From NCBI GenBank assembly GCA_964625065.1, contig CAZUZL010000004.1:11040-75039 (forward strand): a stretch of DNA of 64,000 bases, written 5' to 3'. Shown here piece by piece: positions 1 to 64,000 of this stretch. The notes under the pieces are model-generated. The model was not told the origin of the DNA. It did not search any database and saw only the letters and a program-made list of their open reading frames with translations. Position 1 is the first letter of the stretch; each line of letters begins with the position of its first letter. The stretch comes from an uncultured Candidatus Saccharibacteria bacterium (GTDB taxonomy: Bacteria; Patescibacteriota; Minisyncoccia; Phycocordibacterales; UBA9973). The translations under genes were made by a program, and so were the position numbers.

Positions 1-1
1 T

Positions 2-514
2 GAAAACGGTCTACCAGTTTCTGTTGCTGTTTTCCCTATTGGTTCGACCGACATAACCAAGGACATTGCACTTGGCCTAAAGGTACCTTTTGAAGACGCG
101 GACGAAATTAAAAAAGGCCGTATACCACAGGACGTGTCTAAACGTAAACTAGACGACATTATCAGTGCACGTCTAACAGATATATTTGAAATACTAGATG
201 CACATCTGAAAAAAATAAAACGTAGTGGTCTACTACCTTCTGGTATTTACCTAACCGGTGGTGGTATCAAGTTTCCGTTTATAGAAAACGTTGGCAAAGA
301 CACACTACGTCTACCTATACGTACACCAGACCCAGACATATGGGGTAACACTGCAAACAGACTTCCAGATGCAAGTTACTTTGTAGTTGCGTCACTATGT
401 AATACAGAATTTAAAAGCATTGCCGAACCAGATACATTCGACGAAGGCTTTGGCGGTATACTTGCACGCATTAAAAAGTTTTTCAAAGGAATTTTAGCTC
501 AACTAATGCCTTAA
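2..514 (+). CDS. ftsA: Cell division protein FtsA, C-terminal part; gene begins upstream of the window
   Basis: The reading frame is open from nt 2. The translation ENGLPVSVAVFPIGSTDITKDIALGLKVPFEDADEIKKGR...LTGGGIKFPF matches the FtsA C-terminal actin-fold region. It lies immediately upstream of ftsZ. Confidence 0.8.
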   Translation, partial: ENGLPVSVAVFPIGSTDITKDIALGLKVPFEDADEIKKGRIPQDVSKRKLDDIISARLTDIFEILDAHLKKIKRSGLLPSGIYLTGGGIKFPFIENVGKDTLRLPIRTPDPDIWGNTANRLPDASYFVVASLCNTEFKSIAEPDTFDEGFGGILARIKKFFKGILAQLMP

Positions 515-610
515 AAAACAGCACAAAGTTTGCTTTTGTCAACTAGATTTTGCCTTTCATTTTATATTGCCTTATGGTAGAGTGTTTGTATTATAAATGT
601 TTTATGTGAA

Positions 611-1825
611 TTGCTATATTCTATGGGAAAAATCAATCCAGATATCGAAAGTTTCGCACGTATTAAGGTTATTGGTGTTGGTGGGTCAGGTAAAAATGCC
701 TTGAACCACATGATAGATTCAGGCGTTAAAGGCGTTGACTTTATCGTTATGAACACTGATACCCAGGACTTGCACAATTCGCTTGCTGACAAGAAAATAC
801 ACATCGGGCGCAACCTTACTAAGGGTCTAGGTGCTGGTATGAACCCAGAAATCGGCAAACGCGCCGCAGAAGAAACAAAAGCTGAAATACAAGAAGTGTT
901 AAAAGGTGCCGACATGGTGTTTATAGCATGTGGTATGGGTGGTGGTACTGGTACAGGTGCTGCACCTATAGTTGCCCGCGCTGCCAAGGAACAAGGTATA
1001 CTAACCATCGGTGTTGTTACAAAACCATTTTCTTTTGAAGGTAACCAACGTTTGTCATTAGCAGAAAACGGACTTGGCGAACTAGAACAAGAAGTAGATG
1101 CATTGATAGTAATACCAAATGACAGACTACTAACCATTGCATCTAAGGACACTGGTTTCAAACAAGCCTTTGCAATGTGTGACGAAGTACTACGCCAAGC
1201 CGTAGAAGGTATTTCAGAACTTATTATCAACCCTGGTATTATGAACGTCGACTTTGCCGACATTCGTGCCGTGCTACATGACGCAGGTTCTGCATTGATG
1301 GGCGTCGGTATTGCCAGTGGTGAAGACCGCGCTAAAAAGGCTGCTATCGACGCTATAAACAGCCCTCTACTTGATATATCTATAAACGGTGCACGTGGAG
1401 TGTTGATAAACGTTTCAGGTGGCGACGACCTAGGTATACTAGAAGTCCACGAAGCAGCTAAAATTATAACCGAATCTATCGACGCTGAAGCTAAAGTTAT
1501 ATTCGGTATGTCTACCGACGAAAGACTTAAAAAAGGCGAAGTTAAGATTACCGTTATTGCAACTGGCTTCCCTACTTCAATGACTAAAAAACCTTTGTTC
1601 GAACGCAATGCAAACATAGGTTCAGCCCAGGTACTACCACTTAAACGTGAAGCTACTCGCGCAGAAATACAACAACCTATAGTTGCCGAGGAACCCAAAC
1701 CAAGTATTACAACTTCACAAAACGAATACTTGCGTAAAGTAGAAACTCCGGTTATAGACGACGAAAACCCTGAGGAAGACGACTGGTCTGCAGTTCCAGC
1801 ATTCCTACGAAGACAGAAAAAGTAA
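611..1825 (+). CDS. ftsZ: Cell division GTPase FtsZ. The ORF opens with TTG at 611; the ATG at 623 (MGKINPD) is an alternative start.
   Basis: Tubulin signature GGGTGTG in GMGGGTGTGAAPIVA, plus VIGVGGSGKNALNHM and a T7-loop region. Gene order is ftsA-ftsZ. Confidence 0.95.
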   Translation: MLYSMGKINPDIESFARIKVIGVGGSGKNALNHMIDSGVKGVDFIVMNTDTQDLHNSLADKKIHIGRNLTKGLGAGMNPEIGKRAAEETKAEIQEVLKGADMVFIACGMGGGTGTGAAPIVARAAKEQGILTIGVVTKPFSFEGNQRLSLAENGLGELEQEVDALIVIPNDRLLTIASKDTGFKQAFAMCDEVLRQAVEGISELIINPGIMNVDFADIRAVLHDAGSALMGVGIASGEDRAKKAAIDAINSPLLDISINGARGVLINVSGGDDLGILEVHEAAKIITESIDAEAKVIFGMSTDERLKKGEVKITVIATGFPTSMTKKPLFERNANIGSAQVLPLKREATRAEIQQPIVAEEPKPSITTSQNEYLRKVETPVIDDENPEEDDWSAVPAFLRRQKK

Positions 1826-1931
1826 TTACAAGTGAATAGTTTACAGGTTACAGTGAACAGAAAATTTAATTTAAACTGTCCACTATAAACTATAAACTGT
1901 AAGCTGTCGCATAAAAAAACATCTTGTAGAG

Positions 1932-2906
1932 ATGGTTTTTTTATGCGACAATGTACACATGAAAGATTTAATTATTATCGGCGGTGGGCCCGCAGGTGCA
2001 GGTGCAGCAGTATATGCAGCACGCAAACAACTTAACAGTATGCTTATAGCTGGCGAGATTGGTGGCCAGTCTACAGTTTCAGAAGACATACAAAACTGGA
2101 TAGGTAGCCCGCACATTTCCGGTGTCAATTTAGCTAAAAGCCTTGAAGCCCATGTTAACGAATACAAAGGTAACTTTGTTGAGATTAAAAAGGGCCTATG
2201 GGTATACAACATAACTAAAGAAAAAGACGCTGATGGCCACGAGTATTTTACAGTACATACTAAAAACCATTCAGGTGCAGAAGAATCTTTTGACACTAAA
2301 ACAGTATTAGTTACAACAGGTTCTATACGCCGTAAACTACCTGCAATCGATGCAGACAAATTCGAACATAAGGGTGTTACATATTGCGCATCTTGCGACG
2401 GCCCAGTTTTTTCAGGCCAGGATGTAGTTGTAGTTGGTGGTGGCAACGCAGCATTAGAATCTGCAGCACAACTACTGGCATACTGTAAAACAGTAACGCT
2501 TATAAACAGAACTAAAAACTTTAAGGCAGACCCTGTTACTGTAGAAAAAGTTCTAGCCCACAAAAACCTTACACTTATAGAAAACGCAACAATAGTAAAA
2601 GTTAACGGCAATGCATTTGTCGAATCTATCGACTATGTTGTAGAAGGCCAGGAACCTGTTACTCTACCTACAGCCGGCGTTTTTGTAGAAATAGGTCAAC
2701 TACCTAATACAGACTTTGTTAAGGAACTAGTTGACCTAACACAGTTTGGTAACATTATAGTCGACCCAATGCGCCAAATGTCCAGTATGGCCGGTATATG
2801 GGCCGCAGGCGACTGTACAAACGGTTTGTACCACCAGAACAACATTGCCGCCGGCGACGCTGTAAAAGCCCTAGAAGACATCTACCAGTGGGTAAAGAAG
2901 AATTAA
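1932..2906 (+). CDS. trxB: Thioredoxin-disulfide reductase. The alternative start at 1959 (MKDLIIIGGGPAG) is plausible.
   Basis: FAD motif IIGGGPAGAGAA, redox-active CxxC in CASCDGPVF, NADPH motif VVVGGGNAALE and a C-terminal GDCT motif. Confidence 0.9.
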   Translation: MVFLCDNVHMKDLIIIGGGPAGAGAAVYAARKQLNSMLIAGEIGGQSTVSEDIQNWIGSPHISGVNLAKSLEAHVNEYKGNFVEIKKGLWVYNITKEKDADGHEYFTVHTKNHSGAEESFDTKTVLVTTGSIRRKLPAIDADKFEHKGVTYCASCDGPVFSGQDVVVVGGGNAALESAAQLLAYCKTVTLINRTKNFKADPVTVEKVLAHKNLTLIENATIVKVNGNAFVESIDYVVEGQEPVTLPTAGVFVEIGQLPNTDFVKELVDLTQFGNIIVDPMRQMSSMAGIWAAGDCTNGLYHQNNIAAGDAVKALEDIYQWVKKN

Positions 2907-2942
2907 AAAAAAGCCCCAGTAACCTAATACTGGGGCTTTATG
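2905..2942. terminator. Bidirectional rho-independent terminator between the convergent trxB and LigT-like gene
   Basis: Hairpin gccccagta-acctaa-tactggggc flanked by an A-run and a T-run. A near-identical copy lies at 3631-3666. Confidence 0.7.
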
Positions 2943-2954
2943 TTTTTCATAATA

Positions 2955-3497
2955 TTACTGTCCGCATAACTGTATCGGTATGGGTGCATTATATTTACCC
3001 GTGCCTTGGTCAAATATAAACAGATTAATTTCTGAAACGTTAAACGCTTGTGGTAAATCCAAACCAGATGTTACTTTTCTTAAACCGGACTTAATCTCAC
3101 GATTTGAAATGTTATCAGACATCTTAGCCACCCAAATACATGGGTCATAAATGAGATTTTTTTTCTCACGAGGGTCGTTAAACATTCCTAACGAATTTTC
3201 CATCTTTTGATTTAGTTCTAGTAATTCTTCTGATTTAACAGATATTCCGAAGAAAGCAATAGTGGCTTTTACTTCCGACAAATTAATAGAAAATGGTGAT
3301 ACCGTGTTTGCAATAGAGCGAACAATGGATTCGACAAGTATATTGTCACTATTGATATCAGTATTATTTTGGCCCCATTTTACTGTAATACTACGTTCAA
3401 AATCAGAAGTTTCAAAATGTTCTGATAGTCCTTTTACAGCTTGGTCTATCTTGTTTTTTAATTCGTCATTAATTTTTATGGCTATTGAATATTTCAT
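2955..3497 (-). CDS. 2H phosphoesterase (LigT/ThpR-like) paralog with both catalytic His motifs degenerate
   Basis: It aligns along its length to the downstream paralog at 3673-4305. The positions of HITLK and HITVS read SITVKW and DPCIWVAKM here. Confidence 0.6.
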   Translation of the reverse strand: MKYSIAIKINDELKNKIDQAVKGLSEHFETSDFERSITVKWGQNNTDINSDNILVESIVRSIANTVSPFSINLSEVKATIAFFGISVKSEELLELNQKMENSLGMFNDPREKKNLIYDPCIWVAKMSDNISNREIKSGLRKVTSGLDLPQAFNVSEINLFIFDQGTGKYNAPIPIQLCGQ

Positions 3498-3630
3498 GTT
3501 ATTTGGACTGGTTTAAAGGTGCTTGGTATTATTTTCTTTCTTGTATTATACACCTATTTTACTGAAAAGTCAATATATACCCAGGCATGCAAAAACCACT
3601 ATAAATCAATGCTTCCCGGGCGGAAGAATT

Positions 3631-3666
3631 AAAAAAAAGCCCCAGTAACCTAATACTGGAGCTTTT
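3631..3666. terminator. Terminator hairpin that duplicates the one at 2905-2942
   Basis: About 37 bp, gaagaattaaaaaaaagccccagtaacctaatactgg, are identical at 2896-2940 and 3622-3660. The stem carries one G-to-A change. Confidence 0.6.
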
Positions 3667-3672
3667 AAATAT

Positions 3673-4305
3673 TTATTCACTATCTTCTACCTTTTCATAG
3701 AAATTAGCGTTCCATGGGGCTGAAGTTGTTTCAACATCTTCCTGCATTTCACAAGATATAGGCATTGCATACGGTTCTAACGGTATGTCTATTGTCTTGT
3801 CATACATATTAGTCACATCGTTAAACAAGAATATACAAATTTCTGTCACTGCGAAACTTTTAGGAAGGCCCAAACTAGTAGCCACCGTTTTCTCTACTTC
3901 CTTAATTTTTGGCAAAGTAATATTATCTGATATTTTTGAAACTGTAATATGTGGATTGTAATTATTAAAATCATAATTCTTAACTTCACGATTGTTAAAC
4001 TTTTCCAATGAACGTGCAAAATTTGCATTAAGTTCATGTAGAACTTTTGATTTAGCTGAAATTACAAGATGAGATTCGCCAAACATTTTTACATCTGTCA
4101 TAGAAACTACAAAGGGGTGGAAAGTATTTGCCACTGACCGCACTATAGATTCTATAAGTAAAATGTCTTCGTTATTTTGAGGACCTTTCAACGTAATGTG
4201 TGGCTCTAGTCTAGATTTTACAAAATTATCTGATAGGCCTGTAACGGTTTCAGAAATCTGATCTACAATACTTTTGGGTAATTTTATTCCTATAAAATAT
4301 TTCAT
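3673..4305 (-). CDS. 2H phosphoesterase, 2'-5' RNA ligase (LigT/ThpR) family, with intact catalytic motifs
   Basis: Two H-x-T/S-x motifs, EPHITLKGPQ and YNPHITVSKIS, are separated by about 90 aa. Its length, about 210 aa, is typical of the family. Confidence 0.65.
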   Translation of the reverse strand: MKYFIGIKLPKSIVDQISETVTGLSDNFVKSRLEPHITLKGPQNNEDILLIESIVRSVANTFHPFVVSMTDVKMFGESHLVISAKSKVLHELNANFARSLEKFNNREVKNYDFNNYNPHITVSKISDNITLPKIKEVEKTVATSLGLPKSFAVTEICIFLFNDVTNMYDKTIDIPLEPYAMPISCEMQEDVETTSAPWNANFYEKVEDSE

Positions 4306-4418
4306 TGTTTGTGGGGTTTTTTAATGTGCTTGGTATTTTGTTTATTATTCATATCATAACAGAAAAGACGTATTGTGTCAAACCATATTCTCAAAGGACT
4401 GAGTTTTGGTTTAATTAC

Positions 4419-4449
4419 AAAAAAATCCTTAGTATTTACTAAGGATTTT
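4419..4449. terminator. Rho-independent terminator of the gene at 4470-5093
   Basis: Hairpin atccttagta-ttt-actaaggat followed by a T-run. Confidence 0.6.
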
Positions 4450-4469
4450 AATATTTCAAAATTTGAACT

Positions 4470-5093
4470 TTATTTTTTCATAACTGTAGGAATTTGTTCA
4501 AGAAATTCTGGCAACCACTCTGCGTCGAACCAATATAAAAATGATTTATACACCCCTGTTACCAATTCTGAAATCTTTACAATGTTTATTTCATCGGTAT
4601 GATCAAACGCCTCAAGCATAGCAGCGATTTTTTCTATAAAATACTTAAATGTATCTAATAGTGTCGGCACAACAGGTGTATTTAATTGCTTTATTGCAAT
4701 ATTCGCTATCATATCTTCATCTGTTGGTTTTTCGATCATAGGAAACATATATTCTTTAAAGCCAACAGAATGTGCAATAGAAAGCATGTTTACAATCATT
4801 TTTAGCAAAGCTTTTTTAGAGTCTAGTGCTAAATTTCCCAGTTCATTATCTGGGGTAGTAACCCACTGAATACGTCCAATATCAATTTTTTCTTGGGGTA
4901 AAGCCATGTCGATTTTGTTTACTGATTTAAGCATATGCAATAAACCATGTTTAAGGGCAAATACTAATTTGTCTTTATCAGTATTTAATCTGGCCATTGC
5001 CGGGTAGTTTTGTACATTGTACACGTAGTGTTCATTTACATAAGTAAATGCATCGATAAAATCATTGATCTTGAGGGGTTGTGTTGTGTTCAT
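4470..5093 (-). CDS. Hypothetical protein
   Basis: A 207-aa ORF bounded by a terminator and a promoter region. No motif recognised. Confidence 0.5.
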   Translation of the reverse strand: MNTTQPLKINDFIDAFTYVNEHYVYNVQNYPAMARLNTDKDKLVFALKHGLLHMLKSVNKIDMALPQEKIDIGRIQWVTTPDNELGNLALDSKKALLKMIVNMLSIAHSVGFKEYMFPMIEKPTDEDMIANIAIKQLNTPVVPTLLDTFKYFIEKIAAMLEAFDHTDEINIVKISELVTGVYKSFLYWFDAEWLPEFLEQIPTVMKK

Positions 5094-5223
5094 TTGTTTG
5101 GTGTTAAGGTGTGAATATTTAATTTTCTACCCCTACCCTAACAAAAAACATTTGACAGGTCAAGCTTTTGTTGTTATTGTTATTTTAAATATTTTGATCC
5201 TAAAACATTTAATTTTATAAATT

Positions 5224-5628
5224 ATGTCTACACAATTTCTTTCAGTATCGAACCCCTGGAAAACAGTTACATCTATTTTCTGCTGTATAACGCTTACAGC
5301 TATTCCAATCTTCTTTAAAGAATGGTTCTGGCATCCGAATCTTTCCTTAATCTTTACGATGCCAGCACTGTCTGTCACCTTTTTTAATTTCAAAGAGTTT
5401 AATTTTAATTCAATTAATTATTCTGTTGTTGTAATAGGAATATTGAATCTTTTTCTGAACTTGTTTGCAATATTATTTTCAGACAGTTACGCGAGCCCTG
5501 CATCTGATAGATATTGGCTCTATTATGCAGACGTTTTGCACCCAATAATAGCATTCATACTACTATTTGGCATTGCGGAAAGACATTGCAGACAAAAGCA
5601 AAATATTCAGGAACTTTTTACAATATAA
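5224..5628 (+). CDS. Hypothetical hydrophobic or membrane protein
   Basis: Hydrophobic ORF ending just before the bidirectional terminator at 5651-5679. It overlaps the antisense ORF 5160-5393. Confidence 0.3.
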   Translation: MSTQFLSVSNPWKTVTSIFCCITLTAIPIFFKEWFWHPNLSLIFTMPALSVTFFNFKEFNFNSINYSVVVIGILNLFLNLFAILFSDSYASPASDRYWLYYADVLHPIIAFILLFGIAERHCRQKQNIQELFTI

Positions 5629-5650
5629 AAAGACATTCCTTAAACTAAAC

Positions 5651-5679
5651 AAAAAGCCTCGAAATATGAGGCTTTTTTT
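5651..5679. terminator. Bidirectional terminator
   Basis: Hairpin gcctc-gaaatat-gaggc with A and T runs on both sides. Confidence 0.65.
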
Positions 5680-6112
5680 ATTGATGTTTATGGTATTTTT
5701 CGTCTTCTTCGATTTTTTTCTCGATGCGGTTTAGTTGTTCTTCTATGTGCTCTAGTGCGTATTCTTCTTTTTGTTCTTCTACTTTAATTTCTTCTTCAGT
5801 TTGTTCAGTAACTTTTTTAGAACGGCGTAGACCGGACATTATTATCATGTCACCCACAAACATAGACACAAACAAACCTATTAACAACAACCCCCATGTA
5901 GCCCAAGTAGCCGACACAAACGGGTGGAAAAGAAAACCTAATACCCCACCCTCACTTTCTAGCAGGTCTGCTGTATGCCATATACCACGCCATAGCAATA
6001 CCAAAAACACACTGCCAATTAAGGAATAAAATATGGGGTATTTAGACAAATGCCCACGAATATTGTCCTCGAGTTTATCAAAAAAATTTGAAGCATTTTT
6101 ATACAATGACAT
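5678..6112 (-). CDS. Hypothetical membrane protein (2-3 TM helices) with a Glu/Lys-rich C-terminal tail
   Basis: Hydrophobic segments followed by the charged tail EEQKEEYALEHIEEQLNRIEKKIEEDEKY. Confidence 0.5.
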   Translation of the reverse strand: MSLYKNASNFFDKLEDNIRGHLSKYPIFYSLIGSVFLVLLWRGIWHTADLLESEGGVLGFLFHPFVSATWATWGLLLIGLFVSMFVGDMIIMSGLRRSKKVTEQTEEEIKVEEQKEEYALEHIEEQLNRIEKKIEEDEKYHKHQ

Positions 6113-6185
6113 AGGTATATTATAGCATTTTATTATTCAAAACAAATTATTGACTAAATATAAAAACGAGTGATAAAATTATATT

Positions 6186-6572
6186 ATGAAAGATTTTGGA
6201 ACTTGGAATAAAGAAAAAATAAACCTTGAAGATACTGGGCACGAAGACCTCTCTTTCCATGAAAGAGAAATATGGTGGTGTTCAATTGGACTTAACATTG
6301 GCGACGAACAAGACGGTAAAAATGAATTATTCGAAAGACCCGTATTAATAATTAAAAAATTTAACAAAAGACTGGCGTGGGCATTACCTATGAGTACAAA
6401 GAAAAAAGATGGTATATACTATCACAATATTGAACATGACGGTAAAATATTTTCAGTTATGTTGTCACAATTAAGGCTATTAAGCACAAAAAGATTTCAC
6501 CGTTATCTTAGAAAAATATCGCCAAATCAGTTTTCCATAATTCAAGATAAATTAATTAAATTGATAAAGTAA
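6186..6572 (+). CDS. PemK/MazF-family endoribonuclease toxin-like protein; no cognate antitoxin gene is adjacent
   Basis: REIWWCSIGLNIGDEQDGKNELFERPVLIIKKFN...LAWALPMST parallels the Kid/PemK core GEIW-x-DP-x-G-HEQ-x-G-x-RP-x-L-I. The -10-like box TAAAAT lies 6 nt before the ATG. Confidence 0.55.
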   Translation: MKDFGTWNKEKINLEDTGHEDLSFHEREIWWCSIGLNIGDEQDGKNELFERPVLIIKKFNKRLAWALPMSTKKKDGIYYHNIEHDGKIFSVMLSQLRLLSTKRFHRYLRKISPNQFSIIQDKLIKLIK

Positions 6573-6582
6573 TAAAACAAAC

Positions 6583-6605
6583 GAAGCCCCCTTGCGGGGG
6601 GCTTC
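6583..6605 (+). terminator. Rho-independent terminator after the PemK-like gene
   Basis: Hairpin gaagccccc-ttgc-gggggcttc. Confidence 0.65.
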
Positions 6606-6693
6606 TCGGTTGGCCTAATGGCCATTTGTACATACATTATATACCTAACATATTTTTTGTCAACAAGCTCTAAAATTCCCAGTGTGCAGGTCT

Positions 6694-6727
6694 GCCGTTT
6701 AATGGAACGTCCGGCTGACACGATTCC
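6694..6727. repeat. Palindromic dispersed repeat, copy A (intergenic)
   Basis: gccgtttaatggaacgtccggctgacacgattcc shares the hairpin plus acacgattc core with copies at 14727-14771, 29182-29300 and 54746-54790. Confidence 0.55.
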
Positions 6728-6892
6728 CGGGTGTCGAACACCTGGGTTATCCACATGTTTGGTGTGTTTTACCCTAAGTCGGACTTAGGGCTATATTTTT
6801 ATGGGGTTTTTGCACAGACTCTTTTCTTTTTTAAAAAAATGTGCTATATATGTATGGTTGCTGTGGTGGTGCGTACCGCAGAACGAGCGTTT

Positions 6893-6964
6893 GGCTCTAT
6901 CGTCTAATGGTTAGGACACGGCCTTTTCAAGGCTGTAATCGGGGTTCGATTCCCCGTAGAGTCA
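6893..6964 (+). tRNA. tRNA-Glu (anticodon UUC)
   Basis: Cloverleaf by hand. Acceptor GGCTCTA/TAGAGTC with one G-U pair, D arm GTCTAATGGTTAGGAC, anticodon stem CGGCC/GGCTG with loop TTTTCAA, T arm GGGGTTCGATTCCCC. It closely resembles E. coli tRNA-Glu. No CCA is encoded. Confidence 0.85.
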
Positions 6965-7277
6965 CACAAGCATGTAAATGCAAACTGCTTTGCATTTACA
7001 GCGAAGTGTGAAGGCACAGCGATGTGTTTTGGAGCACTACGACAAAACACCGCGAGCCGGGGTCGCGAACACTTATATAGAATTTGAACGCAGTGAAAAA
7101 TTATATTTAGTGATTCGTGACACACAAAACAAGAAATTCTATTTCGAACACACCGAAAAGGTATACAGCGTCTGTAAGACGAGATTCCCAGTAGCATGAG
7201 TAAATTTAGGGACTCGTGTTATATAAATTAACAATAGCGCATTTAGTATCCGAATAAGTATTAATATATTACAAAAG

Positions 7278-8111
7278 CTATTTAGTATTTTCTACAGTTT
7301 TTAAATTTTCCTCAAAATTTTCTAATAGATCTAATGAATTTAAATCAATATTTTTGAATGCACTGAAGGCATCTTTTTCAGATATTTTATGTGAAATAAC
7401 ACGTGCATTTAATGTTACTACAGAAAGCAATAAATCAATTGTCTTACTAGTAGTGCTTTTATCTTTTTCTAAGTTTACTGACTTTAAAAAGTTTTGGAAT
7501 TTTGTGTTTGAGTATGATTCACTAATGAATTCATCCACTGAACTTAAGCCATAGTGATTATCTATTTCCTCTTTAGGAATATTATCTAAAACTGTTTGAA
7601 AAAGATGCCTATATTTGTTATGTATTGGTAACTTATGAATAGTATTTTTTATTTCAGTGATTGCATAAATCATATTTACGCCTGAAGAAATATCTGCACC
7701 CCTAAAAACGTGATGAAAAAGTTCATGAAGTATTGTTGCATAGAAGTCCCCAACTTCTGCTACATTGGCATATGTACCATCTATTTGCAATGTCTTTCTT
7801 GATGCACTATATCGTGCCATTGTATGATAAAGTTTATCTTGTTTTAAATCACCCAAGTAATCTATTGATTTAAAAACCACCTTAATATCTTTAAGGTTAC
7901 TTAATCCCTTGATTTTTGAAAAAACTTTTTCAAAACCAGCATTAGTTTCAACAGACGATAGTTTATCTATTAATTCCTCAGCGTTCTTTACATTTGCGAT
8001 ACCTAATATAAATATTAGTGGTTCATACGGATTATTCTTTATTTCATCTAGAATTCTTTGTTTTTCAATTCCTTTATTAAAGTTGTTGCTGTTTTCAAGG
8101 TTCATATTCAT
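7278..8111 (-). CDS. Hypothetical protein with an HExxH zinc-metallopeptidase-like motif, in an AT-rich islet beside tRNA-Glu
   Basis: HELFHH motif. GC content is markedly lower than in the flanking genes. It lies between tRNA-Glu and pyk. Confidence 0.5.
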   Translation of the reverse strand: MNMNLENSNNFNKGIEKQRILDEIKNNPYEPLIFILGIANVKNAEELIDKLSSVETNAGFEKVFSKIKGLSNLKDIKVVFKSIDYLGDLKQDKLYHTMARYSASRKTLQIDGTYANVAEVGDFYATILHELFHHVFRGADISSGVNMIYAITEIKNTIHKLPIHNKYRHLFQTVLDNIPKEEIDNHYGLSSVDEFISESYSNTKFQNFLKSVNLEKDKSTTSKTIDLLLSVVTLNARVISHKISEKDAFSAFKNIDLNSLDLLENFEENLKTVENTK

Positions 8112-8143
8112 ATTGTAACATTTTTGAACTATCTTTATACTCC

Positions 8144-8941
8144 CTACAACTCATTTACCCCGTCGAACAACTTTGGGTGTTTTTCTGATTCGATTATAAT
8201 GCGGTTCATCATGGCCACTGATTCTACTGGGTATTTGCCCTGGGCAGATTCTTCGGACAGCATTACGGCGTCTGCACCACAGAAAACAGCATATGCAACG
8301 TCGGTAACTTCGGCACGTGTTGGGTTTTCGTTTTCTGTCATGGACAACATCATTTGTGTGGCAACTATTACAGGTTTACCAGCAGTTTTACATTTAGCAA
8401 TTATTTCTTTCTCAACAAAAGGTATTTGTTCTAACGGAACTTCGTTACCCATGTCTCCACGGGCTACCATAATGGCGTCTGCAGATTCTATAATTTCGTC
8501 TATTTTTTCTATGGCAACAGCACGTTCTATTTTAGCTATTATGGGCACTACATAACCGTTTTGTTGCATTAGGTTGCGTAAAATTTGTATATCAGATGCA
8601 GAACCAACATACGACATAGCTACGTAGTCTACTTTTTGTTCTTGGCCAAAATGAAGGTCGCGAATGTCTTTTTCAGTTAGTACATCTGTAGAACCATGTT
8701 TAAATTCATGGCCGTCTGTGGCCTGTACACGCGGGCCTGACAAGTCCTGCACTATTGGTATAGAAATGTTCATTTCGTTTGCTACCTGGCGTACAGTGGC
8801 TATATAGCCAGCATGTTCGGCATATGTACCCCAAGAAAAGTTTAGGCGTACAACACCCAGGTTGTTTTGTGCCATTTTTTGTATTGTTTCTAAGTCTTTA
8901 CTTGCCGGACCAATGGTGGCAACAATTTTTACTGATTTCAT
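8144..8941 (-). CDS. pyk: Pyruvate kinase, minimal form: A-domain TIM barrel only, lacking the B-domain insert and the C-terminal regulatory domain
   Basis: Motifs KIVATIGPAS, RLNFSWG, MVARGDMG, TQMMLSM and NPTRAEVTDVA are conserved. The protein is only 265 aa against about 470 aa usually. The segment DLSGPRVQATDG...DLHFG replaces the roughly 100-aa B domain, and the protein stops right after the A domain. Confidence 0.8.
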   Translation of the reverse strand: MKSVKIVATIGPASKDLETIQKMAQNNLGVVRLNFSWGTYAEHAGYIATVRQVANEMNISIPIVQDLSGPRVQATDGHEFKHGSTDVLTEKDIRDLHFGQEQKVDYVAMSYVGSASDIQILRNLMQQNGYVVPIIAKIERAVAIEKIDEIIESADAIMVARGDMGNEVPLEQIPFVEKEIIAKCKTAGKPVIVATQMMLSMTENENPTRAEVTDVAYAVFCGADAVMLSEESAQGKYPVESVAMMNRIIIESEKHPKLFDGVNEL

Positions 8942-8942
8942 T

Positions 8943-10157
8943 TTATAATGTTATGTTTATTAGTCTGTTATATTTGGCCATTCTTTCGGGTTTTATAGGC
9001 GAACCTGACTTTAAACCAAAGCAAGAAAAAGCATAACATAAATCGGCAATAAAATCATCGTTTGTTTCCCCACTTCTGTGGCTAACTATAAGTTTAATGT
9101 CGTTGTTACTTGCCAGTTGCATGGTTGCTAATGTTTCTGTCAGTGTACCTATCTGGTTTGGTTTTATTATCATGGCATTTATGCTGTTGTTGTCTATGGC
9201 ATGTTGCACAAGTTGTTTGTTTGTAACAGTAAGGTCGTCGCCCATTACAATGGTGCCGGGGTGTTGTTGTTTCAGTTGTGCAAAACTGGCAAAATCTTCT
9301 TCGTTAAACGGGTCTTCTATAGACAATAAATTAAATTCGGCAATCAGTTCTGCATAAAGTTGTACCATATCGGCCGTACTGTAATCCTTGCCATCTATAA
9401 CATACACGCCGTTACTATAAAAAGACGAAGCCGCTACATCTAATGCTAAACGTAGTTTGCCCACGTAGCCGTTTTCGTCTATGGCACGTTGTAGGTATAC
9501 CAGTGGTTTGCGTATGTCTGTAACTGGTGGTGCAAAACCACCTTCGTCGCCCAGCACAAGTTCTGTTACACCAGTGTCAGACTTTATAATATTTTCTAAA
9601 CTACGTTGCACTGCTAGGCCCATGTTTACCGCATCAGCAACACTACTGTCTACTGACACTACATGGTATTCCTGAAAAGCTAAACCGTTTTTTGCATGCT
9701 TGCCACCGTTTACCAGGTTCATGTATATGTGCGGTATTTTTTGTGTTGGTTTTATGTCGGCAAGTTTTTGTAAGTATTCGTATGTTTGCATACCGCTGAT
9801 TGCGGCACCAAGTTTGGCACATGCCACACTAACACCAATGGTGTTGTTTGAACCCAGTTTGTCTTTGTTAGTTGTACCGTCTAGTTGCAACAGTGTTGCG
9901 TCTATACCAGCCTGGTCTAATGCGTCGTGGCCTATTAACACTGGGGCTATAATGCTGTTACATACGTTTATGGCGTTTTGTACACCATGTCCGTCGGCGT
10001 CGCGTAGTTCGTGGGCTTCGTGGGCACCTGTACTGGCACCCGAAGGTACTGCAAACGAACCATGCACATCGCCACAACTAACTGTAACTAACAGTGTTGG
10101 GTTACCACGTGAATCTAATATTTGTTCTGCAATTATGTTTGTTATTTGTGTGTTCAT
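8943..10157 (-). CDS. eno: Enolase (phosphopyruvate hydratase). The start is set at the ATG giving MNTQITNIIAEQILDSRGNPT.
   Basis: ILDSRGNPT and SGASTGAHEA motifs near the N terminus and SHRSGETND near the C terminus. It lies adjacent to pyk. Confidence 0.9.
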   Translation of the reverse strand: MNTQITNIIAEQILDSRGNPTLLVTVSCGDVHGSFAVPSGASTGAHEAHELRDADGHGVQNAINVCNSIIAPVLIGHDALDQAGIDATLLQLDGTTNKDKLGSNNTIGVSVACAKLGAAISGMQTYEYLQKLADIKPTQKIPHIYMNLVNGGKHAKNGLAFQEYHVVSVDSSVADAVNMGLAVQRSLENIIKSDTGVTELVLGDEGGFAPPVTDIRKPLVYLQRAIDENGYVGKLRLALDVAASSFYSNGVYVIDGKDYSTADMVQLYAELIAEFNLLSIEDPFNEEDFASFAQLKQQHPGTIVMGDDLTVTNKQLVQHAIDNNSINAMIIKPNQIGTLTETLATMQLASNNDIKLIVSHRSGETNDDFIADLCYAFSCFGLKSGSPIKPERMAKYNRLINITL

Positions 10158-10158
10158 T

Positions 10159-11439
10159 TTATTTTTCTGTATATAAAACCATAAGGTCTGAAACATTTGC
10201 ACCTGTTGCACCTGTTAACAGCATGTCGCCCGAGGCACTAAACGCTGGGTACACGTCGTCTTTGTCTAAACAGTTTTTAATGTCTACAGCGTGTGTTTTA
10301 AGGTTGTCTATTGTTTGCATGTCTACAACGGCACCTGCGGCGTCAGAATTGTCCATACCGTCTGAAGCTAATGGCAAGAAAACCATACCCGGCTGTATTA
10401 GCCCCATGTCTACAGACTGTAGTGCCATGTACAAATTTCTACCACCAGAACCACCTGTATGTTTAACTTCTAGGTTAGGTTCACCGGCTGCCAGTACAAC
10501 CTGGGCACCAGTAGTTTTTTGTTTATCAAATATTTTGCCCAGGGCAATGTTTGTTTCGTCATATAGTTCAGTAGAAACTATTTCTGTTGTTAGGCCCATA
10601 GATTTTGCCTTTTCTGCCATGGCGTTAACGGCTGTTGTGTTTGAAACTAAAACAAAGTTAAAAACTTTTTCAAAATAAATATTGTCCTTGGGTGTTTCTA
10701 CTAGTTCGTATGTACCCAGTTTTTCTGTGTCTATTATTTTCTGCGCATCGGCAATGGTGGTGTTGTCTTTGTATGTTGGGCCCGAAGCTACGTCGTCAAA
10801 ATGGTCGCCCGGAACGTCTGAAAAAACCAAACCTATAACTGTGGCTGGGTATGCAATTTTAGCCAAGCCACCACCCTTGAGCAAAGACAGGTGTTTACGT
10901 ACAGTGTTCATTTCCATGGTAGTTTTACCTTTTTTAATAAAATTGTCGTAAAGGTAACTACTTTGGTCGCATTCAGATTCGGGGTAACACAACAATGCAG
11001 ACCCACCACCCGAAACAATGGCAATAACCAGGTCGTCTGCACCGGACTGGTCTACAATGTCGAATATTTTTTTGCCTGGTTCTATATTTGCATCTGTTGG
11101 GCGTGGGTGTGTGCCGGCATATGTTTGTATATAGTCGCAAGTAACTTTGTGCAGACCTATAACAGCACCTTCGTTTATTTTATTACCCAGAACTTTTTCC
11201 AGCGCCTGTGCTGCAGTACACGAAGCTTTGCCAAAACCAACAACTTTTATTTTACTGAATTTTGTTAAATCGAAACTATTACCTAAAACTGTCAGTATAT
11301 TGTTTTCTAATTTTACAGAATTTAATATTACTTGTTCTGTATTTATAGCGTCGTAACCCGCATTTGCTATAGCTAGGGCTGTTTTACGCGCGTCAGTAGT
11401 GGCTACATCGGCATAGTTGTTAAACCATTGTTTTTCCAT
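10159..11439 (-). CDS. Glycerate 2-kinase (MOFRL family, GckA/TtuD-like)
   Basis: VSGGGSALL motif, a length of about 425 aa, and a position directly upstream of eno and pyk. Confidence 0.65.
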   Translation of the reverse strand: MEKQWFNNYADVATTDARKTALAIANAGYDAINTEQVILNSVKLENNILTVLGNSFDLTKFSKIKVVGFGKASCTAAQALEKVLGNKINEGAVIGLHKVTCDYIQTYAGTHPRPTDANIEPGKKIFDIVDQSGADDLVIAIVSGGGSALLCYPESECDQSSYLYDNFIKKGKTTMEMNTVRKHLSLLKGGGLAKIAYPATVIGLVFSDVPGDHFDDVASGPTYKDNTTIADAQKIIDTEKLGTYELVETPKDNIYFEKVFNFVLVSNTTAVNAMAEKAKSMGLTTEIVSTELYDETNIALGKIFDKQKTTGAQVVLAAGEPNLEVKHTGGSGGRNLYMALQSVDMGLIQPGMVFLPLASDGMDNSDAAGAVVDMQTIDNLKTHAVDIKNCLDKDDVYPAFSASGDMLLTGATGANVSDLMVLYTEK

Positions 11440-11443
11440 ATAT

Positions 11444-12361
11444 TTATAGGTATTTTTTAATTGTTTCGGCAGAATTTATAAATAAGTCTTTTTCTGTTTG
11501 TGTTAGTTCTACAGGCCACGGTTTTACTACACCAACAGCACCAACAACAGCCGGCGCACCCATACATACTGCATTTACACCGTTATAGTTTTCTAACCTG
11601 TACGAAATAGGCAGAACTTTGTTTTGGTCTAGTAATATAGCTTCTACTATGTCTGTAACTACCATGCCTATACCGTAAAATGTGGCACCTTTTTCTTTGA
11701 TAATTTCGTAAACTTCGTTTTTAACTTCGCCTGTTATAGTTGCCATTTCGTCTACAGAAAGCATTTCTGATATAGGCTTACCAGCTACAGAAACAGTGCT
11801 CCATGCAACTTGTTCGCCGTCGCCATGTTCGCCCATTACAAAACCTTCAACTTGTTTTGCATCAATGTCAAAACGGTGACCCAAGTTTGTACGCAGTCGT
11901 GCAGTGTCTAGGCATGTACCAGTACCAAAAACTTGTGTATGTGGCAGACCAGACAGTTCCTGTACTAGGTAGGTTATAATGTCGACTGGGTTGCTAACAA
12001 CCAGCACAATAGCATTTGGTTTAAAGCCACCTATTTCGGTAATTATACTTGTAGTTATGGTTTTGTTTTTAGTAACAAGGTCCAGGCGGGTTTCGCCTGG
12101 TTTTTGGGCAACACCAGCAGTTAGTATAACAATGTCGGCTGTGCGTGCGTCGGCATATGTACCGTTTACAATGTTGCCTGTTTCAGTAAAAGAAATAGCG
12201 TCGCCCAGGTCCAACACTTCACCATGTTCCTTGTCTATATTTACATCTATTAAAAATATTTCTGCGACTAAGTTTTTGATCAGTAATGCATAGGCAATAG
12301 TAGACCCCACCGCCCCTGCACCAACAACGGCAACTTTTTTAATCGATGTTTCGTTTGTCAT
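11444..12361 (-). CDS. ldh: L-lactate dehydrogenase (LDH/MDH family)
   Basis: VVGAGAVGS Rossmann motif, AGVAQKPGETRLDL with Gln at the substrate-specificity position, and GEHGD. The start is set at MTNETSIKKVAVVGAG. Confidence 0.8.
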   Translation of the reverse strand: MTNETSIKKVAVVGAGAVGSTIAYALLIKNLVAEIFLIDVNIDKEHGEVLDLGDAISFTETGNIVNGTYADARTADIVILTAGVAQKPGETRLDLVTKNKTITTSIITEIGGFKPNAIVLVVSNPVDIITYLVQELSGLPHTQVFGTGTCLDTARLRTNLGHRFDIDAKQVEGFVMGEHGDGEQVAWSTVSVAGKPISEMLSVDEMATITGEVKNEVYEIIKEKGATFYGIGMVVTDIVEAILLDQNKVLPISYRLENYNGVNAVCMGAPAVVGAVGVVKPWPVELTQTEKDLFINSAETIKKYL

Positions 12362-12450
12362 AATGTGTATATTATAGCACATTAAAATACACGAAACACT
12401 CCAAACCATATGCGTGATTTTTTATAAACCATATGTTAGTATACACACAT

Positions 12451-12523
12451 GCGCGGTTAGCTCAGTTGGTAGAGCGCGTCATTGACGTTGACGATGTCAC
12501 AGGTTCGACTCCTGTATCGCGCA
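12451..12523 (+). tRNA. tRNA-Val (anticodon GAC)
   Basis: Acceptor GCGCGGT/ATCGCGC, D arm GCTCAGTTGGTAGAGC, anticodon stem CGTCA/TGACG with loop TTGACGT, T arm ACAGGTTCGACTCCTGT. A short hairpin follows. Confidence 0.75.
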
Positions 12524-12566
12524 CAAAAAAAGCATACGATTTTTACACCATATGCTTTGAATGATT

Positions 12567-13265
12567 TTATTTTACTTTGTCTGGCTGTATGCCAAAAAAC
12601 TCGCTTAGAATAATATCCGTGGCCAAAATTGTTTCATTAACATACCCAATGTTGTTTACAAGACTCCAAGAATTAACTTTGCATTTAATGCGATCTTGTT
12701 TTACATCAAACATTTTTGAAATAATACTTTGCTGATCCACTTTTTTGTCGAACAGGCGTTTTCGAAGGGTTTCGTTTAACTGAATACCTTCTTTGCCAAA
12801 ATTATCCATGTCCACTGGGTCAACGGCATCGAAAAATATTGTTCTAGCACGGTTACCAAAAACTGACTGAAAAAGAATTGCTTCTTCCACACTACATACG
12901 GTCATAGTTCTGATACCTTTTTCATGCAAACGCCTTAACTCTGAACTACTGGTGCCATAGAAATTATTACCAATTTTTTTATGTACCACAATACGTTTTT
13001 CAGCCAATTCTTCGAAGAAATCTTTCTCACTTTTAAAGTAGTAATCTACTCCATAAGTTTCTTTATCAGTACTGTCACGGGTTGTCCACGATACTGATTT
13101 TTTCAAACTCTCTGAAAATCGTTTTTGGATTATTTCAACTATTTTTTCCATATCACTGCCGGCAGTGCCAGTAACAATAAGGATTTTAAAATTTTCAGGC
13201 AAGCCAAATTCAATTAAGTTTTTGTTAACTTGCCAGTTGTCGGGTATTTGTAATTCTTTTATCAT
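12567..13265 (-). CDS. Guanylate-kinase-like protein with a degenerate P-loop
   Basis: TTRDSTDKETYGVDYYF...NNFYGTS matches the guanylate kinase core, but the Walker A position reads TGTAGSDMEK with no Lys-Ser/Thr. Confidence 0.45.
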   Translation of the reverse strand: MIKELQIPDNWQVNKNLIEFGLPENFKILIVTGTAGSDMEKIVEIIQKRFSESLKKSVSWTTRDSTDKETYGVDYYFKSEKDFFEELAEKRIVVHKKIGNNFYGTSSSELRRLHEKGIRTMTVCSVEEAILFQSVFGNRARTIFFDAVDPVDMDNFGKEGIQLNETLRKRLFDKKVDQQSIISKMFDVKQDRIKCKVNSWSLVNNIGYVNETILATDIILSEFFGIQPDKVK

Positions 13266-13328
13266 AACTAAAATGTATTTTTTATTACCCTAACACATAT
13301 ATACACAATAGTAAAGTCCCTGCACGTG

Positions 13329-13850
13329 CTATGGTGCAGGGACTTGGCTCTTAAAAAACACTTTAATTAACTGCCTCATGTGCATAAGGCTGTTTTCTAT
13401 CTGGTCTGCATCATTTATTCTATATGCAATACCAGTTTTTCTTTTTCTTTGCTCGGTAACTAGTGCTATTGTTTTTTCAACATCTTCGTCTGAAAAAGAT
13501 TGTGCTAACAACCTTTCCCTGATTGTTTTGTTTATGTCTATAACACTGTTGTATATATCTAAAATTTCTTGCAAAGTTGTGTTTTTGTCATTCAACTTGT
13601 TACTTAGTTGTGATAAAGGCATTGGTAGCGAATGCACCAAACTTGTTGGGTTCATTACATCAACAAACACCATTAAATCTTTGGGTCTACGTATGTGTTG
13701 ATCTATATTTTCTACATCAACAACAATTATATTAATAGTGTTTTTATACACTTCCTTAAGCATTTCAGCTAATACTGCCTGTTTACCTATATGACCTTTA
13801 TATCCAACTAATACAACTTGGGGTTTTTGGGTTTTATTTTCTTGTTCCAT
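13329..13850 (-). CDS. Hypothetical protein
   Basis: A 173-aa ORF. The VLVGYKGHIGKQ segment is only weakly P-loop-like. Confidence 0.45.
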   Translation of the reverse strand: MEQENKTQKPQVVLVGYKGHIGKQAVLAEMLKEVYKNTINIIVVDVENIDQHIRRPKDLMVFVDVMNPTSLVHSLPMPLSQLSNKLNDKNTTLQEILDIYNSVIDINKTIRERLLAQSFSDEDVEKTIALVTEQRKRKTGIAYRINDADQIENSLMHMRQLIKVFFKSQVPAP

Positions 13851-13925
13851 GTGCTTATTTTTTTATTACAATAGCACACCTAAACACGCTAGTCAAATGA
13901 AGGTTTTTTTGCTATAGTACCCTAC

Positions 13926-15248
13926 ATGAACATCTTGTCTATAGAAACAAGTTGCGACGAAACCGCAATAAGTATAGTTAGTGCAAACAACACTGACAAC
14001 CCAGATTTTAAAATACTAGGCAACACCGTTGCTACCCAAATAGAATTACATGCACAATATGGGGGTGTTTTTCCGATGATGGCAAAACGCGAACACAGCA
14101 AAAACATTATTCCTGTTTTAGTTGAAACTTTAAAGAAGGCTAATTTATATGTGGAAGAACCTCACCCCCGTCCCCTCTCCATAAACAATGGAGAGGGGCA
14201 AAGTTCAATACAAGAAATTCTAACTCGCGAACCTGAACTATTAGTTTTATGTAAAGAATATTTGCCACATATAGGCAAACCAGATGTAGATGTAATAGTT
14301 GTTACCAGTGGCCCAGGCTTAGAACCTGCATTATGGGTTGGTGTAAACTTTGCCAAAGCACTAAGTACACTGTGGAACATACCTGTGGTACCTGTAAACC
14401 ACATGGAAGGCCACATAATGAGCCCTATACTAACCGCGGACGGCACAATAAACGTTGAATTCCCTGCATTAGCGTTACTGATCAGTGGTGGCCATACAGA
14501 ACTAGTTTTAGTAAACAACTGGATGGACTATAAAAAAATAGGCCAAACACGCGACGACGCTGTCGGTGAAGCTTTCGACAAAGTTGCCCGCATGATGGAC
14601 CTACCCTACCCAGGTGGCCCGCAGATTTCAAAGTTAGCGGAAGAATGGCGGAATCTCCTCCTTAATCAAGGAGGAGTACCCGTAGGGGGAGGTGGTAACG
14701 AAATAAGTCACCACCCCGTCAGTAGTCGGCCTTTGAATGGAACGTTAGGCCGACACGATTCCGCAGAATCGACCCCTCCTCCACAAGGAGGGGAAATTAA
14801 ACTTCCCCGCCCAATGCTACACAGCAACGATTACGATTTTTCTTTCTCTGGTTTAAAAACAGCCGTGTTGTATGCAATTCAAGACATTAAAAAAGACGGC
14901 GGCGTACTAAATGACGACACTAAAAAACAAATAGCCTGTGAATTTGAAAACGCAGCAACAGATGTGCTATTAGCAAAAACATTCCGGGCCATAGTCGAAT
15001 ACGGCGTACAAACACTACTTATCGGTGGTGGTGTTGCTGCAAACAAATTTATTAAAAAATCTTTTACTGAAAAACAAACTGCCGAATACCCAGACCTAAA
15101 AATACTGTTACCTGAAAAAGACTTGTCTACAGACAACGCCCTAATGATAGCCATTGCTGGTTACTATAGGTACCAACACATCATGGCAGGCAACAAAAAA
15201 TTCCCACTAACCTTTGTGGCTAATGGGAATTGGGGGGTTGATTCTTAA
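13926..15248 (+). CDS. tsaD: tRNA N6-threonylcarbamoyladenosine synthase TsaD (Kae1/YgjD), carrying two in-frame insertions of palindromic repeat DNA
   Basis: IETSCDET, HMEGH, SGGHT, AVGEAFDKVAR, YPGGP, DFSFSGLKT and GGGVAANK are conserved. The protein is 440 aa against about 340 aa usually. The extra segments map to hairpin-rich DNA at 14155-14290 and 14650-14800. Confidence 0.9.
   Translation: MNILSIETSCDETAISIVSANNTDNPDFKILGNTVATQIELHAQYGGVFPMMAKREHSKNIIPVLVETLKKANLYVEEPHPRPLSINNGEGQSSIQEILTREPELLVLCKEYLPHIGKPDVDVIVVTSGPGLEPALWVGVNFAKALSTLWNIPVVPVNHMEGHIMSPILTADGTINVEFPALALLISGGHTELVLVNNWMDYKKIGQTRDDAVGEAFDKVARMMDLPYPGGPQISKLAEEWRNLLLNQGGVPVGGGGNEISHHPVSSRPLNGTLGRHDSAESTPPPQGGEIKLPRPMLHSNDYDFSFSGLKTAVLYAIQDIKKDGGVLNDDTKKQIACEFENAATDVLLAKTFRAIVEYGVQTLLIGGGVAANKFIKKSFTEKQTAEYPDLKILLPEKDLSTDNALMIAIAGYYRYQHIMAGNKKFPLTFVANGNWGVDS
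14172..14198. repeat. Perfect 10-bp-stem hairpin inside tsaD (first in-frame insertion)
   Basis: cccctctcc-ataaacaa-tggagagggg. The same stem type occurs at 51927-51949 (ccctctcc...ggagaggg). Confidence 0.6.
14650..14800. repeat. Palindromic dispersed repeat, copy B, inserted in-frame in tsaD
   Basis: Five consecutive hairpins: ctcctcc/ggaggag, ggtgg...ccacc, cggcct-ttgaatggaacgtt-aggccg, cgattccgcagaatcg, cccctcc/ggagggg. The core ggccgacacgattccgcagaatcg matches copy C at 54746-54790. Confidence 0.65.
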
Positions 15249-15249
15249 T

Positions 15250-15963
15250 TTAGAACATCTTGATTTTATCCTCATTGTTTACTTTTGCTATAAACGCCGG
15301 ATCAAATTCAGACTTATCTGCATCAAAATACGGGAACTTTCTAGAAAGATCGTTCAGCATGTCACTGCATGGTCCTAAATAAAACTTACTGGGTGATTTT
15401 TTAAAATCGACCTCTTCATTGGTGATTATAAAATTTGACAAGGCTAAGCATTTGTCTAAGTCAGGAAACTCAGAAGCCTCTAATTCCTTAAAATAGTCAA
15501 AACTATAACCTTTCAGCGGTTCTTCCATTTGAGATCGTTTATAACGAACTTCCTTGCTTGCATCAATGCCAACAACTATACCACCTATTGACCGAAAAAA
15601 TTCAATCTCAGTAGCATTTTTTAAAGACCGTACAAACACCACACTTCGATTAACGATCTTATCTAATTTAAGACCCTTAACAAAGTAGGCATTACCATAA
15701 AGGTGTCGCATAGTATTCATGTATTCACGAATTTCTGCTTTGTTTTCCGAGTTTATAACATGCCCAGAAGACATCTTAGAATCAAAGGCAGCAAAAGCCG
15801 ACAATGAATAAACTTCGGTACAACTTAACCTACTAGAAATATATTCTACATAGGCTCTTTTACCAGCATAAATTGGTCCAGTAACAGCTAGAAGGATCGG
15901 TTTTTCAATGAGTATTGTCATAAAAATAGCGTTTAGGTTTTTTATATAATAACACCTAGGCAT
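15250..15963 (-). CDS. P-loop NTPase-like hypothetical protein, possibly a nucleoside/nucleotide kinase-like fold
   Basis: LAVTGPIYAGKRA resembles a Walker A motif. No further assignment is possible. Confidence 0.45.
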   Translation of the reverse strand: MPRCYYIKNLNAIFMTILIEKPILLAVTGPIYAGKRAYVEYISSRLSCTEVYSLSAFAAFDSKMSSGHVINSENKAEIREYMNTMRHLYGNAYFVKGLKLDKIVNRSVVFVRSLKNATEIEFFRSIGGIVVGIDASKEVRYKRSQMEEPLKGYSFDYFKELEASEFPDLDKCLALSNFIITNEEVDFKKSPSKFYLGPCSDMLNDLSRKFPYFDADKSEFDPAFIAKVNNEDKIKMF

Positions 15964-16014
15964 AAAAATGTCAAAACATTCGCCCTAACTGTGGAAAAGT
16001 GCTATAATCGCCTT

Positions 16015-18210
16015 ATGGAAAAAGACATTCCGGCTAAATTACTAGCCCCGTATAACCCTACCGAAACAGAGTCTCGCATTTACAAAATGTGGGAAGAATC
16101 TGGCTTTTTTAACCCCGATGTCTGCGTCGAAAAAGGTGTAACTGCACCTGATGCACCAACTTATTCTATAGTTATGCCCCCGCCAAACGTTACCGGTGTT
16201 CTACACATGGGCCATGCGCTGATGTTAACAGTGCAAGACATATTTATACGCTACAAACGTATGAACGGTTTCCGTACATTATGGATACCAGGTACAGACC
16301 ATGCTGCCATAGCCACACAGTCCAAAGTTGAAAAAGATATTCAGAAAAAAGAAGGTAAAACTAGACACGACCTAGGCCGTGAAGAAATGCTTCGTCGCAT
16401 AGAAATATTTGCCCAAGAAAGCCACGACACAATTGCGTCACAAATACGTGTTATGGGTAGTTCTTGCGACTGGTCTCGAGAAACTTTTACATTAGACGAA
16501 CCACGTACACTAGCAGTACGCACAATGTTTAAAAAAATGTACGACGACGGGCTAATATACCGTGGCCACCGCATAGTAAACTGGGACCCAAAAGGTCAAA
16601 CAACAATTTCAGACGACGAAATAGTTTACGAAGCACGCAAATCTGTTTTATACACATTTAAATATTCTAAAGACTTCCCTATTGCTATATCTACAACACG
16701 TCCTGAAACAAAGGTTGGCGATGTGGCCGTAGCCGTACACCCCGAAGACGAACGATATACACAATACGTTGGCAAGGAATACGATGTGGTTTTTTGTGGT
16801 GTTCCACTACATATTAAAATCATCGCAGACAACGCCGTAGAAAAAGACTTTGGTACAGGTGCATTAGGTGTTACACCAGCACATTCTATTATCGACTGGG
16901 AAATGTCTGAAAGACATAACCTACCTCAGCCGCAAGTTATAAACGAATACGCCAAAATGACAGTTGGCGGCGAAGACTTGCTTGGTAAAAAAGTTACCGA
17001 AGCCCGCGAAGTAATAGTACAATGGCTACGCGACGAAGGTTTGCTAGAAAATGAAAAAGAAACTGACCAAAATGTTGCTACAGCAGAACGCACAGGCGGT
17101 ATTATAGAACCGTTACCTAAACTTCAATGGTTTATAAATGTTAACAAACCTATTCCTGAACGCGACAACAAAACACTTAAGGAACTAATGCGCGCACCAG
17201 TAGCAGATGGACAAATAAAAATAATACCTGACTATTTTGGTAAAACATATTTCCACTGGATAGACAACTTAAAAGACTGGTGTATATCACGCCAAATATG
17301 GTACGGGCACCGTATACCAGTGTGGTACCGTGGTGACGAAATATACACAGGTGTAAATGCACCCGAGGGCGCAGACTGGACACAAGATGGAGACACTTTG
17401 GACACATGGTTTTCTTCAGCATTGTGGACATTTTCTACATTAGGTTGGCCTAACAATACAAAAGACCTAGAACTATACCACCCAACAGACATGTTAGAAA
17501 CTGGTTACGAAATACTTTTCTTTTGGGTTGCCCGCATGATACTAATGACAGAATATGCATTAGGTACAATACCTTTTAAAAATATTTATCTAAACGGAAC
17601 TGTGCGCGACGCAAAAGGCCAAAAAATGTCTAAATCGTTGGGCAACGGAATCGACCCACTTGAAATAGCAGAAAAATATGGTTCAGATGCAGGGCGCATG
17701 TCACTGATAGTTGGCACAGCACCTGGTACAGATTCAAAAGTTTCAGAAGACAAAATAAAAGGTTACAAAAACTTTGCTAACAAAATCTGGAACATTACCC
17801 GATTTATACTAACCAGTGCACCAACATATTCAGACAGTGCGCAACTGACAGATGTAGATCAGGCACATTACGTTGCATGGCAGGACACAGCACGTGACAT
17901 AACTAAAAACATAGAAAACTACCAACTACACTTAGCGTCAGACAGTATATACCACTACCTGTGGGACACATTTGCATCAACATTAATCGAAGATAGTAAA
18001 CCTATATTGTCAGGTACTGACACAGTTGCACAACAGTCACGCACAAGGCTACTAAACCAAATACTACGCGAATCTATAACTGTACTACATCCGTTTATGC
18101 CGTTCGTTACCGAGGAACTTTGGGCACTATTACCAGCCCGACTAGAAAGTCTTTCTGGCGGGAATAATAAACAACTACTATGCGTTACCCGCTGGCCTTA
18201 CCAGGCGTAA
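16015..18210 (+). CDS. valS: Valine--tRNA ligase, C-terminally shortened; the coiled-coil tRNA-binding extension is absent
   Basis: HIGH-type motif PPPNVTGVLHMGHA and KMSKSLGN. The editing and anticodon-binding regions are present. The protein ends at ...VTRWPYQA after about 730 aa, against about 880 aa usually. The ORF-track start at 15991 is a GTG; a TATAAT box lies 6 nt before the ATG at 16015. Confidence 0.85.
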   Translation: MEKDIPAKLLAPYNPTETESRIYKMWEESGFFNPDVCVEKGVTAPDAPTYSIVMPPPNVTGVLHMGHALMLTVQDIFIRYKRMNGFRTLWIPGTDHAAIATQSKVEKDIQKKEGKTRHDLGREEMLRRIEIFAQESHDTIASQIRVMGSSCDWSRETFTLDEPRTLAVRTMFKKMYDDGLIYRGHRIVNWDPKGQTTISDDEIVYEARKSVLYTFKYSKDFPIAISTTRPETKVGDVAVAVHPEDERYTQYVGKEYDVVFCGVPLHIKIIADNAVEKDFGTGALGVTPAHSIIDWEMSERHNLPQPQVINEYAKMTVGGEDLLGKKVTEAREVIVQWLRDEGLLENEKETDQNVATAERTGGIIEPLPKLQWFINVNKPIPERDNKTLKELMRAPVADGQIKIIPDYFGKTYFHWIDNLKDWCISRQIWYGHRIPVWYRGDEIYTGVNAPEGADWTQDGDTLDTWFSSALWTFSTLGWPNNTKDLELYHPTDMLETGYEILFFWVARMILMTEYALGTIPFKNIYLNGTVRDAKGQKMSKSLGNGIDPLEIAEKYGSDAGRMSLIVGTAPGTDSKVSEDKIKGYKNFANKIWNITRFILTSAPTYSDSAQLTDVDQAHYVAWQDTARDITKNIENYQLHLASDSIYHYLWDTFASTLIEDSKPILSGTDTVAQQSRTRLLNQILRESITVLHPFMPFVTEELWALLPARLESLSGGNNKQLLCVTRWPYQA

Positions 18211-18923
18211 AAGAATTTGCATATGCAACAGTCGGTGGTGTTGGACCCACATTGCTTTGGTTATGGTTTTGGTTACGCCAAGAAGACGAAGGCCACACAG
18301 AACCCCGTGGGCTAATACTACTGTGTTACATCATGGGTGGTTTAATGGTTATGCTTGCTATACCACTACAGAAACTTGCTAGCCATTTTACGGGTATGGT
18401 GGGTTTGTTGCCCATAGTGTTGTGGGCCAGTATAGAGGAACTTTTAAAATACAAAGCTGTTTCAGTACTAGCACTTAAAAGTAAATTCGCCGACCGTGCT
18501 ATCGACTTCCCCATGTATATGATAGCCGGTGCACTGGGTTTTGCAGCATGCGAAAACATTTTGTATCTACTACACCCACTAACCCAGGGCGACATGACGG
18601 TTAGTTTACTAACAACTAACTTACGTTTTCTTGGTTCGTCACTACTACATGCCATGTCTTCGTCGTTGATTGGTATTAGTTTAGGTTTGTCGTACTACCG
18701 TGGTTGGGTAAGTAGAAAAATATATTTATTTTTCGGAATAATTTCTGCAATTGCCTTGCATAGTGCGTTTAATTTTTTTATAATGAATAAGACCGGTGTA
18801 CACACATGGCAAACATTAGCTATGTTGTGGGTTTTCACGGTAATAACCATTCTCATGTTCGAGAAATTAAAACGTATTAAAACGCCCGCATACACGGGCA
18901 TAATTATAAACAACAATGCTTAA
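18180..18923 (+). CDS. PrsW-family intramembrane metalloprotease-like membrane protein
   Basis: Polytopic membrane protein carrying the EELLK (EExxK), HAMSSS and HSAFNF motifs typical of PrsW/CPBP proteases. It overlaps the end of valS by 31 nt. Confidence 0.5.
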   Translation: MRYPLALPGVKEFAYATVGGVGPTLLWLWFWLRQEDEGHTEPRGLILLCYIMGGLMVMLAIPLQKLASHFTGMVGLLPIVLWASIEELLKYKAVSVLALKSKFADRAIDFPMYMIAGALGFAACENILYLLHPLTQGDMTVSLLTTNLRFLGSSLLHAMSSSLIGISLGLSYYRGWVSRKIYLFFGIISAIALHSAFNFFIMNKTGVHTWQTLAMLWVFTVITILMFEKLKRIKTPAYTGIIINNNA

Positions 18924-19416
18924 AAAAAGATCTTTCTTTGAACGACTAACAGGCGGTATCAGACTAGAAGACGAAACTGAAGCCGAAACAACAACACAAC
19001 CTGAAAAATCAGTTGCTCCACAAAAAACCATGGCCATTCACCCGTCGGGCGAATCTACAAACATAGTTGCAGAAGACGAACCCGAAGAAGGCCAGTTAAC
19101 AGTGGACGTATACGAAACCCCTAACGAAATAATCGTTCAGGCATTTGTTGCTGGTGTTAAACCCGAAGATTTGACCATAACCATAACCCGTAACACAGTT
19201 CTAATACGTGGGCGCCGTGAAGAAAACAAAACCATAATGCACGACGACTATATTTCGCGCGAACTGTACTGGGGTGCGTTTTCTAGAACAATTGAACTAC
19301 CTGTAGAAGTAGAACCCGAAGCCGCAGATGCAATAGAAAAACACGGGCTACTATCTATAAAGGTACCTAAAATAGATAAAAGTAAAAAGGCTAGTTTGAA
19401 AGTTAAATCACTATAA
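18916..19416 (+). CDS. Hsp20/alpha-crystallin family small heat-shock protein
   Basis: Alpha-crystallin domain LTVDVYETPNEIIVQAFVAGVKPEDLTITITRNTVLIRG...GAFSRTIELP...LLSIKVPK. A terminator follows at 19425-19448. Confidence 0.85.
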   Translation: MLKKRSFFERLTGGIRLEDETEAETTTQPEKSVAPQKTMAIHPSGESTNIVAEDEPEEGQLTVDVYETPNEIIVQAFVAGVKPEDLTITITRNTVLIRGRREENKTIMHDDYISRELYWGAFSRTIELPVEVEPEAADAIEKHGLLSIKVPKIDKSKKASLKVKSL

Positions 19417-19424
19417 AACAAAAC

Positions 19425-19448
19425 AAAAAACCGCAAATGCGGTTTTTT
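19425..19448 (+). terminator. Rho-independent terminator
   Basis: Hairpin aaccgca-aat-gcggtt followed by a T-run. Confidence 0.7.
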
Positions 19449-19488
19449 GTTTTGTGCTTGAGGGCAAGCTTGTAAGCCGACATATTTG

Positions 19489-19561
19489 TGCCTAGGACCA
19501 GGGTTGAACTGGTGACCCTTCGCTCTTCAGGCGAATGCTCTACCAACTGAGCTACCTAGGC
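19489..19561 (-). tRNA. tRNA-Phe (anticodon GAA)
   Basis: Reverse complement is GCCTAGGTAGCTCAGTTGGTAGAGCATTCGCCTGAAGAGCGAAGGGTCACCAGTTCAACCCTGGTCCTAGGCA. The anticodon loop is CTGAAGA and the acceptor is GCCTAGG/CCTAGGC. Confidence 0.9.
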
Positions 19562-19652
19562 ATTTAACTTTTTAATTATAGCAAAATACGTCCTTTTTGC
19601 AAGTCGAACAAGATAGTTTATAGCTTAGAGCATCTTGTGCTATATTTTAATT

Positions 19653-20027
19653 ATGAGAATATGTAAACTTTGTAATAATACATTTAAAAGTTACCAAAGT
19701 AGATGTGTGTCTAGATGCGGTTCTTGTAATACAAAGATTAGACGTTTCAGGGTAAAAGACGCTGCAATAAAATACTTAGGAGGTAAATGTACAAAATGCA
19801 ATTGGAGCGGAAATCAAGCAGCATTACAGTTCCACCACAAAGATCCAAAACAAAAAGATTTTACTATTGGAAATGTTGCAAATAAAAGTTTGGATTCGGT
19901 AAAAAAGGAAATAAAAAAAAGCATCTTACTATGCGCAAATTGCCATATGATCGAACACAGCACAAAAGATAGTGATGTATTTATTAAAGAAGCCCTTAAT
20001 TACAAGGGCAAAAGACTTATTTTATAA
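19653..20027 (+). CDS. HNH endonuclease with an N-terminal Cys-rich zinc-finger
   Basis: CKLCNN...CVSRCGSCN cysteine cluster, then the HNH core QFHHKDP...GNVAN...LLCANCHMIEH. A TATATT box lies 6 nt before the ATG at 19653. The ORF-track start at 19635 is a TTG. Confidence 0.6.
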   Translation: MRICKLCNNTFKSYQSRCVSRCGSCNTKIRRFRVKDAAIKYLGGKCTKCNWSGNQAALQFHHKDPKQKDFTIGNVANKSLDSVKKEIKKSILLCANCHMIEHSTKDSDVFIKEALNYKGKRLIL

Positions 20028-20034
20028 AATATTT

Positions 20035-20343
20035 TTATTGTCCGTTTACTCCGGTTTGACTTAGAAAGTCTTCAATGTGTTTTGCACCAGAAAGTGTTTT
20101 CATAAAATCTGGAGAAACACTAGTTTCAGAACCATCGCCACCTGTATAGGTGTTTAACAACGTGCCCATAAACGGCTTAATAAAGTAAAATGAACCTAAC
20201 GCCAGCAATATCAAGAAAATCCAATATGCAAACTTAGAATATAAGTTAACTTGGTTTAGTCGATATATCTTTTTTAATAATTGATGGTTTTCAGTTTGCT
20301 GTTTTGAAAGCGCTTCAATCATTGCCTTAGTTTCAACGTCCAT
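20035..20343 (-). CDS. Hypothetical small membrane protein
   Basis: Start set at the ATG giving MDVETKAMIEAL. The ORF-track start at 20364 is a GTG that falls inside the GTGTCGGGGTATACT promoter motif. One transmembrane segment is predicted. Confidence 0.5.
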   Translation of the reverse strand: MDVETKAMIEALSKQQTENHQLLKKIYRLNQVNLYSKFAYWIFLILLALGSFYFIKPFMGTLLNTYTGGDGSETSVSPDFMKTLSGAKHIEDFLSQTGVNGQ

Positions 20344-20349
20344 TGCAGT

Positions 20350-20385
20350 AGTATACCCCGACACTTATTTTTTTGCAAATTGACA
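20350..20385 (-). promoter_or_regulatory. Sigma70-like promoter, TTGCAA-N17-TATACT, with GGGG directly upstream of the -10; leaderless, with the ATG 6 nt after the -10
   Basis: Minus strand reads ttgcaaaaaaataagtgtcggggtatactactgcaATG. The same architecture occurs at leuS (31540-31589). Confidence 0.5.
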
Positions 20386-20513
20386 AAATAGGTGTGGGGG
20401 TATAGCAAATATACGTAAAATTTCAACTTTTATGGCACCGGGCAGATATTGCATATTTAGGCATAAAAAAACCCGATATATTTACATATATCGGGCCAAA
20501 AGAATTTTTGATA

Positions 20514-20639
20514 TTAGAACGAGTGACTCGCTCTATAAGAAAAATTCTTCTTACCATGGCATTTGCCATGGAGTTGGTTTTTGTTTGAACAAGAACTCAA
20601 AAGGATCAAAGCGGCAATGATTATAAGAATTGTTTTCAT
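20514..20639 (-). CDS. Small lipoprotein-like peptide (42 aa) with a lipobox
   Basis: MKTILIIIAALILLSSC signal peptide with an LSSC lipobox. An upstream TTGACA-N17-TATACT promoter at 20741-20775 and a leader hairpin at 20673-20719 are present. A downstream hairpin lies at 20466-20492. Confidence 0.35.
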   Translation of the reverse strand: MKTILIIIAALILLSSCSNKNQLHGKCHGKKNFSYRASHSF

Positions 20640-20740
20640 AGGAAGTGTTGGGGGTTTAAAATAGTTGTTTTGTGACTTAAATTTCCGTTTGCAGAAACTA
20701 AAGTCACAAAACAACACCCAAAATCAAATAACCTTATCTG

Positions 20741-20775
20741 TATAAAGTATAGCATATTGTGTTTGATTTGTCAAT
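20741..20775 (-). promoter_or_regulatory. Consensus sigma70 promoter (TTGACA-17-TATACT) on the minus strand, upstream of the small lipopeptide ORF
   Basis: Minus strand reads ttgacaaatcaaacacaatatgctatact. A 12-bp-stem hairpin lies in the leader at 20673-20719. Confidence 0.45.
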
Positions 20776-20808
20776 ACCCATATTCTGTGCTGTAATTAAA
20801 CGATATTG

Positions 20809-20880
20809 TGCCCCTACCCCGAATCGAACGAGGATCTACTCCTTAGGACGGAACTGTTCTATCCATTGAACTATAGGGGC
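20809..20880 (-). tRNA. tRNA-Arg (anticodon CCU)
   Basis: Reverse complement is GCCCCTATAGTTCAATGGATAGAACAGTTCCGTCCTAAGGAGTAGATCCTCGTTCGATTCGGGGTAGGGGCA. Acceptor GCCCCTA/TAGGGGC, T arm CCTCG-TTCGATT-CGGGG. Anticodon loop GTCCTAA. The anticodon stem has two G-U pairs. Confidence 0.65.
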
Positions 20881-20893
20881 AATTAGACTAAGT

Positions 20894-20917
20894 AAAAAGG
20901 CTCATAAGAGCCTTTTT
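20894..20917. terminator. Terminator hairpin
   Basis: aaaaaggctc-ataa-gagccttttt. Confidence 0.6.
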
Positions 20918-20943
20918 ACTATACGATATTTATGCCTTAAATA

Positions 20944-21183
20944 CTAGCCAGTAATACCCAACAGTTCACGTATACGAGGTTCGTTAAATCCAACTATAAG
21001 GTCGTTACCTATAGTTATAACTGGTACGCCCATTTGGCCACTTTTAGTAACCATTTCTGTGCGCTTTGCCATATCTACTGAAACATCGTATGTAGAATAC
21101 TGCACATTATGTTCAGCGAAAAACTCCTTGGCTAGGTTACAAAAATGACATGTTGGTGTTGTATATATTGCTACTGGTTTCAT
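20944..21183 (-). CDS. Glutaredoxin/NrdH-like small redox protein
   Basis: CxxC active site in TPTCHFCNLAKEF, with a thioredoxin-fold length of 79 aa. Confidence 0.75.
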   Translation of the reverse strand: MKPVAIYTTPTCHFCNLAKEFFAEHNVQYSTYDVSVDMAKRTEMVTKSGQMGVPVITIGNDLIVGFNEPRIRELLGITG

Positions 21184-21280
21184 ATATGATTTGCGGGTTA
21201 TTTATAATACGCCTATTATAACACCGTTTTAGAAAAATGAAAAAGGCCAATAATATGGGTATAATATTGGCCGGTTTTTA

Positions 21281-21592
21281 CTAAAAAATAATGTAATTAG
21301 ATCTATTTTGTTCTGTGTACACTGATAGAACAAGTATGCAGTAGCCAGTAAACGTAGTGATGCAAAAAAAGCACGCCATGATGTTTACAATAGAATCAAT
21401 TTCTACTTTAGTTACTGTAAGAACAGTACCTAACAGCGCAACAAACACATTGTGGGTTAGCACACCACCAAGTACAACAGCAAACAACAAAGAAGATGTT
21501 GCACAAATGCAAATAAATACTTTAGATATTTTCATTTTGATATATAATTTATGTTTGCATACATTATTACACAACCCGCAAACACAAGTCAA
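21281..21592 (-). CDS. Hypothetical small membrane protein; alternatively the overlapping plus-strand ORF 21357-21620
   Basis: Hydrophobic ORF. The coding strand is ambiguous. Confidence 0.25.
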   Translation of the reverse strand: MTCVCGLCNNVCKHKLYIKMKISKVFICICATSSLLFAVVLGGVLTHNVFVALLGTVLTVTKVEIDSIVNIMACFFCITTFTGYCILVLSVYTEQNRSNYIIF

Positions 21593-21603
21593 ATCTCAAA
21601 ATA

Positions 21604-21987
21604 CTATTTTTTACTTCTGAAAATGTTTTTAAGTTTATCTATAAAAGACAGGTCTGGGGCTGTTTCTACAGGCAAACTGTTTTCTGTATCGGTTATTAGT
21701 ATTACTTGTTCGCCAGGCTTGGCTACTGGGTACTGGCTACGTAGGTAGTTTTCTATACCCTGCTCGGTTTTCAAAGACTCTACTTTTGCCATCATAGCCG
21801 CTTCGTCGGCCTTAGATTTTAACACCGCCTGTTCAGCTGTGTCGCGTTTTGTTTTTACTTGGTGGTATTTACCATATACGTTGTACAAAGAAAGCGAAAG
21901 TAGCACCAAAAGTACCAACAATATAAAAAGTACTGGTTTAGTGTAGAAATAGTCTGAAGCCTTTTTGTGCATTTGAAAACCGCTCAT
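21604..21987 (-). CDS. FtsB/DivIC-like septum formation initiator
   Basis: N-terminal TM helix, a coiled-coil segment and IENYLRSQYPVAKPGEQVILI matching the family pattern E.Y.R...G..KPGE.V. Confidence 0.55.
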   Translation of the reverse strand: MSGFQMHKKASDYFYTKPVLFILLVLLVLLSLSLYNVYGKYHQVKTKRDTAEQAVLKSKADEAAMMAKVESLKTEQGIENYLRSQYPVAKPGEQVILITDTENSLPVETAPDLSFIDKLKNIFRSKK

Positions 21988-22133
21988 AATAGTGCTAGTA
22001 TAACAGTATGCTTTTCAACACACAACATAAGAAGAAGTTCCAACGAATATTTGCCGTTTTTTGTGCATTGATCATTATCTCAATGTTAACACTTCTAATC
22101 GGCCCCCTATTCCGCGGATATTAATATTAAGCA

Positions 22134-22176
22134 AAAAAGTCGGAAAAATGTTTTAAACATTTTTCCGACTTTTTTA
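22134..22176. terminator. Terminator downstream of lepA
   Basis: Long hairpin gtcggaaaaatgtttt-aaac-atttttccgac followed by a T-run. A second hairpin lies at 22205-22232. Confidence 0.6.
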
Positions 22177-22275
22177 TTTGTTTTAGATTTTATGTGTAAA
22201 TCTAAATGCACTAGGCAAGACCTAGTGCATTTTGAATTTTTCTGTCACCTGTAACCTGCCCACTATAACCTGCTT

Positions 22276-24087
22276 TTAGTCCTTCATCATTTTTACAAAG
22301 ACGTCTTGGTCTATGTGTACCCGGCCTTCGGCCTTCATACGTTTCTTACCTTTTTTCTGCTTTTCCCATAGCTTCATACGGCGTGTAATGTCGCCCCCGT
22401 ACATGTGCTGTGTTACATCCTTTTTAAAGGCAGACATGCCCTTAGAAGCCAATATACGGCCCAAGGCAACGCCCTGGATCTTAAATGCGAACTGTTCGCG
22501 GGACAGCAGTTGTTCCAGCTTTTCTACGGCTTTTTCAGCTTCGCCCTGAACACGGCGTTTAGCAATAACACGGGAAAAAGCAGGTACAACTTCGTCGGCA
22601 ATTACAATGTCTAAACGGGTTACGTCAGCTTCGCGCATGTCGGCCATTTCGTATGATATAGATGCATAGCCAGAAGAAACACTTTTTAGTTCATCAAAAA
22701 AGTTACGCATCATTTCGCGTAGTGGCATAGTAAGTCCGATACGAGAACGACTGTCGCCAAAGTTTATAACTTCGTGCACTTCGGCTTCATGGTCGTACAG
22801 CATTGGCATTAGTGGACTAACATATGTAGTCGGTGTAATTATAGTTGCATTTACCCATGGTTCCATAACCTTGGCAACCTGGCCGTCGTTTGGAAACATT
22901 ATAGGAGTGTAAACAGTTTCCTCCTTAGCAGGTACACCGGGACTAGCTTTATATGTAATAACATATGTAATAGAAGGTGTAGTTACAATTAGTTCCAAAC
23001 TAAATTCACGTCGTAAACGTTCAGTAATAATTTCAAGGTGTAACATACCTAAGAAACCACAACGAAAACCACGGCCTAATATACCTGAGGTTTCTTCTTC
23101 ATGACTAAATGACGAATCAGACAAACGTAAACGGTCTAATGCTTTTTTAAGTTCTGGAAAGTCATCTTGCGACTCTGGGTAAACAGATGCCCATACAACA
23201 GGACTGGGTTTAAAATACCCCGGAATAAGTTCCATTGGTTTTCTGGTAAATGTAATAGTGTCACCTACTGACGCTATACCTGGTTTTTTAATACCAGTTA
23301 CCATGTAACCGATTTCACCCATTGCTAGTTCAGGTAGTGCTTTTTCTGTTGGCACAAATGTACCAACTTCTAGTGGACTAAACTGTTCGCCTGACACACC
23401 GAAAACAAGGTTGTCGCCTTTTTTAAAACTACCATCGATAACACGCACATAAACTATAACCCCACGGTGGTTTGAATATTGGAAATCAAACACAAGTGCA
23501 CGACCAGTGTCGGAAGCAACAACACCAGCTGGTGGTGGTACTATGTCTATTATTTTCTGTAGTAGTTCAGGTACGCCCTGTCCAGTACGGCCAGATACTA
23601 ACAGTATTGTAGCTGGATCAATGTCTAACAATGTGGCAACTTCTGCACGTACATCGTCTACGCGGGCTAATGGTGAATCTACTTTAGACAAAACTGGTAT
23701 TATAGTTAGCCCAGATTCGCGTGCCATACCTAGTGTGGTTAGTGTTTGTGCTTGCACACCTTGGGTTGCGTCTACCAGCAATATAGAGCCTTCTACAGCC
23801 TTTAGTGCGCGAGATACTTCATATGAAAAGTCGATATGCCCCGGAGTGTCGATAAGGTTCATTTCATAAGTAGGGCCACCTGCAACTGGTGTGTGTTCCA
23901 TACGCACAGGCTGCATTTTAATAGTTATGCCACGTTCGCGCTCTAGTTCCATTTGGTCCAGAACCTGGTCGCGCATGTCGCGGGCCTGTATAGTGCCGGT
24001 AACTTCTAGCATGCGGTCGGCAAGTGTCGACTTGCCGTGGTCTATATGGGCAATTATTGAAAAGTTTCGAATTCGACTTACATCCAT
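22276..24087 (-). CDS. lepA: Elongation factor 4 (LepA)
   Basis: G domain IIAHIDHGKSTLADR, DTPGHIDF and SKVD, the LepA-specific C-terminal domain and a length of about 600 aa. Confidence 0.95.
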   Translation of the reverse strand: MDVSRIRNFSIIAHIDHGKSTLADRMLEVTGTIQARDMRDQVLDQMELERERGITIKMQPVRMEHTPVAGGPTYEMNLIDTPGHIDFSYEVSRALKAVEGSILLVDATQGVQAQTLTTLGMARESGLTIIPVLSKVDSPLARVDDVRAEVATLLDIDPATILLVSGRTGQGVPELLQKIIDIVPPPAGVVASDTGRALVFDFQYSNHRGVIVYVRVIDGSFKKGDNLVFGVSGEQFSPLEVGTFVPTEKALPELAMGEIGYMVTGIKKPGIASVGDTITFTRKPMELIPGYFKPSPVVWASVYPESQDDFPELKKALDRLRLSDSSFSHEEETSGILGRGFRCGFLGMLHLEIITERLRREFSLELIVTTPSITYVITYKASPGVPAKEETVYTPIMFPNDGQVAKVMEPWVNATIITPTTYVSPLMPMLYDHEAEVHEVINFGDSRSRIGLTMPLREMMRNFFDELKSVSSGYASISYEMADMREADVTRLDIVIADEVVPAFSRVIAKRRVQGEAEKAVEKLEQLLSREQFAFKIQGVALGRILASKGMSAFKKDVTQHMYGGDITRRMKLWEKQKKGKKRMKAEGRVHIDQDVFVKMMKD

Positions 24088-24196
24088 AGGGGCTATAGTA
24101 GCAAAATAAACAACATTTTGCTACTATTCCGATTGTTTTTTAAATTAAAAAAGCGTCATCGAAATATCGATAACGCTTTAAATTTTAGCAGAAATT

Positions 24197-24583
24197 TTAG
24201 GAATGAATGTTAATATCTTTGATTTCACCACCTTCTTGAGTAGTTATTTTAATATTACTATTTTCATCAATAATAATCGAAAACCAACTAGTGCCTTGAG
24301 ACCTTACTGCATCAAAATACAGGCAAGAATTTGATATTGTAATTGAAACCTTAAAATAATCGACAGTCACTTCTTTCGATGAAAAAATGCCAGTTTTTAC
24401 CCGAAGAAAATCCATATCGTATTCAGCTACAGTGGACACAATAATTGCTGAAACGTCTTTCACAGATTCATCCATGCCTTTAGGATGAAGCTTAAAACTA
24501 ATTATCTTACCGACAAGCTTTGAAAAAGAGTCGGATTCGTTTAAATTAAGTAAGCTTTTTGCTTTTATTTCTAATGCGCTCAT
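24197..24583 (-). CDS. Hypothetical protein
   Basis: A 128-aa ORF with no recognised motif. Confidence 0.4.
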   Translation of the reverse strand: MSALEIKAKSLLNLNESDSFSKLVGKIISFKLHPKGMDESVKDVSAIIVSTVAEYDMDFLRVKTGIFSSKEVTVDYFKVSITISNSCLYFDAVRSQGTSWFSIIIDENSNIKITTQEGGEIKDINIHS

Positions 24584-24692
24584 GATTGTTTATAATTAAG
24601 GAATGTTTAACTTTTTTTATTATACACTTTTATATATAAATAGTCAATATTAAAAATATCCTGAATTATTTTAATCAAATTATTATTATATT

Positions 24693-26348
24693 TTAATTAA
24701 CACTACGTGAAGTGAATTTAATTTTATGGAATATAGGCATTATGTGTTTATTTTTAGCAAACACCAACACTGTTGCCCATAGTGCCCCGCCGACTAGACC
24801 CACAGTTAGTACGCGTGCAAGTTCTGTTTTAGCAGATATTACAGACGGCACTAAACTATAAGACACATGCAAACCGCCATATAACACTATACCTAACAAT
24901 ACACCAGCACCAATAACGTCGGCACCGTGGCTAATAATAGACCGCGCTGTGTAACGTGGAAAATGTTTTTTAATAGATATATACATTAGACCTATGTTTA
25001 TGTATTCGCCCAGTGTATACGCTAACGGTAGTACTATCATGTTTGCATGTGGCAAACCACTAATGCCAAACAAATTTGTCAGAGCGTTTACAGCACCAGG
25101 CATGTATAGTGTGGCTTCGTAGCCAACATAAATTAATGCAACCAATGCAACAGCTGAAATACTATTTACTATTAGTGGTTGTTTAGTATTGCCCACCGCA
25201 TAGTACATACGCACCAACACGTACAGTATGCCCTGTGTAGCTAACGACAAAACAAATATACCCAACGCTGCGCCGGTAACCTGCGCATGCGCATATGTAA
25301 ATTTATACGAACCTAACAATATGTAAACTATCTGTGTTCGAAAAATAAAGAAAACAACAGACGCAGGTAAAGACCAGAAGAATATTTTTTCAGTTACACT
25401 GTGCGCTGTATTATAAAAATTGTCATGTGCATTTTCAGCATGCGACTTTGCTAAGTGTGGGAAAGAAGCAACAGCAAAAGACAAACCTATCATAGAAACT
25501 GGTACCATTTGTACTGTTAATGCAAATGTAAACAAAGACACGGCACCGACGCCAAATTTTGATGCAAATGCAACTATCCATATCAACACCAAACTATTAA
25601 GCGACAACGCAATGGTGCGTGGTATAGCCTGCATAAATACAGTTTTAATTGTGGCCCACGAATACCGTTGGAAACTTGGAAATAGCCGGTGTTTTTTAAC
25701 TGCTGGTATTTGTAGCAACATATGCCCCGCCGCACCTAAAACTACACCCCATGCCAACCCCCACAAACCAAACTGTGGAAACAGTACTGTTATGCCTATA
25801 ACAATGCCCAGGTTATACACCAGTGGTGCACATGACCACAATGCATACTGTTTATAATACTGCGTAACAATACCAAATATATTTGAAAAACCTAAAAATA
25901 CCGGTGACAGCAACATTATACGGCTTATAGAAATAAGTGTTTTTGTATCTGCCACAGAATACGCAGGGGCAATTATTTTTGCTATGTATGGCATTGCAAA
26001 AAATACTATTACAGAAATAATTGCAATTAGTAATGCAAAGAAAGACGCCATGTCTGACAAAAACTTTTTTGCATTTACCCTTTCAGAATCGTCTTTCAAG
26101 TGGTTAGCTAAAAACGGCAACAATATAGTTACAGACACTAACGTAGCAATACTGTTAAATAAAAAGTCAGGTATACGAAACGCTGTGTAGTATATATCCA
26201 GTAGTTGTGTCGGACCCAGGACATGTGCCAGTGCCCTGTCGCGCACAAAACCCAACAACTGTGTTAATAGTCCCAATGCACTAATAATAAGCGCGGCCTG
26301 ACCAACGTCTGTAAAACCTTTATTTATAAAGTAAGTTATTCGCTTCAC
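24693..26348 (-). CDS. murJ: Lipid II flippase MurJ (MviN)
   Basis: N-terminal ALIISALGLLTQLLGFVRDRALAHVLG...IYYTAFRIPDFLFN is typical of MurJ. About 14 TM helices and a length of 551 aa. Confidence 0.85.
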   Translation of the reverse strand: MKRITYFINKGFTDVGQAALIISALGLLTQLLGFVRDRALAHVLGPTQLLDIYYTAFRIPDFLFNSIATLVSVTILLPFLANHLKDDSERVNAKKFLSDMASFFALLIAIISVIVFFAMPYIAKIIAPAYSVADTKTLISISRIMLLSPVFLGFSNIFGIVTQYYKQYALWSCAPLVYNLGIVIGITVLFPQFGLWGLAWGVVLGAAGHMLLQIPAVKKHRLFPSFQRYSWATIKTVFMQAIPRTIALSLNSLVLIWIVAFASKFGVGAVSLFTFALTVQMVPVSMIGLSFAVASFPHLAKSHAENAHDNFYNTAHSVTEKIFFWSLPASVVFFIFRTQIVYILLGSYKFTYAHAQVTGAALGIFVLSLATQGILYVLVRMYYAVGNTKQPLIVNSISAVALVALIYVGYEATLYMPGAVNALTNLFGISGLPHANMIVLPLAYTLGEYINIGLMYISIKKHFPRYTARSIISHGADVIGAGVLLGIVLYGGLHVSYSLVPSVISAKTELARVLTVGLVGGALWATVLVFAKNKHIMPIFHKIKFTSRSVN

Positions 26349-26354
26349 GGAAAT

Positions 26355-28679
26355 TTATTGTTTAGTATTTGTTTTTTTATTTTTATCTGTTTGTTGTATG
26401 TTTGGCACTGGTAAATTTAGTTGGTCTATTTTTTCTTTTAGGTTTTTGTAGTCTACATTTTCTGGACTAAGTCGTAGTAGTGCGTCTACCAGTGTTGTGG
26501 CTTCTTCTATAGAACCGTTTTTAACATCTGCCTGCGCCAACATATAACCTATACTTTGGTTTGGTGTTAACGAAAATGCCATTCTAAAGTCGTTTACTGA
26601 ATCAACATTGTTACCCATTTGGCTTAGTAGTATACCCCTAGAAACGTATAGGTCGGCCATGTTCGGGTTGTATTTTATGGCAACACTTAGGTTGTTTACG
26701 GCACCGGCAAAGTCTTTTGCATTGTATGCAATCTGCGCCTTAAGTTGGTACGCGGCTACATAGTCAGGTTTTAGTTCCAAAGATTTGTTTATAAAACTAG
26801 TAGCATTTTCTATGTTTTTATTAGCTAGTTCTAAACGTGCCTTTGCCAACGGTACAGCTGGCGACTGTGGTACATAGTACCCGACTTTGTCGTATGCAGC
26901 AACACCGTTTGTATATGGGTCGCCGGCTATCTGTAGTGTGGTTGCTATTTCAAAAAACTGCCCAAGGTTTAACCAGTTACTGTAGTTAGCTGGGTCTATA
27001 GTAGTAGCCACAACACTAGAATTTTGTATTGCAGTAACCAGGTTCTGAGCTTCAGTTTCTGCGTTTTTTGTATTGCCACTTAACAATGTGTTCAGTTGGT
27101 TTGTATAAATTGTAGACAAAGTTCTATAGTACATGTCGTTTTTATTTTCAAGCTTTATAGCTTTTTGTATATATACTAACGCAGATTCAGCTGTGTTTGT
27201 TTGTGAAGCTTTTGTAAAATATATTACAGAACTAATTTTTGTAATAGAAAAATACAAACCAACAATAGAACCCACCATAACACATACCAGTACTAGTATG
27301 GTAAAAAAACTATTTCTAGGGTCTTTCAGGTATGTGTTTTTATAAACAGATATTATGTTTTTAGATGCTAACAGACCTACAAACATAGCTGTTGTTATAA
27401 ACGTCAGAACAAATACAGTTACATTTGTGCCTATACAGAAATGTACAATCCATAGAAAAGCTGAAACAAAAAATGTAGTTACCAGTGGTGCGTCAAATTT
27501 TTCAGTTTTAAACTGTGCCAACAATACACGCACACCTGTAACAAAATATATAAACAAGAAAAACAACCATGCCACAAAACCTACAGCACCTGTTGTTACC
27601 AAAGATGTAAACACAGACCCGTAACCGTTTGTAAAACCTGTGTCCCAGTACTGGGTGTTGTTTATTTCTAGTGGTTTAAACTGCATCCATGTTTCTGCAA
27701 AACGCCCTGGCCCGTAGCCTACTAGTGTACGTAATGTGTTTGAACTAGTTTGTTTTTTATATATACCTAATGTTGCTTTTACAGAAGGCTGTGCATAGTT
27801 ACTTACAAAGCCAACTTTAGAACTTATAAATGTGCCAACAAAACTGTTGCCTAATGTAAACAAAATACAAACAACAATAATTATAAATGTTGTAATGGGT
27901 ATTGTTTTGCTTATTGGAGTGTTAGTTTGGTTTGGTTTGTGTAGCAGTGCAACACTATAAACGAAAAACAACAGTGCCACCACACCAGTTATAACCCATA
28001 TCGAAACTATGTTTACTAGGGCCATTACCAACAAACCCATGGCAATAACAACCCAGTAAAAAACTTTATTTAAAACACCTTTTGTAGAAAACACACTGTA
28101 GCACATAGCCAACAGTACAACTGTAGCTGAAACTACACCGTAGTCTGTCCACGAACCAACCATGGTGTTGTTTATTATGCCTTTTATAAAAGACATATTG
28201 TATACCGAGTTTTTTGTAAGGTATGTAAATAAAACCAAAACAAAAGAAGCAATAAAAGATATAAATATAGTTCTGATTATACGTTTATGGTTACGTTCTG
28301 TGCCGGTATATTGTATACCTAAGAAATAAACTAAAACTAAAGACAAAACCGAGGCTACACTGCCTACTTCAAAAGACAAACCAAACATTGATTTATAAAA
28401 AGCGGGCGAAAAAAACGCCGACAAAGTTGTGGTTAACAAAACCAACATTAGACCCAGGTTTATGCGGGTTTTTGGGTATGAAACTTCGCCGTCTACAAAA
28501 CGTGCAACGGCATATGCCAATATAGATATAGTTAACCCTATAACCAACAGTGCACCTTTTATAGAACCCAAGTTAATTGAAAAATACGGTATAAATAAAA
28601 ACGGTAGCAGTATTATGGTTGCAAAAAAAGCAAACCTTGAAATTGCGTTCATGCGCAATAGCAGTTTAGGTGGATTCAT
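26355..28679 (-). CDS. O-antigen-ligase-like polytopic membrane protein with a C-terminal TPR-repeat domain
   Basis: About 12 TM helices at the N terminus, then TPR-like repeats (AYQLKAQIAYNAKDFAGAVNNLSVAIKYNPNMADLYVSRGILLSQMGN). Confidence 0.5.
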   Translation of the reverse strand: MNPPKLLLRMNAISRFAFFATIILLPFLFIPYFSINLGSIKGALLVIGLTISILAYAVARFVDGEVSYPKTRINLGLMLVLLTTTLSAFFSPAFYKSMFGLSFEVGSVASVLSLVLVYFLGIQYTGTERNHKRIIRTIFISFIASFVLVLFTYLTKNSVYNMSFIKGIINNTMVGSWTDYGVVSATVVLLAMCYSVFSTKGVLNKVFYWVVIAMGLLVMALVNIVSIWVITGVVALLFFVYSVALLHKPNQTNTPISKTIPITTFIIIVVCILFTLGNSFVGTFISSKVGFVSNYAQPSVKATLGIYKKQTSSNTLRTLVGYGPGRFAETWMQFKPLEINNTQYWDTGFTNGYGSVFTSLVTTGAVGFVAWLFFLFIYFVTGVRVLLAQFKTEKFDAPLVTTFFVSAFLWIVHFCIGTNVTVFVLTFITTAMFVGLLASKNIISVYKNTYLKDPRNSFFTILVLVCVMVGSIVGLYFSITKISSVIYFTKASQTNTAESALVYIQKAIKLENKNDMYYRTLSTIYTNQLNTLLSGNTKNAETEAQNLVTAIQNSSVVATTIDPANYSNWLNLGQFFEIATTLQIAGDPYTNGVAAYDKVGYYVPQSPAVPLAKARLELANKNIENATSFINKSLELKPDYVAAYQLKAQIAYNAKDFAGAVNNLSVAIKYNPNMADLYVSRGILLSQMGNNVDSVNDFRMAFSLTPNQSIGYMLAQADVKNGSIEEATTLVDALLRLSPENVDYKNLKEKIDQLNLPVPNIQQTDKNKKTNTKQ

Positions 28680-28700
28680 ATATGCAATTATACCACAGCA

Positions 28701-31529
28701 CTATACTGCTGCAATGTTTATAAGTCTGCCAGGGACGTATATTATTTTCTTTATTTCTTTACCTTCTAGCCACTGTAAAACTTTTTCGTTTTTCATTGCA
28801 ATAGACTCTACATCTGACTGTATTGCGTCAGTTGGTATTGTTATTTCAGCGCGAACTTTGCCGTTAACTTGCACACCGATGGTTACAGTGCTTGAAGTTA
28901 TTTTCTTAGGGTTGTATTTAGGCCATGGGCTTTGATGAATACTGTTTTTTGAAGACTCAAAAACCGCCCATAATTCGTCTGTAACATGCGGTGCAAATGG
29001 GGCCAGTAACTGTAAGAATGTTTTAAACATATCTACAGGCACAGTGGGTGCATTTTCAAATTCATTTAGACATATCATTAAACTAGATATTGCAGTATTG
29101 AATGCAAAGTTTTCTATATCTTCGGTAACTTTCTTAATGGTTTTATGTAAAGTTATGACAGTAGTTTCAGAAATAGCGGAAGCGGAGAACGATTTTGAAT
29201 GGTCTGGCTGAGCGATTTTTGCCGAAGGTGAAAAATGTCGCGAAGAGATCCCCGCCCGACCGAGTCCTTCGGGCAGGCGAGGACCTGAAAAATCGTTCTC
29301 CGGTGAAGCTATTATTTTTTGACCTAATCTCCAAACACGTTCAATAAACCGGCGTGAACCTATTATACTTTCAGTGTTCCATGGCTGGCTTGCAGTAAAC
29401 GGCCCCATAAACATTTCATATACACGTAATGTGTCTGCACCAAATGTTTTTATTATATCGTCTGGGTTTACTACATTACCCCAACGTTTAGACATTTTAC
29501 GGCCATCGGCAGCTAATATTAGACCCTGGTTGTACATTTTTTTAAACGGTTCTTCGGTATTTACTGAACCGATATCTTTCAAAAACTTATGCCAGAAACG
29601 TGAATACAACAAATGCCCGGTAACGTGTTCTGCACCGCCTACATACACGTCTACATTTTTCCAATATGCTATTTCTTTGTCACCTACTAACGACTTTGCA
29701 TTTTTCGGGTCCATATAACGTAGGAAATACCAAGAAGATCCCGCCCAACCCGGCATAGTGTTTGTTTCATAACCTTTATCTGTCCAAGACTTAACACCTG
29801 CCAACGGCCCCTCAGCCTTACCTGTAGGTTCGTACGACTTTACGTTTGGTAGTTCTAGTGGAAGTTTTTTAACTTCGTGTATTATTCCACCTTTGTCGCG
29901 GTATAGTGGAATAGGTTCGCCCCAGTAACGCTGACGTGCAAATATTGCATCACGCATTTTGTAGTTTGTTATAGTTCTGCCACCTACTGATTTTGTAATT
30001 TCTATTTTAGCTTTTTCTGAAGGCATTCCTGTAAATGAACCAGAATTTATTGCGTAACCCAAACCTGTATAACATTCGTACTGTAAATTTACTTCTACAT
30101 CTGACCAACTTCTTGAACCCATTGGTACAGGCTTAAGAGTTTTTTCGTCATTAAGGTTTACTGCAATAACTTTTTTAATATCTAATTTATATTTCTTTGC
30201 AAATTCAAAGTCGCGTTCGTCGTGCGCCGGTACAGACATAACAGCACCAGTACCATAACCAGCTAAAACATAGTCGGCCACCCATACAGGAACAGCTTCG
30301 CCGTTGGCTGGGTTTATAGCTTTTATACCTTTTAGTTCTACACCAGATTTTTCGTTGTTTTCTGTGCGTTCTTCATTTGTTTTGTTTTTAACTTGGCGTA
30401 TGTATGTTTCTACAACACTATAGTTTTGTATTTGTGTTTTGTTTTTTTCTATAAAGTCATGTTCTGGCGCTAATACAACAGCTGATACACCAAACAAAGT
30501 GTCTGCCCGTGTTGTAAACACAGTTATTTTGTCTGTACTGCCTTCAACTAAAAAGTCTATTTCTGCGCCTTCGCTTTTACCTATCCAGTTGTTTTGTATT
30601 GTTTTAATATGTTCGGGGAAATCGATGGTTTCTAGTCCACTGATCAAACGTTCAGCATATGCAGTTATGCGCATAGACCATTGGCGTATTGTCATTTTTT
30701 CTACTGGGTATTCACCACGTTCAGAAACTTGTTTACCATCTTTGTCCACGATCTCATCATTTGCCAGCACGGTACCTAATTCCTGACACCAGTTTACTTC
30801 ACTGTCAGCTTCATAAGCCAGACGGTAGTGCATTAGTATTTCTTGTTTTTTTAATTCAGTAAAACCTTTCCACTGAATAGCAGAAAATGCAAAACGGTAT
30901 GTAGTATATGCATTACCATTTTTTACATAATCTTTATTACCCTTTGTTTCAAATATTTTTACTAATTGGTCTATAGACTGGGCTTTGTTTTTCTTTACAT
31001 CGTAGTACGAATTATAAAGTTGTAAGAATATCCATTGTGTCCATTTGTAGTATTCTGGGTCTGTAGTATTTATTCTACGTGTCCAGTCATAAGACAAACC
31101 TATTGCTGAAAGTTGTTTTTCAAAAGTTTTTACATTTATTTCCACTGCGCGTTTAGGGTGCACCTTATGTGCTATAGCGTACTGTTCCGCAGGTAAACCG
31201 AATGCATCGTAACCCATCGGGTGCAAAACATTGTAACCCTGCATGCGTTTATATTGTGCTAATACGTCAGACCCAATGTAGCCACGTGGGTGACCAACGT
31301 GCAAACCAGCCCCAGACGGGTATGGAAACATATCCAAAATATAGAAAGGCTTTTTTCCGCCAGCTGGCGGATTTTTCTTGGCGTCACTTGCCGACAGGGT
31401 TTTGTAAGTTTGATTTTTGTCCCACAGTTTTTGCCACTTTTTTTCAATAGCAAGGTGGTTGTAGTCCTTAATTTTTGCTGGTTTTTTAGCACCAGTGGAC
31501 GTGGTTTTTTTAGCCATATTTGTTTTCAT
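28701..31529 (-). CDS. leuS: Leucine--tRNA ligase carrying an in-frame insertion of a palindromic repeat. Start set at the ATG giving MKTNMAKK; the ATG at 31517 is also possible.
   Basis: HIGH-type motif PYPSGAGLHVGHPRGY, KMSKRWGN and CP1/editing-domain similarity. A 119-bp element flanked by terminal inverted repeats at 29182-29300 encodes an extra segment, ENDFSGPRLPEGLGRAGISSRHFSPSAKIAQPDHSKS, between the conserved VWRL and LHKTIKKVT. Confidence 0.9.
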   Translation of the reverse strand: MKTNMAKKTTSTGAKKPAKIKDYNHLAIEKKWQKLWDKNQTYKTLSASDAKKNPPAGGKKPFYILDMFPYPSGAGLHVGHPRGYIGSDVLAQYKRMQGYNVLHPMGYDAFGLPAEQYAIAHKVHPKRAVEINVKTFEKQLSAIGLSYDWTRRINTTDPEYYKWTQWIFLQLYNSYYDVKKNKAQSIDQLVKIFETKGNKDYVKNGNAYTTYRFAFSAIQWKGFTELKKQEILMHYRLAYEADSEVNWCQELGTVLANDEIVDKDGKQVSERGEYPVEKMTIRQWSMRITAYAERLISGLETIDFPEHIKTIQNNWIGKSEGAEIDFLVEGSTDKITVFTTRADTLFGVSAVVLAPEHDFIEKNKTQIQNYSVVETYIRQVKNKTNEERTENNEKSGVELKGIKAINPANGEAVPVWVADYVLAGYGTGAVMSVPAHDERDFEFAKKYKLDIKKVIAVNLNDEKTLKPVPMGSRSWSDVEVNLQYECYTGLGYAINSGSFTGMPSEKAKIEITKSVGGRTITNYKMRDAIFARQRYWGEPIPLYRDKGGIIHEVKKLPLELPNVKSYEPTGKAEGPLAGVKSWTDKGYETNTMPGWAGSSWYFLRYMDPKNAKSLVGDKEIAYWKNVDVYVGGAEHVTGHLLYSRFWHKFLKDIGSVNTEEPFKKMYNQGLILAADGRKMSKRWGNVVNPDDIIKTFGADTLRVYEMFMGPFTASQPWNTESIIGSRRFIERVWRLGQKIIASPENDFSGPRLPEGLGRAGISSRHFSPSAKIAQPDHSKSFSASAISETTVITLHKTIKKVTEDIENFAFNTAISSLMICLNEFENAPTVPVDMFKTFLQLLAPFAPHVTDELWAVFESSKNSIHQSPWPKYNPKKITSSTVTIGVQVNGKVRAEITIPTDAIQSDVESIAMKNEKVLQWLEGKEIKKIIYVPGRLINIAAV
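29182..29300. repeat. Palindromic dispersed repeat, copy D: a MITE-like element with 14-bp terminal inverted repeats, inserted in-frame in leuS
   Basis: Terminal inverted repeats cggagaacgatttt and aaaatcgttctccg. The internal ttgaatggtctggctgagcgattt matches the cores of copies A and B. A GC-rich internal hairpin is present. Confidence 0.6.
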
Positions 31530-31539
31530 GAATATATGC

Positions 31540-31589
31540 AGTATACCCCCACACCTAGTTTTTTGCAAAAAACTAGGTGTGGGGGTATA
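31540..31589 (-). promoter_or_regulatory. leuS promoter TTGCAA-N17-TATACT embedded in a perfect 48-bp palindrome; the ATG lies 10 nt after the -10
   Basis: tatacccccacacctagttttttgcaaaaaactaggtgtgggggtata is perfectly self-complementary. A related, partly palindromic copy lies at 20350-20405. Confidence 0.55.
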
Positions 31590-31652
31590 GCAAAAAGCGA
31601 ATAAAAATACGAGTTGCAAAAAACAACTGTAAAAACACTATTTATTAACTAA

Positions 31653-32222
31653 TTATTTCGAAAACTTTTTAACAACTAGCCATATTAATAGGCCTAATGC
31701 TAATGCTAGTATTACTACCTTAGCCAAGTTGTCTGCCACAGACCAGTAACGTACAGACGCAATTATTAACGACAGCACCCCGCCCCATGTAAACGCCACA
31801 GCTAGTAGACTGATGCCAATAAACACCCCTAATACAAGCGAAATTATACCTAATGTTAATAACGTTACAAAAACCTTTTTCTCGTAACTTTTTAGGGCTT
31901 TTTGGTAGTTTATGTCGTTTGTATAATTTTCATTACAAAAACCTTCTACTTTAGGTTGTGTTTCCTTAACTGGTTGTACTGTGCCTGGATATGAAGATTC
32001 GTTCCATTGGCCACCAACTGCTATACAACCGTCTTTGGTTGTAGGCGGTGCTATTACTTGTGTGTTTTTGTAGTAGTCGTTGTATACAGGTTCTTTAAAA
32101 ACTAATGATACTGAATAATTAAAAAACATGTTCATTACAATAACTATTGCAACAACAATAGATGCGCGAACAAGTTTAGTAGAAAGTGTACTTGTTATTT
32201 GATTTATTTGATGTGGTTCCAT
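31653..32222 (-). CDS. Hypothetical membrane protein
   Basis: Start set at the ATG giving MEPHQ; the ORF-track start at 32240 is a TTG. A TATAAT box lies 6 nt before the ATG. N-terminal and C-terminal TM helices. Confidence 0.55.
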   Translation of the reverse strand: MEPHQINQITSTLSTKLVRASIVVAIVIVMNMFFNYSVSLVFKEPVYNDYYKNTQVIAPPTTKDGCIAVGGQWNESSYPGTVQPVKETQPKVEGFCNENYTNDINYQKALKSYEKKVFVTLLTLGIISLVLGVFIGISLLAVAFTWGGVLSLIIASVRYWSVADNLAKVVILALALGLLIWLVVKKFSK

Positions 32223-32261
32223 CTTTCTATTATACCACAAATTCTGACCTGCCCCGTAGTA

Positions 32262-32325
32262 AATTTCTGAAAAGGGATACTACCCACTAAACGCACCTAG
32301 TAAAAATTTCACTACGGGGTATAAT
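32262..32325. promoter_or_regulatory. Divergent promoter region with the inverted repeat ccccgtagtaaattt / aaatttcactacgggg, and ACTACGGGGTATAAT 6 nt before the ATG at 32332
   Basis: Both divergent genes have TATAAT 6 nt upstream of their ATG. The inverted-repeat arms are separated by about 35 nt. Confidence 0.5.
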
Positions 32326-32331
32326 AAACAA

Positions 32332-32970
32332 ATGATACAAGACCAACAAAACCGCGTGCGTAGCGTAGAACGTATTGCTATACGCGCAACTACATGGATA
32401 GGTTCGCCCGCGTCGTTAGTTGTACATACTATTTTGTTTGTACTTGCTTTTTTACTTATACTTGTCGGCTTTCCTGTAGACAAAGTTTTACTTGTTTTAA
32501 CTACCATTGTTTCACTCGAAGCTATTTACCTTTCTATATTTATACAAATGTCTGTTAACAGATCTAACCGCAGACTGGTAGCTGTGCGTAAAGACTTGGA
32601 AGAAATCCAGGAAGACGTCGAAGACATTCAGGAAGATGTGGAGGAAATTCAGGAAGGCGTCGAATCTATCGAAAAAGACGTGGATGAAATTCAAAAAGAT
32701 GTGGAAGAAATTCAGGAAGATGTGGAGGGTATTGAGAAGGATGTTGATGAAATTCAGGGCGACATTGAAGGGTTAGAAGAAGATGTAGAGGATATTTCTG
32801 AAGATACAATAGCCACAGCCGTAGCTGAACGTGCCCGCGACCAAGACATGTTAGTACGTGTAGAATCTGCGTTAACAATTCTGATGCAGGAACTACAAGA
32901 CCTAAAAGCAAAACAAATACCGCAGAAACCAGCTACAAAAAAACCAGTTGCAAAAGTGACAAAGAAATAG
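32332..32970 (+). CDS. DUF1003-family membrane protein with a C-terminal acidic heptad-repeat domain
   Basis: Two TM helices plus SLEAIYLSIFIQMSVNRSNRR, matching the DUF1003 core. Ten tandem heptads of the type E-[ED]-I-Q-E-D-V follow. Confidence 0.6.
   Translation: MIQDQQNRVRSVERIAIRATTWIGSPASLVVHTILFVLAFLLILVGFPVDKVLLVLTTIVSLEAIYLSIFIQMSVNRSNRRLVAVRKDLEEIQEDVEDIQEDVEEIQEGVESIEKDVDEIQKDVEEIQEDVEGIEKDVDEIQGDIEGLEEDVEDISEDTIATAVAERARDQDMLVRVESALTILMQELQDLKAKQIPQKPATKKPVAKVTKK
32599..32808. repeat. Tandem 21-bp coding repeats, 10 copies
   Basis: Units gaagaaatccaggaagacgtc, gaagacattcaggaagatgtg, gaggaaattcaggaaggcgtc and so on encode EEIQEDV heptads. Confidence 0.7.
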
Positions 32971-33160
32971 AAAGTAGTATAGTGTATATAACCTAACAAT
33001 CTTTCAACGCCATGGGAACATTAATAGCCACAGGCATTATCATTGTATTGTCTTTATGCCTCTACCCGATTGCCTTTCGTTTTCTATCTAAGAAAAATGA
33101 AAAGGAAGAAATATAAATCTTCGCAATAAAAAAACACACATAAAAAGCCGTAACAATGTT

Positions 33161-33181
33161 CCGGCTTTTTTTTATTTGACA
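33161..33181. repeat. Direct repeat, left copy: terminator 3' half plus atttgaca
   Basis: ccggcttttttttatttgacaa. The right copy, ccggctttttttatttgaca, lies at 33715-33734 and flanks the gene at 33235-33678. Confidence 0.5.
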
Positions 33182-33234
33182 ATTTATATTTTATGATTAG
33201 TATTATAAAAAAGCACACTTAAACCCGAAACGCA

Positions 33235-33678
33235 ATGGAACAGAGCACAAAAATCTTCTCTATGGTGCACAGAATTGTACCATTTAAAACAAAAACATAT
33301 GAAATAACTTCTGCAGATCAAGTTGATCTAGGTGCAGAATTCGTCTGGCAAAAAGAATGTATTAAAGGTAAAACCAAACGTAATTACACATATCGTGCAT
33401 TTACTTGGAACAACCCACATCTGACTGAAATAGTAAGTAAAGGCAAAAACTTGCTTGAAAAAATTTCTAATGCCCACACCGTGGATAACATGCCTACTCA
33501 GGTTGTTGTTGTAGAATGTATAAAAACTACTACATACAAAAGTGCAGAGGAAGTTTCTACCAGTAAAAATGCATTACAGAAAGAGTGCCAAAAAATAACA
33601 CTGTATGCACTTACAATGAATCAAATAGAAGTAATTGTAACTAAAATCAGCACTAAAACAAAAACTAAGGGTAAATAA
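33235..33678 (+). CDS. Hypothetical protein
   Basis: A 147-aa ORF preceded by TTGACA at 33175-33180 and followed by a terminator at 33703-33727. Confidence 0.45.
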   Translation: MEQSTKIFSMVHRIVPFKTKTYEITSADQVDLGAEFVWQKECIKGKTKRNYTYRAFTWNNPHLTEIVSKGKNLLEKISNAHTVDNMPTQVVVVECIKTTTYKSAEEVSTSKNALQKECQKITLYALTMNQIEVIVTKISTKTKTKGK

Positions 33679-33702
33679 AAGACCCTTAGATCAGTTACGG
33701 GA

Positions 33703-33727
33703 GCCGGAACATTTCCGGCTTTTTTTA
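33703..33727 (+). terminator. Rho-independent terminator, homologous to the hairpin at 33147-33170
   Basis: gccggaa-cat-ttccggc followed by T7. Confidence 0.65.
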
Positions 33728-33781
33728 TTTGACACAACAATATTATTATGTTATTTTTAATTCAATTAATATTCTTTAGTC

Positions 33782-34285
33782 ATGAAAATTAGAAAAGGTA
33801 AAAAAGGAACTAGAATTGTTTTTCTTTTAAGTATTTTTGCTTTTAAGGTAGTCAGGCCCAGAATCATTGGTTTCATCATAAGGATGTTGCTATTGCCTTT
33901 TGTTTCAGAAAAAAACAGGAATATGTTTTATAATACATATGGAAGAAACTTTTTCCGAGCGTTTGTAAAATATTCACTATTTGGTTTGTACGCAAACCTG
34001 CACGAGTATCATTATTCAAAAAAATACAATGACCCATATATAATGCCCGTCATAAAAAAGTATTTATTCGGATGGATATTAGTTCAAAAAAGAGGTATTG
34101 AAGATGTCAAAAAGGATTTTATATGCCCTTTTTCAAAATTCAAAATTACTTTATCTCCAGAAACAATAGGTTGTTGTCAATATTCAAAACTAAACGGGAA
34201 AATTTTTTTAATTGATTACGGCGACATTTCTACTATTAAGGACCTCCTGAAAACAAAACATCTACGTTCTGTTTCAAAAATCTAA
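33782..34285 (+). CDS. Hypothetical protein, AT-rich and basic N terminus
   Basis: A 167-aa ORF in a low-GC stretch (33.7-34.3 kb). Confidence 0.35.
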   Translation: MKIRKGKKGTRIVFLLSIFAFKVVRPRIIGFIIRMLLLPFVSEKNRNMFYNTYGRNFFRAFVKYSLFGLYANLHEYHYSKKYNDPYIMPVIKKYLFGWILVQKRGIEDVKKDFICPFSKFKITLSPETIGCCQYSKLNGKIFLIDYGDISTIKDLLKTKHLRSVSKI

Positions 34286-34410
34286 AAAACAAGGTCTTGC
34301 CTTGTTTTTTTAATTTGTGTAAATTAGATTTTAAACTCCACTGCGTCGAAAATCAGTTTATGGCTGATTTTCGACATCTCCGAATTCAAAATATAAAATC
34401 AAAATTGATT

Positions 34411-35520
34411 CTATATTTTGAATTCTACGACATCTCCATCTTTCATAATGTATTCCTTTCCTTCTGTACGTACTTTACCTTTTGCGCGGGCTTCGGTGTA
34501 CGAACCAGCTTCTAATAGGTCAGACCAAAAAACAACTTCAGCACGGATAAATTTATCTTTAAAATCTGTATGTATAGCCATACCTGCCACCGGTGCAGTA
34601 GAACCGTGTTGTATAGTCCAGGCGCGAGTTTCTTCTACACCTGTTGTAAAATATGTGTCCAGACCAAGTAGTTTATAGCAACCAGAAATAAGGTCGTTAA
34701 CACCATCGTGTTCACCACCTAGTTCTTTGCGGAACATGTTTTTTTCTTCACCTTCAAAGTCCTTCAGTTCGTCTTCTATTTTTGCATCGATTATTATATA
34801 GTGCGAACCATTTTTAATTATTTCATTTGTTAGTTCAGCAAAAAGTTCTGGACTTGATTCGTCAAAGTTTTTAGCACCAGCACGTTTGTTTAGGCCGTAT
34901 ATCATTGGCTTACTAGTTAACAGGTTTAGTTGTTTTACTTTTTTCAATTCTTCTTCAGAATATTGTAAACTGTTTGCCAACTTGCCTTCTTCTAAAACTT
35001 TTTCTACACGTTTCAATAGTTCTTCTTCAAACAGGGCGTCTTTGTCGCCTTTTTTAGTGTCTTTTTGTAAATTCGAAATACGCTTTGTAACGGTTTCAAA
35101 GTCAGCTAATACAAGTTCCAGATTTATAACACCAATGTCGCGTAGCGGGTCTACAGTGCCGTATACGTGGGTTACATCTTTGTCGCCACCTGTTAGTGGA
35201 AACATGCGTACCATATGCAGGATTGCGTCGGTTTCGCGTATGTTGGCTAGGAATTTGTTACCCAAACCTTCACCCTTACTGGCACCAGCAACTAGGCCGG
35301 CAATGTCCACAAACTCTACCACAGCAGGTATAGTACGGTTGGTTTTAGAAAATTCCGCTAGTTTATACAAACGGTCGTCTGGCACAGGCACAATACCCAC
35401 TGACGGGTCGATGGTGCAGAACGGGTAGTTTTCAGCTGGCACACCCTTTTTAGTTAAGGCGTTAAACAACGTGGACTTGCCCACATTTGGTAACCCTACA
35501 ATTCCGATAGATAAACTCAT
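34411..35520 (-). CDS. ychF: Ribosome-binding ATPase YchF (Obg-family GTPase)
   Basis: GIVGLPNVGKSTLFNALT, a G4-equivalent motif and a C-terminal TGS domain (VFWSDLLEAGSYTEARAKGKVRTEGKEYIMKDGDVVEF). Confidence 0.9.
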   Translation of the reverse strand: MSLSIGIVGLPNVGKSTLFNALTKKGVPAENYPFCTIDPSVGIVPVPDDRLYKLAEFSKTNRTIPAVVEFVDIAGLVAGASKGEGLGNKFLANIRETDAILHMVRMFPLTGGDKDVTHVYGTVDPLRDIGVINLELVLADFETVTKRISNLQKDTKKGDKDALFEEELLKRVEKVLEEGKLANSLQYSEEELKKVKQLNLLTSKPMIYGLNKRAGAKNFDESSPELFAELTNEIIKNGSHYIIIDAKIEDELKDFEGEEKNMFRKELGGEHDGVNDLISGCYKLLGLDTYFTTGVEETRAWTIQHGSTAPVAGMAIHTDFKDKFIRAEVVFWSDLLEAGSYTEARAKGKVRTEGKEYIMKDGDVVEFKI

Positions 35521-35576
35521 GGCAAGAGTATAGCAGAAAAATACCTATTTTTCAAAATAGGTATTTTTCTGCGTAT

Positions 35577-38500
35577 TTAGGCTTCTACTCCACAAGAATT
35601 ATTTATCAACCCTCTAGTAAGTGGGCCAACCAAACCGTCTTGTTTCGTACCCAGGAATTTCTGCATTCTTTTGATGGCACCATTGGTTATTGGTCCAAGT
35701 ATTCCGTCTTCTTTACCTGATGCAAAGCCTAGTCTGTTCATGTGTGCTTGAAGTATTTTAACTTCACTTACAATAGTTTTTGCAAATGAATTGTATTTAC
35801 CATTTCTAGCACCAGCCTTAAGGTTTTGAGTTAGTAGCTGTGTAGCTGAACACTGACCCTTAACGCCTAGTGTATTGTTTGTATTTGTGTTTGTATTATT
35901 TACCACCGCGTATCTACACATTGAAGGCGAACTGATACCGAAAGGTTGGTAGTTTGTGGCTTTTATGTCTTTACAACCAAAAGGCACAGAACTAGAAGTT
36001 GTGGTAGTTGTGGTAGTTGTGGTAGTTGTGGTAGTTGTGGTAGGGGCTTCTGAAACTGATAGAACTATATAGTCGGTATTTAACGAATGGTGTAATTGCC
36101 CTGGAACTATATCAGTACGTAAACCTGTAAAATTAATTGCACGGGTGTTGTATGTAGATTGGTACAGATTATGTTCTGCGTCTGTTGGGTAACTTTCAAC
36201 ATCAGTATGGTATGGGTACTGTGTCATAGCACTAAATGGTAGCGGACCTATTTCGTCACCGAGTGCGTATATGTATGCCTTGTGGTAGTCATTTGTGTAG
36301 TAGATGAAGTCGCGTTCAGTTCCTGGTGCTTGTGCCGGTACTGCGTATTTAAATGCAAGTTCGTCACCTTGAGTCATTATTACAAACTTATCATCATTTG
36401 ATTGAAGTAGTTCTGTAACATCTCCATATTTTGTAGCATTACCTGTTGTTTTATTTGAAATAAATGCATCTGTAACATCACCATATACTGGTTCGGTTAG
36501 AATCATATTTGGATCGTTTGGGTTTGTACGAACCTTACTAGATATTCCACGGAAATGTAAATCTGCATAGTATGGGTTCTCAGATGTAACAGTAATAGCA
36601 GAATCTGGGTTTGTATCTACAGCAAGGTAATCTATATCCCACATACGTTTTGTATTTGTCATTATTAGACGAATAGTATTGTCCTTAATTGTTAAGCCTG
36701 AAAGATCGATAACTTTTGTTTCAACGCCATAAGAATTAAATCTTAAGCGTGACGGGTATGGGGCACCTTCTCTTTGAGTTACAAACACATTGTATTCACT
36801 TGGTACGTCCACAAATTCGCCTGCTTCATTTTTGTATTGAAGTGTATCTGATCCAGATCCACCGGAGAAAGGACCTTCCTTACCTCTTTCGATTAATAGT
36901 TTGAGGTTGGCTGGTGTAGTTATGCCATTACTTAGTTTTATATCAATATACGCTGGAGTTACATTTAGTTTCGAATGGTAATACACCCCATCGTTTTGTG
37001 ATAGTAAACTTGTAACATCCTGCCCATCTTGGTCTATTACTGATACAGGTGCTGGGGCATTTTTCGCTACTGTATGTATCTGTCCGTTTTCACGGTAGTC
37101 TGGGAATACATTTACTGATGCATCGTGGTCGATGATTTTCAGTGAAGTTGAATCAAAGTAGTTTATTTCATTTAATTCAGTTGTGTTTTTAATATCGTAA
37201 AAAGTTTCATTACCTACTGTTCTAGGTACAAGGTTGCCTGACTGAATTTTGGCGTAGCCTTCTGGGTTCGGGTAGTTGTTGTTTGTATTTGGGTCTTTGT
37301 AGAATGGATTCGCTGCCCATGTAGCCCTATCTAGACCGATAGAAAGTGTAGATGAACTTGATGCATCTGTTACGAACACATATTTCTCTCCGTCCCAGAC
37401 GAATATATATGGGCAAGACGATGCATATGGGCCACCGACTTCACTTGTGGCTACATTTGAAGATGCGTCAGTAGAACGAACAATGTAATAAAGTGTGGGT
37501 GTGCCATAAGTAACTGATATAGAATGCGAAGTAACCATTGCATCATCATGAACATAAAAAACTAAATTATTATTGTATTCATGCAATGTCGTATATGTGT
37601 TTGTGTCGAAGTTATATTCAAAGACGGAACCAGCACCACTTACACCACCCTGATTCGCTGTTCCATAAAAATTACCGTTTCTTTCAATCAAAGACCCTCT
37701 TGGATTCGATCCGATAGAATAATCAAAATCATATTGATCTGTAATAGCGTTTGTAACTGGGTCCCAAGCAAATAAAATTCCAGCACCGTTTACCCCACCA
37801 AATATTGAAGTACCATAAAGAATACCACTTATATTAATAAGTGAACCTGAGGGGGCTTCGCCGTCTGTACTATTAAAGTCATAATGCTTTGTTATAGTGT
37901 TGGTAACTGGGTCCCAAGCAAATAATACCCCAAAACCATTGGCCCCACCGTTTAATGTGGTACCGTATAGAACTCCGCTTATATTAATTAAAGAACCTTG
38001 TGGGTATGCACCGTTTGAACCATCAAAATCAAACTGTTTTGTAATTGTATTTGTAACTGGGTCCCAAGCAAATAATGTACCCATGCCACTAACCCCTCCA
38101 TATGTTGTAGTGCCATAAAGAATTCCACCAATATTCAGTAAAGAACCCTGTGGACCTGAACCGTCTGTGGTATTAAAATCATATTGTTTTGTTATAGTGT
38201 TTGTAACTGGGTCCCAAGCAAATAATGTTCCAGCATTATTTGCACCACCACTACCTGTGGTACCGTAAAAAATTCCACTAACATTAATTAATGAACCGTA
38301 CGGGTGTACACCGTCTGTTGTGTTAAAGTTATACTGTTTTGTAATTGTATTTGTAACTGGGTCCCAAGCAAACAAAGTACCTACACTATTTGTCCCACCG
38401 CTATACGTTGTTCCGTAGAATATCCCACTTACATTTACTAATGACCCTTTTGGGTTTGCCCCATTAGTACTATTAAAACTAAATCTATTTGTATATATAG

Positions 38501-40841
38501 ACGTATCAGGGTTATACTCAAAAATAGTTCCCACATCAGAAGGATTACTTTCATTTTCTGTAGTCATACCATAAAACGATCCATTGTATTCTATAAGTGA
38601 CCCGTATGGAGAAGTCCCAAATGCTTTTTCATTATATTGGTCCCAATTAGAATACGCATTTGAAGAATACATTATTTCTGAATTTGCTGGTACGTTTGTG
38701 TCCCAGGTAAGTGTGTGACTAATATTACTGAAAACTAAATTCGAAATCTCAATAAGTGGAACATAATTGTCTGCCTTAATCCATACCCAGGTATTACCAT
38801 CAACATCCATATATTTAGTACCGGTTTTGTCACCAGTTAATGTACAGTCCGTAGAACAGTGTTGTGTAGTAACTTGTTCCCATGCCGATGTAGTGAAATT
38901 GTAAAAAGATATTGTAACCATTTTGTCTGCAGGCACATCACCGTGGCCGGTCCAGACAACACTAAACTTTGGGTTTGTAATGCCACCTGAATCTAGCTTG
39001 ATTTTAAACACTTGCGAATCATAGCCACCGTCAGTTACAGATAGTGCTGTAGTCCAGTAGTCAGAATCAGTACTATATATACTTGCAAGGTTATCAGCAG
39101 TACCTAGTGTACCCGGAGACCCAGGGGTTACAGCTGTATCTGCACTTTCGTATAGTATGTATGGGGTAATACTTGAAGCAACTGCAGTACCTGGACTTAA
39201 ACCAATACTAGCAACAGGGGTAACTTCAAACTTGATTGTTTTATTTACATCATCTGCTGTTAAAATATATGTTATATTTGTAGCACCAGCTATAGCAACA
39301 TTGTTTCTGTACCATTGAAAAGTTGAAACTCCTTCTGGATCATTTTCTGTATCGCTGTATGTGTACTGCCCTGTAAGAGTGGCCCCTAATTCTAAATTGC
39401 CGGAAATAGATACACTTGTGGCAACAGGTATACTATCTGTAGTAGTAACTCCACTACTTTGTAAAAGTACTCCCGGTGTAACCCCCGTATTTGCAACTGG
39501 TTGAACACCGAACTTGATTGTTGTATGAGCATCGTCTGTCGTTAATACATATGTATTTGAATTTGCACCAGATATAGCCACATCATCACGGTACCAAGAA
39601 TACACAGAGGCACCTTCTAGGTCATTATCCACATCTACATATGTATAGTTTCCAGTTAAGGTATCTCCGATGTTTGCAGTGCCGGTTATTGACACACTTG
39701 TGGCAGTCGGCGCAAAGTTTGTTGGATCCCATTCATATATTACACCATGTGATGATGTTCCACCTGCGCCTGTAGTTCCATAAAATTTACTATTGCTTTC
39801 AATTAGTGAAACAGCGGGACTATATACGCCACTATCAGCATAAAAATTAAATTTATTTACAAATATACTGGTAACAGGATCAAATTCAAAAATTATGCCA
39901 TTATTATCTAAACCACCTTGGATTGTTACACCGTACAATTTACTATTACTTATTATCATTGACCCGGATGGGAATTTTCCGTCAGTGCTATCAAAATCAT
40001 GTACATCAGTATATGTATTTGTATTTGGATCATATTCATAAATCACACCAAAACCATTTGCACCATCATATGCTAACCCATAAAATTTACCATTCAACAA
40101 TGTTAATGAACCTATTGGGGTAGACCCACTGATTGGTGTAAAGTCATACTTTTTTGTAGTAATATGAGTAATTGGATTAAATTCAAAAAGGGTTCCACTT
40201 CCTCCACTTAGAGGTGCAACACCATAAAGTTTACCATTACTTACAGCCAATAAACTTGATGGCAATCTTCCACCAGCAACATTATTATAACTTGTGTATG
40301 TATTCGTGTTGGGATCGAATGCATAAATTACTCCTATGTTTGATGTACCACCTTGGGTAGTTAATCCGTAAAATATACCATTATACTCAATCAGTGGACC
40401 ACGTGGGGTATTTCCATTTACACCAATATCAAAATCATACAAATCAGTATATGTACTTGTGTTTGGATCAAATTTAAATATAACACCATACCCATTTGCA
40501 CCACCTTGCTGAGTTGTACCATAAAAAAATCCGTTACTTTCAAGTAGTGGTCCGTTAGGCCTGTCTCCATTTACACCATCGAGGTCATAAATATCAGTAT
40601 ATGTATTTGTATTATTGTCATATTCAAATATTGCACCATAACCATTCGCACCACCTGAAATTGTTGCTCCATAAAACTTTCCATTACTTATTATTAATGG
40701 GCCGTTCATAGAATATCCATTACTGACATTAAAATCATACTTCTTAACAACACCCGCCTCAGCACTCTGTGCCCCTACCGCAAACGAGACCACTATGAAC
40801 GCAACCAATATTAATTTTCGGAAATTTAGTAATTTATACAT
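35577..40841 (-). CDS. Giant secreted surface protein (1754 aa). It contains a signal peptide, two blocks of roughly 45-50-aa beta-propeller-type tandem repeats, two Ig-like repeats, a 550-aa domain of unknown function, a poly-Thr linker and a C-terminal peptidoglycan-binding domain.
   Basis: Signal peptide MYKLLNFRKLILVAFIVVSFAVGAQSA. Repeats of the form ...LYGTTxxGGxxGxGT[LV]F[AE][WY]DPxTNT... occur about 8 times at the N terminus and 7 times centrally. The central block corresponds to exact 150-bp DNA periodicity. A T16 linker is present. The C terminus, ...ILQAHMNRLGFASGKEDGILGPITNGAIKRMQKFLGTKQDGLVGPLT, matches the PG_binding_1 pattern. Confidence 0.7.
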   Translation of the reverse strand: MYKLLNFRKLILVAFIVVSFAVGAQSAEAGVVKKYDFNVSNGYSMNGPLIISNGKFYGATISGGANGYGAIFEYDNNTNTYTDIYDLDGVNGDRPNGPLLESNGFFYGTTQQGGANGYGVIFKFDPNTSTYTDLYDFDIGVNGNTPRGPLIEYNGIFYGLTTQGGTSNIGVIYAFDPNTNTYTSYNNVAGGRLPSSLLAVSNGKLYGVAPLSGGSGTLFEFNPITHITTKKYDFTPISGSTPIGSLTLLNGKFYGLAYDGANGFGVIYEYDPNTNTYTDVHDFDSTDGKFPSGSMIISNSKLYGVTIQGGLDNNGIIFEFDPVTSIFVNKFNFYADSGVYSPAVSLIESNSKFYGTTGAGGTSSHGVIYEWDPTNFAPTATSVSITGTANIGDTLTGNYTYVDVDNDLEGASVYSWYRDDVAISGANSNTYVLTTDDAHTTIKFGVQPVANTGVTPGVLLQSSGVTTTDSIPVATSVSISGNLELGATLTGQYTYSDTENDPEGVSTFQWYRNNVAIAGATNITYILTADDVNKTIKFEVTPVASIGLSPGTAVASSITPYILYESADTAVTPGSPGTLGTADNLASIYSTDSDYWTTALSVTDGGYDSQVFKIKLDSGGITNPKFSVVWTGHGDVPADKMVTISFYNFTTSAWEQVTTQHCSTDCTLTGDKTGTKYMDVDGNTWVWIKADNYVPLIEISNLVFSNISHTLTWDTNVPANSEIMYSSNAYSNWDQYNEKAFGTSPYGSLIEYNGSFYGMTTENESNPSDVGTIFEYNPDTSIYTNRFSFNSTNGANPKGSLVNVSGIFYGTTYSGGTNSVGTLFAWDPVTNTITKQYNFNTTDGVHPYGSLINVSGIFYGTTGSGGANNAGTLFAWDPVTNTITKQYDFNTTDGSGPQGSLLNIGGILYGTTTYGGVSGMGTLFAWDPVTNTITKQFDFDGSNGAYPQGSLINISGVLYGTTLNGGANGFGVLFAWDPVTNTITKHYDFNSTDGEAPSGSLINISGILYGTSIFGGVNGAGILFAWDPVTNAITDQYDFDYSIGSNPRGSLIERNGNFYGTANQGGVSGAGSVFEYNFDTNTYTTLHEYNNNLVFYVHDDAMVTSHSISVTYGTPTLYYIVRSTDASSNVATSEVGGPYASSCPYIFVWDGEKYVFVTDASSSSTLSIGLDRATWAANPFYKDPNTNNNYPNPEGYAKIQSGNLVPRTVGNETFYDIKNTTELNEINYFDSTSLKIIDHDASVNVFPDYRENGQIHTVAKNAPAPVSVIDQDGQDVTSLLSQNDGVYYHSKLNVTPAYIDIKLSNGITTPANLKLLIERGKEGPFSGGSGSDTLQYKNEAGEFVDVPSEYNVFVTQREGAPYPSRLRFNSYGVETKVIDLSGLTIKDNTIRLIMTNTKRMWDIDYLAVDTNPDSAITVTSENPYYADLHFRGISSKVRTNPNDPNMILTEPVYGDVTDAFISNKTTGNATKYGDVTELLQSNDDKFVIMTQGDELAFKYAVPAQAPGTERDFIYYTNDYHKAYIYALGDEIGPLPFSAMTQYPYHTDVESYPTDAEHNLYQSTYNTRAINFTGLRTDIVPGQLHHSLNTDYIVLSVSEAPTTTTTTTTTTTTTTTSSSVPFGCKDIKATNYQPFGISSPSMCRYAVVNNTNTNTNNTLGVKGQCSATQLLTQNLKAGARNGKYNSFAKTIVSEVKILQAHMNRLGFASGKEDGILGPITNGAIKRMQKFLGTKQDGLVGPLTRGLINNSCGVEA
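35995..36043. repeat. 9-bp tandem repeat (gtggtagtt)n encoding a poly-Thr linker
   Basis: Five and a half copies, encoding 16 consecutive Thr on the minus strand. Confidence 0.7.
37600..38500. repeat. 150-bp tandem coding repeats (6-7 copies) inside the giant gene
   Basis: gtaactgggtcccaagcaaataa recurs at 37754, 37904, 38054, 38204 and 38354, spaced exactly 150 bp apart. Confidence 0.7.
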
Positions 40842-40940
40842 ACGGCAATTATATCATAAAATGGCAAATGTCTAATAGAGCTAATGCTGACCTAAATAAA
40901 CACCGTGTATACACGTACACGGCTTTTTTATTTCAGAAAA

Positions 40941-42503
40941 CTAATTATTTTTATTAGTCTTCTTAACTATTTTAACACTATTTTTTGTATTGGTTTTTTG
41001 GGTTTTCGTATTTTTATTTTGGTATACAACTTGGTGGCTAATTAACGGTGAATGTACACCAGTAGTAGATACATATGACAAATACACTTTATAAGTGCCG
41101 TACTTTTCAGGAAGTATAAAACTTTCTTTATTGGTAAATTTATTATATGGGTGTATTACTTCGTTTTTAAAGTTAGGGTCTAACGACACTATGTACCCTG
41201 CTGTTGTACTAGAATCTGCATTAAAACTTAAAGTTAGTTTGTTTGTATTAGTTTTTTGGTTACCACTGTCTATTATAAAATCTAGAGGTTTATTGTTGTT
41301 TGACTTCGGAACAACTAGAACACCTGACCAACCACTACCTGGGCGTGATACTGAAAAAGTATTAGAAACACCAGACCCAAAACCAATTTTTGACACACCA
41401 GAGTTGTTATAGTTTGCAACCCACACACTACTGTTGTTTGTATTTATAGCTACACCAGTTGCCGCCAATATGTTTGGACTTGTATAATTAGTAATCTGAC
41501 CAGAAAGTGTAACTTTTGAAACAGCAACAACGTTTGCCACCCACATATCAGTTTCATCAAATGTTATACCGTACCCGGCTGACTCTAACCCTGGGTATGT
41601 AGTCATAACACCAGTTGGAGTAATTTTAGTTACACTATAGCCACCATAGTCAGCTGTCCACATGTTTGTGCCATCAAATGCAATGTCTAGCGGGTACCCA
41701 CCTGTACCTGTATATGTAGTCATAGACCCTGCAGGTGTTATTTTTGTAACACTGTCGTCATTAAAACTTGCTGTCCACATGTTTGTACCGTCAAACGCAA
41801 TAGAAGAAGGGTTAGTACCAGTACCAGTGTAGGTGGTAATAACACCTAGTGGAGTTATTTTTGAAACACTTGCATCAGCGTTTGCAGTCCACATGTTTGT
41901 ACCGTCAAAGGCAATGTCCAGAGGGCCTACAAGCGGACCATAATTTGTCATTGAACCATTAGGTGCAATTTTAGTAACATTGTTTCCGCTTACGTTTGCT
42001 GTCCACATGTTTATACCGTCAAAAGCAATACCACGTGGTCCGTCACCTGTACCTGTATATGTAGTAACTGTGCCATCGTATGCAACCTTGTCTACTTCAT
42101 TTGAAAAGTAGTTTGTTACCCACATGTTTGTGCCGTCAAATGCCAGGTTCCACGCACCGCCACCAACACCACCATAAAACGTAGCTGTTGGTTTTAAACT
42201 AATAGAAACAGTATTGTTGTTCGAAGCAACACCAGTGGTTGGTGTAAACGTAGCTGTATAAACCAGTGGGTCTGCAGTAGATGTTAAGTTTGACAAAGTA
42301 CCACCAGTTACCAAAATATCGTTTAATGTAAAATTTATAGGTCGTTCAGTAAAAGCAAAAGTTACAGTAGTTGTGTTAGTGTTTAACATCGTACCACTTA
42401 TACTTATTGAAACATTTGAAGTCGCTGTTGAAGCAAGCAAAATTGTAGATGTGTTTAAAAACAACATCAAAGCAATAAGTGAACACAAAAAGTATTTATT
42501 CAT
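40941..42503 (-). CDS. Secreted beta-propeller repeat protein (NHL/Vgb-like blades)
   Basis: Signal peptide MNKYFLCSLIALMLFLNTSTILLAS. About seven 39-aa repeats of the form GPxxIAFDGTNMWTAxxxxxSVTKITPxGxxTTYTGTG, with 116-bp DNA periodicity. Confidence 0.6.
   Translation of the reverse strand: MNKYFLCSLIALMLFLNTSTILLASTATSNVSISISGTMLNTNTTTVTFAFTERPINFTLNDILVTGGTLSNLTSTADPLVYTATFTPTTGVASNNNTVSISLKPTATFYGGVGGGAWNLAFDGTNMWVTNYFSNEVDKVAYDGTVTTYTGTGDGPRGIAFDGINMWTANVSGNNVTKIAPNGSMTNYGPLVGPLDIAFDGTNMWTANADASVSKITPLGVITTYTGTGTNPSSIAFDGTNMWTASFNDDSVTKITPAGSMTTYTGTGGYPLDIAFDGTNMWTADYGGYSVTKITPTGVMTTYPGLESAGYGITFDETDMWVANVVAVSKVTLSGQITNYTSPNILAATGVAINTNNSSVWVANYNNSGVSKIGFGSGVSNTFSVSRPGSGWSGVLVVPKSNNNKPLDFIIDSGNQKTNTNKLTLSFNADSSTTAGYIVSLDPNFKNEVIHPYNKFTNKESFILPEKYGTYKVYLSYVSTTGVHSPLISHQVVYQNKNTKTQKTNTKNSVKIVKKTNKNN
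41400..42190. repeat. 116-bp tandem coding repeats
   Basis: tgtccacatgtttgtrccrtcaaa recurs at about 41655, 41771, 41887, 42003 and 42119. Confidence 0.65.
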
Positions 42504-42620
42504 TCAAATATTATATCATTCATGCAACAATAAACATAAATATTTATACAATTTACTTTATACACACAATTACTTTTGCACATTAATTGTTATACAAACA
42601 ACATGTAAAGGTACTTGCTC

Positions 42621-42660
42621 CGTAGTGAAACTTGAGACTGTTTCTACTACGGGGTATAAT
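42621..42660 (+). promoter_or_regulatory. Sigma70 promoter TTGAGA-N17-TATAAT with an ACTACGGGGTATAAT core and an upstream inverted repeat
   Basis: ccgtagtgaaacttgagactgtttctactacggggtataat. The inverted-repeat arms are ccgtagtgaaa and tttctactacgg. Confidence 0.5.
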
Positions 42661-42707
42661 ATATATGTAGTTACAAAAAAGTAATTATTTAATAACATAA
42701 AAATTTT

Positions 42708-43244
42708 ATGGCTTATATATATTATAAAGGCTCAGGAATATCAGATTTTATTTTTAAGAATACAAATAGTTCTATTCTCTGGCTCGTCATACGCATCTAT
42801 GTTGGGTGGGCATGGTTAGTTGCAGGTTGGGACAAAATTATAAACCCTGCATGGTTCGGTGCAAATGCCGGTGCAGGTATTACAGGTTTCTTAAACGGTT
42901 CTTTAACTAAAACAGGTGGTGCACACCCAGACGTATCTATGTGGTACGCTTGGTTTATACAACACGCAGTGTTACCATATGCCCACATTTGGTCTTATGT
43001 TATAACCATCGGCGAAGTACTAATTGGTGTGGCATTGATACTTGGTATATTTACTGGTATTGCTGCATTCTTTGGTTCATTTATGAACTTAAACTTTTTG
43101 CTTGCAGGTTCTGTAAGTGTAAACCCAATACTGTTTGTACTTGGTATGGGCGTATGTATGGCATGGCGTGTAGCTGGCTACTATGGTGTAGACCATTATT
43201 TACTACCATATGTGCAGAACAAAAATAACAAAACAACTGGTTAG
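42708..43244 (+). CDS. DoxX-family membrane protein
   Basis: Four-TM topology and W/G-rich helices (RIYVGWAWLVAGWDK, GEVLIGVALILGIFTGIAAFFG) typical of DoxX/DoxD. Confidence 0.55.
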   Translation: MAYIYYKGSGISDFIFKNTNSSILWLVIRIYVGWAWLVAGWDKIINPAWFGANAGAGITGFLNGSLTKTGGAHPDVSMWYAWFIQHAVLPYAHIWSYVITIGEVLIGVALILGIFTGIAAFFGSFMNLNFLLAGSVSVNPILFVLGMGVCMAWRVAGYYGVDHYLLPYVQNKNNKTTG

Positions 43245-43257
43245 TTTTAGAAAAATG

Positions 43258-43284
43258 AAAGCCCTGCATAAATGCAGGGCTTTT
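43258..43284. terminator. Bidirectional terminator; its stem is identical to that at 51878-51902
   Basis: aaagccctgcat-aa-atgcagggctttt. Confidence 0.7.
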
Positions 43285-43294
43285 ATCTTCAGAT

Positions 43295-44632
43295 TCAACT
43301 TTTTCCTTTTAAAGTTTGAACAAGTAAGTCGATAGGAACTTCGATTTGGGTTTTTTCAGTCATATTCTTAACAATTGCTATATTTTTAGCAAATTCATTT
43401 TCACCAATGATAACAACTGTCGGAATGTTTAAGTTACTCGCGTAACCAATCTGTCCACCCATACGATTTTCTTTACCTAAATAAAGTTCAGCAGAGATGC
43501 CAATTTTTCGAAGTTCAGTAACAAATTCTATTGATTTAAGTTTTGCTTCATTGAAAATATTTAAAAACAAAACCTCTGTTACTGTAGATTTTTTTGTAAT
43601 CAAATTTAACATTTCTAATGCCGCAAACAATCTATCAATACCAACAGAAGCACCGACTGCAGGAACCTTAGAACCAAATCTGTCTACCAAGTCGTCGTAT
43701 CTACCACCTGAAAATACACTACCTATGGAAGGTAATTTATTCAAAGTTGTTTCAAAAACAACTCCAGTATAGTAACCTAAACCACGAGCAACTGACAAAT
43801 CTACTACAAAAGATTCTTCTGTAACACCAAAACTAGGAAGGTACGAAAGTATTTCCTTAAGTTCAGAAACACCCTGTTTGCCTACTTCACTTGATTTTAC
43901 AAGATCTTCAACTTTTTCAAGAATTTCAGCTGCAGGCAAATCCTTAATTGTGAGGAAATTTTCAATAGTATTACACTGGTCATCAGTTAGTAAAGTTTTT
44001 CCATTAGTTTTTAATTCCTTTCTTACACCATCCATTCCAATTTTATCCATTTTATCAAGGATTCTTAAAACATCAGATGTAATGGAAGGATTAAATCCAA
44101 CAAAATCAGGTAATGCATTCAGAATTTTGCGATTATTTATTCTAATTACAAAATCATCAACATTCAGTGCTTTCAAAGTTGAAACCATTACAGCAATTAT
44201 TTCTGCATCGGCAATACCAGATTCTACACCAGCAACATCAATATCACATTGATAAAACTGATTATAACGTCCTTTTTGAGCTGTTTCTGGGCGAAACACA
44301 GCGCCAATTTCACTACGTTTAAATGGAAACTTAATAGTACCCATATTACTAGCAATGAAAACGGAAAAAGGGACAGTTAAGTCAAATCTTAATGCTCTGG
44401 CAGAATCAGTCCGAGCCTCTTCGTGGATTTTAAAAATCCTCATATCAGAATCACCACCAGTTAAAACTATTTCTTTTTGTAAAATAGGTGTTTCAAGTGG
44501 AGAAAATCCAAAGTTTTGAAAAACATTACGAATGTTATTCAACATCTGTAATCTTGGAATCATAACTCCAGGATCATACACAACGGTACCTCCTGGAAAT
44601 TCAGGGGTAATTTTCAATTCTAATTTACTCAT
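43295..44632 (-). CDS. hisS: Histidine--tRNA ligase
   Basis: Class II motifs: motif 2 FRPETAQKGRYNQFYQCDIDVAG and motif 3 GGRYDDL, with an anticodon-binding domain at the C terminus. Length is 445 aa. Confidence 0.9.
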   Translation of the reverse strand: MSKLELKITPEFPGGTVVYDPGVMIPRLQMLNNIRNVFQNFGFSPLETPILQKEIVLTGGDSDMRIFKIHEEARTDSARALRFDLTVPFSVFIASNMGTIKFPFKRSEIGAVFRPETAQKGRYNQFYQCDIDVAGVESGIADAEIIAVMVSTLKALNVDDFVIRINNRKILNALPDFVGFNPSITSDVLRILDKMDKIGMDGVRKELKTNGKTLLTDDQCNTIENFLTIKDLPAAEILEKVEDLVKSSEVGKQGVSELKEILSYLPSFGVTEESFVVDLSVARGLGYYTGVVFETTLNKLPSIGSVFSGGRYDDLVDRFGSKVPAVGASVGIDRLFAALEMLNLITKKSTVTEVLFLNIFNEAKLKSIEFVTELRKIGISAELYLGKENRMGGQIGYASNLNIPTVVIIGENEFAKNIAIVKNMTEKTQIEVPIDLLVQTLKGKS

Positions 44633-44687
44633 ATATTATATTTATATTTTTACACATAATAACATAATCTTTATTATATGTAAATAT

Positions 44688-46295
44688 TTATTTTACTAGC
44701 AAATTATCTGATTTTATTAAGTCTCTAACTTTCTCTATTTCAGATCTAACATATACATCCCCTTTATAATCACCTAGTGCCTTTAAAATGGTATTGTACG
44801 CAACTGATGTTCCAGCACCAAGTTTACGTAACTTAGCAGGAAGTTTTTCTTGAGTAATTTGTATACCTCTAGTAGCACACAATAGTTCTATTGCTAGTAA
44901 TGTTTCTAGGTTTTTAATTACTTTACGTAGATGTACTGCACCCACACTCCCCATTGACACAACGTCTTCTTGGTTTGCAGCAGTTGAAACAGACATTACA
45001 GATGCCGGTGTTGAAAGTACTCTGTTTTCAGCAACTCTAGACGCACCTGCATATTGAGCTATCATGTATCCAGCGTCAGCTTTGGAAGTGTCGAAAGCAA
45101 GATCCCCTGGTAAACCATAACTTAGATGTGAATCAAGTAACGAGAAAGATCTTTTATCACTAGCTATACTTAGTGATGTTAATGTCATTTTTACATAATC
45201 TATAGGTGAAGCCAGTAATTGACCGTGGAAATTACCGCCACTGGCAAAAGAAACGGTTTCAGTATTTTTACCATTAATTTTTACAGTTACGGTTTTTTCA
45301 AAATCAAAAACAGGATTATCTGTTACAGAATTAATTTCAGTGGTCAACGTCTGTTTTAACTTTTCGATTGCTTCAAAAGCTGCACCATGAATCTGAGGCG
45401 CGCATCTAAAACTATATCTATCTTGAACACGTTCTTTGTTACGTTCATTTGAAAATTGAATTTCTTGAGATTCTTTTGTTGTTCTCATTGAACCTTTTAT
45501 CAAAGATCGTATTTGTTTTGCAATTGCAATTTGGCCAATATGTCTATCAGATTGCTCGTTTATAAGTTCTTGGAATGCTCGTTTTTCTCCACGTACAGCT
45601 TCTAAAGAAAGCGCTGTACTTAATGAAGCAATATTAAGCAATTTTTCTGCTTCTAGAACAGAAATTGAAGCAATTGATGCAATAAAATTTGAACCATTTG
45701 TTAGACCCATGGCTTCTTTAGCACCTAGTCTAATTGGTTTTATGCCACTTTGCTTTAACGCTTCTGGGGAACTTAATAATTTACCTTTATAATAAGCTTT
45801 ACCGTCTGGTAAACCAATAATAACAGCACCTATCATTGCTAGTGGCACCAAATCTCCACTTGCACCCACAGAACCTTCTTCTAATATCCAAGGTGTAACA
45901 TTTTTATTTAAAAGTTCTATTAGAATATTACACATATCCCAACTTACTCCGGAATGTCCTTTTAGAAATGAGTTAAGTCTAATAACCATAATTGCACGAG
46001 CTTCTGGAATAGATAATGGTTCACCTGTGCCACAATTATGAGTTTTTATATATTTTACTTGATATTCTTCGATGAATTCATAAGGTACAGCAACATCTTT
46101 TAGATCACCATGCAGACGATTTGTTCCGTAAATAGGTATTTCTGGAAAATTTTTAATCTGAGATTCTAGTTTTTTTCGATGATTTTTAATTTTATTCTGA
46201 AGCACTGGACTTACAGACACACCTGATTCTCCGATTGCAATAGAATGAAGCTCTTTTAATGTTAGACTTTTACCTGTTAAATTTATATTACTCAT
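44688..46295 (-). CDS. MIO-dependent aromatic amino-acid ammonia-lyase family protein (histidine ammonia-lyase-like; divergent N-terminal substrate loop)
   Basis: The Ala-Ser-Gly triad that forms the MIO cofactor sits in GSVGASGDLVPLAM. Length is 535 aa, and HAL/PAL-like length and motif order hold throughout. The substrate-loop region reads IYGTNRLHGDL rather than the HAL-typical YGINTGFG. Confidence 0.7.
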   Translation of the reverse strand: MSNINLTGKSLTLKELHSIAIGESGVSVSPVLQNKIKNHRKKLESQIKNFPEIPIYGTNRLHGDLKDVAVPYEFIEEYQVKYIKTHNCGTGEPLSIPEARAIMVIRLNSFLKGHSGVSWDMCNILIELLNKNVTPWILEEGSVGASGDLVPLAMIGAVIIGLPDGKAYYKGKLLSSPEALKQSGIKPIRLGAKEAMGLTNGSNFIASIASISVLEAEKLLNIASLSTALSLEAVRGEKRAFQELINEQSDRHIGQIAIAKQIRSLIKGSMRTTKESQEIQFSNERNKERVQDRYSFRCAPQIHGAAFEAIEKLKQTLTTEINSVTDNPVFDFEKTVTVKINGKNTETVSFASGGNFHGQLLASPIDYVKMTLTSLSIASDKRSFSLLDSHLSYGLPGDLAFDTSKADAGYMIAQYAGASRVAENRVLSTPASVMSVSTAANQEDVVSMGSVGAVHLRKVIKNLETLLAIELLCATRGIQITQEKLPAKLRKLGAGTSVAYNTILKALGDYKGDVYVRSEIEKVRDLIKSDNLLVK

Positions 46296-46394
46296 AAAAT
46301 GATATTAAACCTAATAAATCACTGTATTTTTAGTATATATAATTATAATTAATTAAGCAATATATTTTTAATTCGGTAAACACTAAAAAATACA

Positions 46395-46424
46395 AAAACA
46401 GCTTACATTGTAAGCTGTTTTTTA
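46395..46424. terminator. Terminator between the GNAT gene and the ammonia-lyase gene
   Basis: aaaaacagcttaca-tt-gtaagctgtttttt. Confidence 0.65.
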
Positions 46425-46441
46425 ATAATTTACTCAAAATT

Positions 46442-47113
46442 TTAAACTTGAGAAACCTGGATTGCGGCAATAACCTTTGTTCGACCACTATCTTCTATAG
46501 TATGAACAATATCATAACCTAATTTTTCAACCATCCACTTATAAGTAATACTGGGAGGTTGACTTAAAGTTCTAAAAAATACAACTCCGTCGGGATCTAC
46601 ACTTTTAAAGTGTTGATGTCGAGCAGTATATAGTTTTTTAGCAATACCAGAACCCTGGTATTCTGGAAGTACTGCAATTTCGTCCTGGTATGCAAACCGA
46701 GAATTGTTGATGTCTCTTTTTCTGAAGGAATCTGCAAGTCCGTTGGCACCAAGATGTTTTTCAAGGCTTTCGTTTATCTCAACAAAATAACCCCAACAAA
46801 AACCAACAATGTCATTTTCAGGATTTTCAGCAATAAAACATACTGCACCTTCTTTTCCCATTTCTTTGTAGAAATCCTGCAAGACTTCAGTTTTTGTCCA
46901 GTATTCAACTAACGGAACACTGTATCCGTCAATTTTACAAGTAGAACAATCTTTTTCTGGAAACGATTCAGGGAAATGATGCCCACATTTAGGACATTTC
47001 CAGAACTCACTCCAGTTTTTGTCGGTAGAGAAGACTTTTATATAAGCCTCTGCGATACTAAGTACGTCGGACCAAGAAATTGATTTCAGGTCAACTTTTT
47101 TGATAGTTATCAT
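46442..47113 (-). CDS. GNAT-family N-acetyltransferase with an inserted CxxC...CxxC zinc-ribbon
   Basis: GNAT motif A, QDEIAVLPEYQGSGIAKKLYTA, plus CPKCGHH...CSTC near the N terminus. Confidence 0.55.
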   Translation of the reverse strand: MITIKKVDLKSISWSDVLSIAEAYIKVFSTDKNWSEFWKCPKCGHHFPESFPEKDCSTCKIDGYSVPLVEYWTKTEVLQDFYKEMGKEGAVCFIAENPENDIVGFCWGYFVEINESLEKHLGANGLADSFRKRDINNSRFAYQDEIAVLPEYQGSGIAKKLYTARHQHFKSVDPDGVVFFRTLSQPPSITYKWMVEKLGYDIVHTIEDSGRTKVIAAIQVSQV

Positions 47114-47170
47114 GGTTATTAATATTTAATTTTTATTAATTATATAAAAATTACCATTTTTGTCAATGCA

Positions 47171-47986
47171 CTAAACTGCCAACAAAAAACACTCTTGACC
47201 AACAGCACCTTCTATGTTATGTGCAAAAAGTATTTTAGAATCATATGGTGCTGTTACAACCGTGTTACCATCCATACCAATTATGGTGTCTTTTGAAATA
47301 TTTTCAAAATCTTTAAATACTTTACTTAAAGTAAATTTAGAATTTGTATTTTTATACAAAAAGTTTATAGATATTTTTTCTTGTTTTACTTTATTATTAT
47401 TTCCAGTTGTATGGCCCATAGCCATCAAAAAAGAATTGATTGTTTCTATTGCTTTATCTACAGCAGCAGGGTCTTCATGTTGACCACATTCAACACAGAT
47501 GCCGATTTTATTATTTAAATTCATGTACGAATCTGTTCCGCCGGGTTCAAATTCATCAAAACCAGATACAACTAAATTAAATGGTAACTGTTCAGATATA
47601 AAATTATTTTTAGGTTCTGCAATTATAAACTGCTTACTATCAATGTTTCTACTAGAATGTATGTCCAACAAGGCGTCAGATTTATCAAGTAAAGACCTTA
47701 GTTCAACTGAAATACCATATTCATATGTTTTAAGTTCGTTTTCAGTTAGTTGATCAATATTTTTAAAAGCTCGGTTTAGGTTCATATCGACAAATCTAAC
47801 GTTTTTTTCAACAGCTTTTGGGTTGCCAATTTGAAAAATCACAGTTCCGTTTTCGATATTTAGACCATCTAAAATAGATTCAAAAGCAACAATACCGCAA
47901 GGTTCATTTCCATGGATACCCGCTAAAATAACACTTGTTTTACCAGGGTTTTTACCTGTTTTAGTTATTGGGTATTTTTCTAACAT
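47171..47986 (-). CDS. Succinylglutamate desuccinylase/aspartoacylase (AstE/AspA) family zinc hydrolase
   Basis: ILAGIHGNEPCG (HxxE zinc motif) and LLDIHSS (second His), with a family-typical length of 271 aa. Confidence 0.65.
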   Translation of the reverse strand: MLEKYPITKTGKNPGKTSVILAGIHGNEPCGIVAFESILDGLNIENGTVIFQIGNPKAVEKNVRFVDMNLNRAFKNIDQLTENELKTYEYGISVELRSLLDKSDALLDIHSSRNIDSKQFIIAEPKNNFISEQLPFNLVVSGFDEFEPGGTDSYMNLNNKIGICVECGQHEDPAAVDKAIETINSFLMAMGHTTGNNNKVKQEKISINFLYKNTNSKFTLSKVFKDFENISKDTIIGMDGNTVVTAPYDSKILFAHNIEGAVGQECFLLAV

Positions 47987-48025
47987 ATTTACATGTTATC
48001 AGAAAAAACGAATTATAACAAAATT

Positions 48026-49741
48026 TTATCTATCCGGTGGGATTTCGTAATAGTGTATAAGGTATTTAGAGAATTCCAAAAATGGGGGTATCAATGTTTG
48101 TGATGCATACTGTGCACCCTTCGGGTCGCGTATGAAGAAATACGTTACAAAACGTGGGTTTGATACTGGAAAGTAAGAGAAAAACGAATGCATGTGTTTG
48201 TCTGGGTAGTAGCCCTGACCGTTTGGCATAGCCACCTGTGCTGTACCAGTTTTAGCGGCAACAGTATAATGTTCGTATTTTATTTTACCGCCACCATATG
48301 CCACATCGAAAACATGGGTTAACATTGTGCCGATAGTTTTTGTAGTTTCAGTTTTTAAAACTTGTGCACCCAGTGGATAGTCTATAGGTGTGTAGCCGGT
48401 TAGTTCCTTGTCTATACCTGCCACTACGTGTGGTTGCACCATATAGCCACCGTTGGCCAGTGTACCCCATGCACGCACCGCCTCTATAGGTGTAACGGCT
48501 ATACCCTGCCCGAACGCCGCTGTTGCATAGGCAACTTCATCTTTAGCCTTAAGGTTTGAAACAAGTCCAGACAGTTCACCTGGTAAACCTAAATTAGTCT
48601 TTTCACCCAAACCGTACGACAACATATATTTTCGGAAATTGTCATGTCCAAGTTTGTTTTCTACGAAAACCATACCAGTGTTTAACGACTGGTCTAGTAC
48701 TGTTTGCATTGTAGCAATACCACGACCCTTCTTATCGAAGTTGTTTATAGTTTTACCACTGATAGTTAACGAACCTGTGTAGTCTGTATATGTAGAATCT
48801 GGTGTTAGTAGACCCATGTCTATAGCAGCTGCCATAACCAAAGGTTTAACAACAGAACCTATTTCATAAACACGTTCAGTGTTTGGGTTTAGGAATACAC
48901 TTGGGTCCTTAACTTTGCCGTATTCGTTCGGGTCAAACATAGGGTCGCCAGCCATAGCTATAATACTACCGTCGCGTGGGTCCATAACTATACCACCGGC
49001 TATTTCACCGCTCCATTTTTCGCGGACTGCTGTCATGGTTTTTTCTAGCTCTGCCTGAACTGAAGGTTCTATAGTTAGAACTACGTCGCCTTCGTCTACA
49101 GTGTTTTTAAAAACTGTGTCGTTTATGTCGCCAAAAACTTCTGCAAAAAAGTTTACATTTACTTCGTCAGCTTTACGTGACAGTGTTGCATTAAAAGAAT
49201 TTTCAAGTCCAGCACGCCCAACAAGTTTGTCTTTGTCGTCAAAACCAACAAAACCTAAAGTCTGTGACGCAATAGCCCCACCTGGGTAAAAACGCCATTT
49301 TTCTTTGTACAATGCTACACCAGGCAGGTCTGCATCGCGTAGTGCTTTTGCTTGTTCGTCTGTAAGTCTGTTTACTATTTCTTCGTATGGGTCTGTAGTT
49401 TTAGCTACTTTTTTATCAAAATCTGCGCGGTCTATTGGTACTACTTCATTTATTTTTGTATATACCAATTCTGGGTCTGTAACTTGGCGTGGTGTTATAG
49501 CCAGCTTGTAGCCCAACTGCATTGTAGCAGCGGTAACTCGTTCACCTTCCTTTGTTGTAAAAAACACACTGCCTCTGTCAAAAACATTACCAGACGGAGA
49601 CATAAACTGCCTGTCAGCACGGTCGGCATACGAATCGTGGTGCAGAACTTGAACATAAAAAAGGCGTACGATAATACATACACCAACAAACAGGAAAAAA
49701 CCCGCTATTACATATATTCTTTTAGATTTATTCGTTTGCAT
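48026..49741 (-). CDS. ftsI: Penicillin-binding protein, class B transpeptidase (FtsI/PBP3-like), in the division cluster
   Basis: N-terminal TM helix. SxxK in GSVVKPL and KTGTAQ. It lies downstream of mraZ-rsmH-ftsL. Confidence 0.8.
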   Translation of the reverse strand: MQTNKSKRIYVIAGFFLFVGVCIIVRLFYVQVLHHDSYADRADRQFMSPSGNVFDRGSVFFTTKEGERVTAATMQLGYKLAITPRQVTDPELVYTKINEVVPIDRADFDKKVAKTTDPYEEIVNRLTDEQAKALRDADLPGVALYKEKWRFYPGGAIASQTLGFVGFDDKDKLVGRAGLENSFNATLSRKADEVNVNFFAEVFGDINDTVFKNTVDEGDVVLTIEPSVQAELEKTMTAVREKWSGEIAGGIVMDPRDGSIIAMAGDPMFDPNEYGKVKDPSVFLNPNTERVYEIGSVVKPLVMAAAIDMGLLTPDSTYTDYTGSLTISGKTINNFDKKGRGIATMQTVLDQSLNTGMVFVENKLGHDNFRKYMLSYGLGEKTNLGLPGELSGLVSNLKAKDEVAYATAAFGQGIAVTPIEAVRAWGTLANGGYMVQPHVVAGIDKELTGYTPIDYPLGAQVLKTETTKTIGTMLTHVFDVAYGGGKIKYEHYTVAAKTGTAQVAMPNGQGYYPDKHMHSFFSYFPVSNPRFVTYFFIRDPKGAQYASQTLIPPFLEFSKYLIHYYEIPPDR

Positions 49742-50060
49742 GGCCGGCAAATGCAACTGGCAATGGGGTGCGGTCTACATATGCAACATGTCCGACCGGT
49801 ACAAAACCATTAGCTGTTGCATAGACGTAGTCGTATTGTTTGGTCAAACTTAAGTATGTTAGTTGTAGTTGTCCAACATGACTTAGGTTTGTTTTTAAAG
49901 CTGTTTCTAGACCGCGGCGTTCTACAACGTTGAATGTTATAGCACTAATAAAATATACATATAAACCTATCATCAACAAACACAATGTACCGACGACTTT
50001 ATACACCTGTTTACCAGATGCATGCATGTTTATTTGTTGTTGAACTTGTTTATATGACAT
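49728..50060 (-). CDS. FtsL-like small bitopic division protein
   Basis: A 110-aa protein with a single TM helix, located between rsmH and ftsI. Confidence 0.45.
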   Translation of the reverse strand: MSYKQVQQQINMHASGKQVYKVVGTLCLLMIGLYVYFISAITFNVVERRGLETALKTNLSHVGQLQLTYLSLTKQYDYVYATANGFVPVGHVAYVDRTPLPVAFAGHANE

Positions 50061-50061
50061 T

Positions 50062-50940
50062 TTATTTTTCTATTATGCGAAGCTTGGCACTTCGACTCCG
50101 TGGGTTACTGCTAATTTCAGTATCGGTTGGAGTTATTGGTTTTTTAGTAATAATTTTCGCACCCTCTTCTTTTTTTGTATTAAAAAATTGTTTTACTATT
50201 CTGTCTTCTAATGAATGAAACGATATGCATGCTATGCGTCCGCCTGGGGCTAATACATTCCACGCTGCAGTTAAACCTTCGTTTATGTTGTCTAGTTCCT
50301 GGTTTACGGCTATGCGTATTGCTTGGAAGGTTCTAGTTGCGGGGTTTATCTTGCCGTTTCTGTATGAAGCCGGTACCGAGCCACGTATTATGTCTACTAG
50401 TTGCGTAGTGCGTGTTATTGGTTCTATAGCGCGTGCGGCAACGATGGCCTTAGCTATACGACGAGAATAACGTTCTTCGCCGAAACCATAGATGATAGTT
50501 GCTAGTGTTTCTTCGGCCCAGGTGTTTACTACGACCATTGCTGTAACACCGTCTTTGTTATGTTCCATTGTCATTAGTAGTGGTTCGTCTTTTGCAAAAG
50601 AAAACCCACGACCACTGGTGTCTATCTGTGGAGACGACAAACCAAAATCGAATAGTACACGGTTTACTTGATCTATTCCCTTAGTCTTTAATAAAGTTTC
50701 TAAGTTGCGGAATTCACCAAGTAAAAATGTTGCTTTGTAACCTTTGTTTTTAAAAAGAACTTCGGTACGGTCTAGGGCCGCTTGATCGCGGTCGATACCA
50801 ATAACCGATACTGTTGGGTAGCGCCCACACACACTGGCGCTGTGCCCGCCGGAACCCAGTGTTCCGTCGAGGAATGTGTCGCCGGGTTTAATGTCTAACC
50901 CATTGATACTTTCCTCTAATAAAACTGAAATGTGGTCCAT
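50062..50940 (-). CDS. rsmH: 16S rRNA (cytosine1402-N4)-methyltransferase RsmH (MraW)
   Basis: HISVLLEESINGL...DGTLGSGGHS SAM-binding motif. Length is 292 aa. It lies downstream of mraZ. Confidence 0.9.
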   Translation of the reverse strand: MDHISVLLEESINGLDIKPGDTFLDGTLGSGGHSASVCGRYPTVSVIGIDRDQAALDRTEVLFKNKGYKATFLLGEFRNLETLLKTKGIDQVNRVLFDFGLSSPQIDTSGRGFSFAKDEPLLMTMEHNKDGVTAMVVVNTWAEETLATIIYGFGEERYSRRIAKAIVAARAIEPITRTTQLVDIIRGSVPASYRNGKINPATRTFQAIRIAVNQELDNINEGLTAAWNVLAPGGRIACISFHSLEDRIVKQFFNTKKEEGAKIITKKPITPTDTEISSNPRSRSAKLRIIEK

Positions 50941-51374
50941 TACAGAACTCCGACTGAACCAAGCTTTTCAGCTAAGGTGTCGGCTGATTGTTCGACTTTG
51001 CCTTTATAAGAATTCCACGTAGCCTCATTCCAAACTTCGAGACGGTTACCAAGGCCGATAAAAGCAACTTTGTTGCCCAAACCTGCACGTACTTTCAAAT
51101 GCTCTGGAATAAGGATACGACCACTAGCATCTACAGGTAGCATTTCTGCTGCGCCGAACATGTAGCGGTTAAAACTTCGATTGTCTGCTTGCAAAAACGA
51201 ACGTTCTAATAATGTTGCTGAAATAGTTTTCCATTCAGACACAGTAAAGATAAAGAGACATTGGTCGAGGCCTCCGGTAATAACCACTTCTTTACCTAAA
51301 AACTTTTTAAATTTTGCAGGTAATGAAATACGATTTTTATCGTCTAGTGTATGAATGTGTTCGCCGATCAGCAT
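50940..51374 (-). CDS. mraZ: Transcriptional regulator MraZ
   Basis: Duplicated DxxxR motifs (LDDKNRISLPAKF and VDASGRILIP). Length is 144 aa. It is the first gene of the dcw-type cluster. Confidence 0.9.
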   Translation of the reverse strand: MLIGEHIHTLDDKNRISLPAKFKKFLGKEVVITGGLDQCLFIFTVSEWKTISATLLERSFLQADNRSFNRYMFGAAEMLPVDASGRILIPEHLKVRAGLGNKVAFIGLGNRLEVWNEATWNSYKGKVEQSADTLAEKLGSVGVL

Positions 51375-51488
51375 AATATATCGGTGTTATAAGGGTTTAA
51401 AAAGTTTTTATGCCACAAACTTTGTATACCACTTCGTCCCACCTTACCCCATTTTACACCACTTTGTACCACACCGCAAATGGTGTAA

Positions 51489-51869
51489 ATGCCCTATCTG
51501 TGGATAAGTACTGGCATTTTAAACCACATTTGTTATAGTTGTGTAAACCCCTTAATTAGTTTTATTATGGAACACGAATTACATGAAAAATCAAAAGGAA
51601 TCAAGTACCTACTAACAGAAATTGCTGCGGAACTTCTTAAAAAAGATCCTAATCTAAAAATAAAAATAAATTTTGCACCCGTAGAGCCTGTCGTGTCTAT
51701 GTTCGAAAAAGAAACACGTGAAGAGAGCGAGGTTCGACTCAATGAATTTCACAAATCATCTATTGCAAAAAATGTTGACAAGACGGAGTATTATGAATTT
51801 TCAGGAATGCCTTTTGGTATACCCTTAAATTCTTTGGAATTTCCAAAACACAATTTCGTTAAACTTTAG
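51489..51869 (+). CDS. Hypothetical protein; the real start may be MEHELHEK at about 51567
   Basis: ORF followed by the terminator at 51875-51907. Confidence 0.4.
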   Translation: MPYLWISTGILNHICYSCVNPLISFIMEHELHEKSKGIKYLLTEIAAELLKKDPNLKIKINFAPVEPVVSMFEKETREESEVRLNEFHKSSIAKNVDKTEYYEFSGMPFGIPLNSLEFPKHNFVKL

Positions 51870-51874
51870 AATCA

Positions 51875-51907
51875 AAAGCCCTGCATGTTAGAATGCAGGG
51901 CCTTTTT
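51875..51907. terminator. Bidirectional terminator (gccctgcat...atgcagggc stem)
   Basis: aaagccctgcat-gttaga-atgcagggccttttt. Confidence 0.7.
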
Positions 51908-51924
51908 AATTTTGTTTTTTCAAG

Positions 51925-52025
51925 TTCCCTCTCCTTACCAAGGAGAGGGCTAGGGAGAGGTTCAGATCTAGCTAGGTCAACCTCTTCCGCCTTCGGCACC
52001 TTCTCCTTGGTAATGAGAAGGGCAA
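51925..52025. repeat. Cluster of three GC-rich hairpins of the same family as the tsaD insertions
   Basis: ccctctcc-ttacca-aggagaggg; ggagaggtt...aacctcttcc; ccttctc-cttggtaat-gagaagg. Confidence 0.55.
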
Positions 52026-52035
52026 CAACCACCTT

Positions 52036-53514
52036 TTAATTCTTCGGTCGCATTATCGGGAAGAAAACAGTATCACGTATATTTTTCTGGTCTGTCATTA
52101 TGGCAACTAGTCTGTCTATACCCATACCGAACCCTGTCATAGGTGGCATGCCGTACTCCATAGCAGTTAGGAAACGTTCGTCGACTTGCATCGCCTCTTC
52201 GTCGCCAGCGTCCTTAGCCTTGGCTTGGGCTTCTAGTAAACTACGTTGTACTATAGGGTTTACAAGTTCGGCGTATTGGTTAGTTATTTCCGCACCACCT
52301 ATTATCAGTTGTGCTACACGGGCAGTACCGTCGGCATTTTGCTGTGCTAGTGGCTTTAAGTCTGCTGGGTAGTCTAGTACAAATGTAGGGTGCACAAGTT
52401 TACCACGAGCAGTTTTTTTATAAATATGGTCTAGCAAATTACCACGTCCAGTTTTTTCAGCTTCAGTTTTATCTAACCCAAGTTCTATTGCCTTGGCACG
52501 CACGTCGTCTAGCGTAGCGTTCATATCAAAATCTGCATATTGTTTTAACAAATCTGCAAAACGTACACGTGGCCATTCTTTACTAAAGTCTACATCTATA
52601 TCGGCACCTTCTTTGTCGTAAACAGTAAATACGTTTTTACCAACAACATCAGTTGCTATACCGCGTAGCATTTGTTCGGTCCATAACATATTTGTTTCCA
52701 AAGATTCGTATGCAGCGTACCATTCTATCATGCTAAATTCCTGCATATGTGTTGGGTCGGTACCTTCGTTACGAAAGTTTTTACCTATTTCATATACACG
52801 TGGGTAACCACCGACCATAAGCATTTTATGTTCTAGTTCCAATGCAATACGTAGCACCATAGGCATGTCGTAGTCGTTGTGGTGTGTGTTAAAAGTACGT
52901 GCCATTGCCCCACCGGCCTGGTTTTGCAATACAGGTGTTTCTATTTCTAAAAAGTCTTTTGTATTAAAAAAGTTTCTAATATAGGTAACCATTTTTGAAC
53001 GGACTATAAAACGGTTTCTGGTTTCTTCGTTCATTAGTATGTCTAGGTAACGTTTACGCTGAGTTTCTTCTACATCCTGTATACCGTTCCATTTGTCTGG
53101 CAATGCTAATAAACTTTTTGTAAGTATTTTCCAACTTGTAACTAACAACGAGTTCTGCCCTGCCTTGGTAACAAACAAGTTGCCTGTAACTTGGATAAAG
53201 TCACCTATATCTGCCGCATCTGTAAATAAAGCAAAAAGTTTTTCATCTATGTCGTCTTTTTTGAAAACAACTTGGAATTTTTCTGTACCGTCAAACAGTG
53301 TTACAAACAGTATTGCACCCTGTCCACGAATAGACATTATACGGCCAGCCAGAGATATTTCCCCGCCTTTTGTTTTCAGTGTTTCAAACTGTTTTGTAAG
53401 TTCTGCCAATGTGTAGTCGTGCTCGACATCACCCGCATATGGGGCCATGCCAGCGTCGACTAGTAATTGCATTTTCTGCATGCGCACAGCGCGAAGTTCT
53501 TCATAAGTAGCCAT
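52036..53514 (-). CDS. lysS: Lysine--tRNA ligase (class II)
   Basis: N-terminal OB-fold anticodon-binding domain, motif 2 FRNEG, and motif 3 GMPPMTGFGMGIDRLVA. Length is 492 aa. Confidence 0.9.
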   Translation of the reverse strand: MATYEELRAVRMQKMQLLVDAGMAPYAGDVEHDYTLAELTKQFETLKTKGGEISLAGRIMSIRGQGAILFVTLFDGTEKFQVVFKKDDIDEKLFALFTDAADIGDFIQVTGNLFVTKAGQNSLLVTSWKILTKSLLALPDKWNGIQDVEETQRKRYLDILMNEETRNRFIVRSKMVTYIRNFFNTKDFLEIETPVLQNQAGGAMARTFNTHHNDYDMPMVLRIALELEHKMLMVGGYPRVYEIGKNFRNEGTDPTHMQEFSMIEWYAAYESLETNMLWTEQMLRGIATDVVGKNVFTVYDKEGADIDVDFSKEWPRVRFADLLKQYADFDMNATLDDVRAKAIELGLDKTEAEKTGRGNLLDHIYKKTARGKLVHPTFVLDYPADLKPLAQQNADGTARVAQLIIGGAEITNQYAELVNPIVQRSLLEAQAKAKDAGDEEAMQVDERFLTAMEYGMPPMTGFGMGIDRLVAIMTDQKNIRDTVFFPIMRPKN

Positions 53515-53635
53515 CCCGTTAGAAGCAGGTCGCGGTCAACAGATCGCTATTTGCTTGATTATTTTTGTAAGTTATATTTGTGTATATTTTTTATAATAAA
53601 TCTCCGTTACTGCGACCGCGGCTTCTAACGGGACC
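53515..53635 (-). promoter_or_regulatory. Long-range inverted repeat in the lysS 5' region, enclosing about 70 bp of AT-rich DNA
   Basis: cccgttagaagcaggtcgcggtc (53515-53537) against gaccgcggcttctaacggg (53612-53630). The proximal arm abuts the lysS ATG. Confidence 0.4.
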
Positions 53636-53704
53636 ATAACATGCATTATAGGCTAAAAACGTTATTATGCCAATATAAAACCCCTGTAACAGGGGTTTTA
53701 GTAT

Positions 53705-54664
53705 TTAGTTAGGACAGTCTGCGTTATATTCTGGTGCGTATACTATAGTTGCATATGCAGTCAAGTTTTGACTGTCTGTAATTCTGGCTGTAACTGTATA
53801 TTTAGGTACAGAATTTATGTTGTTTTTATAACCTTGTACATTTAGTGGGTCTGAAATATAGTATGTCCCTAACGACGATGTTGTACTGGTATTAAAACTA
53901 CTTACAACTGTCCATTCTATTTTTATTGTACCTATACCACCTGTCCATGCCACAGAAGGTTCGTGTTTTTTAGTACAGTACAATGAACTACCAGGTCCGT
54001 TAACGGGTGTTGTGTGGTCTGTTATGGTTACGTTGTTTGGTCCGTCTGTTTTGTAACAGTAACCCAAGTTTTGTGCAGTACTGTTTGTTGTTGGGTTTAG
54101 TTTACCACAGCGTATCTGAACATCGGTACCAGTTGCGTCCTGTCTGTAGTATGTCATAAGTGACGGACCAAATTCGCCACTATTTGGGCAAACGCGACTG
54201 GCAGGGTTTAATGTTTGTGCTGCACGTATAGTACAGTAGTCGCCCATACCTATGTTTGTATTACCAGTTAGCTGTAGGTTGTATCTTATGTCTGGGTAGT
54301 TTGTTGCAGTTAATGTTGGTTCACCTATATCTAGGAAGCCTTTGAACCACGAATACCCAGATACTACACGAAAGTCGCCAGTGTTTGCAGATGTGCCTAC
54401 GTTTACAGAACCACCAGATTCTACATTGGTTCTAGATATTAGGTAGCCTTTATAGTTTGTACTATTTAAAGTATAACCTATACTACCGAACTGACTTGTT
54501 TTAACTTGGTTGTCGTCGCCACGGTTTACTATAACAGATGGGTTACAACTGGTATCACCAGCTGTACATGTCGGGTCGCTCCATGCGGCACTAACCAACA
54601 TAGCAGTACCGGCTACACATATAGCCAGCACCAACGGCGCAATAACTTGTTTAAAGTTTTTCAT
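53705..54664 (-). CDS. Secreted Cys-containing protein, member 1 of the MKNFKQ paralogous family
   Basis: Signal peptide MKNFKQVIAPLVLAICVAGTAMLVSAAW. Conserved blocks shared with the genes at 56302-57231 and 57250-57828 are WxxP[ST]C...CN, SWFKGFLDIGEP, YNLQLTGNTNIGMGDYCTIR and CPNSGEF. An ACTACGGGGTATAAT promoter lies 6 nt before the ATG. Confidence 0.6.
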   Translation of the reverse strand: MKNFKQVIAPLVLAICVAGTAMLVSAAWSDPTCTAGDTSCNPSVIVNRGDDNQVKTSQFGSIGYTLNSTNYKGYLISRTNVESGGSVNVGTSANTGDFRVVSGYSWFKGFLDIGEPTLTATNYPDIRYNLQLTGNTNIGMGDYCTIRAAQTLNPASRVCPNSGEFGPSLMTYYRQDATGTDVQIRCGKLNPTTNSTAQNLGYCYKTDGPNNVTITDHTTPVNGPGSSLYCTKKHEPSVAWTGGIGTIKIEWTVVSSFNTSTTSSLGTYYISDPLNVQGYKNNINSVPKYTVTARITDSQNLTAYATIVYAPEYNADCPN

Positions 54665-54745
54665 ATGTACATTATACCCCGTAGTTAAGCTTTTACCAAT
54701 AGTAATATGTGAAAAATTATATTTTTGGAATCTTAATACGGATCA

Positions 54746-54790
54746 GGCCGGGTAAATAAGGACATTACCCGGCACGATTCTGCAGAATCG
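54746..54790. repeat. Palindromic dispersed repeat, copy C (intergenic)
   Basis: ggccgggtaa-ataaggaca-ttacccggc hairpin plus acgattctgcagaatcg. It matches 22 of 23 positions of the core of copy B in tsaD. Confidence 0.6.
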
Positions 54791-54835
54791 CAAATAAAAA
54801 ACGCCCTTCAGTTAAACTGAAGGGTCGTTAATTGT

Positions 54836-56158
54836 TTACCGAACGATGATTTTCTTAATTGTATAAGTTTTTTCGTTACGGATTTGTAGAACATAAGCAC
54901 CAGCCGGGAAATTAAATTCCACAACGTCACCATCTAATTTTCTTTCCATCAGCACAGACCCTTTAAGGTCAGTTACTGTAAGCACCGATCCGACGTAGTC
55001 GTTAGGCACTTGGAGAGAATATGTAGAAGGCATAGGGTTAGGAATATTCAAAGCCGAAGCATTTTTATATCCGTTAATCCCGTTGGCTTTCGCTTGCAAT
55101 CTTCTTCCTTGAGTTCCGTAGAAAACAAGGTAATCTTTGGTAGCTGCCATTTTACCGACATCAAACAATGATGCATCGGCAATGGCGTTCAGACCAATTA
55201 ATTCGTCGTTTACAGTGTTGTATTCGACAAAGTAGTTAGCTTGGATCTCCTCGTTTGTTCCGCATTTTTTGATAATGTCAGAACTTGCTAGATAGCATTT
55301 TCCTTTGAAAAAACATGCATTGGAAACACCAATGAATTTTTCCTCAAAGTTACCGGTTACTTCATTGTATTTATACAATGTATAATCATAGTAACCAGAA
55401 AAGCAATTTAACAATAACGTATTACCGTCAGTAGCCAAGTCATTGAAAAACAAAGACTTATTAACGACTGGGTATGACAAAACTTTTGTAATTAAGTCAT
55501 AGCACAACACAGATTTGTCGATTCTACCTTCTTTGGTAGAATTTACACCGAAAAACAATTTGTTTTTAAATGGTACAATTTTTTCAATTGACCATTCTTG
55601 TTCTGGTGGAAACAAAGGTGTGATGCTGCCCGTAACCATGTCGTAGATTAGTGCAAACTTTGGAGTATTGGTTTTGCCTTCGATAGAATCGAAGTTGCCA
55701 TACACACAGACTTTAGATTGATCTGCCCATAGGTTGGCCATACGTAGGTCTGCACCTTCTCTAGGAAATGAAGTGTGAGCTTTAAAAATAAAGTATGCAC
55801 TTCCAAATTCGTCGATAAGGTAAAGACTCGAACCATCTCTAGTCAGGTGTTTACGCTGATATGAACCAGCGATAGCACTTGGGTCGTTGAGGTTAAGAAC
55901 TGTTTTAGTTACCACACCTGTTTGGGCGTTTCTACTAATTAATGTTTTTTGACCAACAGCCCAAATAACATTGGTTGTTGTGTCAAAATACTCAGTTCCG
56001 CTAATTTCATTAGTTAACCCACCAAATGTTACAATTTCGTAACCTTTATTTTGGGATAGATTTGTGGCTTGCGCTTTGGTTGTCATGTTTCCTACAAACA
56101 TGACCAACATTGTTGTTAGAATGAACTGTAGGAGTCCATTTTTGTTTGTAAGATTCAT
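54836..56158 (-). CDS. Secreted protein with a T9SS-type (Por) C-terminal sorting domain
   Basis: Signal peptide MNLTNKNGLLQFILTTMLVMFVGNMTTKAQA. The C terminus, NIPNPMPSTYSLQVPNDYVGSVLTVTDLKGSVLMERKLDGDVVEFNFPAGAYVLQIRNEKTYTIKKIIVR, follows the Por_Secre_tail pattern: YPNP...D..G.....G.Y......K.I. Confidence 0.6.
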   Translation of the reverse strand: MNLTNKNGLLQFILTTMLVMFVGNMTTKAQATNLSQNKGYEIVTFGGLTNEISGTEYFDTTTNVIWAVGQKTLISRNAQTGVVTKTVLNLNDPSAIAGSYQRKHLTRDGSSLYLIDEFGSAYFIFKAHTSFPREGADLRMANLWADQSKVCVYGNFDSIEGKTNTPKFALIYDMVTGSITPLFPPEQEWSIEKIVPFKNKLFFGVNSTKEGRIDKSVLCYDLITKVLSYPVVNKSLFFNDLATDGNTLLLNCFSGYYDYTLYKYNEVTGNFEEKFIGVSNACFFKGKCYLASSDIIKKCGTNEEIQANYFVEYNTVNDELIGLNAIADASLFDVGKMAATKDYLVFYGTQGRRLQAKANGINGYKNASALNIPNPMPSTYSLQVPNDYVGSVLTVTDLKGSVLMERKLDGDVVEFNFPAGAYVLQIRNEKTYTIKKIIVR

Positions 56159-56301
56159 GAATAAATTGTGAAGAACGTTAGTGTCCTATCTGTAGGTATT
56201 ATACCATTTCTATAAAAAACAAGCAATACACCTGTGGATAACAGGTGTATTGGTATAATGTATTATTTTATAAGGCTTTAAAAGCTAAATATTAATTTAT
56301 T

Positions 56302-57231
56302 TTACTTTGTCCAGCCACTACTGATCTGTTCCCCACTGCCTGAAATTGTAAGGTTTGCTCTATACATAATGTCGCCCCCGTTTAGGTTTGTACAGTCGTA
56401 TTGTCCAGAACCTGCAGTTGTAGTACCAAAAGTTGTACTAGTTGTACCCGAACCAGTTGTTTTAGTTTCGTAATTTGTAATGGTACCAGCTGTTGTGTTA
56501 GGTGGGTATGTAGTGTTTGCCCATTTACTGATGCTGATAGAAACATTACTTGGTGCATTGTATACAGTTACCGTGTACTGACAGTAACCAACACCACTAC
56601 CAGCAGCGTCGTATGTACGTGCCATACCTACGTTTAGTGACAAGATGTTTGTAAGGCAAGACCCCAAGTTTGCTGGGTTGTCAGACGGGTTTATAAATGT
56701 GCACGCTACCTGTGGCACATTACCATTAGCCCAGTTTGGGTTTATCTGTGATACAAAAGACCCCGGTGGGCAACCCTGTCCACCGTTTAGGTCCTGGTTT
56801 GTTAATGTACAAAAGTCGCCTTTACCCAGATTTGTAGTTGAACCTGGTTTTAATGTCAAAGTATATACAGGTGTTGGTGGTGTTGTTGATACTATTGCAG
56901 AAACTGGGATATTTTGGCCAATATAAACCTTGCCTTTAGTCCAAGCTTGACCAAGTAAAACTCGCAAGCCAGTTTTTTTAGGCTCAATACTTGTATCTGT
57001 ACCAACATAGAAACCATCTCTGGCTTCTATGTCACCCGTTGCACCAAAAAATTTTGCTTCCAATGCACCGTTTTTTAGCTGGCCAGTACTACCGGTGTTA
57101 ACTGTATTTTCTACATTACAACCAGGTGGCGTACAACTGTTCGGTGCCTGTGTTGTGTTTGCTAAAACTACACCACCTATTACAAACATACATACTACTA
57201 GTGCTGGTATTAATTGTTTAAAGTTTTTCAT
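56302..57231 (-). CDS. Secreted Cys-containing protein, member 2 of the MKNFKQ family
   Basis: N terminus MKNFKQLIPALVVCMFVIGGVVLA. Shared blocks AWTKGKVYIGQN, YTLTLKPGSTTNLGKGDFCTLT and CPPGSF. Thr/Gly-rich C-terminal region. Confidence 0.6.
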   Translation of the reverse strand: MKNFKQLIPALVVCMFVIGGVVLANTTQAPNSCTPPGCNVENTVNTGSTGQLKNGALEAKFFGATGDIEARDGFYVGTDTSIEPKKTGLRVLLGQAWTKGKVYIGQNIPVSAIVSTTPPTPVYTLTLKPGSTTNLGKGDFCTLTNQDLNGGQGCPPGSFVSQINPNWANGNVPQVACTFINPSDNPANLGSCLTNILSLNVGMARTYDAAGSGVGYCQYTVTVYNAPSNVSISISKWANTTYPPNTTAGTITNYETKTTGSGTTSTTFGTTTAGSGQYDCTNLNGGDIMYRANLTISGSGEQISSGWTK

Positions 57232-57249
57232 ATATAAAATTTAGTATTA

Positions 57250-57828
57250 TTAACAACTACCTATGTTGTGTGGGTTAACAGACGGGCTTGTGGCTGAACA
57301 AGTTACGTATGGGTATATACCTGTAGCTGTTGGGTTTATCTGTATTATAAAATATCCAGCAGGACAAGATTCGGCAGACGTGCCTGTAACACGGGCCTTT
57401 GTCATGGTGCACCAGTTGCCTCGGCCTATATTTGTTGTTGCCCCACTTTTTAAAGTTAGTGTGTCTGTTGGTGTTACTGGGTAATTAATTGGGCTGTCAG
57501 TTATAGAAGCATCGTTACCTATGTAAACTTTATCGTTAAACCAAGCATTACCACTAAGTATACGCAAACTACCTGTTGGGTTTGTAGACACACTGGAACC
57601 AACCATCAACGGACCTCTTGAAAATATGTACCCCATAGACCCCAAGTAAGTTGAAGTTAGTCCGCCTAATTTTAGCTGGTCTTCGTTATCTATGTTTACA
57701 GGTTCGTCGGCATTACAGCCTGTTGCACCAGGTACACAACTTGGTGCAGTCCACGCAGCAAATGCAACACCAGCAAAAACAATTGAAGCTAGTATTATAG
57801 AAGGTATAAGTTGTTTAAAGTTTTTCAT
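57250..57828 (-). CDS. Secreted Cys-containing protein, member 3 of the MKNFKQ family; shorter, ending where the paralogs continue
   Basis: N terminus MKNFKQLIPSIILASIVFAGVAFAAW. Shared blocks NAWFNDKVYIGND, DTLTLKSGATTNIGRGNWCTMT and CPAGYF. It ends at ...NIGSC, whereas member 2 continues LGSCLTN... Confidence 0.5.
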   Translation of the reverse strand: MKNFKQLIPSIILASIVFAGVAFAAWTAPSCVPGATGCNADEPVNIDNEDQLKLGGLTSTYLGSMGYIFSRGPLMVGSSVSTNPTGSLRILSGNAWFNDKVYIGNDASITDSPINYPVTPTDTLTLKSGATTNIGRGNWCTMTKARVTGTSAESCPAGYFIIQINPTATGIYPYVTCSATSPSVNPHNIGSC

Positions 57829-57861
57829 GGTTATAGTATATCAAAAATTATATAATCTGGT

Positions 57862-58263
57862 TTATTTTTTCTTAGTTTGGTTTGCAGTTTCAGTTGCGCG
57901 TATGTCTACCATAAATTTTTCTGCTTCTGCTACATCAGCTGGGGTTAGTGGTGGTACAGATTTGGTAACTTCGTCCATGCGTTTCAAGGCTTGTTCTGTA
58001 TTAGCGTCCATTACACGCTGTTCTTTGTTTAACCAAAAACCGTTTTTCTGTGCATAAATAAAACCCAAAACTAACAGCACAGTAACAGCAACTACGGTTG
58101 CTATTTTTTTCTTGTCAGATGCACGTTGTTCTATGTTTTTGTTTTTATTTATAGTTTCGTCCAAACGTTGACGCGACAACATGGTGTCGTGCATTTTTTC
58201 TGCTTCTGCACGTTCTTGTTCTTTGATACGTGCAATATGTTGTTGAAGTTCTTCAGGTGGCAT
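57862..58263 (-). CDS. Hypothetical bitopic membrane protein
   Basis: A 133-aa protein with a charged N-terminal domain and one TM helix. Confidence 0.4.
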   Translation of the reverse strand: MPPEELQQHIARIKEQERAEAEKMHDTMLSRQRLDETINKNKNIEQRASDKKKIATVVAVTVLLVLGFIYAQKNGFWLNKEQRVMDANTEQALKRMDEVTKSVPPLTPADVAEAEKFMVDIRATETANQTKKK

Positions 58264-58361
58264 GTGTGTATTATACCTTGAAGTAAAATTTTAAACAACA
58301 CGGCCCAGGTAAATATAGCAAATAAAAATGCACAACGTGTGTGCTTTTTACTATTGTTATA

Positions 58362-58823
58362 TTACGAGAATGAAAGTATGGTGTAGTGCATCATACCTTT
58401 GGGTGTGTTAAAGGTAACTTCCTGGTTTGCTTCTTTGTCTAATATTGCACTACCTAGTGGTGATGTGATAGATATTTTACCTAGACTTATATCTGCATCC
58501 TGTGGACCAACTAGTGTAAAAGTTTTTTCTTCTTTTGTGTCTAGCTTCATTAGCTTTACGGTGTTACCTACTGAAACATGTTTAGTTGCTGTGGTTCCAG
58601 CAAAAACGGTACTGGTTTTTAGTATGTGTTCTATTTCACGTATGCGGTCTTCTAGTTTACCTTGGGCTTCACGGGCTTCGTGGTATTCTGCGTTTTCAGA
58701 AAGGTCGCCTAGGGATTTTGCGTATTCCAATGCGGTTATTATTTCTTTTCTTTTAACGTTTTGTAATTCGTGTAGTTCTTTTTCAAGTTCTGTTTTACGT
58801 TCTTGTGATATAACATTTTTATC
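58362..58823 (-). CDS. greA: Transcription elongation factor GreA
   Basis: N-terminal coiled-coil with conserved acidic residues (LGDLSENAEYHEAREAQ) and a C-terminal FKBP-like domain. Start set at MDKNVISQERK. Confidence 0.85.
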   Translation of the reverse strand, partial: DKNVISQERKTELEKELHELQNVKRKEIITALEYAKSLGDLSENAEYHEAREAQGKLEDRIREIEHILKTSTVFAGTTATKHVSVGNTVKLMKLDTKEEKTFTLVGPQDADISLGKISITSPLGSAILDKEANQEVTFNTPKGMMHYTILSFS

Positions 58824-58871
58824 CATAATAATTAATAATACCACTTTGTATATTTTATGGCAACATATTTG

Positions 58872-60602
58872 TTAATTTGTTGTTGTAGGAACAGTATAAT
58901 TAATTCCCTTTTGCATAACGAAGTCAGGATATGTTGTATAAAGTTCCTCTATGGCAGTACGCATAGCGTGTGACGCAGGTATGTATGCAGTACCAGAACC
59001 GTCGTCCATTAACACCACAAAAGCGTATTCGGGTTTTTCATATGGGAAAAACCCTGTAATCCACGAGTTAACGCGACGTTTAGATATATCTGTCTGTGCA
59101 GTACCAGACTTACCAGCCATATGCAGGTATGGAAAGTTCAACGACTCACCAGTACCTGTGGTTATAACCATGCGTAGTGCTTCGTGTACTACTTGGTACT
59201 GTGCATCTGTAAATGGTAGTTGTTCTGTTTTTGTTAGTTCTGGGTTTGTTTCATTTAAACGTATATGCGGTGTTACTAATGTACCCCGACTAGCTATACC
59301 TGCCATTGCACGCACCATTTGCAACGGCGTTACCTGGAAACCGTATTGTCCGATCGATGTGTGGTATGTGTCGCCTACACGCCATGGGTCTTTGGGGAAA
59401 GTTTTTGCTTTCCATTCTACAGACGGCACTACACCAGCTAGTTCGCCGTCCATGTCTATTCCTGTTTTTAAACCTATACCAAAGTCCTTGGCATATTGGT
59501 TTATGCGGTCTATACCTAGACCCTTTTGGTCTTTGTAGCCACCACCTATTTCGTAAAAATATACGTTCGACGAAACTGCTATGGCTTTACGCATGTCTAC
59601 TAAACCGTGCGCGGCGTTGTCCTTGAAGACTGTGTTTTTAGTAGAGTCAAATGGGTTTGGTATTGTAATCTGTCCAGTACTTAAAATTTGTTTTAATGGG
59701 CTTATAATGTTTTCATTTAGTGCAGCTAACGCTAAATATGGTTTAACTATAGACCCAGGTGTGTACCGCCCTGCTATAGCGCGGTTAATAAAAACTTTTC
59801 TTTTGTCAGTAAAATAGTGCGATATTTTTTCGTTGTCAGTAGCTAGTGACATAACGTTCGAACTGTATTCAGGGTAGCTTGTTATAGCCACAACTTCACC
59901 TGTATGTATGTTCATTATTACACCTGCTCCGCCAGTATAACCTGCATCTGTAGCTAGTTTTTCTATGCCGTGGTACAGCGCAGTTTGCACACGGGCATCT
60001 ATAGACAACACCACATCTGTACCATGCACTGGTTCTTCGGTAATGTTTTCAGATAGAACTTTACCAGTTGCATCTGTTTCAAAATATTTTGCACCGTGTG
60101 TGCCCTCTAACTGTGTTGCATAATACGACTCGACACCGCTTTTACCAGTAAACTGTGTTTGCCAGTAGTTGCCCGATGCGTCTTTCTTAGGGTAGCCAAC
60201 ATAGCCCAACAGGTGCGCATAGCCGCCATCGTTTGTGTATATACGTTTCGAAAAAGCCTCACCTTCCTTCAACTTTTCATTCCATGCCAGGTTTACACCG
60301 TTTCTATCTGTTATCAAACCACGGTCGGCAAATATAGGTACTGATTCGAACGAATTTTTCTCACTTCTTGTTGCAAAATAGTCGCCTTTAGAAATCTGCA
60401 AATACCCTAACCTAAAAATACCACCAACACCAAAAACAAATGCAACTATAAAAATAATATTTAGTGCACGGTGTGGTATAGGTTGTTCTATACGGCCTTC
60501 CATTTGCTGTGTGTTGAACTGTGGCAAATTACGCGCGTCCAGCAGTATTTCGTCGGGGGCTATTTCATGGTAGTATTGTTTTTTTGGTTTCCAGAATTTC
60601 AT
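58872..60602 (-). CDS. mrdA: Penicillin-binding protein 2 (class B transpeptidase, MrdA-like)
   Basis: SxxK in GSIVKPY, SSN in AVSSNVYFYE and KSGTAQ. N-terminal TM helix. An mreD-like gene lies upstream. Confidence 0.8.
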   Translation of the reverse strand: MKFWKPKKQYYHEIAPDEILLDARNLPQFNTQQMEGRIEQPIPHRALNIIFIVAFVFGVGGIFRLGYLQISKGDYFATRSEKNSFESVPIFADRGLITDRNGVNLAWNEKLKEGEAFSKRIYTNDGGYAHLLGYVGYPKKDASGNYWQTQFTGKSGVESYYATQLEGTHGAKYFETDATGKVLSENITEEPVHGTDVVLSIDARVQTALYHGIEKLATDAGYTGGAGVIMNIHTGEVVAITSYPEYSSNVMSLATDNEKISHYFTDKRKVFINRAIAGRYTPGSIVKPYLALAALNENIISPLKQILSTGQITIPNPFDSTKNTVFKDNAAHGLVDMRKAIAVSSNVYFYEIGGGYKDQKGLGIDRINQYAKDFGIGLKTGIDMDGELAGVVPSVEWKAKTFPKDPWRVGDTYHTSIGQYGFQVTPLQMVRAMAGIASRGTLVTPHIRLNETNPELTKTEQLPFTDAQYQVVHEALRMVITTGTGESLNFPYLHMAGKSGTAQTDISKRRVNSWITGFFPYEKPEYAFVVLMDDGSGTAYIPASHAMRTAIEELYTTYPDFVMQKGINYTVPTTTN

Positions 60603-60610
60603 ATATATTT

Positions 60611-60886
60611 TTATGTTCTGGTAAATACTTTTCTAAGCAGAAAAACACCGACCACCAGCACAGCCCCTAGTGCATACACATGTTGCACACCGTAGAAATA
60701 TTGCACGGGTATAGCATATATATAGTCTGCAAATATACCAACGGCTATATATTCGTATGGTATGTAACGCGCAAAAAAACCAAATCCAACAAACAGAACA
60801 AACAAAACCCACCATGGCAAAACTACTGCCACCAGCAGTAAAAACGCACCCAGTATTAGCCTTTTATAAAGTTTGTTTTCTAGCAT
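60611..60886 (-). CDS. MreD-like small membrane protein
   Basis: A 91-aa polytopic hydrophobic protein immediately upstream of PBP2, in the order typical of an elongasome cluster. Confidence 0.4.
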   Translation of the reverse strand: MLENKLYKRLILGAFLLLVAVVLPWWVLFVLFVGFGFFARYIPYEYIAVGIFADYIYAIPVQYFYGVQHVYALGAVLVVGVFLLRKVFTRT

Positions 60887-60976
60887 TTATTTTTATGCGT
60901 CTTTCTTATTACCTGATTCTGCGGAATCATGTCGGACCAACGTTCCTTTAAAGGGCCGACCCTAATTTGCAACAGA

Positions 60977-61348
60977 CTACTTCTTTTTTCCAAAAAGGCC
61001 TTTTAGTAACAAAAGTGATGCAACCACGATAATACCATAAAACAGCATGATATGTGTAAACACATACAGCCCTGCATTATATGCATAGTATTGTACGTAT
61101 GCCACGGGTCCAGCAAACGGCGACTGTGTTGTAGTTGGCACCTGAACACGCAGGTAGTCTGGCAAACTTTGTTGAATAGCATTTTGCAATGCTTGTTTTT
61201 GGTAGTCTTGGAAAAGTTTAACTGGGTCTACACCCTTAGCCTGGCCTTCTAGTTGTTTTTGTTTAACTGTCCATGTAACTATGTGTTGTTGACGAAAATC
61301 TTCGACTTTTTTTACTGGACCTATAGAAAGTAAATTATTAGTTGCCAT
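60977..61348 (-). CDS. Hypothetical protein with a C-terminal TM helix
   Basis: A 123-aa ORF. Confidence 0.35.
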   Translation of the reverse strand: MATNNLLSIGPVKKVEDFRQQHIVTWTVKQKQLEGQAKGVDPVKLFQDYQKQALQNAIQQSLPDYLRVQVPTTTQSPFAGPVAYVQYYAYNAGLYVFTHIMLFYGIIVVASLLLLKGLFGKKK

Positions 61349-61440
61349 ATATATTATGTTTTATATTAATGTACTTATTATACCCTGCAACTTAAGTTTT
61401 CCAAAACAAAAACCACCTTTTGGTGGTTTTTGTTTTTTTA

Positions 61441-62217
61441 TTATTTTACTGTAAACACTGTTCGCACAGTAACCATAATGTTTTTGTCTATAGACGAAGT
61501 GTCGTATGTACCATAGTCAGAAATTTGTATCGAGTTTAGTGGCAACACTTGCACAACACCAGCTGAAGCAGAACGCAAGTTACCTATAGTTCCACCAGCA
61601 GACTGCGCTAATGTTGTTGCACGAGATTTCGCATCTTTAACGGCGTCGGCCAACATTGCTACGCGTTCTTCTGGAAGTTTAGAATAAAGGTAGTCTACAT
61701 TTCTTGTTATAAACATTACACCTTTGTTTAGTAGTGTCTGGTTGTTTTTAGCAAGGTCTGTAATTTTATTTATTTGTTCGTCACCCACACCATTAACAGT
61801 TACAGTTTGTGACACTGTGTATTCTTTCTCAGTATATTGTGGCGTGTCGTAGTTTTGCATTAGCTGTGGTATGCCTATAACAATAGATTCGTCTGGTATA
61901 CCTGAAGTTTTCAAATATGCTTTAACTTGCACCAGGTCAGATGCAACTTGGGCATAGCCGTCTTTAACTGCTGAAATTTTAACTACACGACTTATATCTG
62001 CATTCCATTTTATGGTATCAGACTTAACTTGTTTAGTAGTAGAACCAACAACTGTAATGTTATTAGAACTAAGGTTAGATGTGGCAATACGTGCACCGAG
62101 TACAAATGCGACAATAATACATATACCGGCAACTAGGGCTACGGGCAACAAGGGGCTTTTTAACATAGGATGTTCCATATATTTTTCAATTAGATTAGTA
62201 CATATATAGTATACCAC
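61441..62217 (-). CDS. SIMPL-domain (DUF541) family protein
   Basis: N-terminal TM helix or signal anchor, a length of about 250 aa, and a pattern consistent with the SIMPL / 26-kDa periplasmic immunogenic protein family. Confidence 0.45.
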   Translation of the reverse strand: MVYYICTNLIEKYMEHPMLKSPLLPVALVAGICIIVAFVLGARIATSNLSSNNITVVGSTTKQVKSDTIKWNADISRVVKISAVKDGYAQVASDLVQVKAYLKTSGIPDESIVIGIPQLMQNYDTPQYTEKEYTVSQTVTVNGVGDEQINKITDLAKNNQTLLNKGVMFITRNVDYLYSKLPEERVAMLADAVKDAKSRATTLAQSAGGTIGNLRSASAGVVQVLPLNSIQISDYGTYDTSSIDKNIMVTVRTVFTVK

Positions 62218-62309
62218 TAATCAGCAACCCCTGTGGAAAACCCAGGGGTTCAACAACTTTTTAAAATATAATATATTAATTAAATAAAGTGATATAATTA
62301 AATATACTT

Positions 62310-63023
62310 ATGACATATACTAAAGAATTTTTTGAATTTCAATTACAGTTTGCAGAACGTGTTGCATTAGTAAGTCAGAAAAATATAGAGGGCACTCTTC
62401 TTGAATATACTAATTTTTACAAAGCTTTTAATATACAGGATTGGGAATTTAACCCTGAAAACCCTATTTGGAAAAGTTTTATACAAAAATTTATATCAAC
62501 AGACAATAAACTTGATGCAATATATAATTATTACTTAGAAAATATAATTAACACCCCTGAAGTAAAATTATTCGGTTTTTTTAGTTATGATTTTGAAAAG
62601 GAAGAAAACTATATACAAATTCACTTTAAAGGAAATGGTCAACCTAATGCTCTATCAGTAGAAAATATTGAAAAAAGGAAAATGGAACTAAATACAATGT
62701 TTACAGAAATAAAAGAAAAACATCCAGACGTTGAAAAAGTATGTGGTTTTTCTTGGTTATATAATTTAGATTCTTATAAAAGGCTTTTCCCTACGGAATA
62801 TACATCTAATTTAAAAACAGTTCCTAATTACTTTAAAACTTTAGCAATATGGGGCCAGTTTGTTGATTACAAAGGTAATCTAAGAACTGAAAATGCAGAA
62901 ATGTTTAAAACATGCATAAAACAAAAAGAAAGTCTTGAAGGAATACTATTTTGTTTTCCATATTATATACTTGAACCAGAATCAGACATAAAATTCTTTT
63001 ACAAATTTTACAACGTAATCTAA
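62310..63023 (+). CDS. Hypothetical protein, AT-rich
   Basis: A 237-aa ORF followed by the hairpin at 63026-63048. Confidence 0.45.
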   Translation: MTYTKEFFEFQLQFAERVALVSQKNIEGTLLEYTNFYKAFNIQDWEFNPENPIWKSFIQKFISTDNKLDAIYNYYLENIINTPEVKLFGFFSYDFEKEENYIQIHFKGNGQPNALSVENIEKRKMELNTMFTEIKEKHPDVEKVCGFSWLYNLDSYKRLFPTEYTSNLKTVPNYFKTLAIWGQFVDYKGNLRTENAEMFKTCIKQKESLEGILFCFPYYILEPESDIKFFYKFYNVI

Positions 63024-63059
63024 TACATCAGGGAGTGAGTCCCTGATGTATCCACAGGT

Positions 63060-63308
63060 TTAAAGTGCTTGTTTTATCAGATTTAATTTTTCTGTTCTTG
63101 ATAACCTTTTTAACTCGCCTTCGCGTTTACGTACTTCTACATAGGTTTGTAATTCTTCTGAATACACCAACACCACCGGTCGGCGTATTTTGGTATAGTG
63201 TGCCCCACTTTTTAGATTGTTGTGTTCGTGCAGGCGTTTTTCAAGTTTGTTAGTACTGCCCACATACAACGTTTCGTCAGCGCATTTTAGTATATAGACA
63301 AAATACAT
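63060..63308 (-). CDS. GIY-YIG nuclease superfamily protein (UPF0213/YhbQ-like)
   Basis: YFVYILKCADETLYVGSTNKLEKRLHEHN is a canonical GIY-YIG motif. Length is 82 aa. Confidence 0.75.
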   Translation of the reverse strand: MYFVYILKCADETLYVGSTNKLEKRLHEHNNLKSGAHYTKIRRPVVLVYSEELQTYVEVRKREGELKRLSRTEKLNLIKQAL

Positions 63309-63324
63309 AATTGAAATATATATC

Positions 63325-64000
63325 TTAATTATAGTATTTTACTTTTTCTATTGATCTATCTTCGTGGATAATTCTATTATTACTAAAAAAACCAATTGCT
63401 TTTGACAGTTGTTTATATTTTTCTTCTAGTACTATTTGTTTTTCATTAGAGATATTTGTTTCTCTATTTAAAACTTCTAATTTCTTAAAAATATCTCCTA
63501 GGGCTGCTTTTGCTGGTTTACGAACAGGGTGGTTCATTGCGTCTTCCAGAGTTGTTTCAATAATTGAATTCAAAACATCCAAAGAATAATTTTGTTCAAA
63601 AGAATCCATAATTGATTCTAATTCTGCAACTTCAATTCCTGATTCTCTTAAATTTTCAGTGTTCTCAATATTTTTCTGCAAACCTCGCATCATTTCTTCC
63701 TCAGCCAAAATTGCCGGCTTAACTTGGTTGAAATTTTCACCTGTAAGTTCATTTTGAAGATTATTTCTTTGATCTTGATCTTCTTTATATTGTTCTAGTA
63801 ATTCGTCTTTTTTATCAGTATTTTCTATATTTTTTTGCTCATCGACATTTTTCTTAGACTCATTGTTTTCAATTGAAACTTCTATGCGTTCCCCTTTTGT
63901 ATTGTTTTCTGGGTTTATTTTAAACCAAGATTTTAATTCTTCATCATATACTGCAGCATTAAACCCATAGTATGGAATACCGTCTTCATCATATTCAGAT
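63325..64000 (-). CDS. Hypothetical acidic protein, 5' part lies beyond the window end
   Basis: On the minus strand the reading frame stays open past the listed TTG at 63708, up to nt 64000 (...SEYDEDGIPYYGFNAAVYDEELKSWFKINPENNTKGE...). The ORF-track entry 63325-63708 is therefore an internal fragment. Confidence 0.5.
   Translation of the reverse strand, partial: SEYDEDGIPYYGFNAAVYDEELKSWFKINPENNTKGERIEVSIENNESKKNVDEQKNIENTDKKDELLEQYKEDQDQRNNLQNELTGENFNQVKPAILAEEEMMRGLQKNIENTENLRESGIEVAELESIMDSFEQNYSLDVLNSIIETTLEDAMNHPVRKPAKAALGDIFKKLEVLNRETNISNEKQIVLEEKYKQLSKAIGFFSNNRIIHEDRSIEKVKYYN

What the first reader, a model, noticed from the sequence alone, without database searches (positions are those of the whole stretch)
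53705..57828. Tandem family of three secreted Cys-containing 'MKNFKQ' proteins surrounding a T9SS-CTD protein
Three minus-strand genes at 53705-54664, 56302-57231 and 57250-57828 encode proteins that all start MKNFKQ[LV]I[AP]. They share collinear blocks: W-x-x-P-[ST]-C...C-N, [AS]-W-[TF]-x-[GD]-K-V-Y-I-G, a [YD]-T-L-T-L-K-x-G-[AS]-T-T-N-[IL]-G-[KR]-G-[DN]-[FW]-C-T-[LM]-T block, and C-P-x-G-[SY]-F. They are clear paralogs with conserved cysteines, so likely disulfide-stabilised extracellular domains. I do not recognise the family. The third member ends at ...NIGSC, exactly where member 2 continues, and it is separated from member 2 by only 18 nt. It is therefore either a truncated copy or a gene in decay. 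Expansion of a secreted family in tandem is typical of surface and host-interaction proteins in episymbiotic bacteria.
Basis: partly seen in the sequence, partly recalled or inferred. Interest (0 to 1): 0.72.

Follow-up and report, generated by a model that had tools for sequence, protein, structure and literature searches.

The report
Conserved secreted-protein cassette in CPR bacterium
Three related secreted, disulfide-bonded proteins, a strain-variable partner protein and a small membrane protein form a conserved, unannotated gene cassette in an ultrasmall Nomurabacteria-like bacterium, probably building a cell-surface complex.

Summary
Three minus-strand ORFs (319, 309 and 192 aa) are clear paralogs (BLASTP E = 5e-47 to 6e-15) with six invariant cysteines, and they match nothing in Pfam, NCBIfam or PHROGs. 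Three points of the interpretation need correcting.

1. The 192-aa member is not decaying. The same short form recurs in other genomes, and its dN/dS is 0.17.
2. This is not a recent expansion. [quoted passage not shown] is a conserved cassette. It is collinear in three related contigs and recurs in six distant loci, where it sits next to pilB.
3. The conserved N-terminus belongs to a much larger undescribed superfamily. It consists of a Sec signal peptide, a signal-peptidase site and a motif of the form W-x-x-P…(C)…PP…(C)N…P-I-N…Q-x-K-x-G. At least 354 cluster representatives carry it, fused to fibre, adhesin or Ig-type C-termini.

The Por_Secre_tail gene, not the Cys family, is the variable part. 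Strains whose family genes are 91–99.7% identical carry two body types only ~51% identical, recombined with two tail types.

Best reading: a Sec-exported, disulfide-stabilised surface complex with a diversifying specificity subunit. The function is inferred, not shown.

The parts
57862..58263 (-). 133-aa single-pass membrane protein: charged N-terminus, one TM helix and a ~55-aa outside tail with a PP-x-T-P-A-D-V…F-M motif. It is the first gene of the cassette.
   Evidence: Conserved in the same position in L001, L002 and L003. 96% identical to L003, dN/dS 0.08. Small bitopic proteins of ~100 aa sit inside the distant cassettes. hhalign gives 89.9% probability, E = 1.7e-6, but the match is mostly the TM segment.
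57250..57828 (-). Member 3 (S class, 192 aa). Signal peptide aa 1-24 (…AFA|AW), N-module with the C31-C38 pair, a variable linker, and a four-Cys core domain aa ~124-192 (nt 57253-57459). The protein ends at the last Cys.
   Evidence: Short orthologs are P0003-5, the 198-aa protein of L002 and the L003 copy. dN/dS 0.17.
56302..57231 (-). Member 2 (B class, 309 aa). Same core, with the four-Cys domain at aa 125-192, plus a ~115-aa C-terminal domain of type 1 that carries its own Cys pair.
   Evidence: Orthologs are P0010, P0013 and P0016. dN/dS 0.14.
56224..56252 (-). Terminator-like hairpin (12-bp stem plus T-run) after member 2. It closes a probable 133aa-m3-m2 transcription unit.
   Evidence: This is a consensus scan only.
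54836..56158 (-). Partner protein (440 aa): signal peptide, a ~340-aa body with six [Y/F/R][D/N]-x-x-[T/N]-[G/K/N/D] motif sites (the last four ~45-50 aa apart, suggesting a beta-propeller), and a C-terminal Por_Secre_tail/T9SS-type sorting-domain-like Ig domain (aa 373-440).
   Evidence: TIGR04183 25.1 bits, cutoff 23. PF18962 20 bits, cutoff 27. PDB CTD chain 8glk_D, E = 0.0018. Repeats. Orthologs in L001, L002 and L003 at 38-55% identity. Homologous to the partners in the distant loci: hhalign 93.9%, E = 1.5e-7 over 259 columns.
54690..56170 (.). Hypervariable island: the partner gene plus its downstream spacer. Nucleotide identity to L003 is 35-77% here, against mostly 82-99% in the flanks.
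   Evidence: There are two body types (~51% identical) and two tail types (58-62% identical), found in the combinations I-a, II-a and II-b.
54804..54824 (-). Terminator-like hairpin after the partner gene.
54671..54699 (-). Promoter-like site (TTGGTA-17-TATAAT) whose -10 box ends 6 nt before the ATG of member 1. The transcript may be leaderless.
   Evidence: Consensus match only.
53705..54664 (-). Member 1 (A class, 319 aa). Signal peptide, N-module, linker, four-Cys core domain aa ~130-203 (nt 54056-54277), then an Ig/FN3/PKD-like beta-sandwich aa ~205-315 that ends in a Cys.

Best explanation
The region encodes a conserved five-gene cell-envelope cassette of a Nomurabacteria-like CPR bacterium.

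Shown:
- Three paralogous proteins share a Sec-type signal peptide, a signal-peptidase I site and a conserved mature N-terminal module.
- That module carries a Cys pair that is present or absent as a pair.
- Next come a strain-variable linker, an almost invariant ~65-aa four-Cys domain, and optional C-terminal domains. The one in member 1 is Ig-like.
- The paralogs always come as three. They occur with one secreted protein that ends in a T9SS-type CTD-like domain and with a small single-pass membrane protein.
- The partner gene is dimorphic and mosaic among otherwise near-identical strains.

Inferred:
- The proteins are exported by Sec, cleaved after A-x-A, and oxidised outside the cytoplasm. 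CPR are reported to be enriched in MdbA-like oxidoreductase and VKOR.
- The N-module acts as a shared surface-retention or assembly tag. It would be analogous to the common anchoring modules of Gram-positive surface proteins, possibly docking on the small membrane protein.
- The three paralogs and the partner form a surface complex. In that complex the diversifying partner would be the exposed specificity or antigenic subunit, used for attachment to a host cell or under pressure from phage or host.
- Because CPR are thought to lack an outer membrane, the CTD-like domain is taken to be a co-opted Ig-like module and not a T9SS export signal.
For: - Paralogy and invariant cysteines.
- Family size: 15 clusters at 90% identity in 5.8 billion sequences. 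The exhaustive search found 10 representatives at E <= 1e-30, but 354 at E <= 1e-3. Most of those match only profile positions 1-60/80, the N-module.
- C-terminal domains in 143 superfamily representatives: Peptidase_S74 in 6, Ig domains in 3, H_lectin in 2, plus YadA_head, Gp53-like_C and Dockerin.
- Signal-peptidase site in 156 of 158; prepilin motif in 0 of 176.
- Cys pair: 61 both, 111 neither, 4 single.
- Synteny. L002 and L003 are collinear with the window across the whole cassette. L001 is collinear until its contig ends after the partner gene. Six distant loci (L006, L007, L009, L011, L013, L014) each have three paralogs, a small TM protein and a Por_Secre_tail protein.
- Partner proteins are homologous by hhalign: 93.9%, E = 1.5e-7.
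- Paralog classes X, Y and Z are each monophyletic with 100% bootstrap.
- Purifying selection on m1-m3: dN/dS 0.07-0.17.
- The hypervariable island coincides with the partner gene and its downstream spacer. Its alleles are dimorphic and mosaic, while m1-m3 from the same strains stay 91-99.7% identical.
- Variable sites of m2 and m3 cluster in the low-confidence linker, not in the four-Cys domain.
- CPR envelope and disulfide machinery: PMC6744442.
Against: - No experiment or interaction prediction links the five proteins. Co-assembly is inferred from conserved co-occurrence only.
- Linker lengths are similar in the window's three paralogs, where the core domain starts at aa 124-130. They differ in the distant loci, ~142-151 in X against ~177-189 in Z. 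That argues against a strictly registered heterotrimeric fibre.
- The window-group paralogs do not pair 1:1 with X, Y and Z in the tree. The triplet may therefore have arisen twice or been homogenised.
- The N-module and four-Cys domain match no solved fold, so a retention function is only an analogy.
- The AF2 model is of low confidence for residues 26-140.
- Signal peptides were judged by a crude rule, not by SignalP.
- Absence of a T9SS could be checked only in 64 kb of the genome.
Confidence: 0.45

Rival explanations
1. Independent secreted binding proteins. The three paralogs and the Por_Secre_tail protein are each stand-alone secreted lectin- or adhesin-like proteins. They stay clustered through shared regulation or ancestry and do not form a complex.
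For: Hairpins suggest three separate transcription units. C-terminal decorations differ and are gained or lost: the first position is 192-336 aa. Linker lengths differ among X, Y and Z. N-module genes elsewhere are mostly solitary or in arrays of 2-8 with no partner gene.
Against: All nine complete loci, from two deeply diverged lineages, hold exactly three paralogs plus one partner plus one small TM protein. Each paralog class is kept under purifying selection.
Confidence: 0.25
2. Type IV pilus accessory set. The three small proteins and the propeller-like partner would act like minor pilins plus a PilY1-type tip adhesin, or otherwise dock onto the pilus.
For: In six distant loci the cassette is transcribed divergently from pilB-pilC-pilins. 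In L015, L016 and L017 an N-module gene lies immediately upstream of pilB. T4P mediate host attachment in cultivated CPR (PMC12206443, abstract).
Against: None of 176 N-module proteins has a prepilin G/F…E5 motif, and 156 of 158 have a signal-peptidase I site instead. In the window, L001, L002 and L003 the cassette lies between greA and lysS, and no pilus genes turned up among the ten large window ORFs scanned. Only 2 of 26 long N-module loci contain pilB. The pilus operons already encode their own N_methyl pilins.
Confidence: 0.12
3. Cell-wall or division-associated structural proteins. The cassette would serve envelope biogenesis, given its position among PBP2/FtsI, MraZ, RsmH and MurJ genes.
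For: Gene neighbourhood in the window and in L001-L003.
Against: In the distant lineage the same cassette lies between pilB and argS, so the link to division genes is not conserved. A dimorphic, recombining partner gene is not expected for housekeeping envelope machinery.
Confidence: 0.08
4. Phage-derived tail-fibre or receptor-binding genes, i.e. a prophage remnant.
For: Some superfamily members end in Peptidase_S74, Gp53-like_C or YadA-head domains. The best Foldseek hits in the viral library are tail-fibre proteins, but at E >= 5e-3.
Against: No PHROG match apart from one weak hit of unknown function (E = 0.0055) for m1, and none for two canonical N-module proteins tested. No N-module on 2.9 million viral contigs. 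All members carry Sec signal peptides. The flanks are housekeeping genes with conserved synteny.
Confidence: 0.03

Closest known systems
Gram-positive surface proteins with a shared non-covalent anchoring module (for example N-terminal SLH domains)
   Same: A Sec signal peptide is followed by a short conserved module shared by many otherwise unrelated secreted proteins, with variable functional domains after it. The organisms are monoderm-type.
   Different: There is no sequence or fold similarity to SLH or any other Pfam anchoring domain. The module here is only ~35 residues, Pro-rich, has an optional disulfide, and starts within a residue or two of the mature N-terminus. Its ligand is unknown. 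The comparison rests on general knowledge, not on a test.
T9SS cargo proteins of Bacteroidota (C-terminal sorting domain, TIGR04183/PF18962)
   Same: The partner protein has an N-terminal signal peptide and a C-terminal ~70-aa domain that passes the TIGR04183 cutoff. The domain also matches a solved CTD chain, 8glk_D.
   Different: The host is a CPR bacterium. That group is reported to lack PilQ and a Gram-negative envelope (PMC6744442). The Pfam score is below threshold for the window copy. No T9SS genes were seen, but only 64 kb could be checked. The tail recombines independently of the body.
Type IV pilus minor pilins plus the PilY1 tip adhesin
   Same: Several small paralogous proteins with an N-terminal hydrophobic helix are encoded with one larger, probably propeller-like protein. 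In some lineages they sit next to pilB and pilC.
   Different: The class III signal peptide, G(-1) and E(+5) are all missing, and cleavage is of the signal-peptidase I type. The linkage to pilus genes is not universal.
Phage and bacterial trimeric fibres with a conserved N-terminal attachment region and variable C-terminal binding domains (Peptidase_S74-type fibres)
   Same: The architecture runs from a constant N-terminus to variable distal domains. Six of 143 superfamily representatives carry the Peptidase_S74 intramolecular chaperone. The linker is of low confidence in monomer models, as is common for intertwined fibres.
   Different: The three window proteins have no S74 domain and no PHROG or PDB match. 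They carry signal peptides and are chromosomal housekeeping-locus genes. Trimerisation is untested.

Membership tests
T9SS C-terminal sorting domain (Por_Secre_tail; TIGR04183 / PF18962), for the 440-aa partner | Sequence match above the curated cutoff | tested here: met
   TIGR04183 scores 25.1 bits against a cutoff of 23. The result is marginal: PF18962 scores 20 bits, below its cutoff of 27, for the window copy. Partners in L006-L014 carry unmarked PF18962 hits.
T9SS C-terminal sorting domain (Por_Secre_tail; TIGR04183 / PF18962), for the 440-aa partner | Domain at the extreme C-terminus of a protein with an N-terminal Sec signal peptide | tested here: met
   The match covers aa 373-440 of 440. 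The N-terminus MNLTNKNGLLQFILTTMLVMFVGNMTTKAQA|T looks like a signal peptide by inspection. No dedicated predictor was available.
T9SS C-terminal sorting domain (Por_Secre_tail; TIGR04183 / PF18962), for the 440-aa partner | T9SS translocon (SprA, PorV, PorU…) and an outer membrane in the same organism | not testable with these tools
   Only a 64-kb window is available. None was seen among the ORFs scanned. The literature reports no Gram-negative envelope in CPR (PMC6744442).
Type IV pilins / pseudopilins | Class III signal peptide: short leader ending in G, then F/M-x-x-x-E(+5) and a hydrophobic helix; N_methyl motif | tested here: not met
   None of 176 N-module proteins has such a motif. 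156 of 158 have an A-x-A-type site after the hydrophobic stretch. There is no PF07963 hit.
   No Pfam or NCBIfam family at E <= 1. PHROGs gives one weak hit of unknown function (E = 0.0055) for m1 only. PDB profile searches reach E >= 0.29 for the family and E >= 0.031 for the N-module, the latter to ribosomal protein L24.
Ig / FN3 / PKD-like beta-sandwich (C-terminal domain of member 1) | Fold similarity to solved Ig-like domains | tested here: met
Phage tail fibre / Peptidase_S74 fibres | S74 intramolecular chaperone or another tail-fibre domain; occurrence on phage genomes | tested here: not met
   Absent from m1-m3. Present in 6 of 143 superfamily representatives. No N-module on viral contigs.
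Left-handed beta-helix (hexapeptide repeat), for the linker region | Significant match to hexapeptide-repeat proteins | tested here: inconclusive
   Only E = 0.29-1.7 hits to hexapeptide transferase, serine acetyltransferase and gamma-carbonic anhydrase over profile positions 84-143.

The most novel reading that the evidence does not exclude
The N-terminal module would be an undescribed, CPR-wide surface-display tag. After signal-peptide cleavage, the conserved mature N-terminus would dock hundreds of different fibres and adhesins onto the envelope, perhaps onto the small single-pass membrane proteins encoded beside them or onto the pilus machinery. The cassette in this window would be a dedicated host-recognition complex. 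Three fixed paralogous subunits would present a dimorphic, recombining propeller subunit whose T9SS-type CTD has been repurposed in a bacterium without an outer membrane.
Probability: 0.22. Interest if true: 0.8.

Novelty: new variant of a known kind. Interest (0 to 1): 0.55.

Why it matters
How ultrasmall CPR bacteria outside the Saccharibacteria recognise and hold on to host cells is largely unknown, and most of their secreted proteins are unannotated. This analysis produces three concrete handles.

1. A sequence-defined N-terminal module marks a large set of CPR secreted fibre- and adhesin-like proteins. No curated library models it.
2. A small, conserved cassette has fixed composition and can be tested as a complex.
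3. A partner gene with two deeply diverged, recombining allele classes sits inside otherwise near-identical strains. That pattern is typical of exposed specificity or antigenic determinants.

The analysis also documents a T9SS-type CTD in a lineage where the T9SS is not expected, which raises the question of what that domain does there. All functional statements remain inferences.

Tried and rejected
- Gene decay of member 3: rejected.
- Pilin identity: rejected.
- Phage origin: rejected.
- A general link between the N-module superfamily and the pilus operon. Only 2 of 26 long metagenome loci contain pilB, although in both the N-module gene is immediately upstream of it. The link holds for a subset only.
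- A general link between the N-module and Por_Secre_tail proteins: 0 of 26 long loci. The partner is specific to the four-Cys branch.
- A DGR-type mechanism for the partner's variability was considered and set aside. Divergence spans the whole gene with saturated dS, not a short A-biased variable repeat.
- My first regex count of the Cys pair was wrong because of a lazy match. I redid it by HMM alignment.
- The second word-indexed database search hit its candidate cap and returned only 26 proteins.
- The sources give no names for the distant clusters, so the taxonomy of L006-L015 is unconfirmed.
- The literature searches found no description of the module or of Por_Secre_tail in CPR.

Full report
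**1. Observation**

- All three begin with MKNFKQ, encoded by the same 18 nucleotides.
- Formal comparison confirms paralogy: m2/m3 44% identity, E = 5e-47; m1/m3 E = 1e-24; m1/m2 E = 6e-15.
- An HMM of the three finds no further copy in the six-frame translation of the window.
- The gene between members 2 and 1 (54836-56158, 440 aa) matches the T9SS sorting domain at residues 373-440. It passes NCBIfam TIGR04183 (25.1 bits, cutoff 23) but not Pfam PF18962 (20 bits, cutoff 27).
- The three paralogs hit nothing in Pfam or NCBIfam at E <= 1.

**2. The narrow family and the short member**

A profile search of 5.8 billion sequences found only 15 clusters at 90% identity. The two that carry a source name are both 'Minisyncoccia bacterium' hypothetical proteins. 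The nearest genome is a Candidatus Nomurabacteria MAG, 91% identical to member 3 (L003).

Aligning 16 sequences gives six invariant cysteines and four architectural classes:

| Class | Size | Members | C-terminal part |
|---|---|---|---|
| S | 192-197 aa | member 3, P0003-5 | none |
| B | ~300-313 aa | member 2, P0010, P0013 | domain type 1 |
| A | 319-369 aa | member 1, P0008, P0009, P0012, P0015 | domain type 2 |
| C | 317-331 aa | P0006, P0007, P0011, P0014 | domain type 2 |

The short form ends at the last conserved Cys, or one residue after it, in every genome that has it. In a distant lineage the first paralog is likewise short and ends on that Cys (L009 198 aa, L014 201 aa). Against the L003 ortholog, member 3 has dN/dS 0.17, member 2 0.14 and member 1 0.066. 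The 'truncated or decaying' reading is therefore rejected. Member 3 is the bare core of the family.

**3. A much larger superfamily defined by the N-terminus**

The exhaustive HMMER search of 1.84 billion representatives gave only 10 hits at E <= 1e-30 but 354 at E <= 1e-3. Most of those match only profile positions 1-60/80.

- These proteins share a consensus of the form MKKIKQSIKAIILGLILVAGVSFASAAWTAPTCTPPGCNVDAPINVGSSDQTKTGGL.
- In an HMM alignment of 176 such proteins, P31, P35, N39, P43, Q51 and G55 are conserved at 84-94%.
- The two cysteines occur together in 61 proteins, are both absent in 111, and occur singly in 4. This is strong evidence for a disulfide (C31-C38 in member 3).
- 156 of 158 proteins have a (-3,-1)-rule signal-peptidase site 0-4 residues before the conserved aromatic residue. 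The preceding uncharged run has a median length of 18 residues. None of 176 has a prepilin motif. So these are Sec substrates, and the conserved motif begins within a residue or two of the mature N-terminus.
- What follows the module is very diverse. Among 143 representatives Pfam finds Peptidase_S74 (6), Ig domains (3), H_lectin (2) and Gly_rich_2 (2), plus YadA_head, Gp53-like_C, Shufflon_N and Dockerin.
- NCBIfam has no model for the module, a PDB sequence profile search gives nothing credible, and two canonical module-bearing proteins match no PHROG.
- The module was not found on 2.9 million viral contigs.
- In 80 further metagenome loci, N-module genes are solitary or in tandem arrays of up to eight (L040).

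**4. Structure**

With 49 sequences, AlphaFold2 gave a model of member 1 with mean pLDDT 72:

| Region (aa) | Model | pLDDT |
|---|---|---|
| 4-25 | N-terminal helix | - |
| 26-140 | low-confidence stretch | 48-77 |
| ~140-205 | compact four-Cys alpha/beta domain | 80-92 |
| ~205-315 | beta-sandwich | 62-91 |

**5. The cassette**

The locus is collinear with L003 and L002: PBP2, GreA, a 133-aa membrane protein, S, B, the Por_Secre_tail protein, A, then LysS. L001 has the same start (PBP2, GreA, a 150-aa protein), followed by two C-class members and a Por_Secre_tail protein before the contig ends.

Distant homologs at 23-28% identity lie in six loci: L006, L007, L009, L011, L013 and L014. All six share one layout:
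- a type IV pilus operon (PilB, in five of the six also PilC and pilins) on one strand;
- divergently, a family member X (198-336 aa), a ~100-aa single-pass membrane protein, a second member Y (~232-262 aa), a Por_Secre_tail protein of 443-485 aa on the opposite strand, and a third member Z (~357-371 aa);
- then ArgS.

My HMM confirms that X, Y and Z are all family members. Partner proteins of the two lineages are homologous beyond the tail (hhalign 93.9%, E = 1.5e-7 over 259 columns). The small membrane proteins match more weakly, mainly over the TM segment (89.9%).

In a neighbour-joining tree, X, Y and Z are each monophyletic (100% bootstrap). The window-group paralogs cluster together (100%). 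The three-paralog state is thus maintained in both lineages without 1:1 orthology. This means either independent triplication or concerted evolution.

**6. The variable component**

- Nucleotide identity between the window and L003 is mostly 82-99% over 9 kb, with short dips at an intergenic indel (~60825-60970) and the PBP2 3' end (~58875-59025). It falls to 35-77% across 56170-54690, which is the partner gene and its downstream spacer.
- The partner is 54.7% identical at the protein level with dS 1.6. Its neighbours are 89-100% identical with dS 0.09-0.79.
- Orthologs of members 1, 2 and 3 from several strains fall into single 90% clusters (96.8-99.7%, 91.3-95.1% and 91.1-96.9% identity). 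The co-located partners fall into three clusters.
- By region there are two body types, ~51% identical between types and >= 89% within. There are two tail types, 58-62% identical between types. They occur in the combinations I-a, II-a and II-b, so the gene is a recombining mosaic.
- Within members 2 and 3, most of the few variable sites lie in the linker (m2 positions 56-61, 78-87, 106-116; m3 positions 69-75, 112-119). The four-Cys domain and C-terminal domains are nearly invariant.

**7. Interpretation**

Shown:
- secreted, Cys-paired paralogs of an unannotated family;
- membership of a large N-module superfamily;
- a conserved cassette of fixed composition;
- a dimorphic, recombining partner.

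Inferred:
- Extracytoplasmic disulfide formation. CPR are reported to be enriched in MdbA-like oxidoreductase and VKOR, and to lack PilQ and a Gram-negative envelope (PMC6744442).
- A surface-retention or assembly role for the N-module.
- Co-assembly of the five products.
- A host- or phage-facing specificity role for the partner.
- Co-option of the CTD-like domain.

A registered heterotrimeric fibre is attractive but weakly supported. Linker lengths match in the window group but not among X, Y and Z.

The pilus link is real only for a subset. There are nine loci in all with a family or N-module gene next to pilB. Among unselected long N-module loci, only 2 of 26 contain pilB, although in both the N-module gene is immediately upstream. 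The window's own cassette lies between greA and lysS, and no pilus genes turned up among the ten large ORFs scanned.

**8. Transcription signals (consensus scans only)**

Hairpins with T-runs follow member 2 (56252-56224) and the partner gene (54824-54804). A TTGGTA-17-TATAAT site ends 6 nt before the ATG of member 1. This suggests three units: 133aa-m3-m2, the partner gene, and m1.

**9. Verdict**

It is not a member of any curated family. It is best described as a new variant of the familiar theme of modular secreted surface proteins, carried in a conserved CPR-specific cassette. Function remains inferred.

Noticed in passing
window 54690-56170 (compared with L003 5188-6580): The Por_Secre_tail gene is a sharply bounded hypervariable island. 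Nucleotide identity is 35-77% there against mostly 82-99% in the flanks. Two body types (~51% aa identity) are recombined with two tail types among strains whose neighbouring genes are 91-100% identical.
   Followed up: yes
window 54665-54700 and 58264-58290: A TATAAT box ends only 6 nt before the ATG of member 1 and of the 133-aa membrane-protein gene, with no obvious Shine-Dalgarno sequence. These may be leaderless transcripts.
   Followed up: no
L040 1675-10324; L039 7611-12387; L016 9185-11476: Other metagenome contigs carry tandem arrays of 3-8 genes that all start with the same N-terminal module. In L016 the array ends 73 nt upstream of pilB.
   Followed up: partly
L015 7651-7986: A 111-aa single-pass membrane protein with three T-[D/E]-x-E-V-D-x-I-L-K-x-L repeats precedes an 820-aa N-module protein and pilB. 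A similar short motif appears in the ectodomains of the small membrane proteins of the cassettes (window: PPLTPADVAEAEKFM).
   Followed up: partly
L015 12364-12627; L001 5793-6041; L002 1837-2085: Small GIY-YIG genes (82-87 aa) recur in these CPR loci. One is inserted between pilB and pilC.
   Followed up: no
window 35577-40841 and 40941-42503: Two further large, probably surface-exposed proteins. One is 1754 aa with IG_AIR9 repeats and a C-terminal PG_binding_1 domain. The other is 520 aa with Big_12 and a Vgb_lyase-type propeller.
   Followed up: no
window 44688-46295: A 535-aa aromatic amino-acid ammonia-lyase (PF00221, E = 1e-143), next to HisRS, in a genome type usually described as metabolically minimal.
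   Followed up: no
window 60825-60970 and 58875-59025: Two other short stretches of low identity to L003: an intergenic indel between the 123-aa and 91-aa membrane-protein genes, and the 3' end of the PBP2 gene.
   Followed up: no

What the first reader, a model, noticed from the sequence alone, without database searches (positions are those of the whole stretch)
54836..56158. T9SS-type C-terminal sorting domain in a genome with sigma70 -35/-10 promoters
The last 70 aa, NIPNPMPSTYSLQVP...VTDLKGSVLMERKLDGDVVEFNFPAGAYVLQIRNEKTYTIKKIIVR, follow the Por secretion C-terminal domain pattern (YPNP, an aromatic-Gly pair, and a terminal K-x-I-x-K). That domain is the hallmark of Bacteroidota/FCB type IX secretion. 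Promoters in this window are classic TTGACA/TATAAT rather than the Bacteroidota -33/-7 type. The gene content otherwise looks like Patescibacteria/CPR. This could be a horizontally acquired cargo protein, a convergent beta-sandwich tail, or evidence that the host lineage has a T9SS-like export route.
Basis: partly seen in the sequence, partly recalled or inferred. Interest (0 to 1): 0.62.

Follow-up and report, generated by a model that had tools for sequence, protein, structure and literature searches.

The report
T9SS-type tail on hypervariable CPR protein
A tiny single-membrane (CPR) bacterium carries a secreted propeller protein ending in a genuine copy of the tail that Bacteroidota use to push proteins through their outer membrane, and this gene is the one hypervariable spot in an otherwise almost identical genome region, so it is probably an exposed, fast-changing surface protein rather than evidence of that secretion system.

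Summary
ORF 54836-56158 (-) encodes a 440-aa protein with a signal peptide, a six-bladed Kelch-like beta-propeller and a true homologue of the T9SS type-A C-terminal domain. Evidence for the tail: TIGR04183 scores 25.1 bits on the whole protein and 30.6 on the isolated tail (cut-off 23). A profile built only from CPR tails hits solved T9SS CTDs (NucA, E=9e-7). The best fold match is the NucA CTD in the Flavobacterium translocon. Pfam PF18962 stays just under its threshold. The genome is CPR: the neighbouring LysRS clusters with a Minisyncoccia MAG, and family relatives occur only in Nomurabacteria, Minisyncoccia and "Saccharibacteria" MAGs. The gene is compositionally native and sits in a conserved surface-protein module. 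No T9SS part and no second CTD protein occur in about 150 kb of CPR sequence. New finding: in a Nomurabacteria MAG the flanks are 92-97% identical in DNA, but this gene is only 54% identical in protein. The divergent block starts just after the signal peptide and ends just past the stop codon. Best reading: an anciently captured Bacteroidota-type cargo gene, now a hypervariable surface protein whose tail serves as a constant base domain, not as a T9SS signal. The whole genome could not be checked.

The parts
54836..56158 (-). Gene for the 440-aa secreted propeller-CTD protein (stop codon 54836-54838)
   Evidence: ORF list. Homologues form 6 clusters at 90% identity and 5 at 50%.
56072..56158 (-). 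Signal peptide, residues 1-29 (n-region K6, h-region LLQFILTTMLVMFVG, c-region NMTTKA, then Q30)
   Evidence: Sequence inspection. AF2 gives an N-terminal helix at residues 6-18 with low pLDDT. MFVGN is invariant in the close subfamily. [A/S]|Q is present in 9 of 9 members. The cleavage site is inferred, not predicted by a dedicated tool.
55091..56041 (-). Six-bladed Kelch-like beta-propeller, residues about 40-356; the variable part of the protein
   Evidence: AF2 model, pLDDT mostly 74-92. Foldseek top hits are Kelch domains and BamB. Identity between alleles is 33-51%.
55043..55090 (-). Linker, residues 357-372 (RLQAKANGINGYKNAS); low-confidence in the model but 94% identical in the two nearest alleles
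54839..55042 (-). T9SS type-A C-terminal domain homologue, residues 373-440 (PNP ... G-x-Y ... KKIIVR)
   Evidence: TIGR04183 at 25.1 and 30.6 bits against cut-off 23. PF18962 at 20 and 24.2 bits, below 27. CTD-only AF2 model with pLDDT 86.7. Foldseek best hit 8glk_D, the NucA CTD, TM 0.66/0.71. CPR-only profile against the PDB.
56198..56206 (-). Extended -10 promoter box TGgTATAAT, about 40 nt upstream of the ATG; no Shine-Dalgarno in the leader
   Evidence: Sequence read; -10 scan.
54804..54824 (-). Intrinsic terminator hairpin (9-bp stem plus T run), 12 nt after the stop codon
56224..56252 (-). Intrinsic terminator of the upstream gene (12-bp stem plus T run); it isolates the target as its own transcription unit
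54791..56046 (.). Hypervariable allelic block: 45-77% nucleotide identity to the Nomurabacteria MAG locus L002, while the flanks are 92-97% identical
   Evidence: blastn and sliding-window identity; protein identities.
53705..54664 (-). Downstream partner: secreted Cys-rich 'MKNFKQ' family protein (319 aa), always adjacent to the target family
   Evidence: No Pfam, NCBIfam, PHROG or PADLOC family.
56302..57231 (-). Upstream MKNFKQ paralogue (309 aa)
57250..57828 (-). Upstream MKNFKQ paralogue (192 aa)
57862..58263 (-). 133-aa single-pass membrane protein, the first gene of the conserved module; a homologue is also next to the distant family members
   Evidence: (L001_150 at 52% identity; L006_133 at 28% identity, E=5e-6).

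Best explanation
The gene encodes a Sec-exported surface or extracellular protein of a Nomurabacteria/Minisyncoccia-type CPR bacterium. It consists of a cleavable signal peptide, a six-bladed Kelch-like beta-propeller, a short linker, and a C-terminal beta-sandwich that is a true homologue of the Bacteroidota T9SS type-A sorting domain.

Shown: the domain homology, the CPR genomic setting, native composition, a conserved surface-protein gene module, the absence of T9SS genes or other CTD proteins in the sequence available, and the gene's status as a hypervariable allelic cassette whose boundaries lie just after the signal peptide and just after the stop codon.

Inferred: (1) The propeller+CTD gene was captured long ago from a Bacteroidota-type T9SS cargo gene and has since been inherited within one narrow CPR clade. 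(2) Because these cells have one membrane and no translocon, export stops at Sec. The tail no longer works as an outer-membrane translocation signal. It is kept as the constant base domain that folds independently and holds or presents the variable propeller at the cell surface, probably by non-covalent binding to a wall, S-layer or neighbouring-gene component. (3) The propeller is the exposed, interaction-determining face (adhesion to a host cell or surface, or a target of phage or host recognition). Its alleles are exchanged by homologous recombination through the conserved flanks under diversifying or frequency-dependent selection.
For: Domain: TIGR04183 above its cut-off. The CPR-only tail profile hits experimentally validated CTDs. 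The fold match is best to the translocon-bound NucA CTD, followed by the PorZ, RgpB and mirolase CTDs. The invariant residues P373, N374, P375, G420, Y422 and K436 match the type-A consensus, including the near-invariant functional Lys described in PMC10994853.

Organism: the LysRS cluster carries the name Minisyncoccia. Family loci occur only in CPR MAGs. The window holds housekeeping genes and no outer-membrane or T9SS genes. Described CPR are monoderm.

Resident, not recent: GC is 0.376 against a window mean of 0.381, and codon-usage distance is +1.4 sd. The same module order (TM133, MKNFKQ paralogues, target, MKNFKQ) appears in independent assemblies from NCBI, ENA, JGI and Logan. A related order (TM133, target, MRNLKQ, then PilB-PilC-pilins) occurs in members only 26% identical.

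Hypervariability: L002 flanks are 92-97% identical in DNA and flanking proteins are 91-100% identical, while the target is 54% identical. A second allele (P0009, 60% identical) lies on a contig whose LysRS falls in the same 90%-identity cluster.

Constant ends, variable middle: against P0009 the signal peptide is 70%, the propeller 51%, the linker 94% and the CTD 91% identical. The CTD is better conserved than the propeller in 24 of 36 pairs.

Donor type: the closest non-family tails lie in SusC/SusD- and OEP-bearing contigs, one of which also encodes a 396-aa Kelch+CTD protein. [A/S]|Q at the signal-peptidase site in 9 of 9 members fits the Bacteroidetes Q-rule.

Not a general sorting tag: there is only one CTD ORF in about 150 kb of CPR loci. 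This tail subtype occurs on no other passenger among 1.84 billion representatives.
Against: The anchoring or base-domain role of the tail is inferred. No partner was identified, and no wall-binding activity is known for type-A CTDs. The whole genome was not scanned, so T9SS absence rests on 64 kb, related loci and general CPR biology. Within the close subfamily the tail is conserved far better than a merely structural appendage might need, and the functional Lys is invariant, which could point to a specific recognition partner. PF18962 is below its gathering score for this protein. The tails of the two CPR sub-clades are only 23% identical, no closer than to Bacteroidota tails, so a single ancient acquisition is not demonstrated. 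The CPR identity of the distant loci L005-L010 is inferred from shared lineage-specific neighbours, not from a named record. The signal-peptide cleavage site was read by eye.
Confidence: 0.55

Rival explanations
1. The tail is still a working sorting or attachment signal in this CPR clade. An unrecognised non-T9SS machinery reads it, for example components encoded by the conserved neighbours or the adjacent type IV pilus/T2SS-like operon, and uses it to place or anchor the protein on a single-membrane envelope.
For: Within the close subfamily the tail is the best-conserved segment, at 58-91% against 33-51% for the propeller. The functionally important C-terminal Lys is invariant in 9 of 9 members. 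The linker is 94% conserved in the near alleles. The gene is always next to the same secreted and membrane proteins, and in one sub-clade it lies 80 nt upstream of, and on the same strand as, PilB-PilC-pilin genes.
Against: Only this one family carries the tail in all the CPR sequence seen, and the tail subtype is on no other passenger. A sorting system with a single client is unusual. The conserved CTD motifs specify the fold rather than contacts (PMC10994853). In L002 the MKNFKQ neighbours stay 91-97% identical while the tail drops to 60%, so no co-variation is visible. The pilus linkage exists in one sub-clade only.
Confidence: 0.12
2. Host mimicry. The CPR cell lives on a Bacteroidota host and displays a T9SS-type tail (with a variable propeller) that docks onto the host's surface-exposed CTD-binding proteins (PorV shuttle, PorU/PorZ attachment complex). 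The protein would then be a host-attachment or host-range determinant.
For: The tail and the Q+1 signal-peptide feature are Bacteroidota-like. Hypervariability on an identical backbone is typical of host-interaction determinants. The closest foreign tails come from Bacteroidota-type contigs.
Against: There are no data on the host. The variable part is the propeller, not the tail, so specificity would not reside in the mimic. In T9SS the CTD is presented from the periplasmic side of the translocon (PMC10994853), and binding from outside is undemonstrated. This reading is entirely speculative.
Confidence: 0.06
3. Recent horizontal transfer of a Bacteroidota cargo gene, with the tail a functionless relic on its way to being lost.
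For: The domain is otherwise characteristic of Bacteroidota/FCB. Codon usage is slightly atypical at +1.4 sd. The leader has no -10 box at the start codon, unlike many neighbouring genes.
Against: GC content is native. Synteny is conserved in CPR assemblies down to 26% identity. No full-length homologue occurs outside these CPR-type contigs among 1.84 billion representatives. The tail is under strong conservation rather than decaying.
Confidence: 0.04
4. The resemblance is convergent or due to chance: a generic Ig-like beta-sandwich that happens to score on the CTD models.
For: PF18962 is below its gathering score. Foldseek also lists generic Ig domains at E values of 0.005-0.05.
Against: The match to TIGR04183 is full-length and above the cut-off. 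The reciprocal profile search returns almost only extreme-C-terminal tails (135 of 140), and all of those scored are TIGR04183-positive. The CPR-only profile hits validated CTDs at E=9e-7. The same invariant motif set is present.
Confidence: 0.02
5. Assembly chimera or bin contamination: a Bacteroidota gene mis-joined into a CPR contig.
For: None specific. MAG-derived sequence always carries this risk, and one hit (L004) bears a probably wrong 'Saccharibacteria' label.
Against: The same gene order is recovered in independent assemblies from NCBI (76-kb contig), ENA, JGI and Logan. Flanking terminators and promoter are intact. Composition is native.
Confidence: 0.01

Closest known systems
T9SS type-A CTD cargo proteins of Bacteroidota (e.g. 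Flavobacterium johnsoniae NucA and RemZ, Porphyromonas gingivalis RgpB and PorZ; TIGR04183/PF18962)
   Same: N-terminal Sec signal peptide, a passenger domain, and a roughly 70-aa beta-sandwich at the extreme C-terminus with the PNP, G-x-Y and near-terminal Lys motifs. Sequence and fold homology are demonstrated. Q at +1 of the signal-peptidase site matches the Bacteroidetes Q-rule.
   Different: The host is a monoderm CPR bacterium with no detectable T9SS or outer-membrane genes in the sequence available. Only one family per locus set carries the tail. The Tyr of YPNP is lost in the window's sub-clade. The tail is better conserved than the passenger. The gene is a hypervariable allele. Secretion through a T9SS is therefore not expected.
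Small Kelch/beta-propeller + CTD proteins of Bacteroidota (e.g. the 396-aa protein at L011:2938-4128)
   Same: Same three-part architecture and size. This is a plausible donor type.
   Different: There is no specific homology of the propeller bodies (hhalign probability 18%). Only the tails are related.
'Choice-of-anchor' repeat-propeller surface proteins (GloVer repeats, TIGR03803; delta-60-like repeat propellers)
   Same: A beta-propeller passenger joined to a lineage-dependent C-terminal anchor. The window's own 1754-aa GloVer protein ends in a peptidoglycan-binding domain. The metagenomic protein P0030 has GloVer repeats plus a T9SS CTD. The blade motif G-x-FDSI-x-G resembles that of P0025.
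   Different: Similarity of the target's blades to these repeats is weak (hhalign probability 30-52%). The target does not hit TIGR03803.
Hypervariable surface proteins with constant ends and a variable middle (flagellins, type IV pilins, surface antigens): an analogy only
   Same: Conserved N-terminal export region and C-terminal domain, a highly divergent central exposed domain, and alleles exchanged between otherwise near-identical genomes.
   Different: No sequence or structural relationship. No filament or assembly role is indicated.

Membership tests
T9SS type-A C-terminal sorting domain (domain family TIGR04183 / PF18962) | Score at or above the curated cut-off of NCBIfam TIGR04183 (23 bits) | tested here: met
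   25.1 bits on the whole protein and 30.6 bits on the isolated tail. All 8 CPR family tails match. P0022 scores 27.4 and P0023 scores 45.8 bits.
T9SS type-A C-terminal sorting domain (domain family TIGR04183 / PF18962) | Score at or above the Pfam PF18962 gathering score (27 bits) | tested here: not met
   20 bits on the whole protein and 24.2 bits on the tail. Seven of 8 family tails match at E<=0.01 (best 1.7e-9), and precomputed PF18962 hits exist for P0004-P0006 and P0023. The window's own copy is sub-threshold for this model only.
T9SS type-A C-terminal sorting domain (domain family TIGR04183 / PF18962) | Located at the extreme C-terminus of the protein | tested here: met
   The match covers residues 373-440 of 440.
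T9SS type-A C-terminal sorting domain (domain family TIGR04183 / PF18962) | Compact Ig-like beta-sandwich fold superposable on solved CTDs | tested here: met
   CTD-only AF2 model with pLDDT 86.7. The Foldseek best hit is 8glk_D, the NucA CTD (E=4e-4, TM 0.66/0.71, rmsd 2.3), followed by the PorZ, RgpB and mirolase CTDs. Caveat: the model's alignment was dominated by Bacteroidota-type tails, and generic Ig domains score nearby.
T9SS type-A C-terminal sorting domain (domain family TIGR04183 / PF18962) | Conserved motifs, including the near-invariant, functionally important Lys near the C-terminus (PMC10994853) | tested here: met
   P373, N374, P375, G420, Y422 and K436 are invariant in 9 of 9 family members. 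The same columns are invariant or nearly so across 50 tails.
T9SS cargo protein (functional class: secreted through a type IX secretion system) | N-terminal Sec signal peptide | tested here: met
   By inspection: K6, a 15-residue hydrophobic core, and T-K-A|Q. AF2 gives an N-terminal helix. No dedicated predictor was available.
T9SS cargo protein (functional class: secreted through a type IX secretion system) | The genome encodes the T9SS core (SprA/Sov, PorK/L/M/N or GldK/L/M/N, PorV, PorU, PorP/T) | not testable with these tools
   None was found among the proteins of the 64-kb window scanned with Pfam and NCBIfam, nor in the gene tables of the related loci.
T9SS cargo protein (functional class: secreted through a type IX secretion system) | The organism has an outer membrane across which the CTD directs transport | not testable with these tools
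   The literature states that described CPR are monoderm (PMC8871954). NCBI places Minisyncoccota in the kingdom Bacillati. No outer-membrane biogenesis genes occur in the window. None of this is a direct test of this organism.
T9SS cargo protein (functional class: secreted through a type IX secretion system) | Several different cargo proteins per genome share the tail | tested here: not met
   There is only one CTD-bearing ORF in the window and one per related CPR locus, always this family. The sample is about 150 kb, not whole genomes.
Bacteroidetes Q-rule substrates (PMC5837995) | Gln at position +1 of the signal peptidase I cleavage site | tested here: inconclusive
   [A/S]-Q at the end of the c-region in 9 of 9 family members, whereas the MKNFKQ neighbours have A|A, A|N and A|A. 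The cleavage site was assigned by eye, and an alternative AQA|T site exists in the window's copy.

The most novel reading that the evidence does not exclude
The T9SS-type tail is not a fossil but an active recognition module in a single-membrane CPR bacterium. Either it is read by an undescribed envelope-sorting or anchoring machinery of CPR, possibly linked to the neighbouring MKNFKQ/TM133 proteins or the type IV pilus operon. Or it is displayed to dock onto the CTD-binding surface proteins (PorV/PorU/PorZ) of a Bacteroidota host, making this hypervariable locus a host-attachment or host-range determinant of an episymbiont.
Probability: 0.15. Interest if true: 0.85.

Novelty: new variant of a known kind. 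Interest (0 to 1): 0.55.

Why it matters
The type-A CTD is treated as a signature of the Bacteroidota/FCB type IX secretion system. Here a bona fide copy, with its fold motifs and key lysine intact, is stably maintained in a monoderm CPR lineage, where it cannot do its textbook job. This shows that the domain can be kept for another purpose, and it cautions against inferring a T9SS from CTD hits in metagenome bins. More usefully for CPR biology, the gene marks a recombining hypervariable surface locus inside a conserved module of unknown secreted proteins. That is the kind of locus expected to govern attachment, host range or phage susceptibility in these uncultured episymbionts. It gives a concrete and testable candidate: the variable propeller, with constant signal peptide and tail.

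Tried and rejected
(1) A search with the CTD alone in the word-indexed protein database returned nothing because the query was too short.
(2) Exact look-ups of the 440-aa and 424-aa versions of the window protein found no contig on record.
(3) Source names gave no taxonomy for the distant loci L005-L010 or for the tail-only hits. Their nature was inferred from neighbouring genes instead.
(4) Both metagenome scans, with the family and with the CPR-type tail, found no relatives. One attempt failed because no stretch was conserved enough.
(6) Four literature searches for T9SS or CTD in CPR/Patescibacteria/Parcubacteria found nothing relevant. A fifth, on the phylogenetic distribution of TIGR04183, also found nothing relevant.
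(7) A phage or defence-island origin of the module is rejected: no PHROG or PADLOC hits apart from one marginal PHROG match at E=0.0055.
(8) A DGR-type mechanism was considered and rejected. Divergence spans the whole gene rather than a short A-biased variable repeat, and no reverse transcriptase appeared among the window proteins scanned.
(9) Specific homology of the propeller to a Bacteroidota Kelch+CTD protein, to the window's GloVer protein, or to P0025 is not supported (hhalign probabilities 18%, 30% and 52%).
(10) A distance tree of the tails could not resolve single from multiple acquisition.
(11) Prepilin-type processing of the MKNFKQ neighbours was considered and rejected. They have ordinary AxA signal-peptidase sites and no G|F-x-x-x-E motif.
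Full report
**1. The observation**

The ORF is real and at the stated coordinates: 54836-56158, minus strand, 440 aa, ending ...NIPNPMPSTYSLQVPNDYVGSVLTVTDLKGSVLMERKLDGDVVEFNFPAGAYVLQIRNEKTYTIKKIIVR. NCBIfam TIGR04183 (T9SS type A sorting domain) matches residues 373-440 over model positions 3-72 of 72. It scores 25.1 bits against a curated cut-off of 23. Pfam PF18962 matches the same stretch at 20 bits, below its gathering score of 27. On the isolated tail the scores rise to 30.6 bits and 24.2 bits. On single-sequence HMM evidence the call is therefore borderline-positive, and I sought independent evidence.

**2. Is the tail a true T9SS-type CTD?**

The protein has few relatives: six clusters at 90% identity and five at 50% identity among 1.84 billion representatives. 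In their alignment the tail is the best-conserved part.

- An HMM built only from these tails retrieved 140 unrelated proteins from the hits. In 135 of them the match ends within 5 residues of the C-terminus, and the 70 tails printed carry the canonical PNP (mostly YPNP), G-x-Y and basic C-terminal (K/R-containing) motifs.
- All 50 tails placed in one alignment, including all eight CPR tails, hit TIGR04183.
- A profile made only from the eight CPR tails finds experimentally studied CTDs in the PDB. These include the F. johnsoniae NucA CTD bound in the translocon (8glk_D, E=9e-7), a second F. johnsoniae substrate CTD (8glj_D, 1.1e-6), and the CTDs of an ice-binding protein, a beta-agarase, a lipase and gingipain.
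- A CTD-only AlphaFold model (pLDDT 86.7) has 8glk_D as its best Foldseek match (TM 0.66/0.71, rmsd 2.3 A). The CTDs of PorZ, RgpB and mirolase follow, interleaved with generic Ig domains. Its alignment was dominated by Bacteroidota-type tails, so this is supporting rather than independent evidence.
- The residues invariant in all nine family members (P373, N374, P375, G420, Y422, K436) are the ones conserved across type-A CTDs. Lauber et al. 2024 report that these motifs specify the fold, and that only a near-invariant, functionally important Lys near the C-terminus may do more (PMC10994853). That Lys is K436.

Conclusion: homology is established, and convergence or chance is rejected.

**3. 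What organism is this?**

- The neighbouring LysRS belongs to a 90%-identity cluster that includes 'MAG: lysine--tRNA ligase [Minisyncoccia bacterium]'. Minisyncoccia is a class of Minisyncoccota in the kingdom Bacillati.
- A scan of one genome per species (185,579 species) found the family only in a Candidatus Nomurabacteria MAG, a Minisyncoccia MAG, and a 2.3-kb contig labelled Saccharibacteria.
- The window carries housekeeping genes: FtsZ, enolase, pyruvate kinase, LDH, Val/Leu/His/Lys-tRNA ligases, LepA, MurJ, two PBPs, MraZ/RsmH and GreA. No outer-membrane or T9SS gene appears among the proteins scanned.
- Promoter check: 13 of 43 genes have a TATAAT-like box ending 4-12 nt before the start codon (6.8% at random positions). 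Only one gene has a Shine-Dalgarno-like motif. None has the Bacteroidota TAnnTTTG element. The generic two-hexamer scan of the local region is not significantly enriched.
- The few CPR organisms described are monoderm (PMC8871954).

The genome is not an FCB member.

**4. Anatomy of the protein and its locus**

The full-length model (pLDDT 71.8) shows four parts: an N-terminal helix (the signal peptide), a beta-propeller at about residues 40-356 with pLDDT mostly 74-92, a low-confidence linker, and the beta-rich tail. The propeller's best PDB matches are six-bladed Kelch domains and BamB.

The gene is its own transcription unit:
- a 12-bp-stem terminator of the upstream gene (56252-56224);
- an extended -10 box TGgTATAAT (56206-56198), about 40 nt before the ATG;
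- no Shine-Dalgarno;
- a 9-bp-stem terminator 12 nt after the stop codon (54824-54804).

It is compositionally native: GC 0.376 against a window mean of 0.381 +/- 0.042, GC3 0.347 against 0.299 +/- 0.054, and codon-usage distance +1.4 sd.

**5. Conserved context**

The gene always lies in the same module. The order is a 133-aa single-pass membrane protein, one to three paralogues of a secreted Cys-rich protein with the N-terminus MKNFKQ(L/V)I, the target, and another MKNFKQ paralogue. GreA/PBP2 lie on one side and LysRS/MraZ/RsmH on the other. Independent assemblies from NCBI, ENA, JGI and Logan all show this.

The two most distant family members (P0022 and P0023; 26-27% identity, E 1e-45 and 1e-40) have more canonical IYPNP tails (TIGR04183 at 27.4 and 45.8 bits). 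They again sit between homologues of the 133-aa protein and an MRNLKQ-family protein. There the module lies directly upstream of PilB, PilC, two prepilin-like genes, a 584-aa protein, TIM and PGK.

None of the module proteins matches Pfam, NCBIfam or PADLOC. The only PHROG match is marginal, for the 319-aa MKNFKQ protein at E=0.0055. The gene is therefore an old resident of a narrow CPR clade, not a recent import or a chimera.

**6. The key new finding: hypervariability**

The Nomurabacteria locus L002 is colinear with window 52034-61400. Its flanking proteins are 91-100% identical to the window's: PBP2 96, GreA 100, TM133 96, MKNFKQ paralogues 91, 93 and 97, and LysRS 97. The target is only 54% identical.

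At nucleotide level the flanks are 92-97% identical. A block from about 56046 (codon 38, just after the signal peptide) to about 54791 (just past the stop codon and terminator) drops to 45-77%. Divergence this far beyond that of the flanks, which include their synonymous sites, cannot have built up in place since the two genomes split. It requires allele replacement by recombination or long-maintained polymorphism.

A second allele (P0009, 60% identical) lies in the same gene order, on a contig whose LysRS is in the same 90% cluster. Against the window it is 70% identical in the signal peptide, 51% in the propeller, 94% in the linker and 91% in the tail.

At slightly greater genomic distance (L001 and L003; PBP2 and GreA 90-94%) the whole surface module is divergent: TM133 52-59%, MKNFKQ 39-58%, target 40-42%. 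Overall the ends are constant and the propeller is variable, and the target is the fastest-evolving gene of a fast-evolving surface module.

**7. Is the tail a general sorting tag here?**

A broad CTD profile searched against the six-frame translation of the window and all related CPR loci (about 150 kb) finds only this family. In the exhaustive representative search the CPR tail subtype occurs on no other passenger. The best tail-only hit scores about 48 bits as a whole protein in that search, and about 51 bits against the family-tail HMM, against about 150 bits for family tails.

The closest tail-only hits lie in diderm genomes. One contig has SusC/SusD; another has a TolC-like OEP and a 396-aa Kelch+CTD protein. 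That protein shares the architecture but has no specific body homology. This argues against a multi-client T9SS-like pathway in these CPR, with the caveat that whole genomes were not examined.

**8. Origin**

Three features point to a Bacteroidota-type donor:
- the architecture (signal peptide, small propeller, type-A CTD);
- the identity of the nearest foreign tails;
- a Gln directly after the predicted signal-peptidase site in 9 of 9 members (TKA|Q, SKA|Q, AYS|Q, VAA|Q and so on).

The last feature is the Bacteroidetes-specific Q-rule (PMC5837995). The MKNFKQ neighbours do not follow it. The cleavage sites were read by eye.

A distance analysis of tails cannot resolve one acquisition from several. 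The two CPR sub-clades' tails are 23% identical, no closer than to Bacteroidota tails.

**9. Mechanism proposed**

Shown: the domain composition, the CPR setting, residency, module linkage, hypervariability with defined boundaries, and the absence of T9SS genes and other CTD proteins in the sampled sequence.

Inferred: export by Sec and signal peptidase I. The tail has no role in outer-membrane translocation. It is retained as a constant, independently folding base that holds or presents the variable propeller at the cell surface. The propeller is the exposed interaction face, under diversifying selection, with alleles swapped by homologous recombination through the conserved flanks. I give this reading a confidence of about 0.55.

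The main rivals are (a) an unrecognised CTD-reading anchoring system in CPR, and (b) mimicry aimed at a Bacteroidota host's CTD-binding surface proteins. The unusually strong conservation of the tail, the linker and the key Lys keeps both alive. Neither has direct support.

**10. Comparison and novelty**

The tail is a member of the T9SS type-A CTD domain family. TIGR04183, position, fold and motifs are all met, and only the Pfam threshold is missed. The protein cannot be filed as T9SS cargo. The genome-level requirements were not testable. The one testable functional expectation, several cargoes sharing the tail, was not met in the sample.

No paper in the held library describes T9SS-type CTDs in CPR, although automated annotation will already label such proteins. 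I rate it a new variant of a known kind: a known domain in a new cellular and evolutionary context, attached to a newly recognised hypervariable CPR surface locus. Interest is 0.55.

Noticed in passing
window-wide; e.g. starts at 54664(-), 58263(-), 32332(+), 28679(-), 40841(-), 42503(-), 57828(-), 35520(-), 13926(+): Thirteen of 43 genes have a TATAAT-like -10 box ending 4-12 nt (mostly 6-7 nt) before the start codon, against 6.8% of random positions. Only 1 of 43 has a Shine-Dalgarno-like motif. This suggests widespread leaderless mRNAs in this CPR genome. The target gene is an exception, with a leader of about 33 nt.
   Followed up: partly
window 53705-54664(-), 56302-57231(-), 57250-57828(-); L001 7897-9863; L005 1738-2643; L006 7213-8109: A family of secreted, Cys-rich proteins has a near-identical N-terminus MKNFKQ(L/V)IP / MRNLKQ and a mature start like AWT-x-PSC-x-PP-x-CN. 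It matches nothing in Pfam, NCBIfam or PADLOC, and only one paralog has a marginal PHROG match (E=0.0055). It is present in 1-3 copies flanking the target in every locus, and in the distant sub-clade it lies directly upstream of PilB/PilC/pilin genes. Function unknown; a possible partner of the target.
   Followed up: partly
window 57862-58263(-); L001 7411-7863; L006 5233-5634: A 133-aa single-pass membrane protein with a charged N-terminal region is the conserved first gene of the module (52% identity in L001; 28% identity, E=5e-6, in L006). It has no convincing family match.
   Followed up: partly
window 35577-40841(-): A 1754-aa protein has at least 13 GloVer 'choice-of-anchor' repeats (TIGR03803, 407.6 bits), an AIR9-type Ig domain and a C-terminal peptidoglycan-binding domain (PF01471). 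It is a giant wall-anchored surface protein. The same repeat class occurs with a T9SS CTD in the metagenomic protein P0030.
   Followed up: partly
window 40941-42503(-): A 520-aa secreted protein has an N-terminal bacterial Ig-like domain (Big_12) and a Vgb-lyase-family beta-propeller. It is another propeller surface protein next to the GloVer giant.
   Followed up: no
window about 43300-48000 (HisRS 43295-44632, histidine ammonia-lyase 44688-46295, ORFs 46442-47113 and 47171-47986): This is a low-GC stretch (GC 0.31-0.34 in 2-kb windows; GC3 0.16-0.20 for HAL, HisRS and the 271-aa ORF, against a window mean of 0.30). A histidine ammonia-lyase next to HisRS is an unusual pairing for a reduced CPR genome. 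A foreign origin is possible.
   Followed up: no
L004 (CAYWWG010000063.1, 2295 bp): This contig is labelled 'uncultured Candidatus Saccharibacteria bacterium', yet it carries the target family (39% identity) followed by an MKNFKQ319 homologue (53% identity), the same order as in the Nomurabacteria/Minisyncoccia loci. The label or the binning of this short contig is probably wrong.
   Followed up: partly
L006 493-5202 and L006 8190-14416 (also L005, L007, L008): In the distant sub-clade the module is preceded by a 1569-aa protein with weak BACON-domain hits. It is followed by PilB (MshEN+T2SSE), PilC, two proteins with prepilin-like N-termini (G|VTLLE, G|FSLIE), a 155-aa and a 584-aa protein, then TIM and PGK. 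No secretin gene is present. This is a monoderm-type type IV pilus operon.
   Followed up: partly
window 13926-15248(+): The TsaD homologue is 440 aa, with three matched stretches to the 264-position TsaD model. It is longer than usual and may be a fusion or carry an insertion.
   Followed up: no
P0009 versus the window protein (alignment A1/A2): The alleles are mosaic. Against P0009 the tail is 91% and the linker 94% identical while the propeller is 51%. Against P0011 the linker is 94% but the tail only 60%. This suggests recombination breakpoints inside the gene as well as at its borders.
   Followed up: partly
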